Below are positions 1 to 64,000 of a stretch of DNA of 64,000 bases, piece by piece. The position numbers and the translations under genes were made by a program. The stretch's first letter is position 1; each line of letters opens with the position of its first letter. Below the pieces are notes generated by a model. It worked only from the letters and a program-made list of their open reading frames with translations. It did not search any database and had not been told where the DNA came from. This DNA is from Gnetum montanum (lineage: Eukaryota > Plantae > Gnetophyta): contig MNCI01002706.1 of the NCBI GenBank assembly GCA_015680685.1, positions 304,712-368,711 on the forward strand. The letters are read 5' to 3'.

Positions 1-72
1 GTTTATGCTTTTATGCATCTAAACTAGAGTAAGGTATGCAATGATAATTTATCGTCGTATCCGAACGCATGG

Positions 73-125
73 CAGTTTAAGGCCTTACCGGGCCGGTTGC
101 GGCAATTTAAGGCCTTACCGGGCCG
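73..125 (+). repeat. Short tandem repeat gca(g/a)tttaaggccttaccgggccg x2
   Basis: Two near-identical units; shares the AGTTTAAGGCC core with the array at 5566-5830. Confidence 0.8.
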
Positions 126-427
126 ACGATTGTTCGTTCATGATGTCTGGTTGATCGTACAATTTGTAATCGTTATTGAGTGTGAAACTGCCAGATAAGG
201 AGTTTGCACTAAAATGTTTAGTGTGGGCAACAGGAGTTTCTTCGCAAGAGAATATTGCATGTGGGTAGTGTTCATCCCAGTATATCATTGTTTTTGCTTT
301 TGTTTTGTTCATTATCCTTGCTTCTACATTGTTCTTATGTATTTACACATTCTTTGTATTTTGGGTTAATTTTTAAATTAATTGAATAAATTATTTCAAG
401 GTGCCCTCGGCGTGTTTAATGTAGAGT

Positions 428-440
428 GTATAAATAGGGG
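428..440 (+). promoter_or_regulatory. Candidate TATA box (GTATAAATAGGGG) for the antisense accessory gene
   Basis: Canonical plant TATA upstream of the plus-strand exons, at an AT-rich to GC-richer transition. Confidence 0.45.
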
Positions 441-639
441 TTGGTGTGAATCGTAAGATAGCCATGACCAAGTTCGAGCATGAGCGTAAATGTCCCAGTG
501 TGAACCCCCAAAAGCTCAAGCATGAACCTATTTTTGTAGCATCAATGTGAAGGTGAAGATCTGGCTGTAGGGGGAGGTAGGAAAGGGTTGGGTGCATTGG
601 AGGTGGCTTCAAGGCACGGTGAGTCGGATGAGAGCATCC

Positions 640-815
640 AACGTGCAGCTTCAAACCCCAGCGTGCAAGATTCAACGTAAACGCAGCGTGCAGCGATGAA
701 ACCCCAGCGTGCAAGGTTCAGCGTAAATGCAGCATGCAGGGATGAAACCCCTATGTGCAGGGTTAGGTGTAAACGCAGTGTGCAGGGACGAAACCGCAGC
801 ATGCAGGGTTCGACG
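640..815 (+). repeat. Degenerate tandem array of GCGTGCAG/GCATGCAG-containing units
   Basis: Alternating gcagcgtgcag.gatgaaaccc and gcgtgcaaggttca.cgtaaa units. The same core recurs at about 1110-1200, 10180-10470 and 11330-11660. Confidence 0.75.
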
Positions 816-1288
816 TAAACACAATGATGAGCAAGGGCAAGAAAGTAGAAGGGAAAGGGAGGAAGGAGCCTAGCTTGACCTTAGCCAAAGAGAGTAAAGC
901 AATGCTCCAGTATCTACCTAGACCCAAGATTCTCTCATGGTCAAGATCAACGTGCAAGTAGGCTCTGACCTTTCATCGAAATTTATGTTTTCACCCACTG
1001 TTCCTGTCTATTTTTCCACTGCATAGCATGAATGTTTCCATAGTATAAGGTTTCTGTAGCTTGAAGGATAGGGTCAAAATACTTAGTGTGTTGGGTTAGT
1101 ATGGTCACGTTCTAGCATGTAGCATGCAAGGTTTTTTTTCCAGAGTGCAGGGTCTGCATGCTGAGTTTTCCAGCATGCAGCGCCTGCATGTTGAGCGTGA
1201 TGTTGGGAATTTTTCTAAGTGTTGGCCCCCTAGTTGTAGAACCTTATGTTTACGTGATTTATTAACCCTAGTTCTTGAATACATGTAG

Positions 1289-4200
1289 GGATCCCAAACC
1301 TTTCCTCTTGGTGGTTGAGCTTGTTGGAGTTCTAACATGGTTTGGTCCAATTGATTCTGACGAGCTAGTTCCTGATATGACCATTGATCGCAATGGGGTA
1401 TGGTTTAGAGAAGGTGCTTGTGAATTCCTTGTCTTTATCTTAGAAAAATTCAACGTGGGAATATGGTCGCATCTAAGTGAACAATTAGCGTTGAGCATGC
1501 TTGAGACTATGTTACCAGGATCTTCGAATGGCATTGTGGCTTTCATGGTGGACATCGACGAGGGACCACTTACGCTTGAGGATGGTCCCTCTGGAGGGCC
1601 CAAATCTACCCATCCATTATCATGCGTGTGGGACCTATTGTCACATGGCTCTCACCATATCAATAAAACCCTATTCCTAGCTGCTCATGCGCATACTTTA
1701 TTCTAGAACCCTCCTGGAACGGTGTACCGAGTAGGAAGGTAAGGTTGTTCAATTTACCGTTTTTACCTTGCTGCTTCGTAGTGGTTTATATTTTGATCAC
1801 CGTCTCTTTGCAGGCCTCAATTCGACAAAGAAGGAGTGTGCGTAGGCGATGATGGACTCACTTTGGCTCGTACCACCTTAGAGGCTTTCATGGCGAGCCC
1901 CACTCTTCGTGGTGCCATATTGGCCCAAACTAAGGATGACATTGTTCATTTTCACAAACGGTACTCGAGGGCACTTGCACAATGCAAGGCTAGGGGGTGG
2001 CTGCATGGGGATTGGTCTCATAATGGGCCATTGTTTCCACGCAATGCTGATTTGGCTCTTAGCGATCTGAATCCATCAACTGACGGTAAGTAAGGGTATT
2101 TTTGATACCTCAGTTTGCTTATTCTGCTACATCATTGGTTATGTTAACTCCCTGGGGTTATCTGGTACGTACAATGGACGTCCCCCCTGGTGGAGCCACT
2201 ATCACAACTGAGCAGACTGAGAGCACTTTGTCTATGAAATTTAGGAAAATCAGTGATGCACAGCAATGGTTACATACTAAGGCACCACCACATATCATCA
2301 GTTGTTTGAGTGATGCAGGCCTCATGGATTTGTTTACTGCTCTGAGCCCTGATGTTTCTGTGATAGAGATGATTGGAATCGTTGATTCTTTTGACCAGTC
2401 TATCACCTACTATAGCACTCGCATCAAGGGTGTCAAAGTGGTTTTCCATCTATTGAAGGAGTTCTTTTCAGACTTCTTTGGTGTACCAGCAGTTGGGACT
2501 AAAGTGATTTTGGATAGAGCGTATAAGGAGATCCATGTGGTTCGTGAATTGGAGGACTAGTTGGGTGTTCTTAAAGGCTCTAACGGATTTCCTATGCAGG
2601 GGAAATTGAAAGTGGTAGAATTTAATGAGTTGTATCCCTTATTCAAAGCACGGTTGTTTCCCAAGTCTCTGTCTCAAGTAAGAACTTTTGGGGTAGAACC
2701 TGTGCATCTCATGTGCACTATTTTAGAGACTAGGGTATGTTATAACTGGGCCNCTCATGTGCACTATTTTAGAGACTAGGGTATGTTATAACTGGGCCTA
2801 GTTTTTGCTTTCGAGTTTCCACGGGGAGATAGTGAGGTTATGTTCAAATATTCAAGCGCAATCCCATTTCACCTTTGCATTCTTTGCCGATTACTTACAC
2901 CAACTAGCTAAATTTTTAGTTGTTCGCGCGGATAACAAGTGCGTGTTAAGGGATCACCACCAACTATCTCGCCTGTGGATTTGCCACTTATTTGAGGTGG
3001 CCAAATCTCAAGATGCTCTCGAGGGGATTGATGAATCGGTTTCTATCACAACGGAGGGGTCATCTGGTCATTCAATTCATACGCGTGACAGCGTAGGGTT
3101 GGAACCAAATAATATGCCCTATTCTGCTAGGGAGCTGATTGGGTGATCCAGGAAATGATCGGGAAAGCAAAATCGAAAGTTCAGAAGCGTGAACATCCTA
3201 GAGAGGTTGCTCTAATTGCAGATGAACCAAGGGTGAAACATATATGGTTTAAGATTCCTGTACGAGGTAAGATTGATTCACTAATTTGTCCTTGTTTTAT
3301 CGTCATCATTGTTATTTTTACTTTATTTTTTGGTTGTTTATACAAAATCAATGTTGAACCTATGAATGCCATTAGAGTTGACTTCTGAAGTAAGAAAAGA
3401 GAGATTAGCATCGATCATCGAGGAGGAAGAGGTCTCAATGAACTTAAATGAGGAGGATGACATGGGCAGGGATGAGACAGGAGGAATGAAAGAACGAGAG
3501 GGAGATACCACAAAAGAGGGTAACATCGATGATCAAGATGGAGTCGATGAGATGTTTGATGGTTTCTTCGAAGGGAGGCTAGACCTTGGCGATCCTCTGA
3601 ATCGGGAGGAAGACAGAGATTTTGGTATATTCGTCATATTATGTTTATTTTCCTTTTGAATTATACTTCTCATTATTTGAAGTTTTAATTTTATGTTTTT
3701 TTTTGTTTCCAGGCAAAAATCTTGAGACTATGATGGTTCCTAACATTCATTTAGAAGTCCCTATGATGAAGGCTCCCACAAAAACGACCACGGATGTTAA
3801 CCCGTCTCCTACGCATGAACCGTTTACTTGGATCAAAATGCCAAGTAAAATGGATTTTATAACTGGTGTCGTTGATGAGGTAGTTGATCACATCCAACAA
3901 GCTCATCCTAAAATAGGTACATATATTTTAAGTGTTTCGAAACCTTCGATTTTTTTGCATTTGTTTCCACTGTCCGATGTCTAATGCATGTTTGTCTCAC
4001 GTGTATAGGGACCAAGCTGAAGTGGGATCCATCTAAGGCCACATGTATTGATAGTTTGCCTGCACTACCACCAGAGATTGAGCAAGTACCCCGATAGATC
4101 TATGATGAAGTGGCAGAATGCATTGTGCAGAACACCAAGTCTCTTTGGACCTGTAGACGCTCCGTCGAGAGGCTATGGTTGCAAATTCAGGCGAGAGAAA

Positions 4201-4988
4201 AAGAGGTTTCCAAGCTATCAATAGAACAGGATGATCTCAAATCGCGCTATGAGTTCCCCTCGGCAAGGTTAACAAGTGATTGTTCTTGGAAAACTTCCAA
4301 AATTACTTATAACAGATATTGGAATTTATTGAATCACCAAGTATCATTGACTTGGGAGCTAGCAGAGCATAAGGCACAAATAGATTTACTGAACCTCAAA
4401 TGTCAGGATTGGAAGGTTTTTGCTTCTAAGGTGTAGAAATGGGGTCAAGATGAAAAGACCCATAAGTATCATTATAAAAAATCATTAAAGGAGGTATATA
4501 TAGAGAAGCGTCAACTGGAGATGTTTGTTGAAGGTTTAGGCCTGCGCTCTTCATTTGATGCATTTGCTAAGCATACTGTGGTGGAGATGGAATCACCCAA
4601 GAGGGTAATCACCATAGCTTCTAGGGATGTCTCTATGGGCAAGTTTCCTTTGAAACGTCCCACTTGGTCCACAGTGGACAAAGGGAAGGCTTTGGCTAAT
4701 GTTGATCTAGGCCTTGATGGGATTGACTGGGCAAGCGTCTCTGAGGAAGAAATCCTTCGTCGGTTGGAATTCGGTCTAGGAGGATCTTCTTCAGTAAGTC
4801 GTTTAAACTTGTGAATTTTTCTTTTGGAATTCTTCTCTTTTCCTTTTATGTTAATGTGTTAATTGTTTTCTTTTATCTTTTCATAGGGTCAGGGCGACGA
4901 CGATGGTCAAGAAGGTGGCCCCAGCGGAGCAGGGACCCATGGTGCCGAGGAGTTTGAGGGGTTCACCCCTCCTAATCCTGATGCTTAG
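1289..4988 (+). pseudogene. Multi-exon antisense accessory gene of the Ogre-like element: degenerate FCP1/NIF HAD-like domain + Transposase_32/PMD-like domain + acidic linker + coiled coil
   Basis: Frame-preserving GT-AG introns at 1739-1813, 3625-3712, 3917-4008 and 4794-4886. Donors at 2086 and 3267 pair with CAG>CAA-decayed acceptors (about 2173 and 3345). Possible upstream exon 824-957, phase-compatible with acceptor 1288. Stop at 4986-4988. Several internal TAG/TGA stops. Confidence 0.75.
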
Positions 4989-5565
4989 TTTTCAATTTAG
5001 TATCATCATCGCTCATGTTTTTACATGAGTTGCAAATAGAATATTTTGGTTTGGATTGTATATGAACTGATGGATGGAATCGGTTAACCGCTGTAATTGT
5101 CTATTTGTATATGAATATATTATTTATTTGTTGCGAAAATGATAATGTATGCGATCTATGTATCGTGTGGGGACATTGCACTAAGTTGTAATTTGATGTT
5201 AATACAATTATACTTTTTTTTTCAATTGAGTTTTCTGTTATTGCTTTTTTTTATNATTATACTTTTTTTTTCAATTGAGTTTTCTGTTATTGCTTTTTTT
5301 TATTTGAATTTTAAGTTTATTTGAACACTACCAGGCATAAATTTAAGGTGAAAATCTTTCGGGCTTGAATGTAAACACGATGCAGCAATGTAAAATGTTT
5401 TTGTCCATTTTGTTGTTTAAGTGTGATGCATAAAGTAGGAACAGAAGTAGGAGCATAATTATGTAAAAAAAGGATAATATGAAGGAAAACTACAGCTGAC
5501 AACGTAACAACGCAACAGGGTAAGCATAACTTGAATTGAGATAAATGAAATGTAAGAAAATGTTC

Positions 5566-5830
5566 TAGTTGAAGGCCATTTTGGGACATGGGCGCATGTG
5601 TGTCAGTTTAAAGTCATGACCGTCTATAGTCTCGATGTTCTAGTTTAAAGACATTTTGGGCCCCATGTACTAGTTTAAGGCCATTTCGAGCCATATGTAA
5701 ACAAGAGAGGTTTCAAATGATACTGGTGGGTTCCTTGGTAAACTGGCCATTTCTAGTCGTGGCTAGTTTTATGTCATTGCGGACATGTGGTAGTTTAACA
5801 TCATTTCGGACAAGGCATGTAGTTTAGTGG
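5566..5830 (+). repeat. Degenerate tandem array (tagtttaaggccatttcgg-like units) between protease and antisense gene
   Basis: About 7 diverged units: tagttgaaggccatt, cagtttaaagtcatg, tagtttaaagacatt, tagtttaaggccatt, tagtttaacatcatt and others. Confidence 0.65.
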
Positions 5831-6147
5831 TTTAGCAATTTTTTGATTTTTCTTAGTTTAACGTTAGGAGTGATGTCGATAGGTGTGATTCTGTACTCAG
5901 CATCCCCTTCGCTGATCACGTTGAACGGTAATTCAGCCCAAGGGACTTCTGATGGAACGGCCTCTATGTTGGCATCTTCTAGTGTTTCCGTGTGTCCAGC
6001 AGTTTCGATGTTTGTTGTAGTTTCGAGGTTATTCGGTGTATGTACAGTTTCAAGTCTAGATGTTTCTATGTTGGGTAGAGTTTCATTTACGTCTAATGGA
6101 TCATTGTTTACTGGTTGCGTGCAACTTTTTTTTTCATTTATGTCATC

Positions 6148-6605
6148 CTATTTAGGCTCTTCAAACTTAACCACCGAACCTTGGTCTACACCTATATGTG
6201 ACGAGATGGTAGACGTAGCAGCATCTCCATGTATAATGATTTCACCACCTTCGTTAAGTAGGTGAATCTCTTGGTGTATGGGGGAAGAGACTACTTTGAG
6301 TTGGGCCAACCAGGGTCTTCCTAATATTAAATTGAACCTTGGCATTTCGTCGATGACAACAAAGTTAGCAGATGTGGGGAATCGATCCCCTACTATAAAG
6401 TCTAAGGCTATGGTGCCTTTTACTACTACGCGTGATCCACTAAATGATTTTAAACATGTGGTGGAGGTTAGTTTAATTAATTCTATGAGCCCTAATTGTT
6501 CGATGATGGGGTAGGGTATTACGTTTGTGGTGGCTCCATCATCTACAGGCACCCGATGTATTTTGAATTGATTTACTTATATCGTTATGAACATAGGTGC
6601 GTGGG
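6148..6605 (-). pseudogene. Retrotransposon aspartic protease (Ogre/Tat-like)
   Basis: HAPMFITI*VNQFKIHRVPVDDGATTNVIP...FVVIDEMPRFNLILGRPWLAQLKVVSSPIHQ; followed by a low-complexity tail, not RT. Confidence 0.85.
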
Positions 6606-6649
6606 TGACATCTCCATTTTGCTCGTCAATCTTAATGTTTTCGAGGTGA

Positions 6650-9600
6650 AAGCTTAACTATTTGGGTTTGAATCCTTGTCGTTTAGACATTACCGCATGT
6701 ATGGAAGGCTCATCTGTAGGTAAGTTTTCACTTACTGGGATTGATGTTAACATGTGTACTAGGGCTTTGCGATGAGTTTGAGAAGAAGTTAACATCAAGT
6801 CATATAGGCTTAGTGAAGTATTTTTTTGTTTAAGTGCCTGCGTGACCTATGTTAGGGCTATTGGTAAATATTTACTGTTAGGTGTATGTTTGTTAATGGT
6901 TACTTGGTCCATTGGGCCCAGCAGTTTTATCTCATTTGTAGCTGGTTTGACATTTTCTTCTATGACTGTTGATTTAGATGCATCATGTATTCCCAATGAT
7001 TCTCCCTTATAGCTCGTATTCAGTTCATTAGGAGGCGATGCCATGGGTACTGCGCTTAATGGAGTAGGCTTGGGGGGTCCTAAGGCAAGCTGTTGACATT
7101 CTTTCTCCAATCGTTCCCATGTGAGCCTATCTGCTAGGCGTTCCCACATGTGGCATGGGGGAACATTTGGTTTCTAAATATCTGGTTGCTTTGGAACCCG
7201 TATGACGTATGGACAAGGTTGTGATTGGACGGTCAAAGGTGGTTGAGTGTCAGGCTACCTAGGCACCCTAACGACATATGGGGTCTGTTTATTTTGTGTT
7301 TGCGGGGTGGAAGGTTGGTGGTTATCAGGGTTTTTGGGTATCCTGACAACATATGGAGTCGGTCTAGTTGGGGGTTGTACCTCCGTAGTTGCGACTGCAA
7401 GTGGCACCCGAACTACATAGGGAGTGGGCCGAGTAGGAGGTTGTGTGTTTACAGTAGTAGCGGTGAGAGGTACATGCACCACGTATGGTTCTGGTGGTAT
7501 GGTAGAGGCTGCCACTGTGGGGGGTATCTGGATGTCATAGGGTCTTTGCAGGGTAGGTGGGTTACATGGAGAGTATGATGGTTGAGGCACGGGTGTTTGT
7601 GTAGTAGGAGGAATACGAACTACAAATGGTCTTTTAGGTTTTTGCTGCTCATTATCTAAATAAAGGGTGTTAATCTGAGGTGCTTCTTGTTCGTTGTCTA
7701 AGTGGATAGTGTTAATTACGTATGGAGCTTCCTTGGTATTTAGAGGATCCTTATATATGCCCATGGCCTGGTTTTGTGGTTTGACTGGGTTGGCCTCATC
7801 AAAAGTGATCTCACCTCCGTCGATCATCCGTTCAATATCTTGTTTTAGAGTGAAACAATAATCAGTGTCATGCCCATTGCGTTGATGATAATCACAAAAG
7901 CGGTCTATTCTAAAGCCCCTTGGAACTGGAGGCTCATCTGGCGTTGCCAAGCTTGGGTTCTCGACCAACTGACAGAATCGATCATGTCTTTGGATTGCTG
8001 CTGGGAACAATTGTTTATGTTTCATTAGCCCGACCTTCAATAGTTAGTCAAATAATTATAAGGGTTTCATGGGCAACGGCGTGTATTGAGAAGGGTCTCT
8101 CTTCTCAAAGTTTCTCGCATGACCTGGCGTAGGATTTTGTGATGTGGACCGTTCGGGTGCAGTAGCAAGAGCAGGTCTAGCATAGTTAGTAGGGGCAGTA
8201 GGTGGTTTGCCTTATTGTCCCGTACTCGTTTGTTGTGTTTATGCTACTGCTGCTATAGTTTCCTTAGCCTTTTCTTTGTCTTTCTTATTATGTTGGTTTT
8301 TAAAGGCTGAATAGGTAGGGTCATGGCTATTTTGGGCTACCTCTTCTATGTTCTTTATTTGCACAAATGCTTGGTTAAGAGTGCGTGCGTTGAGATAGTA
8401 TAATTTGGACTTCACAAAATCATTAACAGCCCCCTTTAGAATAGTGAGGAGATAAGTCTCCGGGATTGGCTCATGGAGCTTATTGAGGGCAACACTCCAC
8501 CGTTGAATAAATTTTTGAACAGGTTCAAGCGATGCTTGCTTGACCTGTATGAGGCTGTCAAGTGTTGCTTCAGGTTTCAAGTTATACTTGAACCTGGTAA
8601 CGAACTGGTGTAATAAATCTTCCAAAGAGAATATGGAATTTTGGGGCAATGCCTGATACCAGTCAAGTGCTCTCCCTGTGAGGGACATGGGGAACACTTG
8701 CAAAATGGCATGCGGCCATGCCTAAAGCAACACGCACTCTAGTCTAAACGTTATAAGATGGGCATTGGGGTTTGTCTCCCCATTGTATTTAGTTAACATG
8801 GGTAAGGAAAAACCCTTAGGTAATGTTAGAGGTGGAACCGAAGAGCTGATAGGGTCATCTTGATAGAAATCACTATCTTAAGCTCTTTGTCGGTAGCTGT
8901 TTTGAGGCGCTTGACCTCATCAGTTAGTTCTTGCATCATTTTCTTGGCTTCAGCCCAGTCTTGGACATTAGGTGAGATGGCAGATTGATTATGTGGTGTA
9001 GTATACAAGTTAGATTGTTGCATAGTGGGAAGGAAAGAGGAAAGTTGAGTGGTTGGAGGTTGGGCTTGTGGAACATTCATGATAGGTGCTACTAAGGGTG
9101 GCATACTATAAGGGAAGGGTTGTTGTTGCTGTTGTTGTTGTACTTAAGGGACATTCACAGGTGGAATTGTACGAGGTGGTACATTGTAGTTAGGGGGTTG
9201 ATGCGCTTGTGTACCAGTCCCAGCCCACTATCCAGTCATGATTTGTGAGGGAACACCTTGGACTTGTTGAGTGGAAGTGATGAAGGGTGTTCTTTGGGTT
9301 TGGATCTGTGGTATATAGTGGATGAATGTAGAAGCAGGTATCACATATGGCATCCCGATCACTCGAGGTGGGAAGGTTGCTCCTACTTTAGCTTGAGGCG
9401 GGTGTTGTTGGGGTTGTATTTGCAAGAGAGGGGGTAACATGGTGACTGGAGGAATAGTGGCGATGGGTATGTTGAATTGGGTATCGGTCATGGGGAGTGT
9501 GGGAACAAGGGTGGAGGCTTCCTGTTGAGGCACAAGTGCTTGAGTGGTTTTAAATGAATGGAGGAACATAGTCTCCCCCGTAAAGGGTTGGGACAACGGG

Positions 9601-10154
9601 TTCACATAAGTTTGTGGGCTGAGGGTATAGTATGAATCTTCATGTTCGGATTGAGCTACAAAGTCATCCTCCTTTTCCAATTAAGGATTTGCCATAGACT
9701 GGTCTAAAGACTGATTCCTAGCTAAGAGGAGCTGTGAGATAAGTTCAGAGTAGTGCTCTGGAAGAGGGATGACATCATATGGGGAAGGGATGAACTCATG
9801 TCTTCCCCTATGAAACAGTTCATATTGCCTCTTAGCCTCCATTTTAGTTTGATCCACTATTAGGCTGGCTTGGATTTTTATGCATATAAAATTATATTGT
9901 TCCTTTCTTATAACATTAAATGACGGATTTCTCCCTTGCAGTCTAAGAGATTGGCGAGCTCCTCCCCAAGGATTAACCTCACCGTGGACCCCTAAGGGTT
10001 GCATAATGGGTATCGGCATCGTCGTGGGGCCCACGGTATCCAGAATGGACTTGGTTGAAACATTGGTATTGGCAGTATTCATGGTGAAAAGGTCGTAAAT
10101 GTAACATGGTGGAAAGGACATAGTGTCAGGGTGTACAGGTGAGGATTTGGCCAA
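6650..10154 (-). pseudogene. Disrupted gag polyprotein (P/Q-rich N-terminus, Retrotrans_gag capsid at about 8240-8830, zinc knuckle at about 7850-7900, PYVVRVP repeats)
   Basis: ORF pieces 9681-10154, 9228-9680, 8826-9104, 8239-8703, 7255-8040 and 6847-7149 are collinear, broken by stops and frameshifts. Ogre-type LSLYDL..SQTHRKAL segment at about 6760-6815. Confidence 0.85.
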
Positions 10155-12544
10155 GTATGAAATGGGTGTGCTTATCAGCGTACACCTTAGTTTGCAGCGT
10201 GCGACCTATTTGTACAGTGTATGGACTAGGTCCCAGCGTACAGGCTTTAATGTTCAATGTACAGGCTTCAACGACTAGCGTACAGAAACTAATCACAGCG
10301 TGTAAACTGAAGTCACAGCATGTAGGTTGCAACTATCAGCGTGGAGCCAAAGTGGTCAATGTGTTGTGAGTGGTGGCAGCATGTAGATAGGGTCTACGGC
10401 GTGCGGGTTGACTGGGTAGTGTGTAGAAAGGGTCTACAGCATGCGGGTAAGCTGTGGTAGCGTGCAGATGCTGAGATTGCTACAAAATAGGACATAGATT
10501 CAGAGAGTTGCAAAATCAGATTTAATGTTGGTGCAATGTAAATCTGAGAAAATCAGGCGATAGATCAGGAGGCATGTGTATGAGATTAGAGTAGATTTAA
10601 ACAGTTTTAGGCCCTCCTTCTAATCCCATTTTCTATACTATCTGAAATCGTCCATGCAAGGTTGGAATGGGGTGAGCACCGCGTGATTTACAGATGAGCA
10701 CAGAAGACCCTACCTTCACTTGAGGGCGAACTGGGATGAACGAAGGTAGAGTACCTTGGGTGGTCCGCACGCGGATCAGACAAGGATTTCCCCAACGTAT
10801 GCCAATATGCAATATGCTAGGTTATGTGTAAACAGCATGATTAATGTAAATACAAAGCATAAATTTGCATTAACTTAAACAAAAGAAATGAGCCAAAATA
10901 AATGAAAACTGTGACAAATTTGGAGTAGAAACAAAGTAACTTTATTTCCATATGAGAATTATAGTGCACCGGTCCAGACGTAGTCGTAAATTTGACACGA
11001 GGTGGACGAAAGGCCCTGGTGGATGCTGGAAGATGATGGTGTGCTAGTTCAAACTGTAAGCACAGCATGAAAGTTGTATGCTCAGTGTGCAGGGTCAAAG
11101 TCCAGCATATGGGGGTTCTTGCTCTAACTTACTTAGTGTTTTTCCAATTTCAGTTTTTTTTATCTCTTTTCTCAAAATTGCCAACCCTGATCTAGTGAAA
11201 AATTAGGGTTTTTATGAGGTTTTTTGAGCGTTGGATTCGGATCTGAAAAGGTATGAGTGGCCATGGATGAGGGAATTTCAAGTCAAGTGACAAGTGGCTG
11301 CATTGCCCAAGTGCAAAGAATATTATAACTATGCAGTGTGCTGCATGCCAACATGTGCCGCTACACGCCATCGTGTACATGCTGGGCATGTGAACTCAGC
11401 GTATAGACTTGACTAAAACAAAAGAATTCATTTTTACAAACTACTGTTACAACAGGAAGTATCCAATTCGGCCCTCGGATTTGGGCTCAGATGTTACGAG
11501 AATGCTGCCTGTGGATATTCAGCTCAATTGGACTTGATCTGACATGGTTCTGAAAAGTTCCACTGATATATGCTATGCTCCACGCTGGATGATGCACGCC
11601 AGGCATACATGTTGGGCGTACATGCTGGGCCTGCACGCTGGGCGTGTACGCTGCATACTCAGTGAAAACCAAGTATTTTTAGCTCAAAATTTGGTAGGGT
11701 TCAACGCCAAATGTTGTCGTAGTCTGTTGTGAATCCCAGGGAACTATTTCTTGCTCAGTTCGACTCCGTTTGAAGCTGTTCGTGAGGCCGTCAAGCTTTA
11801 GTCATGGTGGGAGCATCATGATTTTAGCTCGATTCTTGTTGGAGAAGTACTAAGTTCAGAATTTTGTGGTGTTTCATTAGACTTTCTAGATCTTCTCTTA
11901 TAAATCGATAAACCATATATAATGGGTGATCTTCTTGATCTTCTAGTTTTCACTCCACTACTTGTTCCCAATTCAAAAACTTTCTTTTGTTATTCTTTTG
12001 ATGAACAATTGATCTTAGAATTAAGAATATCTTTTGAAACTTTTAAATTTTTCAAACTATCAATCTTCTTGGTCATGAACTGAAAATAGTATTTAATTTC
12101 TTAAGCCTTTATAGTAACAAAGAATGGTTGATGTGCTAAAATTATAAGGCTTATGAACTTAGAGGCTAAATCTTCAGCCCTCCTTGTAGTGCCAAAAGAA
12201 CTGTTGACGATCATTTGGGACACAACTGCCAACGAGTGTCCTTGAACAGGATTTAGGTGCTTGCTGATCTCTAGCAACACCAAGGCCTAGATACCTCCAA
12301 ATAGACTCAGTAGTTAATGTGAGTATGTGTGTGTGCTATTGTGGTATGCTAGTCTGAAAAATGAAATGATTGGATTGTGTGTAAAACTATAAATGACTTA
12401 TCTTAAAGNGTCTGAAAAATGAAATGATTGGATTGTGTGTAAAACTATAAATGACTTATCTTAAAGAGATTCATCCAACTTTGTAAAGTGTTGTGAGCTG
12501 TTGAGAGTTCCTATTTTGTTCAATTGCCTAGTCTATGCGGTCCT

Positions 12545-13722
12545 TGTAATACTTACTTGTAACAAATAAAGTTTTGCAAAAACATTTGAGCACAACTCTA
12601 CAAATCTACTTCTAATTTTCCCCAGAGAACGATATAGTTCCACAAGAAAACTAGAAATAGAGTGAGATTCAATGGAAATAGAAAGAAGAGAAAAAGCAAG
12701 CAAATTTATGTAAAGATCTCAAGTGTTTAAACAAGGTAAAATGATACGAGTAGACACTTCACAATAAAGCTATCCCAAATTCAATAACTACGAATTGTTC
12801 AAACTTCCAAGGCTCAAATAAGTAATTTCTTCAAGACAATCCTACTATGCTACCCAAAAAATTTGTGCATAAACTATCACATACTAGACTCTATTTTAGC
12901 TAGATAATGGATGTCAACAATTGCATTCAATAGAACCTTCAAAAGACTTACAATTTATGATTGAAATACCACGAAGATTCACTTTAAAAGATAAAAGAAG
13001 CTATTCTGGTCCTATCAAAATACCAAAGATTTTCTAAACCCTCTTGACTATTGAATCGTTCAACAGCTTGACTGCATGCAGAGGCTCTCTTACAACAATC
13101 TTAATAGCAGTTCTTATACATTGCACAATAATAAAATTCACTACTAAAATTCTCTTAAGACTTTCAAACATAAGCTCTTCTATGGAAAAATTTTAATAGA
13201 AATTTTCTATCATGCAACAAGAACAATAAGAGCAATCTAAAAATCCCAAAATTACTTGCTAAGCATGATACTATCTAAACCACTAGCTAAAAAATTTAAA
13301 TAGAATAAAAAAAATAAGCATAACTCACAGGACTATGACAAAGAGGCTAAAATGTTGTCTTTAACAAGTCATCTTACAAGCAATCTTTCACAATGTCTTC
13401 TTTACAAATGCTCTTCCCCCTTTTCTTCAAGACCCTTGAAGACTTTTTATAGGGTCTCATAGATAGTTAGATATTATAAAATATCTTGGGTAACTTCTTT
13501 CCCAAGTAAGGAAGTTATAACTTGCCCAACAAGTTAGGAAGTTATAACTTATACATGAAGTTAGGAGAAAATCATGCTAACATTGGCATGTGTCTTTACA
13601 AAATTTACAAATATTTCTTTCATAAGAAGTCACAACCTATATAATAATTTTAGGAAATAAAGCCAAGATCTCTATCTTGTTTAATCCATTTAACCTTAGT
13701 CCAAGGTCAAGTTTCTCAAACA
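12545..13722 (-). mobile_element. Probable solo or partial LTR (unclassified)
   Basis: Minus strand starts TG at 13722 (tgtttgagaaac). TATA-like CCTATAAAAAG at about 13443-13453, preceded by AAGTTATAACTT palindromes. Left boundary uncertain. Confidence 0.4.
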
Positions 13723-14072
13723 CCATGATGGCCATTGCAATAAGCGCTCCATAAAATTTTCATTTTTTTTTGTTGCATGTGAGAAAATATGCTAAAATTA
13801 TTTTTAGCCACCAAACCATATGAAATTGAAACTTTATTTTGTTACTTCAATTTCATGTGTTCAGGTTTTGTACTTGCTTTCAGCAATGATGATTTTCTTC
13901 ATAATAAGCCATAACCCCGATTCATCGGCTAAATAATCTCCCGGTTCCACTGATTTATTTGTGCACCTGTCTTGCTGTGTCTTCGTGTCTCTGTAGCCGC
14001 ACTTGATGGATTGGTAATGACGATGACGAACGCATTGGAGTTGGGCGTTGCTGTGTTTGCAATTTTTGTTTG

Positions 14073-14360
14073 TGCTAGAAATGGCTATTGCCAATGAAAT
14101 GGGCATCAGACACAATCCTTTTCCCTGTAGGTACTGTATTGCCAATCCCATGTCTTCTTCCATCAGCTTGGCTACCTGCTTCTCAGTCAATGATAGACCA
14201 TCAGAGCATGAGTTCTAGCTACCGTTGCCTCTGGCATTTGCCGCCTCAGAAGGCATATCAACCACAAGTGAAGCTACTACTCCTACATCCCCCAGTCTAC
14301 TCATGCTTAAAACCTTAACTTGAAGTTGCAAAAACTTCACGTATAATGTGATTTCATATG
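14073..14360 (-). pseudogene. Fragment of LRL/UNE12-type (subfamily XI) bHLH transcription factor, intronless
   Basis: EITLYVKFLQLQVKVLSMSRLG...[43 protein letters not shown] matches bHLH helix 2 plus the LRL domain; frameshifted, basic region absent. Confidence 0.88.
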
Positions 14361-14624
14361 AAAAGTGCTCAACACAAAGCGTTTTCTTTAAGAAAAACTC
14401 GATGATTTATGTTCACCATCAATACCGTGTTGGCTGAGAATCTGATTTTTCTGCATTTCTTATGAAATTATTGAGAGAAAAAGATGCTTGATTAGGAAAG
14501 GTTGTACAGTTTTAATTCAAAGCATGTGCAGAGTCAGGTCAAGAAAATCATTGAACACACTCCTCCTGAGGTTAGTTCTCATCAATTTTCCTTTAAAAAA
14601 ATGATGATTTGGGTTTGCAAAGGG

Positions 14625-14893
14625 CAGCGGTATCAGCAATAGCCACAGCACAAATTTCAAAGAGAAATATGCAATCATGGTCAACTGTGACAAAAAGAGA
14701 GCCCCAAGAATCTTGGAATTCATGTGAGGCCACATCCTCCCATTACTTTCATAATTTGGCATGCACACATTCATTCATTTTTTTTGGACAGAGTAACAGA
14801 GAGCAATGGTGATGATAAGCATATCGGTAGGAACCTTGGTGGCATGCGACAACCTAGATGACTTCCATGCCTCACGAATGTCCTCCTCTGTCA
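14625..14893 (-). pseudogene. Fragment of OSCA/ERD4 (CSC1-like, RSN1_7TM) channel
   Basis: TEEDIREAWKSSRLSHATKVPTDMLIITIALCYSV then, after an internal deletion, VCMPNYESNGRMWPHMNSKILGALFLSQLTMIAYFSLK..LLLIPLP. Confidence 0.85.
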
Positions 14894-15199
14894 AATTGCC
14901 AATGGTAGCTCAACAAAACCCTCAACCACCATGAATTCTAGGACACCGAAATGACATCTGATGGCATCATCAACAGCTAAGGGCACAGTCATCTCGAACA
15001 ACATGGGACCCCTATCAAGGGTGTGCTGCCCGTCAAGCACGTCGAGGGCCAAGGGCGGTAGCTTTATTTTGTCGCCAGAAGCCTCGAATGGCAGGGCTTG
15101 TAAAACATAATTGAATTTAACACCATCACCAGCAGCCAGATCCTGATGCTCCCACTCCTCCTCTTGCTCTTGTTGTTGTGCAACTTCGAGACGACGGAG
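14891..15199 (-). pseudogene. Fragment of UFD1-domain protein (At4g15420-like)
   Basis: Open frame not in the ORF track: LRRLEVAQ...AAGDGVKFNYVLQALPFEASGDKIKLPPLALDVLDGQHTLDRGPMLFEM...CHFGVLEFMVVEGFVELP, containing the GDKIKLPP and H.GVLEF motifs. Confidence 0.85.
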
Positions 15200-16249
15200 G
15201 TGTTGTAGATTTTTATTTTTATTTTCTTATTTTTTTGCAAGGTAAGAATGGCCATCGAGAATTGGAATTCCAGACACTAGATCAGAGCCAAATATAAAAC
15301 TGAGCCTAATAACAGTGCCCATGAACTACCTGGGACTAATAGTTTAATCAGTGATGACATCCTTCACATTTTGATTGCTCAATCTCATACTCCTCCACCT
15401 CTTCAGGGATAAATCATAAGGCATCGATGTTGCATCAGCTCCATTCATGACTTTGCATCAACTCTGTCAATGTAATGAGGGAAAAAATGCCCTACTGTAG
15501 GAACCGACGTACTGTGTATAGATAGGAAATATACATGATGATTCTGCCAGCCTGTCGTCGGTTAGTATTGCGGAGTTTGGTTGCAAATGGGAGGATTTCA
15601 CGGCGTGGAGGAAAAGAGGAGTGTTGTTCTTTGTTTCTAATTCAATTTCACTGTTGCATTCATAGCTCTACAAATTTTTTTATCCTTTTTGCAAAAAACA
15701 ATGGTGGTTTTCTATTGAAGCTTACAGAAGCACAGGTCTTTTCAACTCATCATGAAAAAGAAAGCTTGCTTTACAGTAATACTCTAAATCATCTAATCCT
15801 GTTCCATGAAATGGCCAAAATGTGCCAATAGGAAGAAACTCAGCTGTGGAGGTAGCTTTCTCCAATGGACTTCAAGCTTTAGCAAAAAACTCCTTGTGCC
15901 TCTAAGTACATACCTATACATCGTGAATCCACTTCTTTTATATTTTTTATATAAATTTGGTTTTTCATGTTATGCAAATTTTTGGTTTCCATTTCATTTC
16001 TACATTTATTTTTATAATTGTAATTTATTCGCATTTCTGTTCAGCCAAATCAATCTACATTTTTTTTTCATCTATGTTCCTATTGCCATTTTTGTTTTAC
16101 GTTTTCCAAGTCCTTGGGTGATCAACAAGACTGTCTAGGCTATCGTGAATCCTATTTTCTGGAGGCCCTTGGGATTTGGGATTAAGACTATTTTGGTACT
16201 TAAATCTTTTAATTTTCCCATTTTAGCAACTAAGATTTTTGGCACCAAC

Positions 16250-19200
16250 ACCTTGGTAATGTTAATTGTTGCTTTCACCCAAGTTCCTAATCATTTGTTA
16301 TCTAGGTTGATAATCTTCATCCTTGACTACATTCAAACTTAGAAAATTTTATCTTGATGCCATGGTATTGTGCTTTTGTGGGGATGTGGAATCATTAGCA
16401 TAGCTAAGGGGATCAATGAAAGGTTTTTGATAAAGCTAAATTCAAGGAGCCTTCTATGCATATATGTATGGATGAAGGAAAACCAAATTAGGATCATAAC
16501 TTTTGGATGTTTGATGACAAGTTTTCTTGGTTAAATTTATACCAATGTTTAAACTATAGAAAATGAAGGCTAGATGACACTAGATGTGATTGGTGTAATC
16601 TTACACTTGGAAGGGAGGCTTGAAGATCGATCCCTATTACATGGACAAGTAGTGATGATAGGATGTAGTAGTGGAACTCTCATGTGGTGTAGGATGTGTT
16701 CATGTGCTCCATGAGCTAATTGGATGGTTGGATAGAAATGTAGTAATGCTGCACACTTTTTCTTTTTCTCTCATGCATTATTAATTCTCCATATCTTCCA
16801 TTCCATTCTTGTCCATGGTTGTATGTGGTAGGAGTTTGATTAAGAAAACCAAATGATGAGATCTAGTCATCCAAGGAGATGAACTTGTATTTAATGGTAA
16901 TGTCTCACTAGTTGTTGAGAATCCATGAGGGTCTCATCAATTGATTTCATAAGGGTAAAAAAGGTAAGTACTTGCTCTGAGAAGAACTCACTTGTAAAGC
17001 CTTGGTGGGTTAGCATCATATGTAGTTACTTCAAGCTTATCTCCCGGTTAGGGTTGCATTGAATATGACACTCGATTGGTCTTCCACTTATGTAAGTATT
17101 AACTCTTTATGCTTCAAGGTGTGACCATGATAAACTCTATTGATTCACATTACGTATTCCTATGATTCATTATTTTCGATGCTACAATCATTCTCTTGTT
17201 ATTCTAACCCCTCTATTCTACTTTAGGGTTCATGGTATCACATAAATTAATGAATCGATTTCTTCCAATGATCAATGATGTCATTCAAGGTAAGTTTGTA
17301 ATGCTCTTCTTGTTTTACTTCTTGTACATCTTGTATGATTAATTCTAGATTATTCTTTTATGATACAGGCTTTGTACAGTACTCTTATAGTTACAGGTGG
17401 TAAGTGGAAGGTAGGATGGGTAGAGTTATGAATTTTTCCCTTATGGGAATTATGCACTGATGAATTATTACATTAGCACAAGGGTGGTTTTGCCCTTATG
17501 CCTAGGCACTCCCTCAATGTTGATGATCCTATATATAGTTTTGATAGGATGGGAAGGAGGGTCCAAATAATCTATAGCACTTTGTCATTTTTCTTTTTTG
17601 TTCTTCCCTTGCTCCAGTTAATATAAAACAAGTGAAATGCTGTCAGATTTTTTTACCTTGCAAATGGATTGGTAAAATTTTTTCATGTATTCTTCTTAGC
17701 TCCTCCTATCCTTCGTGTTCTACCTATGGTTCAAGCTTGGTATTTGTAAATTATTTATTAGGGAGAGGCATCACTTTGGTAGATATTTAAATATTAACAC
17801 CTTATTCATACTTGCCCATGCACATCCTAATATAATAGTTATGATGATGTTTTCCCAATTATTTACCAAGGGTTGTATTTATCATTATTCTCGTGTGCAA
17901 TTTTTGCACTGTTGGTATGATTCCTAGGGAAAACTCACTTAATTTTTAGAATATTTCATAGGTAATCATGTTGTAGTGCTTGTAATCCAAGCTCTCTCAA
18001 CCAAGGAGGGCTAAGGTTTAACAACCTTAAACCTTTATTTGTAGACCTTTTCGAGAACCTTCAATTCCTAAGGAGGAAGAAGGGAAAGAACTTAGATCCC
18101 TAAATCCTATCCTAGAGCTTGTAGGTCCTTCTCCAAAAAGGCCTCTACCAAGAAGCATATTAGGAGTTAGGTAGTCATGTTCTCAATTCTTTGGTTAAGC
18201 ATGTTTGTAATAGTAGGCAACCAAACAAGTTCTAGAGAAGCTAGGAAAGATGATAAAGAGAATGTATATGACATCCAAGAGGTTTTGGGCACTCATGATT
18301 TTTTTTCTAGTGACATATCCATGAAGAGAAAAATGATCATTAGTTCCTTGAGCTTGGCCCTCTTGAGCTTAAGAAGTCAATATATCAAATAGACTTCTAT
18401 GACTACATCACTTAAACCTTCACATGGTACGACTATAAAGGAGAGGAAATCTGCCAAAAACTTGCTACCAATGATGCAATGTCCTTCATTGGTGGAGTTC
18501 CTATGCTTATTTCTACATGGAAAATCTAATAGAATAGAGGATTTTCAAATGAAATAGTAAGCAATTGGTGTCCATGGACCAAAAGGACTAAGTGTAAGCT
18601 TAGGTTGAGGTTCATGTTGGAGGTCTTTGATATGATTAAGCTGAGGTAAAGATGTTGAAACTTCCTCTAGTTGAAAAGGATATGTGCAAAATCATCACTC
18701 ATAACTTTATGTCCATAAAATGATCATTAGGTATCTCTACTTGTGGAGCTATGATTGTGACTATGATGAGGGGAAAGTCTACCATAAATATCCCATATTT
18801 TCTCTACAAGGACTTGATCTAGAAAATTGAACATGTGGCCAAAGATAACAATAAGGTCTATGCCTTTCTAGGATTAACCCAATAACTTTACAAGCTGGTA
18901 GGCATAGTCAACCATATGGGAAGACATTCCATAATAACAAGAATGGTGGATTGGGAGAACATAATAATGGTTGCTCCAAGGCAAAATCCTAAGGTCATTG
19001 TAGTTGTACTTAAATTAGAGGATAAGATTCCTTTCATAGAGATATCACATATATGACCTTCAAACTAGCTCCACTAATGCCATTTGAGAGCACTAACCAC
19101 ACCTCAAGGATCTTAACAAATGTAGGTGCAATAATCTAGTAGATCTGTTTCTCGGCCTCTCAACTTCACCATTAAGCAAAGTTAGGAATCTCTTTCTAGT

Positions 19201-19560
19201 GGTACTTGTTAGACTGTAATACACATCTAAGCTAAGGGGAAGACTATGATAATCTATATTGAAGGATCACAAGACCTTGACAGTAATTTCCTACAAATGA
19301 TGGAAGTCATTATGGATGCTAAGGTAATAAACAAGGATCTTTTCTAGTTCCTCCTCCATTATTGAATGATCCATCTATGGCTCATTTTGATGTTCCTATT
19401 TAATGTCACACTCATGTGTCTTTATGAATTTTTTTCTCTTCACATTGATCAAGGCATACCATGCATAAAATCTAGCATGTAGATAAAGTCCTTCAAGTAC
19501 CCACTAATCAACCTAGAACTAGTGACTTGGTGAACAAGGAGCAAAGAATTGAACCTAGTG
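16250..19560 (-). mobile_element. Highly degraded Ty3/gypsy (Athila-like) gag/protease/pol remnants
   Basis: Protease-like IILGCAW at about 17810-17835, RNase H-end-like WIL...DITIKYK at about 16885-16930, gag-like pieces at about 19100-19500; many stops. Confidence 0.45.
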
Positions 19561-19719
19561 CTAAGTTGATATTAAGAAACATCGATAGTATAGTAGAGAC
19601 TAAACTTGTCAAGGTATAGTTTAAGTTAGAAACTATCAATATTAATAGGGCATTCTATCTGTAGGAGTTGCGAAGAAGTCAAGAAAAGATACAACTATTG
19701 CATGAACAATTCTAACATC

Positions 19720-22313
19720 TCACACTATTGGTATTAGAAATACATGTCCTAAATCTGTGATCTCCTTCTTGAAAAGATTACACTTCTTCAAATTAATCAC
19801 AAAATGTACCTCCTTTAATTTAAGACACACTCTCCTTAAGCAATCCAAATACTCCTCCTTATTAGGGTTGTATACTAAAATGTCATCAAAGAAGACAATG
19901 CAACACTTACCGATGAAGTCATTGAGAACATAATGTATCAATATCATGAACATAGTAGGTGCATTTATGAGCAGATATAGCATCACCAACCACTCAAATA
20001 ATTCATCTAATGTTTTGAAAGCTATCTTCCATTCATCACTAGGCCTTATCTAAATTTAATGATATCCACTCTTTAAATCAAGTTTGCTAAAAACATCTAC
20101 ATTAGTGAGGACATTAAGGATATCATACATTAGAATAGAAAATCTATACCTCACTATTATCATGTTCACTAACCTCAAATCAATGTACATTATCTATTCA
20201 TCACTATCCTTCTTTCGCACAAGTACTATTAGAACTATACAAGGTGAAATGGATTTCCTTGCAAAGCCATTTGCAAGTTGCTCCTCTACTTACCTTTGCA
20301 ATTCAGTCAATTGATTTAGTGCCATTTGGTATGCTCTCTTATTTGGAATGGTAGCACCAAGGATGAGGTCAATTTAGTATTTTACACTCCTCATTGCTGG
20401 CAATCCATCCAATTCTCCTTTGAACATCTTGGAAAATTAATCCTTCAAGCCTAGCATATTTATTACAAGTTCTACTTGCATAACATCATGATCAAAATGA
20501 ATAATTGATACAATCAAAATGCCAAAATCAACCTCATCATGTTTTTAAATATGTTACCCTCTTCCCTAGAAGAATTAAGAAATATTTAATTCAAATTTTC
20601 TTTCTCACTTGTTTAGCTATCATAGGAATTAGCTCATGGACTTAATTACATCTACCTACACCCCACACATTTCTTACTTCATCAAATTGAGCACCATTGT
20701 GAAACTTTCTAAATTATGGGAGTATTAGAATTACCTTTCTACATAACCTAATTGGATGTCTCCTTTGCTTCCATGGTTTGCACATCCTTGTCCTTGGTTG
20801 CCTTGTGAAGTGGATCTTCTGATAGCTTATATCCTCAATCCTCACATTTAAATCATTGAATATTATATGATTTGTGACCTTGACCCTTGACTTCTATGCC
20901 TTTTCAATTCTTTTCTTCATCCTTCTTATTATCCTTGTTTGGCTTCTTATCATGGTTGGCATCATTGTCATTAGATTTAGACTTGAATTCCTTCTTTAAT
21001 TTAGATCCTTTAAGACTTCCAAAAAAGATTGAAGCTTGTTCATAATTCTTCTAGTTTACCTTAGCTTGATGGAATAGTTTACAAAATTCAATATAAAACT
21101 CATTGACATCTTTATCATCCTATTTAAGAAATTTTAACTTCATGATCATCTATTTCCTATGTTGAGACTATTCAAATTCTAATCTATATTTCATCAAATT
21201 CTAATCTTTGATAGGTTGATCATTTTGGCTCTCATAATCTTGGAATTCCTTTTTTCCACCAAGTAGAAGCAATTCCTTCTAATATGAATTTAGGAATTAG
21301 TATCCTTAATTGATTTGGTGCCTCTTTCAACTCAGATTGCTTATCCAGTATCTGTAGCCAATTTTCAAATGCATTGGTGCCACCTAAATCATTGAAGGTT
21401 TTAAATTCCACATGTAGAAGTCTACCAACAGCTCTAAATGCTAAAGCAATCCTTGCTTCATCTTCATCATCAAACCATAAGAAAAAGTATGCCGATGATG
21501 AAAATCTTAGGACTCTAACATAAATGTTTGGATTTCCTCCTACTAGAATCCTAGGCTAATGGGTTCACATACTTCCATAGCTAAAATGTTATTCCTTCTC
21601 ATCTGATCTTCCTCCACCAAGCTAAGAAACTTCTTCATCACCATTCAAAGATAAATGCTCATCATTGCTACAATTCTAAATATGTCTTGGACCTACATTC
21701 CTATCTACCTTGATATTGATTTCATTAAATTGTGCAAGCATCAATTGAAAGATAGAGTTCATTCTCTTCATATATCTATTTAGGGCTTGAACCTATTTCT
21801 TCTTAAGTATCATATAAAATTTACAAATATTGATAATGAAATTCCAAACAATAATCAACCTAATGCTTTGATACCAATCACTGAAGCAAAGTCACTTTGT
21901 TTTACTTTAACTCTACAAACACACAATGAATCCAAAATGTAAAAAGATAATTTAATTGTTAGAAAATAAGAAAACTAGCTAATTTTAATTAATTCAAATA
22001 AGATTACAATTTATTGGTATTACAATCCATAAATACATGAATCACTCACACACTCAATGATATTGTAAGGCATGAGGCTTTACAATCACATCATAATTGT
22101 TCTTAATGCAAGGCACAACTAAACTAGATCTCTCCCATAGACACATCACTAAGATTCAACACAACACACACACTACGAGCTATAATGATCAAACACACAT
22201 AACTATACATTGAGATATATACACACATGTAATCTCTCTAAACCTAACTTTCATGTGCTCAACTTGTCATCTTAACCAATCTCATGAAGAAACATAAAAA
22301 CACATAATAATGT
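19720..22313 (-). mobile_element. CRM/chromovirus-like Ty3/gypsy remnant (RT, gag, tRNA-iMet PBS, 5' LTR interrupted by Athila-like insertion)
   Basis: RT NAPTMFM..VLNDFIGKCCIVFFDDILVY..INLKKC (19720-19989) with upstream KVDLKSGYH*I..DEWKIAFKT. PBS TGGTATCAAAGC at 21865-21876; LTR from 21882. Confidence 0.8.
21865..21876 (-). promoter_or_regulatory. Primer binding site, tRNA-iMet type (TGGTATCAAAGC)
   Basis: One mismatch to canonical TGGTATCAGAGC, 5 nt from the LTR end. Confidence 0.8.
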
Positions 22314-23164
22314 TGATGAAGCATCATGATTTACATCAATGGGATTTCATTGACACAAGGTTTGACTTGTTGATGTGTACCTGTTGATAGGGCACCCTAT
22401 TTCTACCTATAAATGTGTGCTATCCACTACATTTATGACCTTCTTTTCATTAGTTGTAGTGAACCTCTAGCAATTTTTCTTACTAAAAGTTAGAATATTT
22501 TCTAAGTGCCCATAGTAGGAGTCAAAGAGTGTACGAATCTTTATTTCAGCATTATTGTACCTAAGCACTGTAGTATGTGTGGCAATAAAGATGAGCTTTC
22601 TGATAAACCTTATAGCACTTGGATTAGATTAATTATTTTCTTTATGAATTTAATATTTTAAGCAATTCTCTTTAATGTTTTAAGTAATTAAGTAATTAAT
22701 TAAGCTAAATTAAATAGCGCTTAATTAAAACACATAAGTATGACCACTTCAAACATACTTGTAACACTTGCTAATTCCAATAATACTTAACATTTGGTAA
22801 TCCAATAGCATTATACGTGTTTAGGATGTGTATGCCAAGTGGGAACAAATGCTTATGTTAGGATTAGTTAAGTGTTAGCTAGCTGATTAGATTAGTTTAG
22901 TAATTAATTACCTTTATTTTTTATTCTTTATTCTTAGGTGACTTAGAACATAAAAAATTAAAAATGATAAAAATCATATGCCCCAGTTATACTTAACCAT
23001 ACCCTTGTACTCACAAGTGTAACTAGGAAGACAATGATTGCAACAATTAATTCACCTCCTAGATCAATGTATGTTAAAACTTAGAAGTCCTTGGAATTCA
23101 ACTAGATCATGCGTAACACTTGTGATTTGTATCATTGGGTGTAGGATCTACTTGCTGCTCATCA
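22314..23164 (+). repeat. 5' LTR of element A
   Basis: TGATG..CATCA termini, TATA (ctataaat) at about 22408, collinear with 32923-33769. Confidence 0.9.
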
Positions 23165-23322
23165 TTGGTGTCATTGCTAAGGATTTTTAGTTAGTGATGT
23201 GTGTTATCTAGTACTTAGTGAATATTATTTAAAATCATTGGAATGAACCCTAAAGTGGAAATCATTCAAATTATTATTATTATTATTATTTAAGCACACT
23301 ATTATTTTTCTTCTAAGTAAAA

Positions 23323-26300
23323 ATGTCTTCTTCTTACAGGCATGATGATTCAAAACTACTAGTGCCCCAAGAATTCAAAGTGATGTATACTCATCTAGAT
23401 GAGTTTGTGCTTGATTTTACCTTCATCTTACACTAGGATGAACAACTACAGTGGAGAGACATGGAAGGCAACATTGTGTTGCTACTTGATTGATCTGTTC
23501 CTAGGATGCTACTCCAAACTCTTAAGAGTTTGGACATCCAGGATCTTCACAAGGAATACATTGTGTTGGACCATGATTATTGGGACTACCATCCCATTAA
23601 AACACAATGCAAAAGAGGTTAGCACTGGGAGAAGCACCATGAAGCTATGAAGGGGAAATAGTTCACTAACCCCTTGTTCTTACTAAAACAGAAAGGCAAT
23701 GAGGATCCTCCCTCTAGGAGTTTTCAACTGAAGATTCTCCACCCCTTGACTCCATTGAAAGGGGCTTAAACCTGAACTTAAAATCCGCTATCAACAATCT
23801 TGGTTCAAGAAAAAGTAGAAGTCAAGGTAGGGGCTCAGGTAAGCATCATGATGATGATAAAACTAATGATCATGATCATAACAAGTAGAGAGGAGGTGGT
23901 AGACACTATGGTGGTGGCAATCCTCCTCCCTCTTCATCCTCTTCATTTGTGTCTTCGTCTTCCTCCTTTGAATTTAATTGAAATTGCAAAGGAAAAAACC
24001 ATGATGGAGGTGAACAACAAGACAACAATGATTATAGGCCCCACCATGAACGAAGGGGTACCAGAGGACATCATAGACATCATTGAAATCATGATGATGA
24101 TGAACCTTTACTTGTAACTCAAAGCATGCTAAACATCGTAGAGGTAATTAGAATTCCAACCAAGCATGTGAAAAATAGAAAAATTATGAGGTTGGATATG
24201 AACAATATTCCTATATTTGAGAGGGGATATAACTTAGATCCATAGACTCATGTTCAAGATTTTCATGATGCCTATGCCTTGTAGAACATTGAAAATTATT
24301 GGTAGAAACTTAAGCTATTTCCCAAGATACTCATAAAAGAATTTGAAAGTTGATACCGCTCCTTGGAGTTGGAATCAATTTGAAGATGGAGTGCAATGCT
24401 TGGGTTGTTTAATGACAAATATCAAATGTACCCTCAAGTGTCCAACCTAAGAAAGCAGATCCAAGGTTGGTCACAAAAAATGCATAAACCCTTGGGCATA
24501 GCCATGGGCATCTACTATTCTCTTTTGCACTAATTTCATGGCCATGGTTATTCTTAGCAAGAGCAACTTCACCACATCATAGATGGGCTCTAATTAAAAA
24601 CATGGAGAACTCTTGGGGTCTTTGCCCAAGTGAGATTGTTAGAAATTAGAACCCATGAAATTCAAAGGTTGATTGAGTAGGTTGCAAAAGAAGGAGAATT
24701 GAGAAAATGGGAAAGTGTCGAGGAACATAACTAGGATCCTTCAATTAGAAAAAGGAAGGCCTAATTCTATAATAGTGAGGGGGAGCCACTACTTGATGAA
24801 ATGGTGTAGCAAAACATCTTACCAATTCAAAAATATATTTTCAAAATTTTGTCCAAGGTGAACAAAATGTGGAAAACTTTGAATGAAAAATTTCAAACTA
24901 CTCTAAAAATTATAGAAGAATCCAAAGAGTAAAGTAGTGATCATGATTGTAGGAGAAGGAAGGAAGTTGAACATGCCTATCAAAAGGGTAAGAGTAAGGC
25001 TACTATACTAGAAGAGGTTGTGGAGTCGAAATCCAATGATGATGGTGGGTGTGACATCTACCAATATGAACATTCTAAGGGATGTTGCCCTATTTTATCA
25101 CACTTGCAGGAATATAGGATATAAACTTTGAATCCTAGGCTAGCAAGAAGGTAAGCACCCAAAAGATTACTTTATCCTCAAGGTAATCCCAAACAATTCC
25201 ACCAACAACAACAAGTTTACTATCTAAGTGAACCTCCACCACAATCATATGAGTAGTATCATCAATGGCAACATCCATAATCATGGGGGAAGCCACCGTA
25301 GAGGTATTAGTACCCTTACAAGTAGCCAAATCCATATGGATACTATGTTCAACAATCCATGTCTCTACATGACTCTTCTAGTCATGCTTCTTTTCAACAT
25401 CACTACTACCCTCCAAAGTACTACATAGATCATTCTCCATCTCTTAGAGGGGAATCCCCATTTCATCAATATCCTCCACATCCTTCAACACATGTCCCTC
25501 CTCCCTCAACCTAATTACCATCTATTCGATTCATGCAGGATGAAATTCCTGCATAGTTATAACAATGTAATGCTACTAGGGTTGTTAACTTATAGCTAAC
25601 TCCATAGCTAAGTGGTTCATAAACCATATCCCATAAACAACCATTCTTCCAAGCCAATAGCCCTATAAAGCCCTCATTGACTCATGCAACTAGTTACCTT
25701 GTGTTTTCTTTATTCTTTGCATCTATTTCTTCCAAGAACCCTTTAAATCAAACACCTTCCAAGATCTGCATAGTCATGCTAACCCACATTGTATCCGATT
25801 GGATCAAAACTAGCAACCTTTCTAGGAAAAGAGTTGATCCTAGAAGTTTTCTTATCTACTTGTAGATCACTAGGAATGAGCCATGTAAGGCTCTTCTTGA
25901 TTCATGTTCTAGTGTTAATCTAATTTCTCATGAAATGTACAAAGACAAAAACTTGCCTCCTATCAAGAAGAGAACTATTTATTTGGAATTGGCAAATTAG
26001 TCCATCACTATTCCCTTGGGATTAGTGGACAACATTGTAACCACTATTTGTGGGTGGTCCTATCCTACTAATTTCCTAGTGATCAAGGTTGACAACTACA
26101 AGGAAAGCTTCCTAATCATTATGGGAAGGGCTTGGTTGAGCACTGTTGATGTGTAAATGGGCATCAGAGATCTTTCCCTAAAAATTTCCAAAGAAAATGC
26201 TTTTAGAAAGATCAAGAAGAAGAGAGTTCCATCATTGCATATAATAAAATAGGGTGCAAGTATGTGCAAAAACTATGGTCTATCAAAAGCACATTAATCA

Positions 26301-28295
26301 AAGTATGCAGACAATGTGTAGATAAATTTGAAATCAAAAAGTGCTTGTATGTAGCAACCATAAAGTAAGAGGGTACCTAGTGGCTAATAGCTAATCCTAA
26401 AAGTAGCACACTTTGCATGGAACCAACTAAGAACTTAACATGTGCCTATGTTAAGGACATAGATGAGCTAGAGTAAGTTCATCATCAAATCTCCAATGAT
26501 GAACCTAATGATACTTATTGGGAAGAGTTGGAAATCCTTGAAAATTTCAAACATGAGCCCCTAGAGTTGAAAACTATACTTGCCAGCATGAAGTATGCAT
26601 TTCTGAAAAATGGCAAGCTAGTGATAATCAATGCTAATCTTGCTCTTGTGCAAAAAAAGATGCTGCTAAACATGGTTAATAAATGGCCAATATTCTTTTC
26701 TTCGTCATATCCTAAACTTACTAAAATTGATCCTAGGATATGCCAACATCACATCTATACTGATCCATCCATCAAGTTGAAGAGGTAGCCACAGCAACAG
26801 CTAAACCCTAAATTGAAGTAGATTATCAAAGAAAAAAGAGGAAATTGAACAACTCCTCAAAGCAGGGTTCATCTACTCAATTGTGAATAATGACTAGGTT
26901 AGACCACTCATAATTGTTCCAAAGAAAGGTGACAATTGGATGGTTTGTATTGACTTCAGGTTGGTGAACATGGTGACCTACAAATGAAGTGAATGGCACT
27001 GTGGTCAATTTCCTTATAAACATCTCTTTGTTGGTGCAATAAATGAACAAGTACCCGCTAAGCCTACATGGTATGATGGCATCCTAACCTATCTTCTCAC
27101 TCAAAAGATGCTACAAGATGTGGACCATAGGAAGAAATAACAATTTCTTCATCAAGCCAAATGCTTCATGAAAATTAATAAACATCTTTACAAGGTGTGC
27201 ACTGATGGCCTAGTTCGTTGGCATGTTCTTGATGCCAATTAATTGTGCATTCTCCAAGATGTTCACAAGGGTCCTTGTGGGGACCACAAGATCCTGATGG
27301 TAGGGTATTATTACCCAACACTCTACAGGGACACCCATCAATTCATTTGCTCTTGTGAACACTGTCAATAAGATGGTGGGATGACCATTTGAATGAAGGG
27401 ACCTTAACAATGGATCCAACCACTAAAATCCCTTGATATCTAGGGCATAGACTTCATGGATCCCATCACACCCATGTCAAACAAAAAGGTGTACATAATA
27501 GATGTTGTTGGCAATTGTACGAAATGGGCAGAAGCAGAAGCCATCACCAACTGTACATCTTCCACTACTACTCAGTTTGTACAACAACAATTTTGTAAAC
27601 AGGTTTGGGGTGCCATGTGCACTAATTTTTGACAATGGTACTCATTTTACAGATGCTACTTTTTGCAAGCTCATGTAACGCTTGGGGGTTGAACATAAAT
27701 TAACAACACCTTACCATCCCCAAGCTAATGGTCAAACTAAGGTTACTAATAAGAAGATCTCAAAAATTGTAATGAGAATAATTAGCAAATATAGGAGAGA
27801 CTGGAGCATAAATCTCAATGACACCCTTTAGGCATACCACTCAACATGGGAACTCCCTATAGGCTACTCTCCTTATGAGCTATTATACAGAAAATTACCA
27901 ACTCTTCCAATCCAATCTGAGCTCCGTACACTTTCAACAACCTATGACCTTGACCTTGACCTTATCCTAGCATACAAAGAAAGACTAATCAACCTCAATG
28001 CACTAAATGAGAATTGATTGATGGCCCTATCCTTGAATGAAGTGCATAAGAGATTCAACAAGAAATTCCATAACCTTAGGATAAGGAAAGTAAAATGTTA
28101 ACCTAGAGATAAGGTCCTCTATTGGAACCCCACACATGTGCCTCAATGAAGTAAGTTCCAAAAATTGTGAGAAGGGCCTTATATTATTTACAAAACCTTT
28201 CCTTCTAAAGTCATGTTGATCTACAAACCTAAGAGCCTAAACAAAAAGCAACTGGTCAACATGCAACAAGTAAAATCTTTCCATGAGTCTAAGTA
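23323..28295 (+). pseudogene. Element A gag-pol remnant: gag, protease, truncated RT, integrase; RT core and RNase H deleted
   Basis: Protease ALLDSCSSVNLI..IIMGRAWL (about 25890-26140). RT start IVPKKGDNWMVCIDFRLVN ends at about 26985. Integrase GIDFMDPI..KWAEAEA..TPYHPQANGQ (about 27440-27740). Confidence 0.85.
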
Positions 28296-29739
28296 AGCCA
28301 GTGAAAGTAATTCCTCCTCATATGGACAACCACGCTCAATTTTTTGATCTCCTCCTTCCAACTCAGTTGTTGGAGAGATGGCCATCTATGTTAATCAATA
28401 AAAGTAACTCCTAAATTTTTGTACTTTTTTGTTTTACACTTTCTTTCTTTTTACACTTTTTGTTTTACACTTTCTTAGTTTTTATAACTTTTTATTTAAG
28501 ACTTTATTATTATTTTCACAAATTTTTTACAACATTGTTAGTACATTTTAACTTTCTTGAATATTTTACAATTTCTTTTATACTTTACTTTATTTTATGT
28601 GTGGATTTTCTTATTGTTTCCTAATAAATTACTTTCTTGCCAATAGGACACAGTGATGCTATAGTTGTTCACTAATGATGGTTTGTACTTAATGTTTTGA
28701 ATTTTGATGACTGATGAGTAAGACAAAGTTTCTTTTTCATGACACAGGTCATGAGTCCATGTCATCCACCCATCCACCAACTCTATGGTCTTCCGGTGGT
28801 GAAAATATGAGATCCCTTTTCATTAATGAAACTTTAACAAACCTATGACCTTGGTAGTTTCTAGACTTGGGAAAGATTTAAAGGTTTGAAAAGGGTGTGA
28901 CTTCAAGGATATTCAATGCTCTCTATGCCTTTCTACTTATTTGAGTGCACTTGTGTTTTGAAGGATTTCTTATGATTCTATGTTGACCAATAATAGGAAG
29001 CAAATAATTCTTTGCATGGTGTGGTTCCCATCCAAAAATCCATAAAAACATAAAATACAAAAACAAAATAGGATGGGAATTCAAAGCACACCCCTCAGAC
29101 AAAATAATAGGCTACAAGCACTAGTTATGGGACTAGAAAGATATGTTACCCATGCCTGAAGGTCCCCTCTAACTAAGGCCCTTTCTCACTTTGTGCTTCT
29201 CTTTTCTTCTCTAAGAAGGAATAGTGATTGATTTGTAGAAGCATTCTTATGTCTCGAGGGGGTGGTCTAGTCTTAGAGTGGTGATGCAAACTCACTGAAA
29301 GTGGTTGGCTTTGGTTTGGACTAAGGATGTACTTTATTGAATCATTTGACCATGAAATCCACAAGGGACTTCATGTGACTATGATTAGGAACTCCATTTC
29401 ATCTTCTCTCGCATTCATCAATGCTTTCCATAATTCACCTCATTGTTGGTTTCCATGTCTTGTTCAATGTCTTAGTTTGATGTATTAAAGTTCTTAGGTA
29501 GATTCTTCCAAATTCAGGCCTTCACTTTTCATAACCATTAATCAACCATGGGGTCCATGGACTCCTTGGATTGAAGATATGCAAGGGCAAAAAGAACATG
29601 AGGCTACTATGGAAAGGACCCACTTGCATATCTCTTAGTTTGGTTAGTTAAGTTCCTTATCCTTAGGCATTTCAGCAATCAAATCTTTCATGCACTCCAT
29701 TAGTTGCATCTAACTATGCACTCCTTAAGGCATTTTCTA

Positions 29740-32350
29740 CATGAGATTTCATTCTTCTATTTAATTCTCAAGCAAATCATGAACAAGGAGGTCTAGAAAT
29801 TTGTGCTTCAAGAATTAAACTTTGGACCTTTCTTGGAGTTTGGACCATCAAAAGTTAAAACTCAACTGTAGAACTCTCCCATGTGGGCCACAATCACTTC
29901 CAAATAGGAGTAGTACATGGGAGAGACATACCTTTTCTAGAACAATCAACAAGCCAGTTCAATAGTTAAGATCAAGGACATTTCAGTGTCCTACTTGGTG
30001 CATGCCATCGCAAAGACCCTTGGGTTACCAGAAACTCGGGAAAACCTTGCAAAGATCCCAACGTAAGTAGATCCTGGTGTTAAGAAAGAATGGACAAAGT
30101 GGTGTTATAGAGTAGACCACAAGGAGTTTGGTGCACTAACCATGGTGGAATGTGCATTTTAAGATTGTAGCCTTCTACCTCAATCCAATGATGAGGCCAA
30201 GTAATATCATAGCTTTCTTTGCCCATGCATGTGTTGCTCTAAGCAATAGATTCCCAGTCAACCCTCCATAATTAATCTATCTTAAGATAGAGAAGTAATT
30301 TAAAGAAAATGAACATGAACGAAAGGCACTCCACTTCCCATGTCTCATCTAAAAATTATGCAAGAGGGGAGGCATAACATACTATATAAATGATGTTGTC
30401 TGACATGCTTTGTCCACTTTCTAGGTAGAGATTATGAAGGATAAAGTGTCTACCAAGTCATCCAAGAAGAGGAGCAGCAACCACCACCTCCAAAACCTAC
30501 TCAAAAAACAATGTTGGAGTCCCACATTACCCTTGAGTGCATGAGCAAGATTCAAGTGCATCTCTTACAAGAGTAGGAGCAATGAGCAGGAACAAGTGGT
30601 GGTGATCCATTTTTGTATCATCAAGTGATGAATCACCTCAATAAAGTGGCTTGAACCATTATCCAGATGAAAGGAGGTGCTCTCAACCCAAATAATGTAG
30701 CTACCCATGAGATTAAATCTTAATACCTGAGAGATAACGATATCTCACTCTTAGCAGCAGCAATTACTATAAATCTCTGGAAACGCCACTATTTTTTTTG
30801 GTGCATCTAGAAAAGGGCAAGGGAGAAACTTTCTTGGTGATGTAGCACCATGGGCACAACATAGTAGTAGAGGTCAATGCTGATAGAATTGCTGAAGCAT
30901 TGAATGCACCTACAACATTTGTACTAGATGTTTCTACACTCAGAGATTTTTAGACGTCTATAAGAACCCTTAGCAATAGATTGAGTGTAGCCTAGCACAA
31001 AGAGTTGCTAGATTAATTGGTGGAAACTGGACAATTTATTTTAGATGTCTTTTACCTTCTAGATACAATCACTGTAACCTTGTTGAAGCTACTAGAAGCA
31101 AAGGACAACTACATCATATTGGAGGGGCAACTCAAAATAGCCCAAGCACAAAACTAATGCTTGGATGCGAAGGTAGCTAAATTAAGAGCCTATCTTGCTG
31201 ATCCCACATTTCTTAAGCCTACACTAATAAGGGATGAAGCCTTCAAGTAGCTTAAAGGTAGGCTCAAAAAGATTAAAAACAAGAAGAAGATGGTCATCTT
31301 CGACCCATCCATGGCTAATGCCAAAATATACATCATTCAGAAGGACTTGTTCTAGATGCCTCATGAGAATGAAATTCTAACCATAGAAAATCATTTCCTA
31401 TGGAATGTTGATGTGTAAAAGTAGCAAATGCAAGATTTTATCAATCAACAGTAGGAGTAGCTAACCAGAGTAAATAATGAATTGAGGAGATTGATATTCA
31501 AAAATAGAAATCTCTCCATGGAGAAAGTTCGTGCCCTTCACCAAAAGTTCATAATTAAGATAGCTACCCAGAAGAAAGAGGCTCTCTAATTTGAGAGAGT
31601 CAAAAATCATTATAGAGATTAGGTTGGTCTACAAAAGGAAATTAATGAAAAAGAAATCCAACTAATGAAGGCAAAGATAAATGAGGCCCTCTAGCAACTC
31701 CTGCACGAAGGTAATGTGTGGCAACCTATCTTTGATAGGTTGAATGGATACAACAAAGTGAAAATCTACATAAAGGAGTTGCAGATCAAGAAGATGACAA
31801 AGTACATGGGGCTTCTCAATCTCCATTATGCAAATCTAGTGATGCTGACTACTGATAGGCTATGGCTAGAATTGAAGAAACAAGTGGCCAACTCATACTT
31901 GTTGTACGAGGCAAAGTTCAAGCATCACAAAGACATCAAGCAAAAGCTTGAAATTTCCAACACCAAACTCAAGGTTCTCAAGGTGAAGTTCACTGATCAA
32001 CAATCAACTACTAAGAACTTACCCAAGTTAATGAATGACTACCAAGAGCTACACAATGCACTCAAAGCATTCGATATCGAATGTAAATAGTTTGCTGCCT
32101 AGTTTGTGAACATTAAGGAGCTTTTCCCTACAATGCCCTATCCATAGAATACTTCCATTCTAACCTACAATGACAAAGCCATGTGAACTATCAATGATCC
32201 CCCAAAGTAAGGAGGAGAAGATAAAGGCACTATTGGATGCCTTTCATCTTCCACCAGAAGTGGCAGCTATAGGACAACCAGCATGTGCATCTGAAGCAAT
32301 AGAAGCCTCTTTGGAGCCTCAAGAGCCACCATTGCCTAGGACCATTTGAT
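29740..32350 (+). pseudogene. Element A accessory ORF2 (Transposase_32/PMD-like N-domain + long coiled coil), disrupted
   Basis: KIKDISVSYLVHAIAKTLGLP..YLNPMMRPS..FPVNPP*LIYLKIEK..LHFPCLI*KLCKRGG; coiled coil includes ORF 31716-32090. Confidence 0.75.
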
Positions 32351-32922
32351 CCTCTTCAATGTCTTCAATCCATCTAAGGAATTATGTTTGTCAATTTTGT
32401 CCTAGTGATCAATTTTTTTGTTCTGAAAACCAAAATTTTGTAATCAATGTAAAATTGTACACTTCAACACTTAGTTTTTGTTGTGTTGTTTGTGTGTTTT
32501 TTTTTTGTCAGTCAGTAATCCCATACCTTTCCAAATTTTGTAAAGAGCTTGATGACAAGTTTTCATTCAATCATGGGGGTATGATGAAACATAATGGTTT
32601 AGGTACGTCGACGGGATGCTGTCGATGCAACCTTATCAATGTGATCCCATTGATGCAAGGTTTGATTCATTGATGTGTACCCATTGATGAGGCATCCCAT
32701 TTTCACCTATAAATGTGAACCATCTACCACATTTATGACATTCTTTTCATAAGTTTTAGTGAACCTCTAGCCATTTTTCTTCCCAAAAGTTAGAATATTT
32801 TCTAAGTGCCATCAATAGCAGTCAAAGAGTGTATGGATCTAGTTTTCACTCATCAATAATCCCATAACTTCCCAAATTTTGTAAAGAACTTAATGATGAG
32901 TTTTCATTCAATCATGGAGGTA

Positions 32923-33769
32923 TGATGAAGCATCATAGTTTGGCTGTGTTGATGGGATGTCATCGATGGAACCTCATCAACATGATTTTGTTGACGTAGG
33001 GTTTAACTTGTTGATGTGTACCCATCGATGAGGCACCCTATTTATACCTATAAATGTGCACTGTCCACTACATTTATGGCATTCTTTTCATAAGTTGTAG
33101 TGAATATCTAGTAGTTTTTCTTCCTGAAAGTTAGAATATTTTCTAAGTGCCCATAGTAAGAGTCAAAGAGTGTACAGATCTTTATTTGAGCAATATTATA
33201 CCTGAGCACTGCAATGTGCAATAATAAAGATGAGCTTTCTAATAAACCTTGTAGCACTTGGATTAGATTAAATGTTTTATTTATGCATTTAATATTTTAA
33301 AAAATTTCCTTTAATTTTTTAAGTAATTAAGTAATTACTTAAGATAAATTAAATAACACTTAATTAAAACACATAATGCTTGGTAATCTCAATAATGCTT
33401 AATGTTTGGTAACCTATTAGCATTATATTTGTTCAACATGTGTACAACAAGTGGGAACATATGCTTATGTTAGGATTAGTTAAGTGTTAGTTAGTTGATT
33501 AGATTAATTTAGTAATTAAATATCTTTATTCTTTATTCTTAGGTGACTTAGAACATAAAAAGATAAAAATCATAAGAATCATATGCCTTAGTTATACTTA
33601 ACCATACCCTTGTACTCACAAGTACAACTGGGAAAACAAAGATTGCAACAATTAATTCACCTCTTAGATTAGTGTATGTTAAAACCTAGAAGTCCTTGGA
33701 ATTCAACCAAATCATGCATAACGCTTATCATTCATATGGTTGGATGTAAGGTCTACTTGATGCTCATCA
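32923..33769 (+). repeat. 3' LTR of element A
   Basis: Preceded by PPT, ends CATCA, followed by TSD AATGT. Confidence 0.9.
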
Positions 33770-33857
33770 AATGTTTATAAAACTAGAAAAATAACCCTAG
33801 TAAAAGCTTCCCCATGTGATGATACTGGATATGTCAAGTAGCTTAGTCATGGGAACA

Positions 33858-35255
33858 TGATAAAGCATCATTTTGTTAAGTTTATCAGTCAATTGAGATA
33901 TCATAGATGCTACATCATAGATGCTATGTCGCATATGTGTTGTAGAGTCCCTGTCAATGTATCTTAGTTGGCTACTATATCATAGATGCTACATTGCATC
34001 TGTTCTATCGTAGATGTGATATTGCATCTACTACAACTTAGCTACATCGATGCATCCTCCTTGATGTAGCCATATGTGTTAACGCATCCTTGTCAACACA
34101 ATGCTTATATTTACCTATAACTATGCAAGCAACCACTGCATATTTGTTTCTATGGCTCCTTACTTGAGTGGCACTGTACCTAGACACATTCCATGAATGG
34201 CAATAAGACTAAGATTAATTCATATTCATTGTAGCACTTTGACTTAGAATAGATTTACTTTTAATGAAATTTGTTTCTATGTACATAGTTAATATTTATA
34301 TTTCCATGCATGCTAATCAATTGGTAAAATGAGCGTAACTAGTTTTGAGTGTGAACATGTATTTTCTTGGTAATCCCAGTAGCATTGTTTCTTAGTTTGC
34401 CTAGTAGCATAACACTTAGTAATTTCAATAGTGGGTATGTGAGTTTAGGATGTGTATGACAAGCTAGGAATAAATACTCATCATCCTTAGGATAGCTTAG
34501 AATTTAATTTTATCATTAATTAGATTAAATAATTAATTTATATATTATTATTAATTTAGTTTAAGGCCCTAAAAATAACAGTAATCATATGCCTCACTTT
34601 GGACTAAACCATACATGATAAAGCTATAGCTAGTCCAAGTGGAAATACAACAACCTACAATTGATGCTTAACTATCTAGATGCCACACTAGTTTCATTCA
34701 TGGAATTAGACTGGATTGCATGTGAATACTCATGATTTGTATGGTTGGACATAAGGGATACTCGCTTCTCATGATTGATGTTGTTACTAGGGATGATGAT
34801 AGTGATCAAGATTATTTATATTACAAACACGCACTGTAAAAGCATTCATGATTTATCTTTTAGGAAATATTAATATTTTAAGCCACATACATATTATTAA
34901 TTAAAAAAATGTCTCCTTCACATAGGTCAATAATTCATCACATGATGAGAGGACTAGTAGGAGAAATGATAAGATCTATATTGAAGAGAATTAGAGTGAA
35001 CCACAATAAGCAGGAATGTCATATGCTCATTTCAACCCTTACTATATTCAAGGACTACATTCAACTATTGTGGAAAATCTTGGAGGAGATGGAAAAATTT
35101 CTAAAATAAGAAGGATCTTAAGTCCTAGGACCTCATCCAAACCTAAAAGAGATGAATCAAGGAACCATAGGAAGAGATATAGAAGCCATAGTGATTCTCC
35201 CAGTTCTTAATCTTCCTCTTCCTCTTCAACATTTAGGTCTAATGAAGATGAACAT
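33858..35255 (+). mobile_element. Athila-like 5' LTR (33858-34774) + degenerate PBS + gag N-terminus, truncated by the next insertion
   Basis: TGATA start, U5 similar to the other LTRs, PBS-like tgatgttgttactaggga; gag start at 34909 is homologous to 40919-41325. Confidence 0.7.
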
Positions 35256-38200
35256 TGATGAGCAACAAGGTACCCGCTATGTCCAACCATACAAATCACA
35301 AGCGTTCACACATGATCCTATCAAATTCCATGGATGAGTCTAGTTGTGGCATCTAGATCGTTATGCTTTGATCGTAATTTTTTGTCTTCCCACTTAGACT
35401 AGTGGTCGCTTTGTCAAATATGGTTTATTCAAAATTGAGGCATATGATGTTGTCTAATTCTATGCTACTCCTAATAACAATAAAAAGATAAATTAACTAA
35501 GCTAATGAACTATGGAAAATTAGATCTAAACTAGCCTATGTGCGATGAGTATCCATCCCCAATCATCCATACACGCCATGGACTTTGTCTAACTATCACT
35601 AGGATTGCCAAGTATACGTCACTGGGTTTGCCAAATGATACATTGTTGGCTTACCAAGTACTTACACATAAGCACTCATGATTAAGTCATACTCATTCCA
35701 CATAATGATAGGAATAGTAAATAGCAATAAATGGAAACATTAACTAAAGAAAATAGTAAATAATTAAACAATTAAATAACTAAATTAATAATAAATCTAA
35801 GTTAATGTAACAATGATGGAAGTAATCTCAATCTTTATTTCTAGTCATGTAACGTGTCCAAGCACGTCATACTCAAACAAAGGTGTCATACAATTACAAA
35901 CATCACACTACGAGCATGCATTGGCAAATGCAAAAATCTAAGAAAGACTATTAAAAACTGAGAACTAAAACTATTCTTTTTTTATATCTCAACCATGCAC
36001 CCAAGTGTTATATTTATAGGCTAGCACAGGAGAGGTGATATCAAGTATCCAACATCATTTCTTAGGACCCGATATCACATATTCGATATCAAGGCCAACA
36101 AATTCATGACTCATCATAACCCCATGAATAAATGAAAACTTGTCCTCAAGTTAAAAAAATGAGGAAAAGGTTCCTTACAAAATATTGAAAAGGTATGGAA
36201 TTATTAACTAACTTAAACATCAAAAAAAATAAAACAATTGACTTTTACATGCCACAGTGGTGTTTCACAAAAATTGGAACACAATATTACAAAATGCAAA
36301 ATTGGGGAAGCTCATGTTGTTCCTAGAGGTGGTGGCTCTTCCATCGAGCACTTCCCTTTGTTGCCAAGCTTGTGAAATTTGTAGTGATCAAGAAATTCCT
36401 ACAACTTTTCTTCTTCTATTCGTGGGTCATGTACCATCCAGGCTATTAAACCAATGCGTGCTAGTGCTAGTACATCCCAAGGACATGGCAATTGCAGAAA
36501 CATCTTATTGTGCTTTACATACTAGGCTGCAAACTATCGTCATTCTTCCTTAAAGGCCCTAGCTTTCTCTCTTAATTATTGATAATCTATTAATTTCCAA
36601 GCTAGGTCTAAGCTGAAATCCTTCTTTCCATGGTAGCTAGCTTTAACCACCTTTAATTCCAAGTTTGTCACATGGAGCTTTTGCAAAGCTAGCTAAACTC
36701 TTTTTTATAGAATGAATAAGTGGTTGCTACTTGTTTTTCTAGCTTGCTTTTGGGCCAACCTACTATTAACATGGAAAGGTTGGCATATCTGAGGTTAGCC
36801 AATGCTATGTATTCCTTCAAATCTTGAATCTGCAAATCTTTGTTTTTTACTTCTACTTGATGAACCAATGAATAACTATCCAAGATGAGTTGCCAGTCAA
36901 GATTTCACACTGACATGGCTCCAATACTAGCTTTAGCCATCTGGATTTCTTTTTCATTTATTTGCTCATACATGCCTACTTGGTTGCAAAATGTTCCTTC
37001 AACTTCTCATGTTTCCTGGCCTCATTTTTCCACGTGTTGATTTTGATTGCTAACTTTTTTTAAATAGTGTAGACCTCCTCCATTAAGAAGGTTCTTTTTT
37101 CCCTGGCCAATCTACTAATATCCTAGTTGACCCTCATCAGTTGCTCCCTCAACTAATGGAAACTTTCTTCTAGAATATTCCTTTGTTGTTCAATGGTGAT
37201 CAACCTGGAGTTTTTTGCAGTGAGCTATTTATTCTCCTCCTAAGTGATAATCAATGCCTTTTTGTAAGCATGGGATTGTGCATCAAAAACAAAGGAATTT
37301 CAAACTACCATCTCTTTTTCTTGCTCAGTAGCTTTATTTTCATCAATCAACTTGATCATCTACTCTATTCTAAATTGCTCTACTTGGTCAAGCATGATAA
37401 ATTGAGTAGGATCTCATCTTTCAGCTCTTAGGGTGGCCAACTCTTATTGTAACCATTGCACCTCTACTTCTGCATGCTCTACCCTAGTCTCTACCATAAC
37501 TAGTTTTCCTTTAGTGGGAATGAGGTTTGATTGTGTTGTAGCAACATCACTATGGATGTCAAATAAGGTAGTCACTTCCCACAATAATTGATCTAATACA
37601 TCCTCATGTACCATAGGACTCATAAAGTCCTAGTAAGCATTTGAGCATCTCTAGCCCTAGTTAAATCTACTGAGGGCACAACAAGCACATTGAATGATTT
37701 TTTAATGTGGTTTATAAGCACTTCAACTATGCCTACCACATCCTAATGCTACATTACCACAACTGTGGCACCTTCTCCTATCTCAAGCATCACTTGGAAG
37801 GATGCAACATTTCTAGAGATTTTTCTGAACAACTTCAATTTTTCTACTAATTGTAGTGAGATCTACCCTCTTATTAGATCAACTGAAATGGTGGGCTACA
37901 CCTCATCCAAGTCTCCAAAGAGGCTTGATTCTTCCCTACTTCCCCAACTGAGTGTCTTAGCAATTTTCTGTAGGTGGCTCATTGAGGATCTATAGTCTTG
38001 TGGTGGTGGCAATGGCAAAGCTTCCATTTCAAGGAACTATTTAGGCTCTCATTCTACTTCTTTTTCTAGTTCAACTTCCTTCTCTAGTTCTTGTTCTTCA
38101 CCAAGTTCTTTCCTAGGTACTGTAGGTTTGAGCAACTCTATGAAGGAAGCGTTTTGAACTTTCTTGGGAACATCATTTGTGTACCCCTAGGATTCCAGTG

Positions 38201-41200
38201 TGCTTGCATAACTTTCTACTTAGGTAAGGGAATAGAAGAATTAGCTTCTCTACCTTTTTCTCCTCAAACCACCTTTGGGTCTCTATGCAATATAGCTAGG
38301 GAAGGTTGGCTACATACTTGCGCATTAGGATGGCATTTCCCCTAGCTACATAGGTGGAGATTCAGTTGAGCCCTTTGGTGGAAAACAAGTGATATGTCCC
38401 TATTTTGAAACAAGTTCTTTCCTCTAAAGTTAATTCATTGTATGTCTTTTCATCTTTACTGTATGCCTGCCTCAGCCACAGCCTTCTTGTGTTGAGGTCA
38501 AATCTTGTAGACAAATGGGCTAACTTAGCCCTTTCATTTGGTAAATTCAAAGCTTCGCTAATTTCTTTAACTAAGAAGTTAACATTGACTCCACAAATGC
38601 TAACTTTGGTGCCTTCCTCCTTTTTATGCCAGAATTGATATGTTTCTCTAAGATGCCACTCACCACTATCTCAAAGAATAGGCCACAAAGGTGATGCCTG
38701 AAGTTGTGTCCAAATTACTTCTAGAGAAAATTCCATAAATGGATCAAAGTTCATCTCCATGATGATCATGGTCAACATGGATTTTTCTAGAATGGCCTCA
38801 AGGAATTCCAAGGACAACATGAGATGTTGTCCTTACATAGGGGCCTACGGTTCTACAACCTCTCCTTGGACCAACTGTCCTATGATAGGAGCCTCTTGGT
38901 GAATGTTGAATGAGTGAGCTTCCTACTTCTCATGCTTTGCACGTTCACCTTGTTGGCCTCAGCCACCTCATGGGTGCTTAGCTGCTCACTACAAAGGTTC
39001 TCCTTGTGCTCCTATTTTAGGACCATCTACAATCAAGCAAAGATTTGGTGATAATAACGTTGTGTTCTTTATCATTAATCAATTTACACCTTACTCGTTG
39101 CCTTAGTTCATATGATTGTAGAGTTAGAAAAAGTTTTAGGAAAAATCCCAAAAAGTATTTATCATCTTTTACAACCCTTTGCAATTGATTCCTTTTTCCT
39201 TGTGTGTGGCTTATTATAATGATAATGGCTCCTTGGGTGAAAAGATTAAAGTTTTTGGCATTATTATGATTGATTTTTTAGTATAACACTTATGGTTTTT
39301 AACATTATTACCCTTATAATATCCTTTGGGCAATAGCAAATTTCAAAAAAGTGGTGCAAGTTTTGCATGCAAGCATCCCCCCACAACTAAGTTGAACACT
39401 CCAGGATCAAATAGGTTCAACTGATATGAGAATCAGAGTGGTAGAGAGCTAAATATTACAAGTTGTAGTTGGTTGCGTAGAGCTCTAATTGGCAAGAGAA
39501 AATTTAAACAACTTCCCTAGCTACAAATGATGAAAATAAAGTTTGGGCACCACTGGGATCATATATATAGGTTTTGTGCAACTTGATATCAAGTATCCAA
39601 CATTATGTTCCACTTGATATCGGGTACTTGATACCAAGGTCCATGAATAAGCATCTTATGGGGGTACTGAGCATAAGAAATGAAGCCCTAGGTTGATTGG
39701 AAGGTTAAGAATGATGTGGTTGTGTCAAACAAGTACAAGTTACAAAAGGTACACAAGTGGATCATCCCCAAAGTAGGCTCTAACCTATAATGTCCTTATG
39801 TAACCACACCTACAAATGTCCATAGGCACTAAAGGGGTTGAATGAAATGCATACCTATGCAACAAAACACACATGTTAAAACCACCAATTTGAGATAATA
39901 ACTTTATGTTACACAAAACCACAAGTTAGGATCAAACAGACAGCAAGATGAGATAGACTATAGAAAGGATTGCAGAAATTGGGACATGAGCTATCTTACG
40001 ATGGGCACAATGAATCCTTGTGTGTTATTAATGGTTAAATAATCATGGATCCTTCTTTCTAAGATTCAAACCAAGTTCAAACTACATTTCAATGACATCA
40101 CATCATTTCATCATGTTAGCAAACAACCAAAAGACAATCATAGTTACAAGGAGTAACATCACATAGCATTTTTTCCAAGGGAGGAGCTTATTTATGGCAC
40201 AACCCTTTTTTCTTTATTTTTCTCTCTTTTTCTTTTTTATGGAAGTTCTAAGAAGCCTCCAACTTTCAAGCATGGGTACATGTCTTTCTAGTGGAGCCTA
40301 TAGAATTTATTCAATGTCTTTTTATGGTACTCTTACTTCCATTTTTCATTAGATCTACAAGGATATAATTATAGCCTCAAGAACATCATAGAACATATAG
40401 AAGTGTCCAAAGAGAATCCACAAATCCCCTTGATGTCACAGCCCTTACATTTTGCCTTGGTTCTACACTCTACTGCCTGGACACAATGATTATGGATTTA
40501 TTTTTAGGTTGGATGATGAAAAAGAATATCATTATGACTAGAGCAAGAACCTCTTATTAATGGGATGGGTGGATGGATGACATGGTCTCACTATCTGAAT
40601 AATTAGTCCCTTATGACTCAACAACATAGAGAAAACCTCACCTCAATGGGCAACATGATTGTTTTATTCACTTTCAATATTGTAGAAAGCATAGGCATCA
40701 TGGAAGGCTTGTAAATGATGTTGCAAATCTGAATCATAGCCTCTTGAAAATTTAGAAATATTATTCATATTAAGCCTGGGTAGGCGATTCTCTTTGTGAT
40801 GCCTATGAGATATCTTAACTACCTCTATGATCTACATTAGGCTTTCAGTGGCCAAAAAGGGTTCATTGTCATCAAACAAGTTGTGATGAAAATTTCTATT
40901 TGATTGATTATGAAGATTTTATCTATGTTCATGTTGATGACTGTGAGTGTTCCTGTGGGTTTGATTTTTGTTTCTATTCCAACCCTTTAGTGGAGCTTTA
41001 CCTTCACACCTACATTCATCTTCGTCAAAACTAGACGTTGAAAGGGAAGAAGAAGATGAGGAACTGGAAGGATTGCCATGGCTTCTATGGTGTTGCCCAA
41101 GGTCCTTTGATTTATCATTTCTTGGTTTTGAGGAGGTCTTAGGCCTTGAGGCCTCCCCTAGTTTAGGACTTACATCATCTCCTCCAAGATTGTTTGTCCT

Positions 41201-41325
41201 AGGTGAATGTAGTCTTTGAGTGTTGTTAGGGTGGTCATGAACATAAGAAGCCCCTACATTAGGTTTCTCACTCCAACTTTCTTCACCATATATCTCATTA
41301 GTTCTCCAATGAATGTTTCTATTAT
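35256..41325 (-). mobile_element. Athila-like element B (3' LTR 35256-36116, PPT, ORF2 about 36315-38990, short gag N-terminus about 40700-41325; no pol)
   Basis: LTR TGATG..CATCA, PPT reverse complement taaccccatg at 36117-36126; ORF2 homologous to elements A, C and D (LANLRYANLSML). Confidence 0.8.
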
Positions 41326-44300
41326 TGATGAGTGGCAAGGTACCCCTACACTCAACCATACGAATACGAGCATTTCATGCACGATCCGGTCAAACGCCGT
41401 AGATGGGCTAGTTGTGGTATCTAGATAGTTACTTGTTGATCGTAGTTCATTGTCTTCCCACCTGGACTAGTATTTGCTTTGTCACATATGGTTTAGTCTA
41501 GAGTGAGGTGTATGATAGGTTCCTAAACTAATGCTACTCCTAGAAGTAATGGAAAATAATCTTTAATTAAGCTAGGAGGAAAAGGGAGAAAGAGTTATGC
41601 TAAGAGGAAATAAGGAGAGAGAATCTAAGCTAGCCTAAGTGCAATGAGCATCTATTCCTTAATCATCTGTACACATCTTGGACCTTGTGCACAACTACCA
41701 CTGGGATTACCAAGGGCATGGCCTAGGTATGCTACGAGGATACCAAGTAGTCACACCTAAATGCTCATGATTAAGTCATGCTCATTCCACGTTTAAGGAG
41801 TTTAGGTTGAAGAGATATTAACTATGAAAGTAATAAATAGAAATAACAATTAAATAATTAAACTAAGTGAATGCTGCAATGATGAAGTAATCTCGATCTT
41901 TATTTCTGGTCATGTGCATGTCCAAGTATGTCACACTTAAATAAAGGATGACGTACAATTACAATCATCACACTGCGGGCATGCACTAAGAGAGAGGGTT
42001 GAGATAAAAATGACAAAAAGATCCTACACTAAAATTGACTCCTAAAACTAACTAAAAAAACTCCCTTTCCATGTGCCTTCATGTGTATTTATAGGCTCAC
42101 ATAGGAACCACGATATCGCATATCTGATATCGCTGTTGGATGCGATATCGCGTACCTGATATCGTGGGTCCAATATTGCAACCCGATGAATCATGATTCA
42201 TCATACCCCCACGACTGAATGAAAACTCATCCTCGAGTTAGAATGAGAACAAGTCCCATTGATTACACAGTGGATAGGTATGGGATTATTGACCAACATG
42301 GGATCTATTCATGCCGCAGTGGAGAACTCAATAGAAAAAAATTGGACACAACAGGAAAAAATGAAAATTTCTAAAACTACAAAATTGGGTGGAACTCATG
42401 TGGTTCCTAGTGGCAGTGGCTCCTCCATGAGTTGCTTTCCCTTGTCCTGCGCTCCAGGTTTTTGGATGTGATAACATTGAAGTAGTGCTTGGAGTTTCTC
42501 CTCTTCAGTTCGAGGGTCTTGTGCCATCCATGCTGATGCTCCAATGTTTGATGGAGTCAGCACCTTCCAAGGGCACGGTAGTTGCGGAAACATTGTGTTT
42601 GCCTTGACATACCAGCCGCAAACAATCATTGTTCCTCCTCATAGGCTCTGGCTTTGTCTCTGTACTTCTAAAAATCTATAAGCCTTCAAGCCAAGTCTAT
42701 TGCGACATCTTTTTGTCCTTGGTAGCTTGCTTTAACCACCTCCAATTCAGAATTTGCAACTTCCAACTTCTGCAACATCCTCTTGTGTTCTGCAAATTCT
42801 ACTTCATACTTGGCATAGGTGGTAGGTACCTATTTCTTGAGCTCTGTCCTCAAGCGCCCTACTATCAACATAGCTAAATTGGCATACCTTAGATTTGCCA
42901 ACTCCATGTACTCTGTAAGATCTTGAATTTGCAGGTCCCAGCTCTTAAGTTCCACCTGGTGGGCAAATGCCTATGTGTCTAATATGGCCAACCAATTAGT
43001 GTGTGGTGCACTGAAAGCATTGATGTGGGCCTTGGCCATATGGATCTTCTTTTCAATGATTTGTTTATCCATTCCCACCTAGTCTCAGAAGTTCTCTTTT
43101 AACTTGTCATGCCACTTGGCCTCATTCTACCATGCGCTTATTGCAATGGCCATCTTCTAACAAATGACGTGTACCTCCTCTATTGAGAGGGTTCAATTTT
43201 CCCTAGCGAAACAATTCATGTCCTGGTTGATCCTAATCAGCTATTCTCATAGCCACTAAAAATTTTCTTTGAGAATGTTCTTTCGTTTCTCCACAGAGGT
43301 CAACCAATGATTGTCAACAATAAGTTATTTTTTTTCTTCTTGTAAGGCCTTGAGTGCCTTGGTGTGCACGTAAGTTTGCACTTGTGTCATGGAGGCATTC
43401 TAGTCGGCCTTCCCTTTTTCCTCTACCACCTTTTTATTTTCTACCAGCAATTTGTTGAGTTGGTCTATCCTGAAGGTGTCCAGCTGGTCCGCGAGAATGA
43501 ATTGAGAGGGATCCCACTGCGCTGTTTGTAGGGTTACAAGCCTTTCTTGTAGTCTTGCAACTTCTGCTTCTACGTGCTTAGCCCTTATTTCTGTCATGAC
43601 TAGCTTTCCTTTGGTAAAGATGAGGTCTGATTGTGCTATTGTAACATCTTGTGGGATGTCAAACAACGACGTCATTACCTGTCCTGTTTGCAGTAATCGA
43701 TCAAGTACATCTTCATGCTCCACAAGAGTCATTGAGGGACTGGCCAGAGTTTAAGCATCCCATGCTCCTATGAAATCTGTCGGTGGCACAACAAGGATGT
43801 TAAAATATTTCTTAATGTGGTTTGTGACCACCTCTGCGGCTCCCACTACATCCTAGTGCTGCATGACCACCACTATGGACCCTTCACTAGTCTCTAGTTA
43901 CACCTGAAAGGATGCAGCATTTCCTAAAATTTGTTGCAACTAATAACTCTCCTCTCCTCCTGTCTGAATGGACACCTCACCCCTTGCATGATCTACAAAG
44001 ATAGTGGACCCCTACACTCAACCATACGAATACGAGTGTTTCACGCACAATCCGGTTGAACTCCGCAAATGAGCTAGTTGTGGTATCTAGATAGTTACTC
44101 GTTGATCGCAGTTCATTGTCTTTTCACCTAGACTAGTAGATGCTTTGTCACGTATGGTTTAGTCTAGAGTGAGGTGTATGATATGTTCCTAAGCTAATGC
44201 TACTCCTGAAGGTAATGGAAAATATCTTTAATTAAGCTAAGAGGAAAAGGGAGAGAGAATCTAAACTAGCCTAAGTGTGATGAGCATCTGTTCCTTAATC

Positions 44301-44372
44301 ATCCGTACACATCTTGGACCTCGTGCATGACTACTACTGGGATTACCAAGCACAGATCCTAGGTATGCTAAG
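41326..44372 (-). mobile_element. Athila-like element C (3' LTR 41326-42203, PPT, ORF2 C-terminal part 42396-44005, partial 5' LTR about 44007-44372)
   Basis: LTR termini, PPT tacccccacg; 44007-44372 is near-identical to about 41340-41735. Confidence 0.82.
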
Positions 44373-44374
44373 GG

Positions 44375-47300
44375 AAAAAAACTAAGAAAAATGAAGTTTA
44401 GATAAAGCTAGAAAAGCCTAGAATAATGGGGAATTCTTGAAGAGGGCTTGGAATATATGGTGAATGGAGATTCATAGGAGATTTATGTGCTAAGGAATGT
44501 AACAACTGGATTTTTCATGGTGGACAACATAAGGTTTGAAAGTGAAATGGCTAAGGGATAAGGAGTTTGGCTATCCCAACCTAAGTTGTCATGGTAATCC
44601 CTTAGTTACCATGATCACAACTTAGCCTAAGTGTAACTAACTAATGAGACAAGGTATCAAAGTGTTATAAGTTACACATAAAACACTAATCCTTGGCTAT
44701 GTTTGTGATCATAAATGGAACCAAAAAGAATACTAGAAGGAGAAGCATCCTATCCATGAAATAAGTGACCACGAGAGGGAAGGGACCAGCAACCACAACC
44801 ACCCCAAAAAGGAGAAGCATAAATGCATGCAACAAGACCTCTTTGGGAGGAGCCCAAAGTGTAATTTGTCCATCAGATTTCCATAATAGAAATAGGCCAA
44901 TCCAAGTGAGATGAGGTACCACAACCTAAACCAAAATTGAAGGTCACCTTGACCAAGGCCTACTTAAGGCAAATTCATACCAAGGAGGTCCAAAGTGCAA
45001 TTTTGAATAACTTAACTTTGGTTTCTTCTTGGACATGGCACCAAAAGAGGTAAAAACTTAACTACAAACCTCTCCCATGTGGCCTATTCTCACTTTTAGT
45101 GGGGAGTGATACATGGAAGAGACATACCTCTTCTAGAACAACAAATAAGCAAATGCCACAATCAAGATCAAGGACATCAGTGTGTTCTATTTGGTTGAGG
45201 CCATTTCTAAGGTCCCCTAGTTACCTAATATTGGGATAACTTTGGTGAAGATTTCAATGTAGGAAAATCCATATGTCAAGAAGAAGTGGGTCCAACGATG
45301 CTATGAAGTGGACCGTAAGGAATATAGTGCACTCACCAATGCAAAGAGGGTCTATTTCAAGATGGAGACCTACCACCTAAACCCAACAATGAGGCCAAGC
45401 AAAATCACTACCTTCTCTACCCATGTGTGTACCACTCTAAGCAAAAAGTTCCCAATCAACCTTCCACATCTCATATTCCTGGAAATTGAGAAAAAGTTCA
45501 AAGAGAATGATCATGGGAGGAAGACACTCCCCTTTCCTTGCCTCATTAGAAAACTTTACATAAGGTGAGGGATATCTCATTACACCAATGACACCCTTTG
45601 TCATGCTCCTACCACATCCTAGTAGGAGATGATAAAAGATAATGCATCCACCAAGTGGCAAGAAGAGGTGCGGCCACCACCCCCACCACCTACTCAAGAA
45701 ACAATAGCAGAGGCTTGTGCTACAACCAAGAGCATTAAAAAGCTTCATGAGCAACTCCTACAATAGCAATAAGAGGGACCAAGTGGTGGGAAACCTTTAG
45801 TCTACCAGCTAGCTTTGAGCCATCTCAATGAAGTAACCCAAACAATAAGCTAGCTAGAGGAGACTACACCACTATTTTTCACATAGAGAATGTAGGCATC
45901 CACAAGGTCAAATCCAAGCACCCAGGAAGTGATAATGTCTATCCTTGGGCAACAACAATTCCCAGAGATCTCTAGGAATGTCACCACTTTCTCAATGTGC
46001 CTAGAGAAGGGGAAGGAGCTAACTATCCTAGTGATGTAGCACCATAGATAAGAAATAGTAGTAAAGGTGGTGGTTGATCATGTGGCATAGGCCTTGAATG
46101 CTCCTACGACAGTTGTGCTAGACATTACTACACTTCAAGATGTGTAGATGTCCTCAAGAGCAAGCAGTGGAAGGCTGAGTGCAACCCAATAAGAAGAGGT
46201 GTTGGACCAACTGGTGGGAACCAGGCAACCACTTCCAGAGATCTTTGATCTCCTAGATAACATCATTACCACCCATTCAAAGCTACTAAACACTAAGGGC
46301 AAGCTCATCATCGCTAATGCGTAACTTGAGATAGCCACAACCAAAAATCGAAGGTTGGCTCCCAAATTTATGGAATTAAGAGCTTGCTTAGCTGATCTCG
46401 TCATTCTCAACCAAGTAGTAACAAGGAATGAATCTTTCTTATAGCTTTAAAACAGACTTAAATAGGCTAAGAATGCAAAGGAATGGTGGTCTTTGACACA
46501 TCTTTATCGAAGGCTCTAGCCTACAACACCAATAAGGACTTGTCATAAGTCTATAGAGAGAACCTAGCTCTGACCAAGGACATTCATTACCTGCAAAATG
46601 TTAAGGCATAAAAGGACCAAATGGTGGAATTTGTGTGACAACAGCATGAGCAGCTTGCCAGGGTAAATGATGGGATGCGATATCACGGTCGTCGTGATCC
46701 TGCATCCCTCGCGATCTCGCATATGCAATATCGCGTCGTCCCCTGCGATATCGCGGTGCGTCGTCATATCTATAAATAAGAGGCGGCTCTCCCTTTTTTC
46801 CATCCTAGGCTTAGACCATAGTGAAACTTTGGCAGATTGATCACTCCAAAGATAGAATATTTTCCATGTGCCCACAGTATGAGTCCTAAGTGAATGGATC
46901 TTTATTCGAGCAAATATTGTACCTGAACACAAGTTTTTGTACAGAAATAAAGACGAACTTCTTGGATAAACCTTGTAGTGCATGGAATAGGCTAATTAGG
47001 ATTTTATTTATTTTTATTTACTGTTTTCCATTTAAATGCTTTATTAGGAATTAAATCTTTCTCAACCCTTCTCTCCTAGTTAAGTGCCTTAGTACGACCG
47101 CTTCGAGCACGTGCGTTACGCGTGGTGATCCCAACAATGACTAGCATTTGGTAACCACGATTGCATTGGTTCAGGGTGTGAACAGTAAGTGGGAATGGAT
47201 GCTGACGCTAGGTTAATTCAGACTTAGTTAGTTAGTTAGAGTTAGTAATTAGTCTCTTCAACCCTTCACCTCTCAACATAGGAGATAAAACAAAAATAGC

Positions 47301-49500
47301 TATAAAAATCATATACCTCAAACTTACTTAACCATACACCGTGACAAATACAAGTCTAGGAAGACAACGAATAATTAACCTTAAGTGTTCCATGAGGCGT
47401 GTAGGCACTTAGTCTATGGAGTTCGACCAGATCATGTGTGTTACGCTCGTATTCGTATGGTTGAGTGTAGGGGTACCTCACCACTCATCAGTAAACATGG
47501 ATTTAAGGAGGTTGCTTACTGAGAATCGTAATCTCTTGATGGAGGAAGTTTGTGCACTTTGCCAGAAAATGACCATTGAGATAGCCACTTGGAAGAATGA
47601 GGCCCTAAATTTTGAACAAGTAAAGAATTACTATAGGGACTAAGTTAGACTCCTCGAAGAAGTCAATGAAAAAGAAATTCAACTAGCCAAGGCAAAAATG
47701 AACGAGGCCCTTCAACAACTCCAACAAAGAGGCAACATGTGGCAACCCATCTTTGATGGACTACACACCTACAACAAAGCTTAAATCCACCTAAAGGAGT
47801 TGCAAATCAAGGAGATGAATGAATACATGGAGTTAGCCAACCTCTGCTATGCAAACTTGGCAATGCTGACTGCCATACATCCCTGATTAAAGCTAGAAAA
47901 ACAAGTGGTTAGCTCATGCCTCCTATATGAGGTAGAGTTCAAGCACCATAAGGACACAAAGAAAAAGCTAGAAACAACTAACACCAAGCTTGAAGTTCTC
48001 AAGGCTCGATTCATAGATCAACAATCAGTCACTGAGAACTTGGCCAAAAGAATGAACAATTACTAGGAGCTAAAGAACCTTGTCAAGACTTTTGACATCA
48101 AACGCAAATAATTCGCTGCCTAGTTCATGAATGTCAAGGAGTTGTTCCTAGCCATGCCTTTTCCGTGGGATGTTCCTATACTAGCTCACATCAATGATGC
48201 CGCATGGACTATGTACAATCCCTGGAGTAAAGAGGAGAAGATGAAGGCATTGCTAGATGCCTTCCATCTTCCACTAGAAGTAGCAGCTACAATAAGACAA
48301 CCACAACAATAACCTCAACCTCAACCACCACAACCAACTCAACCTCAACCACCACCACCATGGGCACTGGAGGCTAGAGAAAGTTCTTCAGCACCTCAGG
48401 AGCCTCCACCTCCTAGCATTGTCTAATCTTCTTTTCATCTTCGACCATCAGAGGATCTCCAACTGTCCAGTTTTACAAGGATGTTGAATTTTGTTTTCCT
48501 GAACATCCATTTTTGTAATCATTGTAAATCTGTACAATCAAGCACTTAGAGTAGTTAGTAAGTCAATTTGTCTATGGTTCCACACCTTCCCAATTTTGTA
48601 AGAAGCTCGATCCTACTTTTGTTCACTCAAGGATGAGTTTTCACTTAGTTGTGGAGGTATGATAAATCGTACAAGTTAGGCTGTGTCAACAGGCATACGT
48701 CAATGCATCCCTGTCAATGCATGAGTTGATGCGTTGACGCATATGTGTTAACGTGGTGTTTATCTTTACCTATATAAATGCATGCATCCACCGCATTTAT
48801 GGCACCATTGATTCAATAACATAACAAAGTTCTTGCAGTTTGTTCCCATAACAATTAGAATATTTTCTAAGTGCCCACAGTAGCATTCAAGGATTGTACG
48901 AATCCTTATTCAAGCACCAATGTACTTGAACACATTGATGTGACGACAATAAAGACAAGATTCTTGAAATACCTTGTAGCACTTGGAATAGCTTAATGTT
49001 TACTATTTATGCACTTTAAATTCATGTTCTTAATTAAATAATTAATTAATACACATAAGTACGACTACCTCAAGCATACCGTTAATGCTTGGTAATCCCA
49101 ACAATGTTATCGCTTGGTACAACCAGTAGCCTAACACTTGGTAACCCAATAGTGTCATAATGAGTTCAAGATGTGTACAGAAGGTGGGCTTGGATACTTA
49201 TGTTAGGCAATAGACTAAGACATTAGATAGTTACTTAGATTAGAACACACTTAATTACTTTATTTCACACTTAGGATAATTAGAATAAAATATAAAAATT
49301 AACAAATCATGTGCCTTGGCTCTCACTTAACCATACACTTGCACCTACACAAGTGAAGTTGAGAAGACAACAATCACATCCATAGGTCACTATCTTTACC
49401 GCTAGTATTTGGAGAGCTAAAGTCCACAGAATTCAACTGGATCGCTAGTGAACACTTGTGATTCATATGGTTGGGCATAGGAACTACTCGCCACTCATCA
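44375..49500 (+). mobile_element. Athila-like element D 3' part (ORF2 about 44960-48425, PPT, 3' LTR 48660-49500)
   Basis: ORF2 pieces 45308-45568 (KKFPINLPHLIFLEIEKK..TLPFPCLIRKL) and 48127-48312; PPT gtggaggta; LTR TGATA..CATCA. Confidence 0.82.
46668..47490 (+). mobile_element. Athila-like solo LTR with TSD GTAAA, inserted in element D ORF2
   Basis: TGATG..CATCA; GTAAA at 46663-46667 and 47491-47495; ORF2 resumes after it; CpG-rich, so relatively young. Confidence 0.92.
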
Positions 49501-51247
49501 CTAGCCAATATTAAAACTAAACTATAGAATAAAAAATAATGATGCCTTATTCTCTAAAATGAGGTAAAATGTGTTACAGAGGAACTAGTGGCAAAAAGGT
49601 GGCACATGTAGCAAAGACAAAGAATGTCCATAAGTTAAGAAAAACTCTAAGTTGTAGATGTTGAAGGAACTCCTCCCTCACTTGCAAAAAGTGTCAATCC
49701 CCTCAAGCTTATTTCTAGGAAAATTCCAATTTTCTCCTCCTCCAAACCACCTCCAAACTCATCTTTTGTAATATATTCTTGCAATAATGAAGATGAGCCT
49801 TTGACCAAAAATTTAATACCCAAATTTTACTAAGTGTTGTATTACTCCATAATAATGAAATGATATTCTTGTATATATGTCTCGGGATGTACCTATAGTC
49901 AAAACAAACTCTTCAGAAAGCCCACAAGAAATGGCTCAAGTAGTTAGCTCATTGTTTGATAAGGATTTGTAGGCAAAAAGTTATCAATTCAAATCACACT
50001 TAAGGCATAGTTATATTCCTCTCTAATTCTTCTAACGTCTCATGTTGGCTATGTGTTGGAATGTATTATATTCAAATTATTATAGAATCCACCCACCCTT
50101 TCTTCAATAAACACTTCACAAATATGCTTCATCAATTAAAGGAAATTGTTAAAGTTCTAAACTTAAACCTATGTTGTAATTGTGTAAAACAATTAATTAA
50201 AACACATTAGTTACTTCTAAAGAAACGAATGCAACCTAAACTAGAAAAGTGATGATGTTTCAAAACTAATTTATGCAAAGTGTTGTGTACATCTATGCAT
50301 ATGAATACATAAGGGGCATGTCAAAATGAAATTTTCTTTTGCCAATGTTTGCCCCAAGACATATAGTCAACTTAGAACTTTATAAATCAATATTGCCTAC
50401 TAGAATCAAACCCATATAGCATCATATCATTATGCTAATACCTCATTGTTTGTGAATATGAGTATATACATTGTGATAAACTGAAAGAAAATGTGATTCT
50501 TAGTAATATGATACTCGCAGGTATTGGACAAAATCCAAACTATTCCATGCCATCTCCAGTCATAGGGTATTTTTCACCAATTTTCTAGCAGAAAAACAAT
50601 CTACATTTTTTTTTAAAGTACTGTGGTACCTTCACTAAAGCAACAATTAGGAAGATGACCCAAAGATGTCTAAACATATAAGAAAGAAAATGAATGAATA
50701 ATGAAGATAAAGTTCAATGAAAATAGTTCCCTCACTAGTGTGAACATGAACTACATAAAGTAGTGTAGTCAACTATAATTGTGAAATAGCACCCCAGCAC
50801 AATTGAGTCAAGTACAAGATCGCAAATTTGACCTTTAACACATGTTAACTAGCCTAAGAGCAAGTGCAATGCAAAAGTTACTAGCTACATCATAGAAATA
50901 ATTAGTTACATTAAAAAGCACCTAAAATTCTTTCAATTTACAGATGTACCTCTATGTTATTAACAATTCTTTAACACAAAAGTGTGATGAACTATTTTTG
51001 TAATACAAGTAAAAATTAATATATTAAAGTCATCACTACTCATTCTACCAAACAATGTCCTAGAAAGATCAATAGAAGAGCGTGCAATCTCTATTCACAT
51101 AGTTATACCCAAGCTTGTGAAACACCTTACCAACACTTCTATGCAAACAAAAGTGTTTTACAAAATTAGTTAATCAATTAATATTCTCATATGGTATTTT
51201 AGATGGTTTGGGCATGCATAAAGATTAATTAATTAACTTATTAGAAA

Positions 51248-51533
51248 TGGGGTTGTTAAAACCATGAAATAATTGTAATATAGATACACCTCAAGATATA
51301 TAGTACAATTAAAACAACGAGATACTAGCCTACTAACAAGACACTTAAATTGAAAGCTCCATGTCATGGGTTTGATTTCGATAGACCATGTTGAGTTATA
51401 TAAAAGTTCTAAGTGAACTATATATCTTGAGGTGTACCTATGTTTTACTTATTTCAGGTTCCAACACCCCCATTCAAAACTTTATAACTCAACATTGCCC
51501 ACCAAAATCAAACCCATGACTTAGAGCTTTCAA
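51248..51533. repeat. Interleaved inverted repeats (A-x-B-A'-B'), possibly SINE-derived
   Basis: A (about 51248-51311) pairs with about 51410-51472; B (about 51350-51408) pairs with about 51476-51532. Confidence 0.7.
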
Positions 51534-52563
51534 ATCAAAAAAACTCATATCCATCCCCATTTTTGTTAGAACAAGGCTAAGATAATGATAAAGAAAAATT
51601 AATTTTCTTCTATAGAATTACATTGGTTATAAAATTTTATTTTTGTGCATTTCCTAATTAAAACTTCACCCCATGCAAAAGTTTGCCCTAAAAATTGGTT
51701 AAGTTTCAATTAACTTATAAACAAATAATCAACAAGGTCAAGTTAAACACCAAACTAAAAATAAATTTGACATATCCATTCATGGTATCAGAGGAAGAAA
51801 GGAAGAACCATATGAACCACAACACACAACTAGCTAACAATGAAAGTACATTCAAAAATGCCTTAGCATAATCACTCTTAATATATTAATTAAGAAACCA
51901 AATCAAACTATCACCTAAACGGCAAATTCATCATTTGCCAAAAATTTCAATTACAAAAGCAATTTAAAAAATATTGCAATAGAAAATATTCTTTGAGGAA
52001 AGAAATTAATACTTCTTACACCATGATACTCCCTTGACTTGTAAAGTTTTAGTTCAGGACAAAGTCAACTTCATTTAAAATTGAGCAAATTTCGCCTTCA
52101 CCTAGTCAACTAAACAATGGTATATCATAAAGCAACTCTTAAGTTGACTAATTTCTTTAACAAGGTTACTCAACTTCCAATTGCCAACATCATCGCAACA
52201 ATTCTTTTTACTCTCAAGTAACCTGTACATTTAAAAAAAAAAAACATTTTACCGCTCATTTTACCGCAACCTTTTTGTCACATTTTCATTTTATCCTTCA
52301 GATTTCCTTTGAATCACGTTCCTTCGAATCCATTTTGATACCAAGCTTGCCATACAATACCGTTTACTTAAAATGCGTAGATCATGCCATGGAACCAACA
52401 AATTAGTTGCAAAGAGTGCTCTAACGTAAAAATGAATTAACTATGACACTAGTGAATGCATATTTCTTTGTTTGATTCATTAAAATTACCGAAGAACTAA
52501 AGTAATTTTCGCTTACGTGAGAATGATTTTCAGTCCAGTGAAATTGGTTCAATTCAACATAAA

Positions 52564-52746
52564 CAATGCCAAAAGTTGCATGAAATTGATTTACCTTCAG
52601 GATTTTTTCAATGCCAAAAGTTGCATGAAATTGATTTACCTTCAGGATTTTTTCAATGCCAAAAGTTGCATGAAATTGATTTACCTTCAGGATTTTTTCA
52701 ATGCCAAAAGTTGCATGAAATTGATTTACCTTCAGGATTTTTTCAA
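52564..52746. repeat. Perfect 45-bp tandem repeat x4
   Basis: caatgccaaaagttgcatgaaattgatttaccttcaggatttttt repeated four times identically. Confidence 0.95.
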
Positions 52747-52946
52747 CAAGTGGCAACAAAACATTTGATTATTATTTTTTTTTTTTTTAAGATTCATTTG
52801 CAGTCAGGAAAAATTACCGAGGGAGAAATGAAAATTCTATTGCTTCAAGCAACAATTCAACTTGTTTGCCTTCATCGAACTTTATGATATAACTTTAAGG
52901 ATCTAAAAAATGGATATGATTTTTTATTTTAAATTTCTGTAATTTG

Positions 52947-53012
52947 GAGGTGTTAAAACCTGTGACCTGGCGTTGGGAGACGAAGCCCTATATACCACTG
53001 AGCTAACACCTC
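52947..53012 (-). other. tRNA-derived remnant (pseudo-tRNA or SINE head)
   Basis: GAGGTGT-TA-GCTCAGTGGT..GGGC..CTCCCAA..AGGTCACAGGTTTTAACACCTC: A-box, D-stem and paired ends present; T-arm and anticodon stem defective. Confidence 0.5.
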
Positions 53013-54005
53013 ATTGTTACAAAATATTTAACAAACCAATCACATTTCCTAACAAGATTTAACACTTTTGTTAACAAATGCAAATGCTGCGGGAACTGCA
53101 GCTATGCACAGCTACAATTCTCGTGCAATAGTTGTGTCGTCGACACTAAAGGCATTAAACCTAAGACTCAAGGTACCCAACAACCAGCACATTGAAAGAA
53201 GACAATTTTACAAATAACAAATCCAATATTCAAATATGAATAAAAAACGATTTTCAAACCTCACAAACAATTCTATTTAATCAAATCGAAATAGAAATCA
53301 ATCTGGATATAGTCTTTGCATACAAGAATATTAAATCGGCAAGCCATTTTGCAATTTCACTTTCACCAAGTTCCATTCCATAATATTTCGAGGAAAGAAA
53401 TCAGTGTTTATCCAACAGATTTTCTTTCCTGGAAGAACTTCACTGTAAAAAAACAATGATTAACAATCACTATGAACAGTAAGAAATACGAAATACGTTA
53501 CATTGGTCGAATTTAAATATCTGCGTGTATAGCAATTCAAACACTCAAATGCACCCTTGAAAACAGATCAGGTTTCGGCAAAGAGATCGCCTGTGGTAAT
53601 AAAAGAACACCCATAAACCAACATTTGCTGCTCTCTTGGCGCTTGTTCCCCACCTTTATTGATAAGTCTTGAAAGAATCAATGATAACTGTACATCTGCA
53701 ACGGTTCAAACTTTTTAAACTGACTAGAAAAGCAAACCGGATTTTTTTTTTCCCGTTTAAATAAAGAATGTTTTCCCAAATTACCTTGAATTGAATAAAG
53801 GGGAATGAAGCCAATTGGTGATACCTATAGTACATACAATGAAAGCACCATCGCCAGCACACATTTGCTTCAGTTTCTGGAAAAGAAAAGGATGTGTAAC
53901 AAACAAAGAAACAAATCTTCATCAATTTAAAGCAAAATATGGGTATATTAGGCACAGTCAGACACCTGTACAAGTAAATTAAACTTCAAGCAAGAACCAA
54001 CCGTA

Positions 54006-57000
54006 TCATAGAACAGGAACTGGTCCCGAGTGCTTCTCCTCTGACTCCTTTCTTCGATCAGGATCAAGGCTACAATCAAAATCAGTTAATACTTAGCTCT
54101 TAAATTAAGTTCATACATTAAAAGAAAAAATATGAAAGAATAAATTCAGCACAGCCAAATCTACCTGTTCCTTACTCCAAGAAGAGCCCGATGAACTGCC
54201 CCCGCAGCTGCAGATGCTGGTGCAAACGCTGCTGCTGGAGCAGCTTGAATGGCTGTCAAAACAGCATGCCCAGCACCATCTCCACGTGCATATGATTTCA
54301 CCGGATTTCTAATAAGAGAGGAGGCTGTTCTCTCCAATCCTCGTGTCATAGTTTCACAAGCCTGCGAACCACCCAAAAATAAAAATAAAAATCAGTGTAC
54401 ACTGCAAGTGTCGTATAACTGTTTCAAAACTACCAACCTTCCTTGAAATGTCAAAAATTTAAGAAAATACTGTTAAAATATCATGATAAGTAAAAACTAA
54501 CTTGTAAATTCGAGAATGAGAGGTTTCAGTATGAGAAAGGAATTCCAAAGTTTGCTTAATTTTATATTTGACAAATAAAAACATTGCCTCACATCATATA
54601 TATTATTCACCTGTTGTAGGCCCTGACAAGCATTTGCAGGTTGGCTACCTTTTCTATACATTTCCAAATTCTCTTTAGATGAAACGGAAAATGAAGGTGA
54701 AAGGTTCCCGAGAGCAGATTCTGTGTGTGTGAGTATTCCATGAGCTCCAGATGCCAAATGAAGCCCGCAACTAACGGCTTCAAGCGAAAAACTCCGAGCA
54801 AATGCAAGCATCCCTAGCGAAGCCACGGAAATCACTAACGACATTAATCTCTAGCTTCAAGCCATCGTTTCCAAGTAACTCATGAAAGATGTAATTATTT
54901 GGTGGCAAAAGTAGAAGTTTGAAATCTATTACATATACCGTAAAGTTAACCTGGATTCTAAAGCGTCAATATGCTAAACATACCAAACTGATATGTTTGT
55001 CACACTTCTCAAAAGGAAATTGTAGTTTACCGAATTGATTTCTTCTTAACATGTCCAAATTATCATATGGTGTCCGGAAGATTCTTCTTTATTCATTCTC
55101 GGACACATGAAAACATTCCACAAAGTTTCATTACAAATATAACAACAAAAAATGAAAAGAAAAGCCTTGAAAGGATTGGGAAGAATAACATAAATATGAA
55201 TGCAATCAAAAGCTACACTCTACAGGTATCCTAAGTAAGGGCAAAGGTAGGCTTTCAGAGTTTTCAAATATTGGAGTTTCATTGCATCTGAATTGAGACT
55301 ATGAAACACAAAGAATCTATTGGAAAAGGATCCAGTTTCGGCCATTTCTTTTAAAATTCCTGTATATCTCAATATAGCACACCAGGAGTCAATTTTTGAA
55401 TTGTAGATTCATCTACAAGAGTTAGGTTCAAAAGCTTAAGCCCAACTTCAGATCCCTACCATGCCAAGTATACAGGTTAATTGCAAATTTTGGGGGCCAA
55501 AAAACCTCAATGTCACTGGTCCTTCGAGTTTAAAGGCACTATTGTATATAAAACCTAAATGAAACTGAATGTTTTATTACATCTTAAGGCCCAAAGGATC
55601 TATTTGACAGTATTACCAAGGGTCCTCAACAGTGCTACGTAAGGGTAATCAATAAAACAGATAATAGAAAATACAATAGGCAATTACAATAGGGTATCTA
55701 ATAGCTGATTAGGAAAATGGAGAAAGTAAATAAAAAGGAACTTACTAATGCTGCAAGTAATTACAAGTCAGCTTCTCAACTTGGCAAATCAATGAGTGAC
55801 CTTCACAACAGAAAGATCGTTGTGAATTCTAATCGCAAAGAGAGAATAAGTTTGAATATAGACTGGAAAACTGGAAAATGTTGGTACCTTATGACACCCA
55901 AACTATAAAGGAAAGGCAACACCACTCTTTCCTGTTACTGTTCAAAGTACGTGCGACTTCCAAAAATAATAATCGCAACGATGGTAAGATACAATTTCCC
56001 TACTGGGAACTAAAAGTTTTTGACTCTACTGACAATGTCAACACCTCAGATTTACTCTTACAAATCTACAAAAACCCTCAGCTATCGATCTAGACTCTTA
56101 CAGTGACATTTCAAAAATAAGCTTTAACTTTGAACCACCATTAACTGCTTAAGAACAGAGTTAGCGCATCTTGGCTATTGAAAAACAATTATCTGTCCAA
56201 GTTTAATGTCTGATTCTACAATAATAACTAGCATTTTTTTTTTAATTTGAAAGAAAATAAGTATAGAAAAGCGTAACTTTTTGTAGCGTTAAGTGAGAGA
56301 ATGAAACGCAAACAGCATTATCTTAGAGACTTTGGACTCCATATAAACGGAGTCATATATTTGATAATATTTTAAAAAAAAAACCCAAACGCACGGCTCC
56401 ATCACTAAAATGTCAAAGGAAAAGAACTTCCTCATGAGCAATTAAACTGCCCTCAATCATGCCGTTTGCTACTGGTCTAATGCATATCGCATATGTTTAT
56501 GTTTCGAAGGAAACACCCTATGTTTGAAATGACATATTGCAAAATTTAAACAATGAAGAAATGCTTTCTGGTATAGAATTATCTGGAAAAGAATCAAGAG
56601 TAAAGAGGACGGTTCTTCTAGTAGCATCATAAGCTGAAAGGAACAACAACATTATTCATCAGGCTGATGAATCATAATGAAAGAGGTTTCATGATGGAAG
56701 ACTGGATTTAACAGTTCAAAATTCCACACGAAGCCAGAACATAAATAGTAAATTTCTGTGGCCCAGCAGTGGAATGTAGACAGGCTTGATTGTGCCCTTC
56801 CTACAACTCAAAAAGCTAATTATGAGAATACATATCAGTTGTGCCTTCTAGTTCTCAAAGGCCACATCATCAATGTCAGTCCTGCAATCTCACGTATACA
56901 TAACTAGATGTTAGTGTATTTGACAAATCTTCACGGTTTGCCGTGAGACTCAAAAATTGAATGTTATCATATTTGTAGGAATATAAATACTGCACTGTTA

Positions 57001-60000
57001 CCATCAAAACATTCATTTCTTTGGTTTTTCTCAATATAAAATATCCAATTTTTTAGAAGCTATAATGTTAATTTGTTTATAACTTTAATCTTTGCAACAG
57101 AAATTCCTAAGCGCTATGAGAACATTCGGCCCAACCACCTGTCGTAGCAAGGTTACACAATAATTGAAAAAGAAATATACTAATAACAATGACTCCAACT
57201 CAATTAGCAACATTACAAGAACAACAAACAGCATATAAATATGCAAGGCGTGAGAACGATCGATTAACAAGAGAAACTCAACCCAAACCATATACAAGAT
57301 AGGAACTCAAAAGCATCCTGACCTAAATTAACTTCAGAAATGCTACAGCTGCTCCAACATCAATTCAGGCATAATCCAGAAACCATCAATGATGAAATTC
57401 TGGAAGGAAAGAAAAAAACAATTTTTTTATTACACATAGCATTTGCAGTGGCTAAATACCTGCTGACCCATTAACAGTATCAAGTTATAAAAACAACGAA
57501 AAAAGATCAACCAAAATGTTGAAATGATTCTAAAGACATTTACAATGTTACCCGTCTGTAACGGACAGTCAGGATTCTATACTCCTAATTCTAAGAATAA
57601 TTAGAAAATAACAGTTATCTAATAATTGAAAAAAGAAATGCCTGACACGTTCAGTTGATGTAACCAAAAGAAAAAAGTAAATAAAGGAACTTATATGCAC
57701 CTACAATAGTCCAAAATCCAAAAAGGAACTCAAGCTGTTGGCATTGCTGATGATAATGCATGTCCTGAAAAGTTTCCAATTAGAATGTTGCAGAAATATC
57801 ACAGCAGCAAAATTGAATGGGAGAAATTTTTTGTGATGACCATGTTTTGCCTTTGGAACAGCACGGAGGCTGCTGTTGGTGCCAATTTTATGCTCTTAAC
57901 TGTTGCAAAACAGATCTGGAATCATCTTAAATAAACATATTCTCAGGAACACATAATTCTAGGGTCTATAAGATGTTTGAATAGTTATTTTCTTTGAAGA
58001 AGCGGACTAAAATATTATCTGAATACGCGTTATCAGTTAATATGTTATCTGAAGAGGTTACACGTTATCGGTTAATATTTTACCTGAAGAAGTTACTCGT
58101 TATCAGCCATTCACCACCAATCTGGATCAGCAGAAGGAGGAGGAATTTTTGTTATGGAAATACATATGTTTTTCAAAATGGCTAGAAGTCTGGTATTTTT
58201 TTTTTAATGTTCTTTCCATATCGCAGTTCCAGACAATTCCAGTCACATCTGTCATTTTGAATCTCTAAAATGAAAGAACAATCCATGATTCCATCAACAT
58301 TTCAGAAGTATGATGCGAGTCACGAGGAATATGTTTTAGTGTTGTTTAATAATGATTGTGGCTCAAACTTGGATATGCCCTTGGTTAATGTAGATGCTTG
58401 GTACTGATGGTGTTACTTGGATACATATGGCATAATCCAAATGGGATGTAGGTCATCATGGTTAGATGGGTAATGGAATTCACATTCATGCTATTGGCTG
58501 CATATCATGGTTGGTTTATTAGTAGTAATTTGGTGGCATTCATGTAGATTAATAGTATTAGCGTAGGACATGTGTAGGTTATATCATACATGATAGATGG
58601 ATAATGGAATTTGGATTCGTGCTATTGGCTGCATATCATGGTTGGTTTGTTCAGTTGTAATTTGGTGGCATCCATGTTGATTGATAGGATTATCTTAGGA
58701 CGTGTGGGTTATATCATCTCACAACTAAGGCCTAGATATTGAACTGAAACTGAAACTGACACCCAGAGAAGTAATCCAGCATTTCGTGAAAGGACAAAGC
58801 AAATTGGAGTGGACTGTCACTTTATAAAAGAAGTTTTCCTGGCTAAGAAGATATACACTCCTTGCATAAATCTAAATATCAACTTTGGTGATATTTTCAC
58901 AAATGCAGTATCTAGGTCAGTATGTAACAAGCCAATCATGAGGGATACATATGCACCAGCATGAGCCATCATTGTTATCATCATCATCATTCTAGCCTTA
59001 TCCCAATTGTATGGGGTCAGATATATATGCACCAGCTTGAGTGGGACTGTTAAATTACATTGTATCTAGACTGTGGCATAGGTAAATTCTATCTAGCCAT
59101 ACTTTTGTCCTTTGCTTATTATTATTTATTGTTGTGTGTGACAAACCTCGGAATCATACTGAACTCTCTCTTCACATTGCCTTCTCTAGGGACTGTACTT
59201 TGCTAATTGACAATAAGATAGCATGATACCAAGCCATTTTGTCCAGTGTTAAAATAAAACACCTACCACGAACATCCACCAAAGAAAGATGCCATTGACG
59301 GTTACATCCGAGTTGGATGATTCAAATTCAGCCTAAGACTAGGCTTGATAGTAAACCCATACATCTAGTTTCACTATAAGAAACCTACCACAAGAAGTTG
59401 GGAAACCATACCAAGAATAATACTGGAAAGAGACATATCATGGCTTTAATTCTTGATTCCTAGTTTACCTCATCATATCATCATCATCATCATCATCATT
59501 ATGCCAGCCTTATTCCAACTACATGATATCAGCCATATAATTTCTTTTCCACCATTCACTTCTATTGAAAGCTAAATAAGCATTAACACCCAAATCTGGA
59601 GGAGATATTGCTCAAGCTATGCAGAGATATTGGTCAAGTATCTAAAGGAGGGGGGAATCTCCCCTTGTTTTGGTTCCAATCCAGAAAGTGGTTGGGGAGG
59701 TGGATAACCAAAGGCTCATTGCACCCATTACTAAACAGGAGTTGTCAGAAGCTATGGAAATGCTCAAAAGTGCTAAGGCTCCGGGACCTGATGGATAGCC
59801 CATTCTTTCATGAATTCACAGACATTCTAGGAGGCTATATATTGGATGCCTTTAACCTCATGCTGAAATGGCAGCAAGTCCGACATAAGATCAAGTGTTC
59901 CAAAATCGCGCTCATCCCAAAGACCACTAATCCAGTGGAGCCATCACACTTCAGGCCCATTGGAATGTGCAACATGCTCCTCAGACTCTTTACAAAAATT

Positions 60001-63000
60001 CTGGTAAAACGTCTCCAGCAGCTGATGCCAACCTTGGTTGGTATCCAACAGGCGGGATTCATCAAAGGCATATTCATACATTACTAGATCCTTCTCCTGC
60101 AGGAGGTTATGCATTCATTCAATGTGCCAAGTTCCCATGTATGTGTATCAAACTAGATATAACCGAAGCTTACGACATTGTCCATTGGAGTGCCCTCCAA
60201 GATATCATGCTCAGGAAGGGAATTCATCCCAATTTCGTTAACTTATGCATCAACCTCCAAGCCATGGGGGCATACTCCTTTGATATTAATGGACAGTTCT
60301 AGGGGTTTTCCTCCCCCAATACAGGCCTTCACCAAGGGGACCCTCTCTTGCCATACTTATCACCATGGATACCATGAATCTTTCCTATAGGATGGAAGGA
60401 GTCAGAGGGCTACACATTGAAGAGGTAAATTGTATCACCAAACATTATGCTAACATCGTTGTCCCGCAAGCACAAGTAGTGAATAGTGTGCTTAATAGAC
60501 TGGCACAAGAGGTAGGGCTGGAGCTCAACAAGGGGAAATCTTTGATCCACTTCTTCCACACTCAAGGGACTATCAAAAATCAAGTGTGCTAGGAGCTCAA
60601 GATCTTGCAAGGAACGATACAAGATTCCTCCCTGAGAATGCATGTATGCATGGAATAGGAAAACATCATGGAAAAAGCTAATTCAAAAACTTCAATTGCA
60701 AGAGGGGCACTGGACCTCATGCTTCCTCACACAAAAAGGTAAGATCATCCTAGCTACTTCGGTTCTTTCCACCATTGCTAGATTTGTTGCCTCTGTCACC
60801 ATTCTTCCAGAAGCTGTAATTAGCAAAGTAGATTAAATTATTCGAAATTTTATCTAGTCTGGAGAAAAAGGGTGCGAACAAATGCACCATGTCTAATAGG
60901 AGAAGGTTGCTAGACCTAAATCGGTGGGGCGTTTGGGGGTGCTAACGTTTGATGATGCCATCCTAATGGGATATCAAGGGATCATAAACAGATTCATGCA
61001 AAATGATGAGTACCCAGCTCAATGGGTTCTTATTCTTAAGAACAAATATTGGCTGTCAACCACTGACACCCAGGATTTTCACATCTGGCATAACCTCTAG
61101 AACCATGTGCATAAGGTAAGTCAATGGGGAATATTAGGTACGCAACCGCATGATATCATCAAGCACAAATACCCTATTGTTCTTAGTTGGGGGCCCACCT
61201 GGAAAGGCCACCTACCGAACAAGATAAATGCTTTATCTGGCTCCTTTTATAGGGCATGCTGCCGATGCAATCATTACTACGGGAATGGGGACTGCATTTA
61301 AATGACACCTATCCCTGTTGTAGTTCTACAGAGGAAACAATCCATCACTTCGCATATCTCTACCCCTTTGTTGCTACTATCTAGAGAGCCACTACCATCC
61401 AACTGCTGATGCACTTGCATGGTGACATGCCTAATGCTACCATTCTCTAGCGCCTCTAGAAAGTCCGCAACAAGCTTATTTTTAGGTCAATGCCTCTTAG
61501 ACTACTAGTGCAAGTTGTGTTCCTTGGGCTACAATTGTGGAAAGAAGCAGTGGCAGCAATGGGTGTGACCCCTACATATGAGCCTAACTATGAGAGCTTC
61601 CAGAGCAACTAGGTGCTCTAGGATATGGTCATGTGAGTGCACTAGGCCAACCTCTTGCCCTTGCTCCTAGGGAACCCCAACCTGGCTGACAAGGCATTCT
61701 ACAAACAATGGAGAGAAGACTCCACTATGTTCCACGACATCTGCATCTCCTTGACTAAGGCGACTATCGTAGGGTACCGAAGGATGGGGAGGTGGTCTTG
61801 CCCATGGATAGGGAGCTACAAGATGCAAAAGGTTTCTTTAACGGGCTGGTGCCCAAGATGGATAGTGATCAGGTCCTGAAGTCTACACTACCACAGCTCT
61901 AACAAGACACAGTAGAGTTAGTGGACCGCTACTTCGTGCATTCTGAGAACATCTAAAAGCTGCAAGGGGCACACTTCACCTTCTTGAGGTGTTGGCAACT
62001 TGGCTACAAGGTCAACAGCCCAAAATTCCTATTGGCCTCGTTACATAGGGGGTGGGCCGTCATTCTAGTTTGATTTTGGCTCTCTGGCAAGCTGCTCCGC
62101 TGCTAGATTCACCATCTACTCAACCTTCACCTTTCACAGCTAGCTATGAGCAACGTTGTAATATTAAAGGGGCTTCCTCTTCGTCAACACTAGTGGCTGG
62201 CGGTGGTGTAGGTGGGCTAGGGGATGGGTCTAGGTTAGATTCGCAAAAGTCTACCACCAACCACCATTTAATGTGCATAAGCAAATCATGCAAGTTGTAG
62301 GTGCACTCCGCAATGAACTACAAGCAAAATACGATGAGGACCTTGCTAAGGCCACTGTGGAAGTGGAGGCCAGGGTGCACACAAAAGAAAGGGCTACTTG
62401 GAAGGGAAAGCTACAAAAGCTGGAGCAAAAGTAACATCTACTCTCTAAGCAAAAAGAACAGCACCACATGGAGGCCGCCATCATGAACGAGTTGAGGATG
62501 CTTTGTGTGCATAGATAAAGGAGGAGCACGAGTGCAAAAGAAGGGCTAAAGAAGAGGAGGAACAGCAAGTTAGAGACTAGTTGGAAGAGCAACAAATGAA
62601 GCATAGCCAAGATGCCACCCATGAGTCAAATGCCCATCGTTAGCTGCAAATGGGACAATGCCCTTACATCATCATGGACGTTAACTGAAATAATGCATGG
62701 CACACCTTGCACAAATTCATTCAGATCACCACAGGCAAGTTGCATCCTAATGGGGCTAGAGGGATGGAAGCCGAGGCATGCAAAAAGCGAGAAGAATAGT
62801 ACAAACAATTCCAAGAGGCTACTGCCTTCATGGCTTCTAAACATCACAAGGTAGTTCTGGATGCCATCCATGCCTAGGAAAGGGCTCACTGGCCCTGCAA
62901 GAGACTGCAAAGATGTCTTTAGTGTCAAGTTCTAGGGTGGGGTGGGGTGGGGTGATGATTGGGGGTCTCTTCCCTTTTAGGGGGTATGGGGGGGCGGGGA

Positions 63001-64000
63001 GCAATGGTTTAGGGCCCTTTGGGGGCCTTGCAGTCTTGTGTGTGTTCTATTTTCTCTCAGTCAGGGGAAGATATATCCCCTGAAAGTTTTGCTAGGGAGC
63101 CTTTACCCCCAATTTTGCTTTAGCAAAAGAGGTTCTTCTCCCCTCCCCTGTCAAATTGTACATACACCATTCCCAATTTGATTATAATATTAAAAGCCCC
63201 GACCTCCTTTCAAAAAAAAAACACCCAAATCTTGGGCATCTTTCTTTATGCTTACAAACCAAGTATGTTTGACTGGGAATTATATTTCTTCTAGTAATTT
63301 TCAAGTTGTAAGGCCTAGGTTTGAGCCTGGGCATAGCCACATTAAAAGAGGTTAAGGCTTTCACTTATCTACCAGCCCTCTTGGGACCCACCAGGAAGGA
63401 TGAATATTAAGCCTCCAAGTGATAACCTTTTTAAGTTTTGATGTTACAGAAAAGATCAATAAAGCAAGGAATTTACATGCAAAAACTGCATTCATATGTA
63501 TAATATTTTCAACTCAAGTTATTACAAAATTTCTAAATTATTGATAGGAATCACTCTGAAATCATAAATGGATTAAGAAAAGCCTAGTGCAAAATATAAG
63601 CAACAGCTTCCAAATGCATATACAGAAAGATAAATTATATATGTATATATTCAACTGATGTTGAAACTCAACCTCGCTGTAGGCGACTTATGAGAGGACG
63701 ATCTTTTCTATAATGCTCAGCTGGACCAGACACTAATTTTGATACCCCACGAACCAAGGCCAATAATGATCGAATAGGTGGAACTCCCTCAAGCACATTA
63801 CGAACCTGGAATAGATAGTGTTCGCAAGTAAGAATATTTTCCAAAGAGAGAAAATGATTATTTATATCTAACAAGTCCCATAATACAAGGTCACCTGATT
63901 CTGAGCAATATCTTCAAGCCAATTCCCTACAACAATTTCCGATAGACTGTTCCAGCCATACACACCAGTAGTCTCAACTCCCTTCAGGTGTAACTCAATG
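54006..64000 (-). CDS. ATG2: Autophagy-related protein 2, C-terminal part (gene continues beyond the window)
   Basis: Exons 63895-64000 (IELHLKGVETTGVYGWNSLSEIVVGNWLEDIAQNQ), 63673-63805 (VRNVLEGVPPIRSLLAL..SRLQRG), 54611-54813 (MLAFARSFSLEAVSCGLHLASGAH..QPANACQGLQQ), 54165-54361 (ACETMTRGLERTASSLIRNP..ALLGVRN) and 54006-54069 (SLDPDRRKESEEKH..*). All introns GT-AG with consistent phases; matches the ATG2 CAD/ATG_C region. Confidence 0.93.
58447..58718. repeat. About 130-bp imperfect tandem duplication
   Basis: tgctattggctgcatatcatggttggttt..gtaatttggtggcat..taggac..gttatatcat occurs twice. Confidence 0.8.
58966..59024 (-). mobile_element. Ultra-short 5'-truncated RTE-type retroposon tail with 17-bp TSD
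   Basis: (cat)n..gccttatcccaattgtatggggtcag flanked by atatgcaccagc(a/t)tgag at 58949-58965 and 59025-59041. Confidence 0.7.
59470..63275 (-). mobile_element. RTE LINE 3' end split by the L1 insertion (pieces about 59470-59597 and 63220-63275)
   Basis: Rejoined minus strand reads TWFVSIKKDAQDLGVNAYLAFNRSEWWKRNYMAD..* followed by a (GAT)n tail, typical of a plant RTE C-terminus. Confidence 0.75.
59598..63219 (+). mobile_element. 5'-truncated L1-type LINE with 13-bp TSD AACACCCAAATCT and poly(A); ORF2 extended by an accessory module
   Basis: RT motifs IALIPK..HFRPIGMCN..KILVKRL..QQAGFIKG and KLDITEAYD; zf-RVT PCCSSTEETIHH; L*RL*KVRNKLIF. A-tail 63212-63219; TSD at 59585-59597 and 63220-63232. 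Confidence 0.9.

Follow-up and report, generated by a model that had tools for sequence, protein, structure and literature searches.

The 64,000-nucleotide stretch of Gnetum montanum DNA analysed here (the window) carries near its 3′ end a dead, 5′-truncated plant L1-type LINE copy that is inserted into a SINE. The LINE occupies positions 59598–63221 on the forward strand, ends in a short poly(A) tail (63212–63221) and is bounded by two exact copies of a 13-bp target-site duplication (59585–59597 and 63220–63232). The host repeat lies on the reverse strand and is split in two because the LINE was inserted into it. Its 3′ part (59470–59597), which is of high depth, consists of an RTE-like coding tail and a CAT/ATG microsatellite, while its 5′ part (63233–63430), defined from sequence and contigs, comprises a SINE-like head that bears a B-box-like word and also the beginning of the RTE-like tail. 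When joined, the two flanks read as an open C-terminus, which we take from its motif to be RTE-like. Contigs from host-repeat copies without the LINE join both flanks uninterrupted (empty sites). Insertion into the SINE would have occurred by target-primed reverse transcription and been followed by decay. No tRNA gene was found within the 64-kb window. Beyond the repeat, two reverse-strand exons of the host gene ATG2 (63671–63805 and 63892–63999) match PF13329 (E 4.8e-10 and 3.4e-5) at model positions 1464–1542 of 1697. The LINE lies antisense to ATG2 and downstream of these two exons, probably within an intron of the gene, later exons not having been located.

ORF1 and the endonuclease are absent from this truncated copy, and what survives of ORF2 can be divided into three forward-strand segments. 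The first (59598–60380) holds the end of the endonuclease–RT linker and the reverse transcriptase (RT), interrupted by stops and frameshifts. Its pieces match PF00078 (E 3.9e-5 and 7.7e-4, below the Pfam curated cut-offs), and the RT aligns with human L1 ORF2p at E 6.9e-6 and with R2 at E 1.1e-5, R2 proteins being about as strong a match. The second segment (60380–61190) comprises the rest of the RT, the thumb and the post-RT region; it gave no relevant Pfam match and was delimited by the frame posterior and by motifs that we take to be those of L1. The third (61190–61560) contains the zf-RVT (CCHC) region, the W..W..RN..IF motif and a following helix, presumably the usual end of ORF2 in plant L1s that lack RNase H; the decayed zinc-finger piece matches PF13966 at E 0.024, below the curated cut-off. 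A non-LTR RT, a CCHC/zf-RVT region after the RT, a poly(A) end, a target-site duplication and the lack of LTRs are the L1-type traits found, and the clade call of L1-type is made on the zf-RVT, the poly(A) and the motifs read as L1. An earlier note on this DNA had described an L1 LINE bounded by a target-site duplication and poly(A), and the 13-bp repeat, the A-run at about 63212–63221 and the matches to PF00078 and PF13966 agree with this.

Plant L1 ORF2 proteins are described as either stopping after the zinc finger or bearing an RNase H. Here, the zinc finger is followed by what are likely to be about 450 codons of decayed coding sequence (the tail), and coding character and frame are established for the first 560 bp of it. 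A junction (61560–61645) leads into a decayed coding core of about 150 amino acids (61646–62090), which a low-confidence structural model shows as helical, as it likely is, and in which the reading frame shifts near 61775 and again near 62050. The core is followed by an S/G-rich linker (62090–62275; 30% S+G) that is ambiguous in frame, being stop-free in one frame while the frame model weakly prefers another. The E/K/Q/R-rich segment that follows (62276–62922; 36–39% E/K/Q/R) contains a frameshift at about 62515 and a possible terminal stop at 62920–62922; judged on its composition, it is probably a coiled coil. The S/G linker and E/K/Q-rich coiled coil described previously were recovered as compositions, the coil by composition only and with further shifts needed to read it. 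A 3′ UTR with two G-run tracts (62935–62952 and 62980–62999) occupies 62923–63211.

The coding score of 61490–62052 is z 7.0 (0 of 100 shuffles as high; one shift, at a place picked by eye) and that of the whole tail is z 5.4 (again 0 of 100). The known ORF2 part reaches z 3.1, and three intron controls and the 3′ UTR stay below z 1. The linker and coil half alone scores z 1.65, a value reached by 7 of 100 shuffles, and reverse strands also score z 2.4–3.5. It is very improbable that the tail represents an extended, non-coding 3′ UTR with no more than a superficial likeness to protein. Such a UTR would fit the lack of a database homologue and the raw stop counts over 61250–61783, which do not favour the frame, but it is at odds with a coding score of z 7.0 where the true 3′ UTR gives z 0.1, and with a diverged copy that aligns over 62590–62925 (336 nt) with 56 differences and no gap.

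The zf-RVT frame holds eight stops in 61250–61783 (seven TAG and one TGA) versus seven and 11 in the other two frames, so stop counts alone do not single it out. A frame model, trained with other ORFs from the 64-kb window, assigns this frame a posterior of 0.91–1.0 over 61302–61662 (0.99–1.0 at 61422–61602) and favours it to about 61775, where a shift occurs. At the second shift, near 62050, ..SLHRG is read in one frame and GVGRHSSL.. in another, and the E/K/Q-rich part is reached through further shifts near 62220–62280 and 62515. The earlier note held that the zf-RVT frame continues with only TAG and TGA stops, which is true to about 61775 and fails in later segments, where TAA stops are also present. 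It also held that a single shift leads to the coiled coil; this was not upheld, the path from the zf-RVT requiring three frameshifts by the model or four by eye. The peptides quoted there are present in the sequence, and the reading offered after the first shift crosses the second. Stop density is alike along the path: upstream of 61490 there are 13 stops over 624 codons, and downstream of it 12 over 475.

The junction stays in the same frame and contains four stops within 12 codons at 61610–61645; nowhere else along the path of 1099 codons are stops so densely clustered (scan P about 0.03). It may be a decayed linker or the true end of ORF2. In the latter case, the end of ORF2 would lie around 61610, some 15 codons beyond the helix that follows the zinc finger, with the tail forming a separate ORF3 that starts just downstream in the same frame and is expressed by re-initiation or from its own transcript. 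We consider a separate ORF3 somewhat unlikely. The stop cluster, the two ATG codons inside it and a first stop at what is presumably the normal end of an RNase-H-less plant L1 ORF2 speak for it, whereas the frame model favours one frame over the whole junction, which a separate ORF would share one time in three. Moreover, the cluster consists of TAG and TGA codons, which are the kinds of stop that methylation decay generates, and TAG makes up 12 of 15 stops in the known ORF2 frames. Loss of methyl-cytosine would account for most of the decay of this copy, the tail having a CG o/e of 0.28 and a CTA o/e of 2.1.

In each of the four sequencing runs compared, diverged copies (about 79–83% identical) cover the extension in collinear order, and for this reason the tail is probably a feature of the whole family. 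Across the 10 bins of 61460–62899, every depth value falls within 25–172 (X2) and 33–204 (X3). The zf-RVT bin has depths of 25 (X2) and 46 (X3), and contigs belonging to this copy reach 5–6 (X2) and 9–12 (X3); summed contig depth does not equal copy number. One diverged contig covers 61693–62036 with 72 differences. Joint rows of equal depth, an equality from which they are taken to be the same contig, link 61216 with about 61584, 61760 with 62518 and 61768 with 62267. The single bridge from the zf-RVT among the matches listed ends near 61584, and no contig bridging the zf-RVT to the core beyond 61646 was found among the joint rows listed (15 of 287) and the pieces listed (32 of 5359). Of the 40 differences displayed between copies, 36 were typed, leaving out three UTR rows and 60635. 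Among these, 6 of the 19 located before the tail are synonymous, as are 6 of the 17 within it or directly downstream, which gives no sign of selection either way.

The tail could instead be a piece of another element or gene, such as a repeated LTR-element extra ORF, picked up in one or few copies by 3′ transduction or template switch and in frame by chance. Donors of this kind would be common, the window holding three copies of LTR-type extra ORFs, and the tail has a higher G+C than the RT part (0.48 vs 0.44); the want of a single contig joining the zf-RVT to the core among the matches listed also fits such an origin. It is nevertheless improbable: no depth bin after the zf-RVT is at single-copy level, the sequence directly preceding the poly(A) occurs in multiple copies as well, a set of diverged contigs runs from the zf-RVT into 61535–61584, and tblastn found no significant match to the tail elsewhere in the 64-kb window.

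The best explanation, with a probability of roughly 0.55, is that this is an L1 LINE in which the tail of about 450 codons is a family feature, probably fused to the ORF2 protein (ORF2p) as a non-catalytic accessory module. The ORF2p of the active family would then be a single polypeptide in which the RT and zinc finger are followed by a helical domain of about 150 amino acids, the S/G linker and the coiled coil; the tail would take the C-terminal position that RNase H has in Ta11-type L1s. The coiled coil is predicted to oligomerize ORF2p or tether a partner, and the helical domain would dock on chromatin or a host protein, acting on target choice or silencing. An absence of RNase H after the zf-RVT had been noted previously and is borne out: five pieces covering 61490–62922 gave no PF13456 match at E up to 1, in a search run without an RNase H positive control.

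The earlier note placed a Transposase_32/PMD-like domain in the tail. None of seven extension pieces (five pieces and two sub-pieces) matches PF20167, PF10536 or PF13456, the splitting of the pieces by frameshifts lowering the power of the search; as a positive control, a 101-aa piece of the window (45263–45565) matches PF20167 at E 5.9e-8. The negative result for PF10536 (plant mobile domain, PMD) in these pieces was obtained without a positive control, and the PMD is longer than any single tail piece searched. A profile of the three local PF20167-like copies gave no hmmsearch match to the tail and an hhalign probability of 0.1%, and the local score between tail and PF20167-like sequence is below the shuffle mean (reached by 207 of 300 and 278 of 300 shuffles). 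In a post hoc gapless comparison, 28 of 1000 shuffles scored at or above the C-block and 516 of 1000 at or above the N-block, one of ten unrelated controls scoring nearly as high. Pairwise BLAST of the tail against the PF20167 control gave E 9. These results do not sustain the domain assignment. Because the query is badly decayed, a remote relationship of the tail domain to Transposase_32/PMD keeps some probability, though at less than even odds. Rather unlikely is the fuller scenario in which an L1 family took up a Gypsy-type extra ORF, made up of a remote Transposase_32/PMD domain and a coiled coil, and has retained it in frame at the C-terminus of ORF2p, an LTR to non-LTR transfer that would provide a chromatin-docking or anti-silencing arm. 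Of the proposal that this family acquired an accessory module of LTR-element extra ORFs, what stands is a decayed coding tail in the zf-RVT frame, carried by diverged copies; the LTR-ORF identity was not supported.

Wider searches were negative. Word-based protein searches gave no match for a tail piece (61780–62052), a post-RT piece or an RT piece, and say nothing on novelty because the RT piece was blank too. HMMER found no match for 61490–61783 among 1.84 billion representatives. No locus was confirmed in metagenome contigs scanned with the tail and with the RT, or in viral contigs scanned with the RT and with the PF20167 control. The best PDB sequence match of the tail, TPR-CHAT (E 0.0076 overall, 0.1 for the domain), is attributed to chance, and the below-cut-off Pfam hits PAC1 (E 0.007), Utp21, MgtC, SlipAM and Stork_head to compositional noise. 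Single-sequence AlphaFold models of the tail were of low confidence and unusable (pLDDT 40 and 44), and a fold search with one of them returned generic helical bundles (best Z 5.8), results that do not bear either way on a fold shared with Transposase_32/PMD. The literature searches, which did not extend to Repbase, listed neither a LINE bearing a Transposase_32/PMD domain nor one with a comparable tail.

The evidence base is one decayed copy and fragments of other copies. A family retaining a tail of about 450 amino acids would add a third plant L1 ORF2 architecture and hint at an accessory function in retrotransposition that has yet to be described. Were the core a Transposase_32/PMD relative, LINEs would carry that domain besides Gypsy and MULE elements, a new setting for asking what it does; its host relatives MAIN and MAIL1 act in silencing.

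C-terminal domain gain by LINE ORF2 is already known, and excerpts of the literature describe the ORF2 C-terminus as a slot for foreign domains (PMC4686597, PMC5348765). Ta11-type plant L1 LINEs have a C-terminal archaeal-like RNase H (PMC5348765, PMC5203782). The present element resembles them in having an extra domain after the CCHC zinc finger of an L1-type ORF2, but differs in giving no PF13456 signal and in an added part that is longer, likely helical and E/K/Q-rich at its end. Insect R1/TRAS LINEs carry a C-terminal viral SF1 helicase (PMC4686597); they share foreign sequence in frame at the ORF2 C-terminus, part of it a long spacer that has no known homology, but belong to another clade and kingdom, and their domain is a recognizable enzyme whereas none is recognized here. 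Transposase_32 (PF20167), ATHILA ORF1 and the plant mobile domain occur as extra ORFs of Ty3/Gypsy elements, and the excerpts of these papers report Transposase_32/PMD domains from Gypsy elements, from MULEs and from host genes rather than from LINEs (PMC11728184, PMC5418596, PMC7264820). The layout of helical domain, low-complexity linker and coils is similar, and one short tail motif aligns by eye with the PF20167-like copies of the window, but the tail lacks a significant profile match. In SymbioLINE-Dnmt, a DNA methyltransferase proposed to bear on host silencing is located in ORF1 (PMC5890265), whereas here a domain without a recognized family follows ORF2; the two are alike as LINE families that have gained an accessory domain.

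Beyond the zf-RVT domain of the 5′-truncated L1-type element, the sequence at 61490–62922 (hereafter the tail) has the character of coding DNA. An amino-acid model was trained on 2673 codons from the other ORFs of the window, and a frameshift-tolerant path was scored against 100 dinucleotide shuffles per region. The coding score was z 5.4 for the whole tail (0/100 shuffles) and z 7.0 for 61490–62052 (0/100), where the single shift fell at 61774, the place chosen by eye; the known part of ORF2 gave z 3.1 (1/100), the linker-plus-coil half by itself z 1.65 (7/100), and the controls, three intron pieces and the 3′ UTR, less than 1. Reverse strands scored z 2.4 (tail) and 3.5 (RT), an echo that coding strands commonly leave on their complements. 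The zf-RVT frame has a posterior of 0.91–1.0 across 61302–61662, and the frame moves at approximately 61775, 62050–62220 and 62500. Coding scores and frame posterior together indicate that the in-frame continuation past zf-RVT is real, as the earlier note proposed, with three or four shifts in place of the one it described; that the tail is non-coding UTR is highly improbable. The S/G linker (30% S+G) followed by an E/K/Q-rich segment at 62276–62922 is borne out in composition, the last 215 codons being 36–39% E/K/Q/R.

The core of the element is recognizable but decayed. Two RT pieces matched PF00078 (E 3.9e-5 and 7.7e-4) and the zinc-finger piece matched PF13966 (E 0.024), all below the curated cut-offs. 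An RT piece matched human L1 ORF2p with E 6.9e-6, and its similarity to R2 proteins was of much the same strength, so the probable L1-type assignment leans on zf-RVT, poly(A), target site duplication (TSD) and L1-type motifs rather than on a tree. Two G-run tracts at the start of the 3′ UTR (62935–62952 and 62980–62999, + strand), quadruplex-capable in principle, bring to mind the G-rich tract of mammalian L1.

Plant L1 ORF2 lacking RNase H normally ends at the helix after the zinc finger, and approximately 15 codons past that helix four stops fall inside 12 codons (61610–61645), a cluster with P of about 0.03 if 25 stops are placed at random. The cluster is an argument for a true end of ORF2 here, with a separate ORF3 behind it in the same frame. 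Stop density, however, is similar on either side of 61490 (13 in 624 codons before, 12 in 475 after), and TAG is the commonest stop in both parts. Judged from the window copy alone, a separate ORF3 is somewhat unlikely. The earlier note described TAG and TGA decay stops for the frame that continues from zf-RVT; further along the tail path some TAA stops also occur.

Part of the stretch is contained in 20 of the 24 listed runs (12 studies, 8 coded organisms), and contigs of four DNA runs were compared with the window at 80% likeness. Contigs near-identical to the window copy have a depth of 5–6 in one run (X2) and 9–12 in another (X3), while all 10 tail bins reach 25–172 and 33–204, respectively, summed contig depth not being copy number; the zf-RVT bin has 25 and 46, and most tail bins are equal or deeper. 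Diverged pieces cover 61693–62036 (72 differences, 10 gaps) and 62590–62925 (56 differences, no gap). Among the contigs listed (15 of 287 joints and 32 of 5359 pieces), equal-depth joints chain 61216–61288 to 61399–61535 and 49 letters beyond, 61760–61962 to 61983–62518, and 61768–61929 to 61993–62160 to 62182–62267. These point to at least two diverged copies with a collinear tail, and to one running from zf-RVT into the tail's first codons; no bridge from zf-RVT to the core beyond 61646 occurs in this set. That the tail is a transduced piece present in few copies is improbable. Of 36 classed differences, 6/19 before the tail and 6/17 in or just after it are synonymous, the share expected if differences are mostly the window copy's own decay, which says nothing about selection.

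The identity proposed for the tail, a Transposase_32/PMD-like domain, is unsupported. None of five pieces covering the tail, nor two sub-pieces, matched PF20167 (Transposase_32), PF10536 (plant mobile domain, PMD) or PF13456 (RNase H), although a 101-amino-acid control piece elsewhere in the window matched PF20167 (E 5.9e-8). That piece belongs to one of three decayed, mutually related PF20167-like extra-ORF domains (29908–30367, +; 38209–38670, −; 45098–45565, +), presumably belonging to LTR elements. Against these the tail gave no significant tblastn match, and their profile gave no hmmsearch match and 0.1% in hhalign; in local scoring with two matrices, 207 and 278 out of 300 shuffles did at least as well. 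The core end aligns by eye, gapless, with their C-terminal block around an N-x-P motif, but in this post hoc comparison the score was negative, 28/1000 shuffles were at or above it and 1 of 10 unrelated controls was nearly as high; for the N-terminal block the figure was 516/1000. Searching large collections of proteins and contigs with the tail returned nothing, a result without weight because RT and post-RT pieces were equally blank. Single-sequence fold models had pLDDT of 40 and 44 and matched generic helical bundles only (best Z 5.8). A remote Transposase_32/PMD relationship is somewhat unlikely, and capture of a Gypsy-type Transposase_32/PMD module by an L1 ORF2p is unlikely.

The reading we prefer, at a probability of roughly 0.55, is that the active family's ORF2p would be a single long protein with a helical domain, flexible linker and coiled coil at its end, and that the window copy would have inserted by target-primed reverse transcription and decayed afterwards. 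As the tail holds no recognizable enzyme motif, its most plausible role would be to oligomerize ORF2p or to anchor it on chromatin or on some host factor.

The insertion occupies 59598–63221, its 5′ truncation lying just ahead of RT. This follows from an exact 13-bp repeat on both sides (59585–59597 and 63220–63232), a short A-run preceding the right-hand repeat, and contigs in four DNA runs (loose ends in 67, 62, 63 and 24 contigs) that pass from the left flank up to 59597 into right-flank-like sequence and represent copies of a high-copy host repeat without the insertion; the TSD/poly(A)-bounded insertion of the earlier note is thereby upheld. The SINE-like host repeat (59470–59597 and 63233–63430, −) has a CAT/ATG microsatellite end, and its joined flanks give an open C-terminus, which we take from its motif to be RTE-like, with an upstream B-box-like word. 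This layout fits a SINE whose tail derives from RTE, an arrangement reported for Au-like SINEs (PMC6007223). Loose ends at 63270 (20–55 contigs per run) may mark a divergence point of RTE and SINE copies.

The window is plant DNA with many decayed transposons, long introns filled with such elements and strong CG/CHG decay, and the last two traits may point to a plant with a large genome, for instance a fern or gymnosperm. Immediately to the right of the LINE, the minus strand carries two ATG2 exons (63671–63999; PF13329, E 4.8e-10 and 3.4e-5; model positions 1464–1542 of 1697), so the LINE most likely sits antisense inside an ATG2 intron. Later ATG2 exons were not located; with approximately 155 model positions left downstream, more are expected leftward across a very long intron. 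Elsewhere, we take the exon-like piece 13864–14214 (−), without a Pfam match, to resemble the C-terminal part of an LRL/UNE12-type bHLH, the ORF piece 14894–15226 (−) the start of a UFD1-family protein, 5800–10200 (−) a decayed Gypsy-like gag and protease region, and 58760–58960 (+) the terminal portion of a Copia RNase H domain, the last two by motif. A 45-bp unit at 52564–52788 stands in approximately four identical tandem copies, an array that may have arisen recently or be an assembly artefact.

The literature searched, Repbase and key subscription papers being outside its scope, listed no plant L1 that carries a tail of this kind. Transposase_32 is reported in an Athila extra ORF (PMC11728184) and PMD in Gypsy, MULE and host genes (PMC5418596), LTR-element extra ORFs are reviewed (PMC7264820), and some LINEs carry a DNA methyltransferase in ORF1 (PMC5890265). 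The C-terminus of LINE ORF2 is itself a known slot for added domains: Ta11-type plant L1s carry RNase H downstream of the CCHC (PMC5348765, PMC5203782) and insect R1 elements a viral helicase (PMC4686597).
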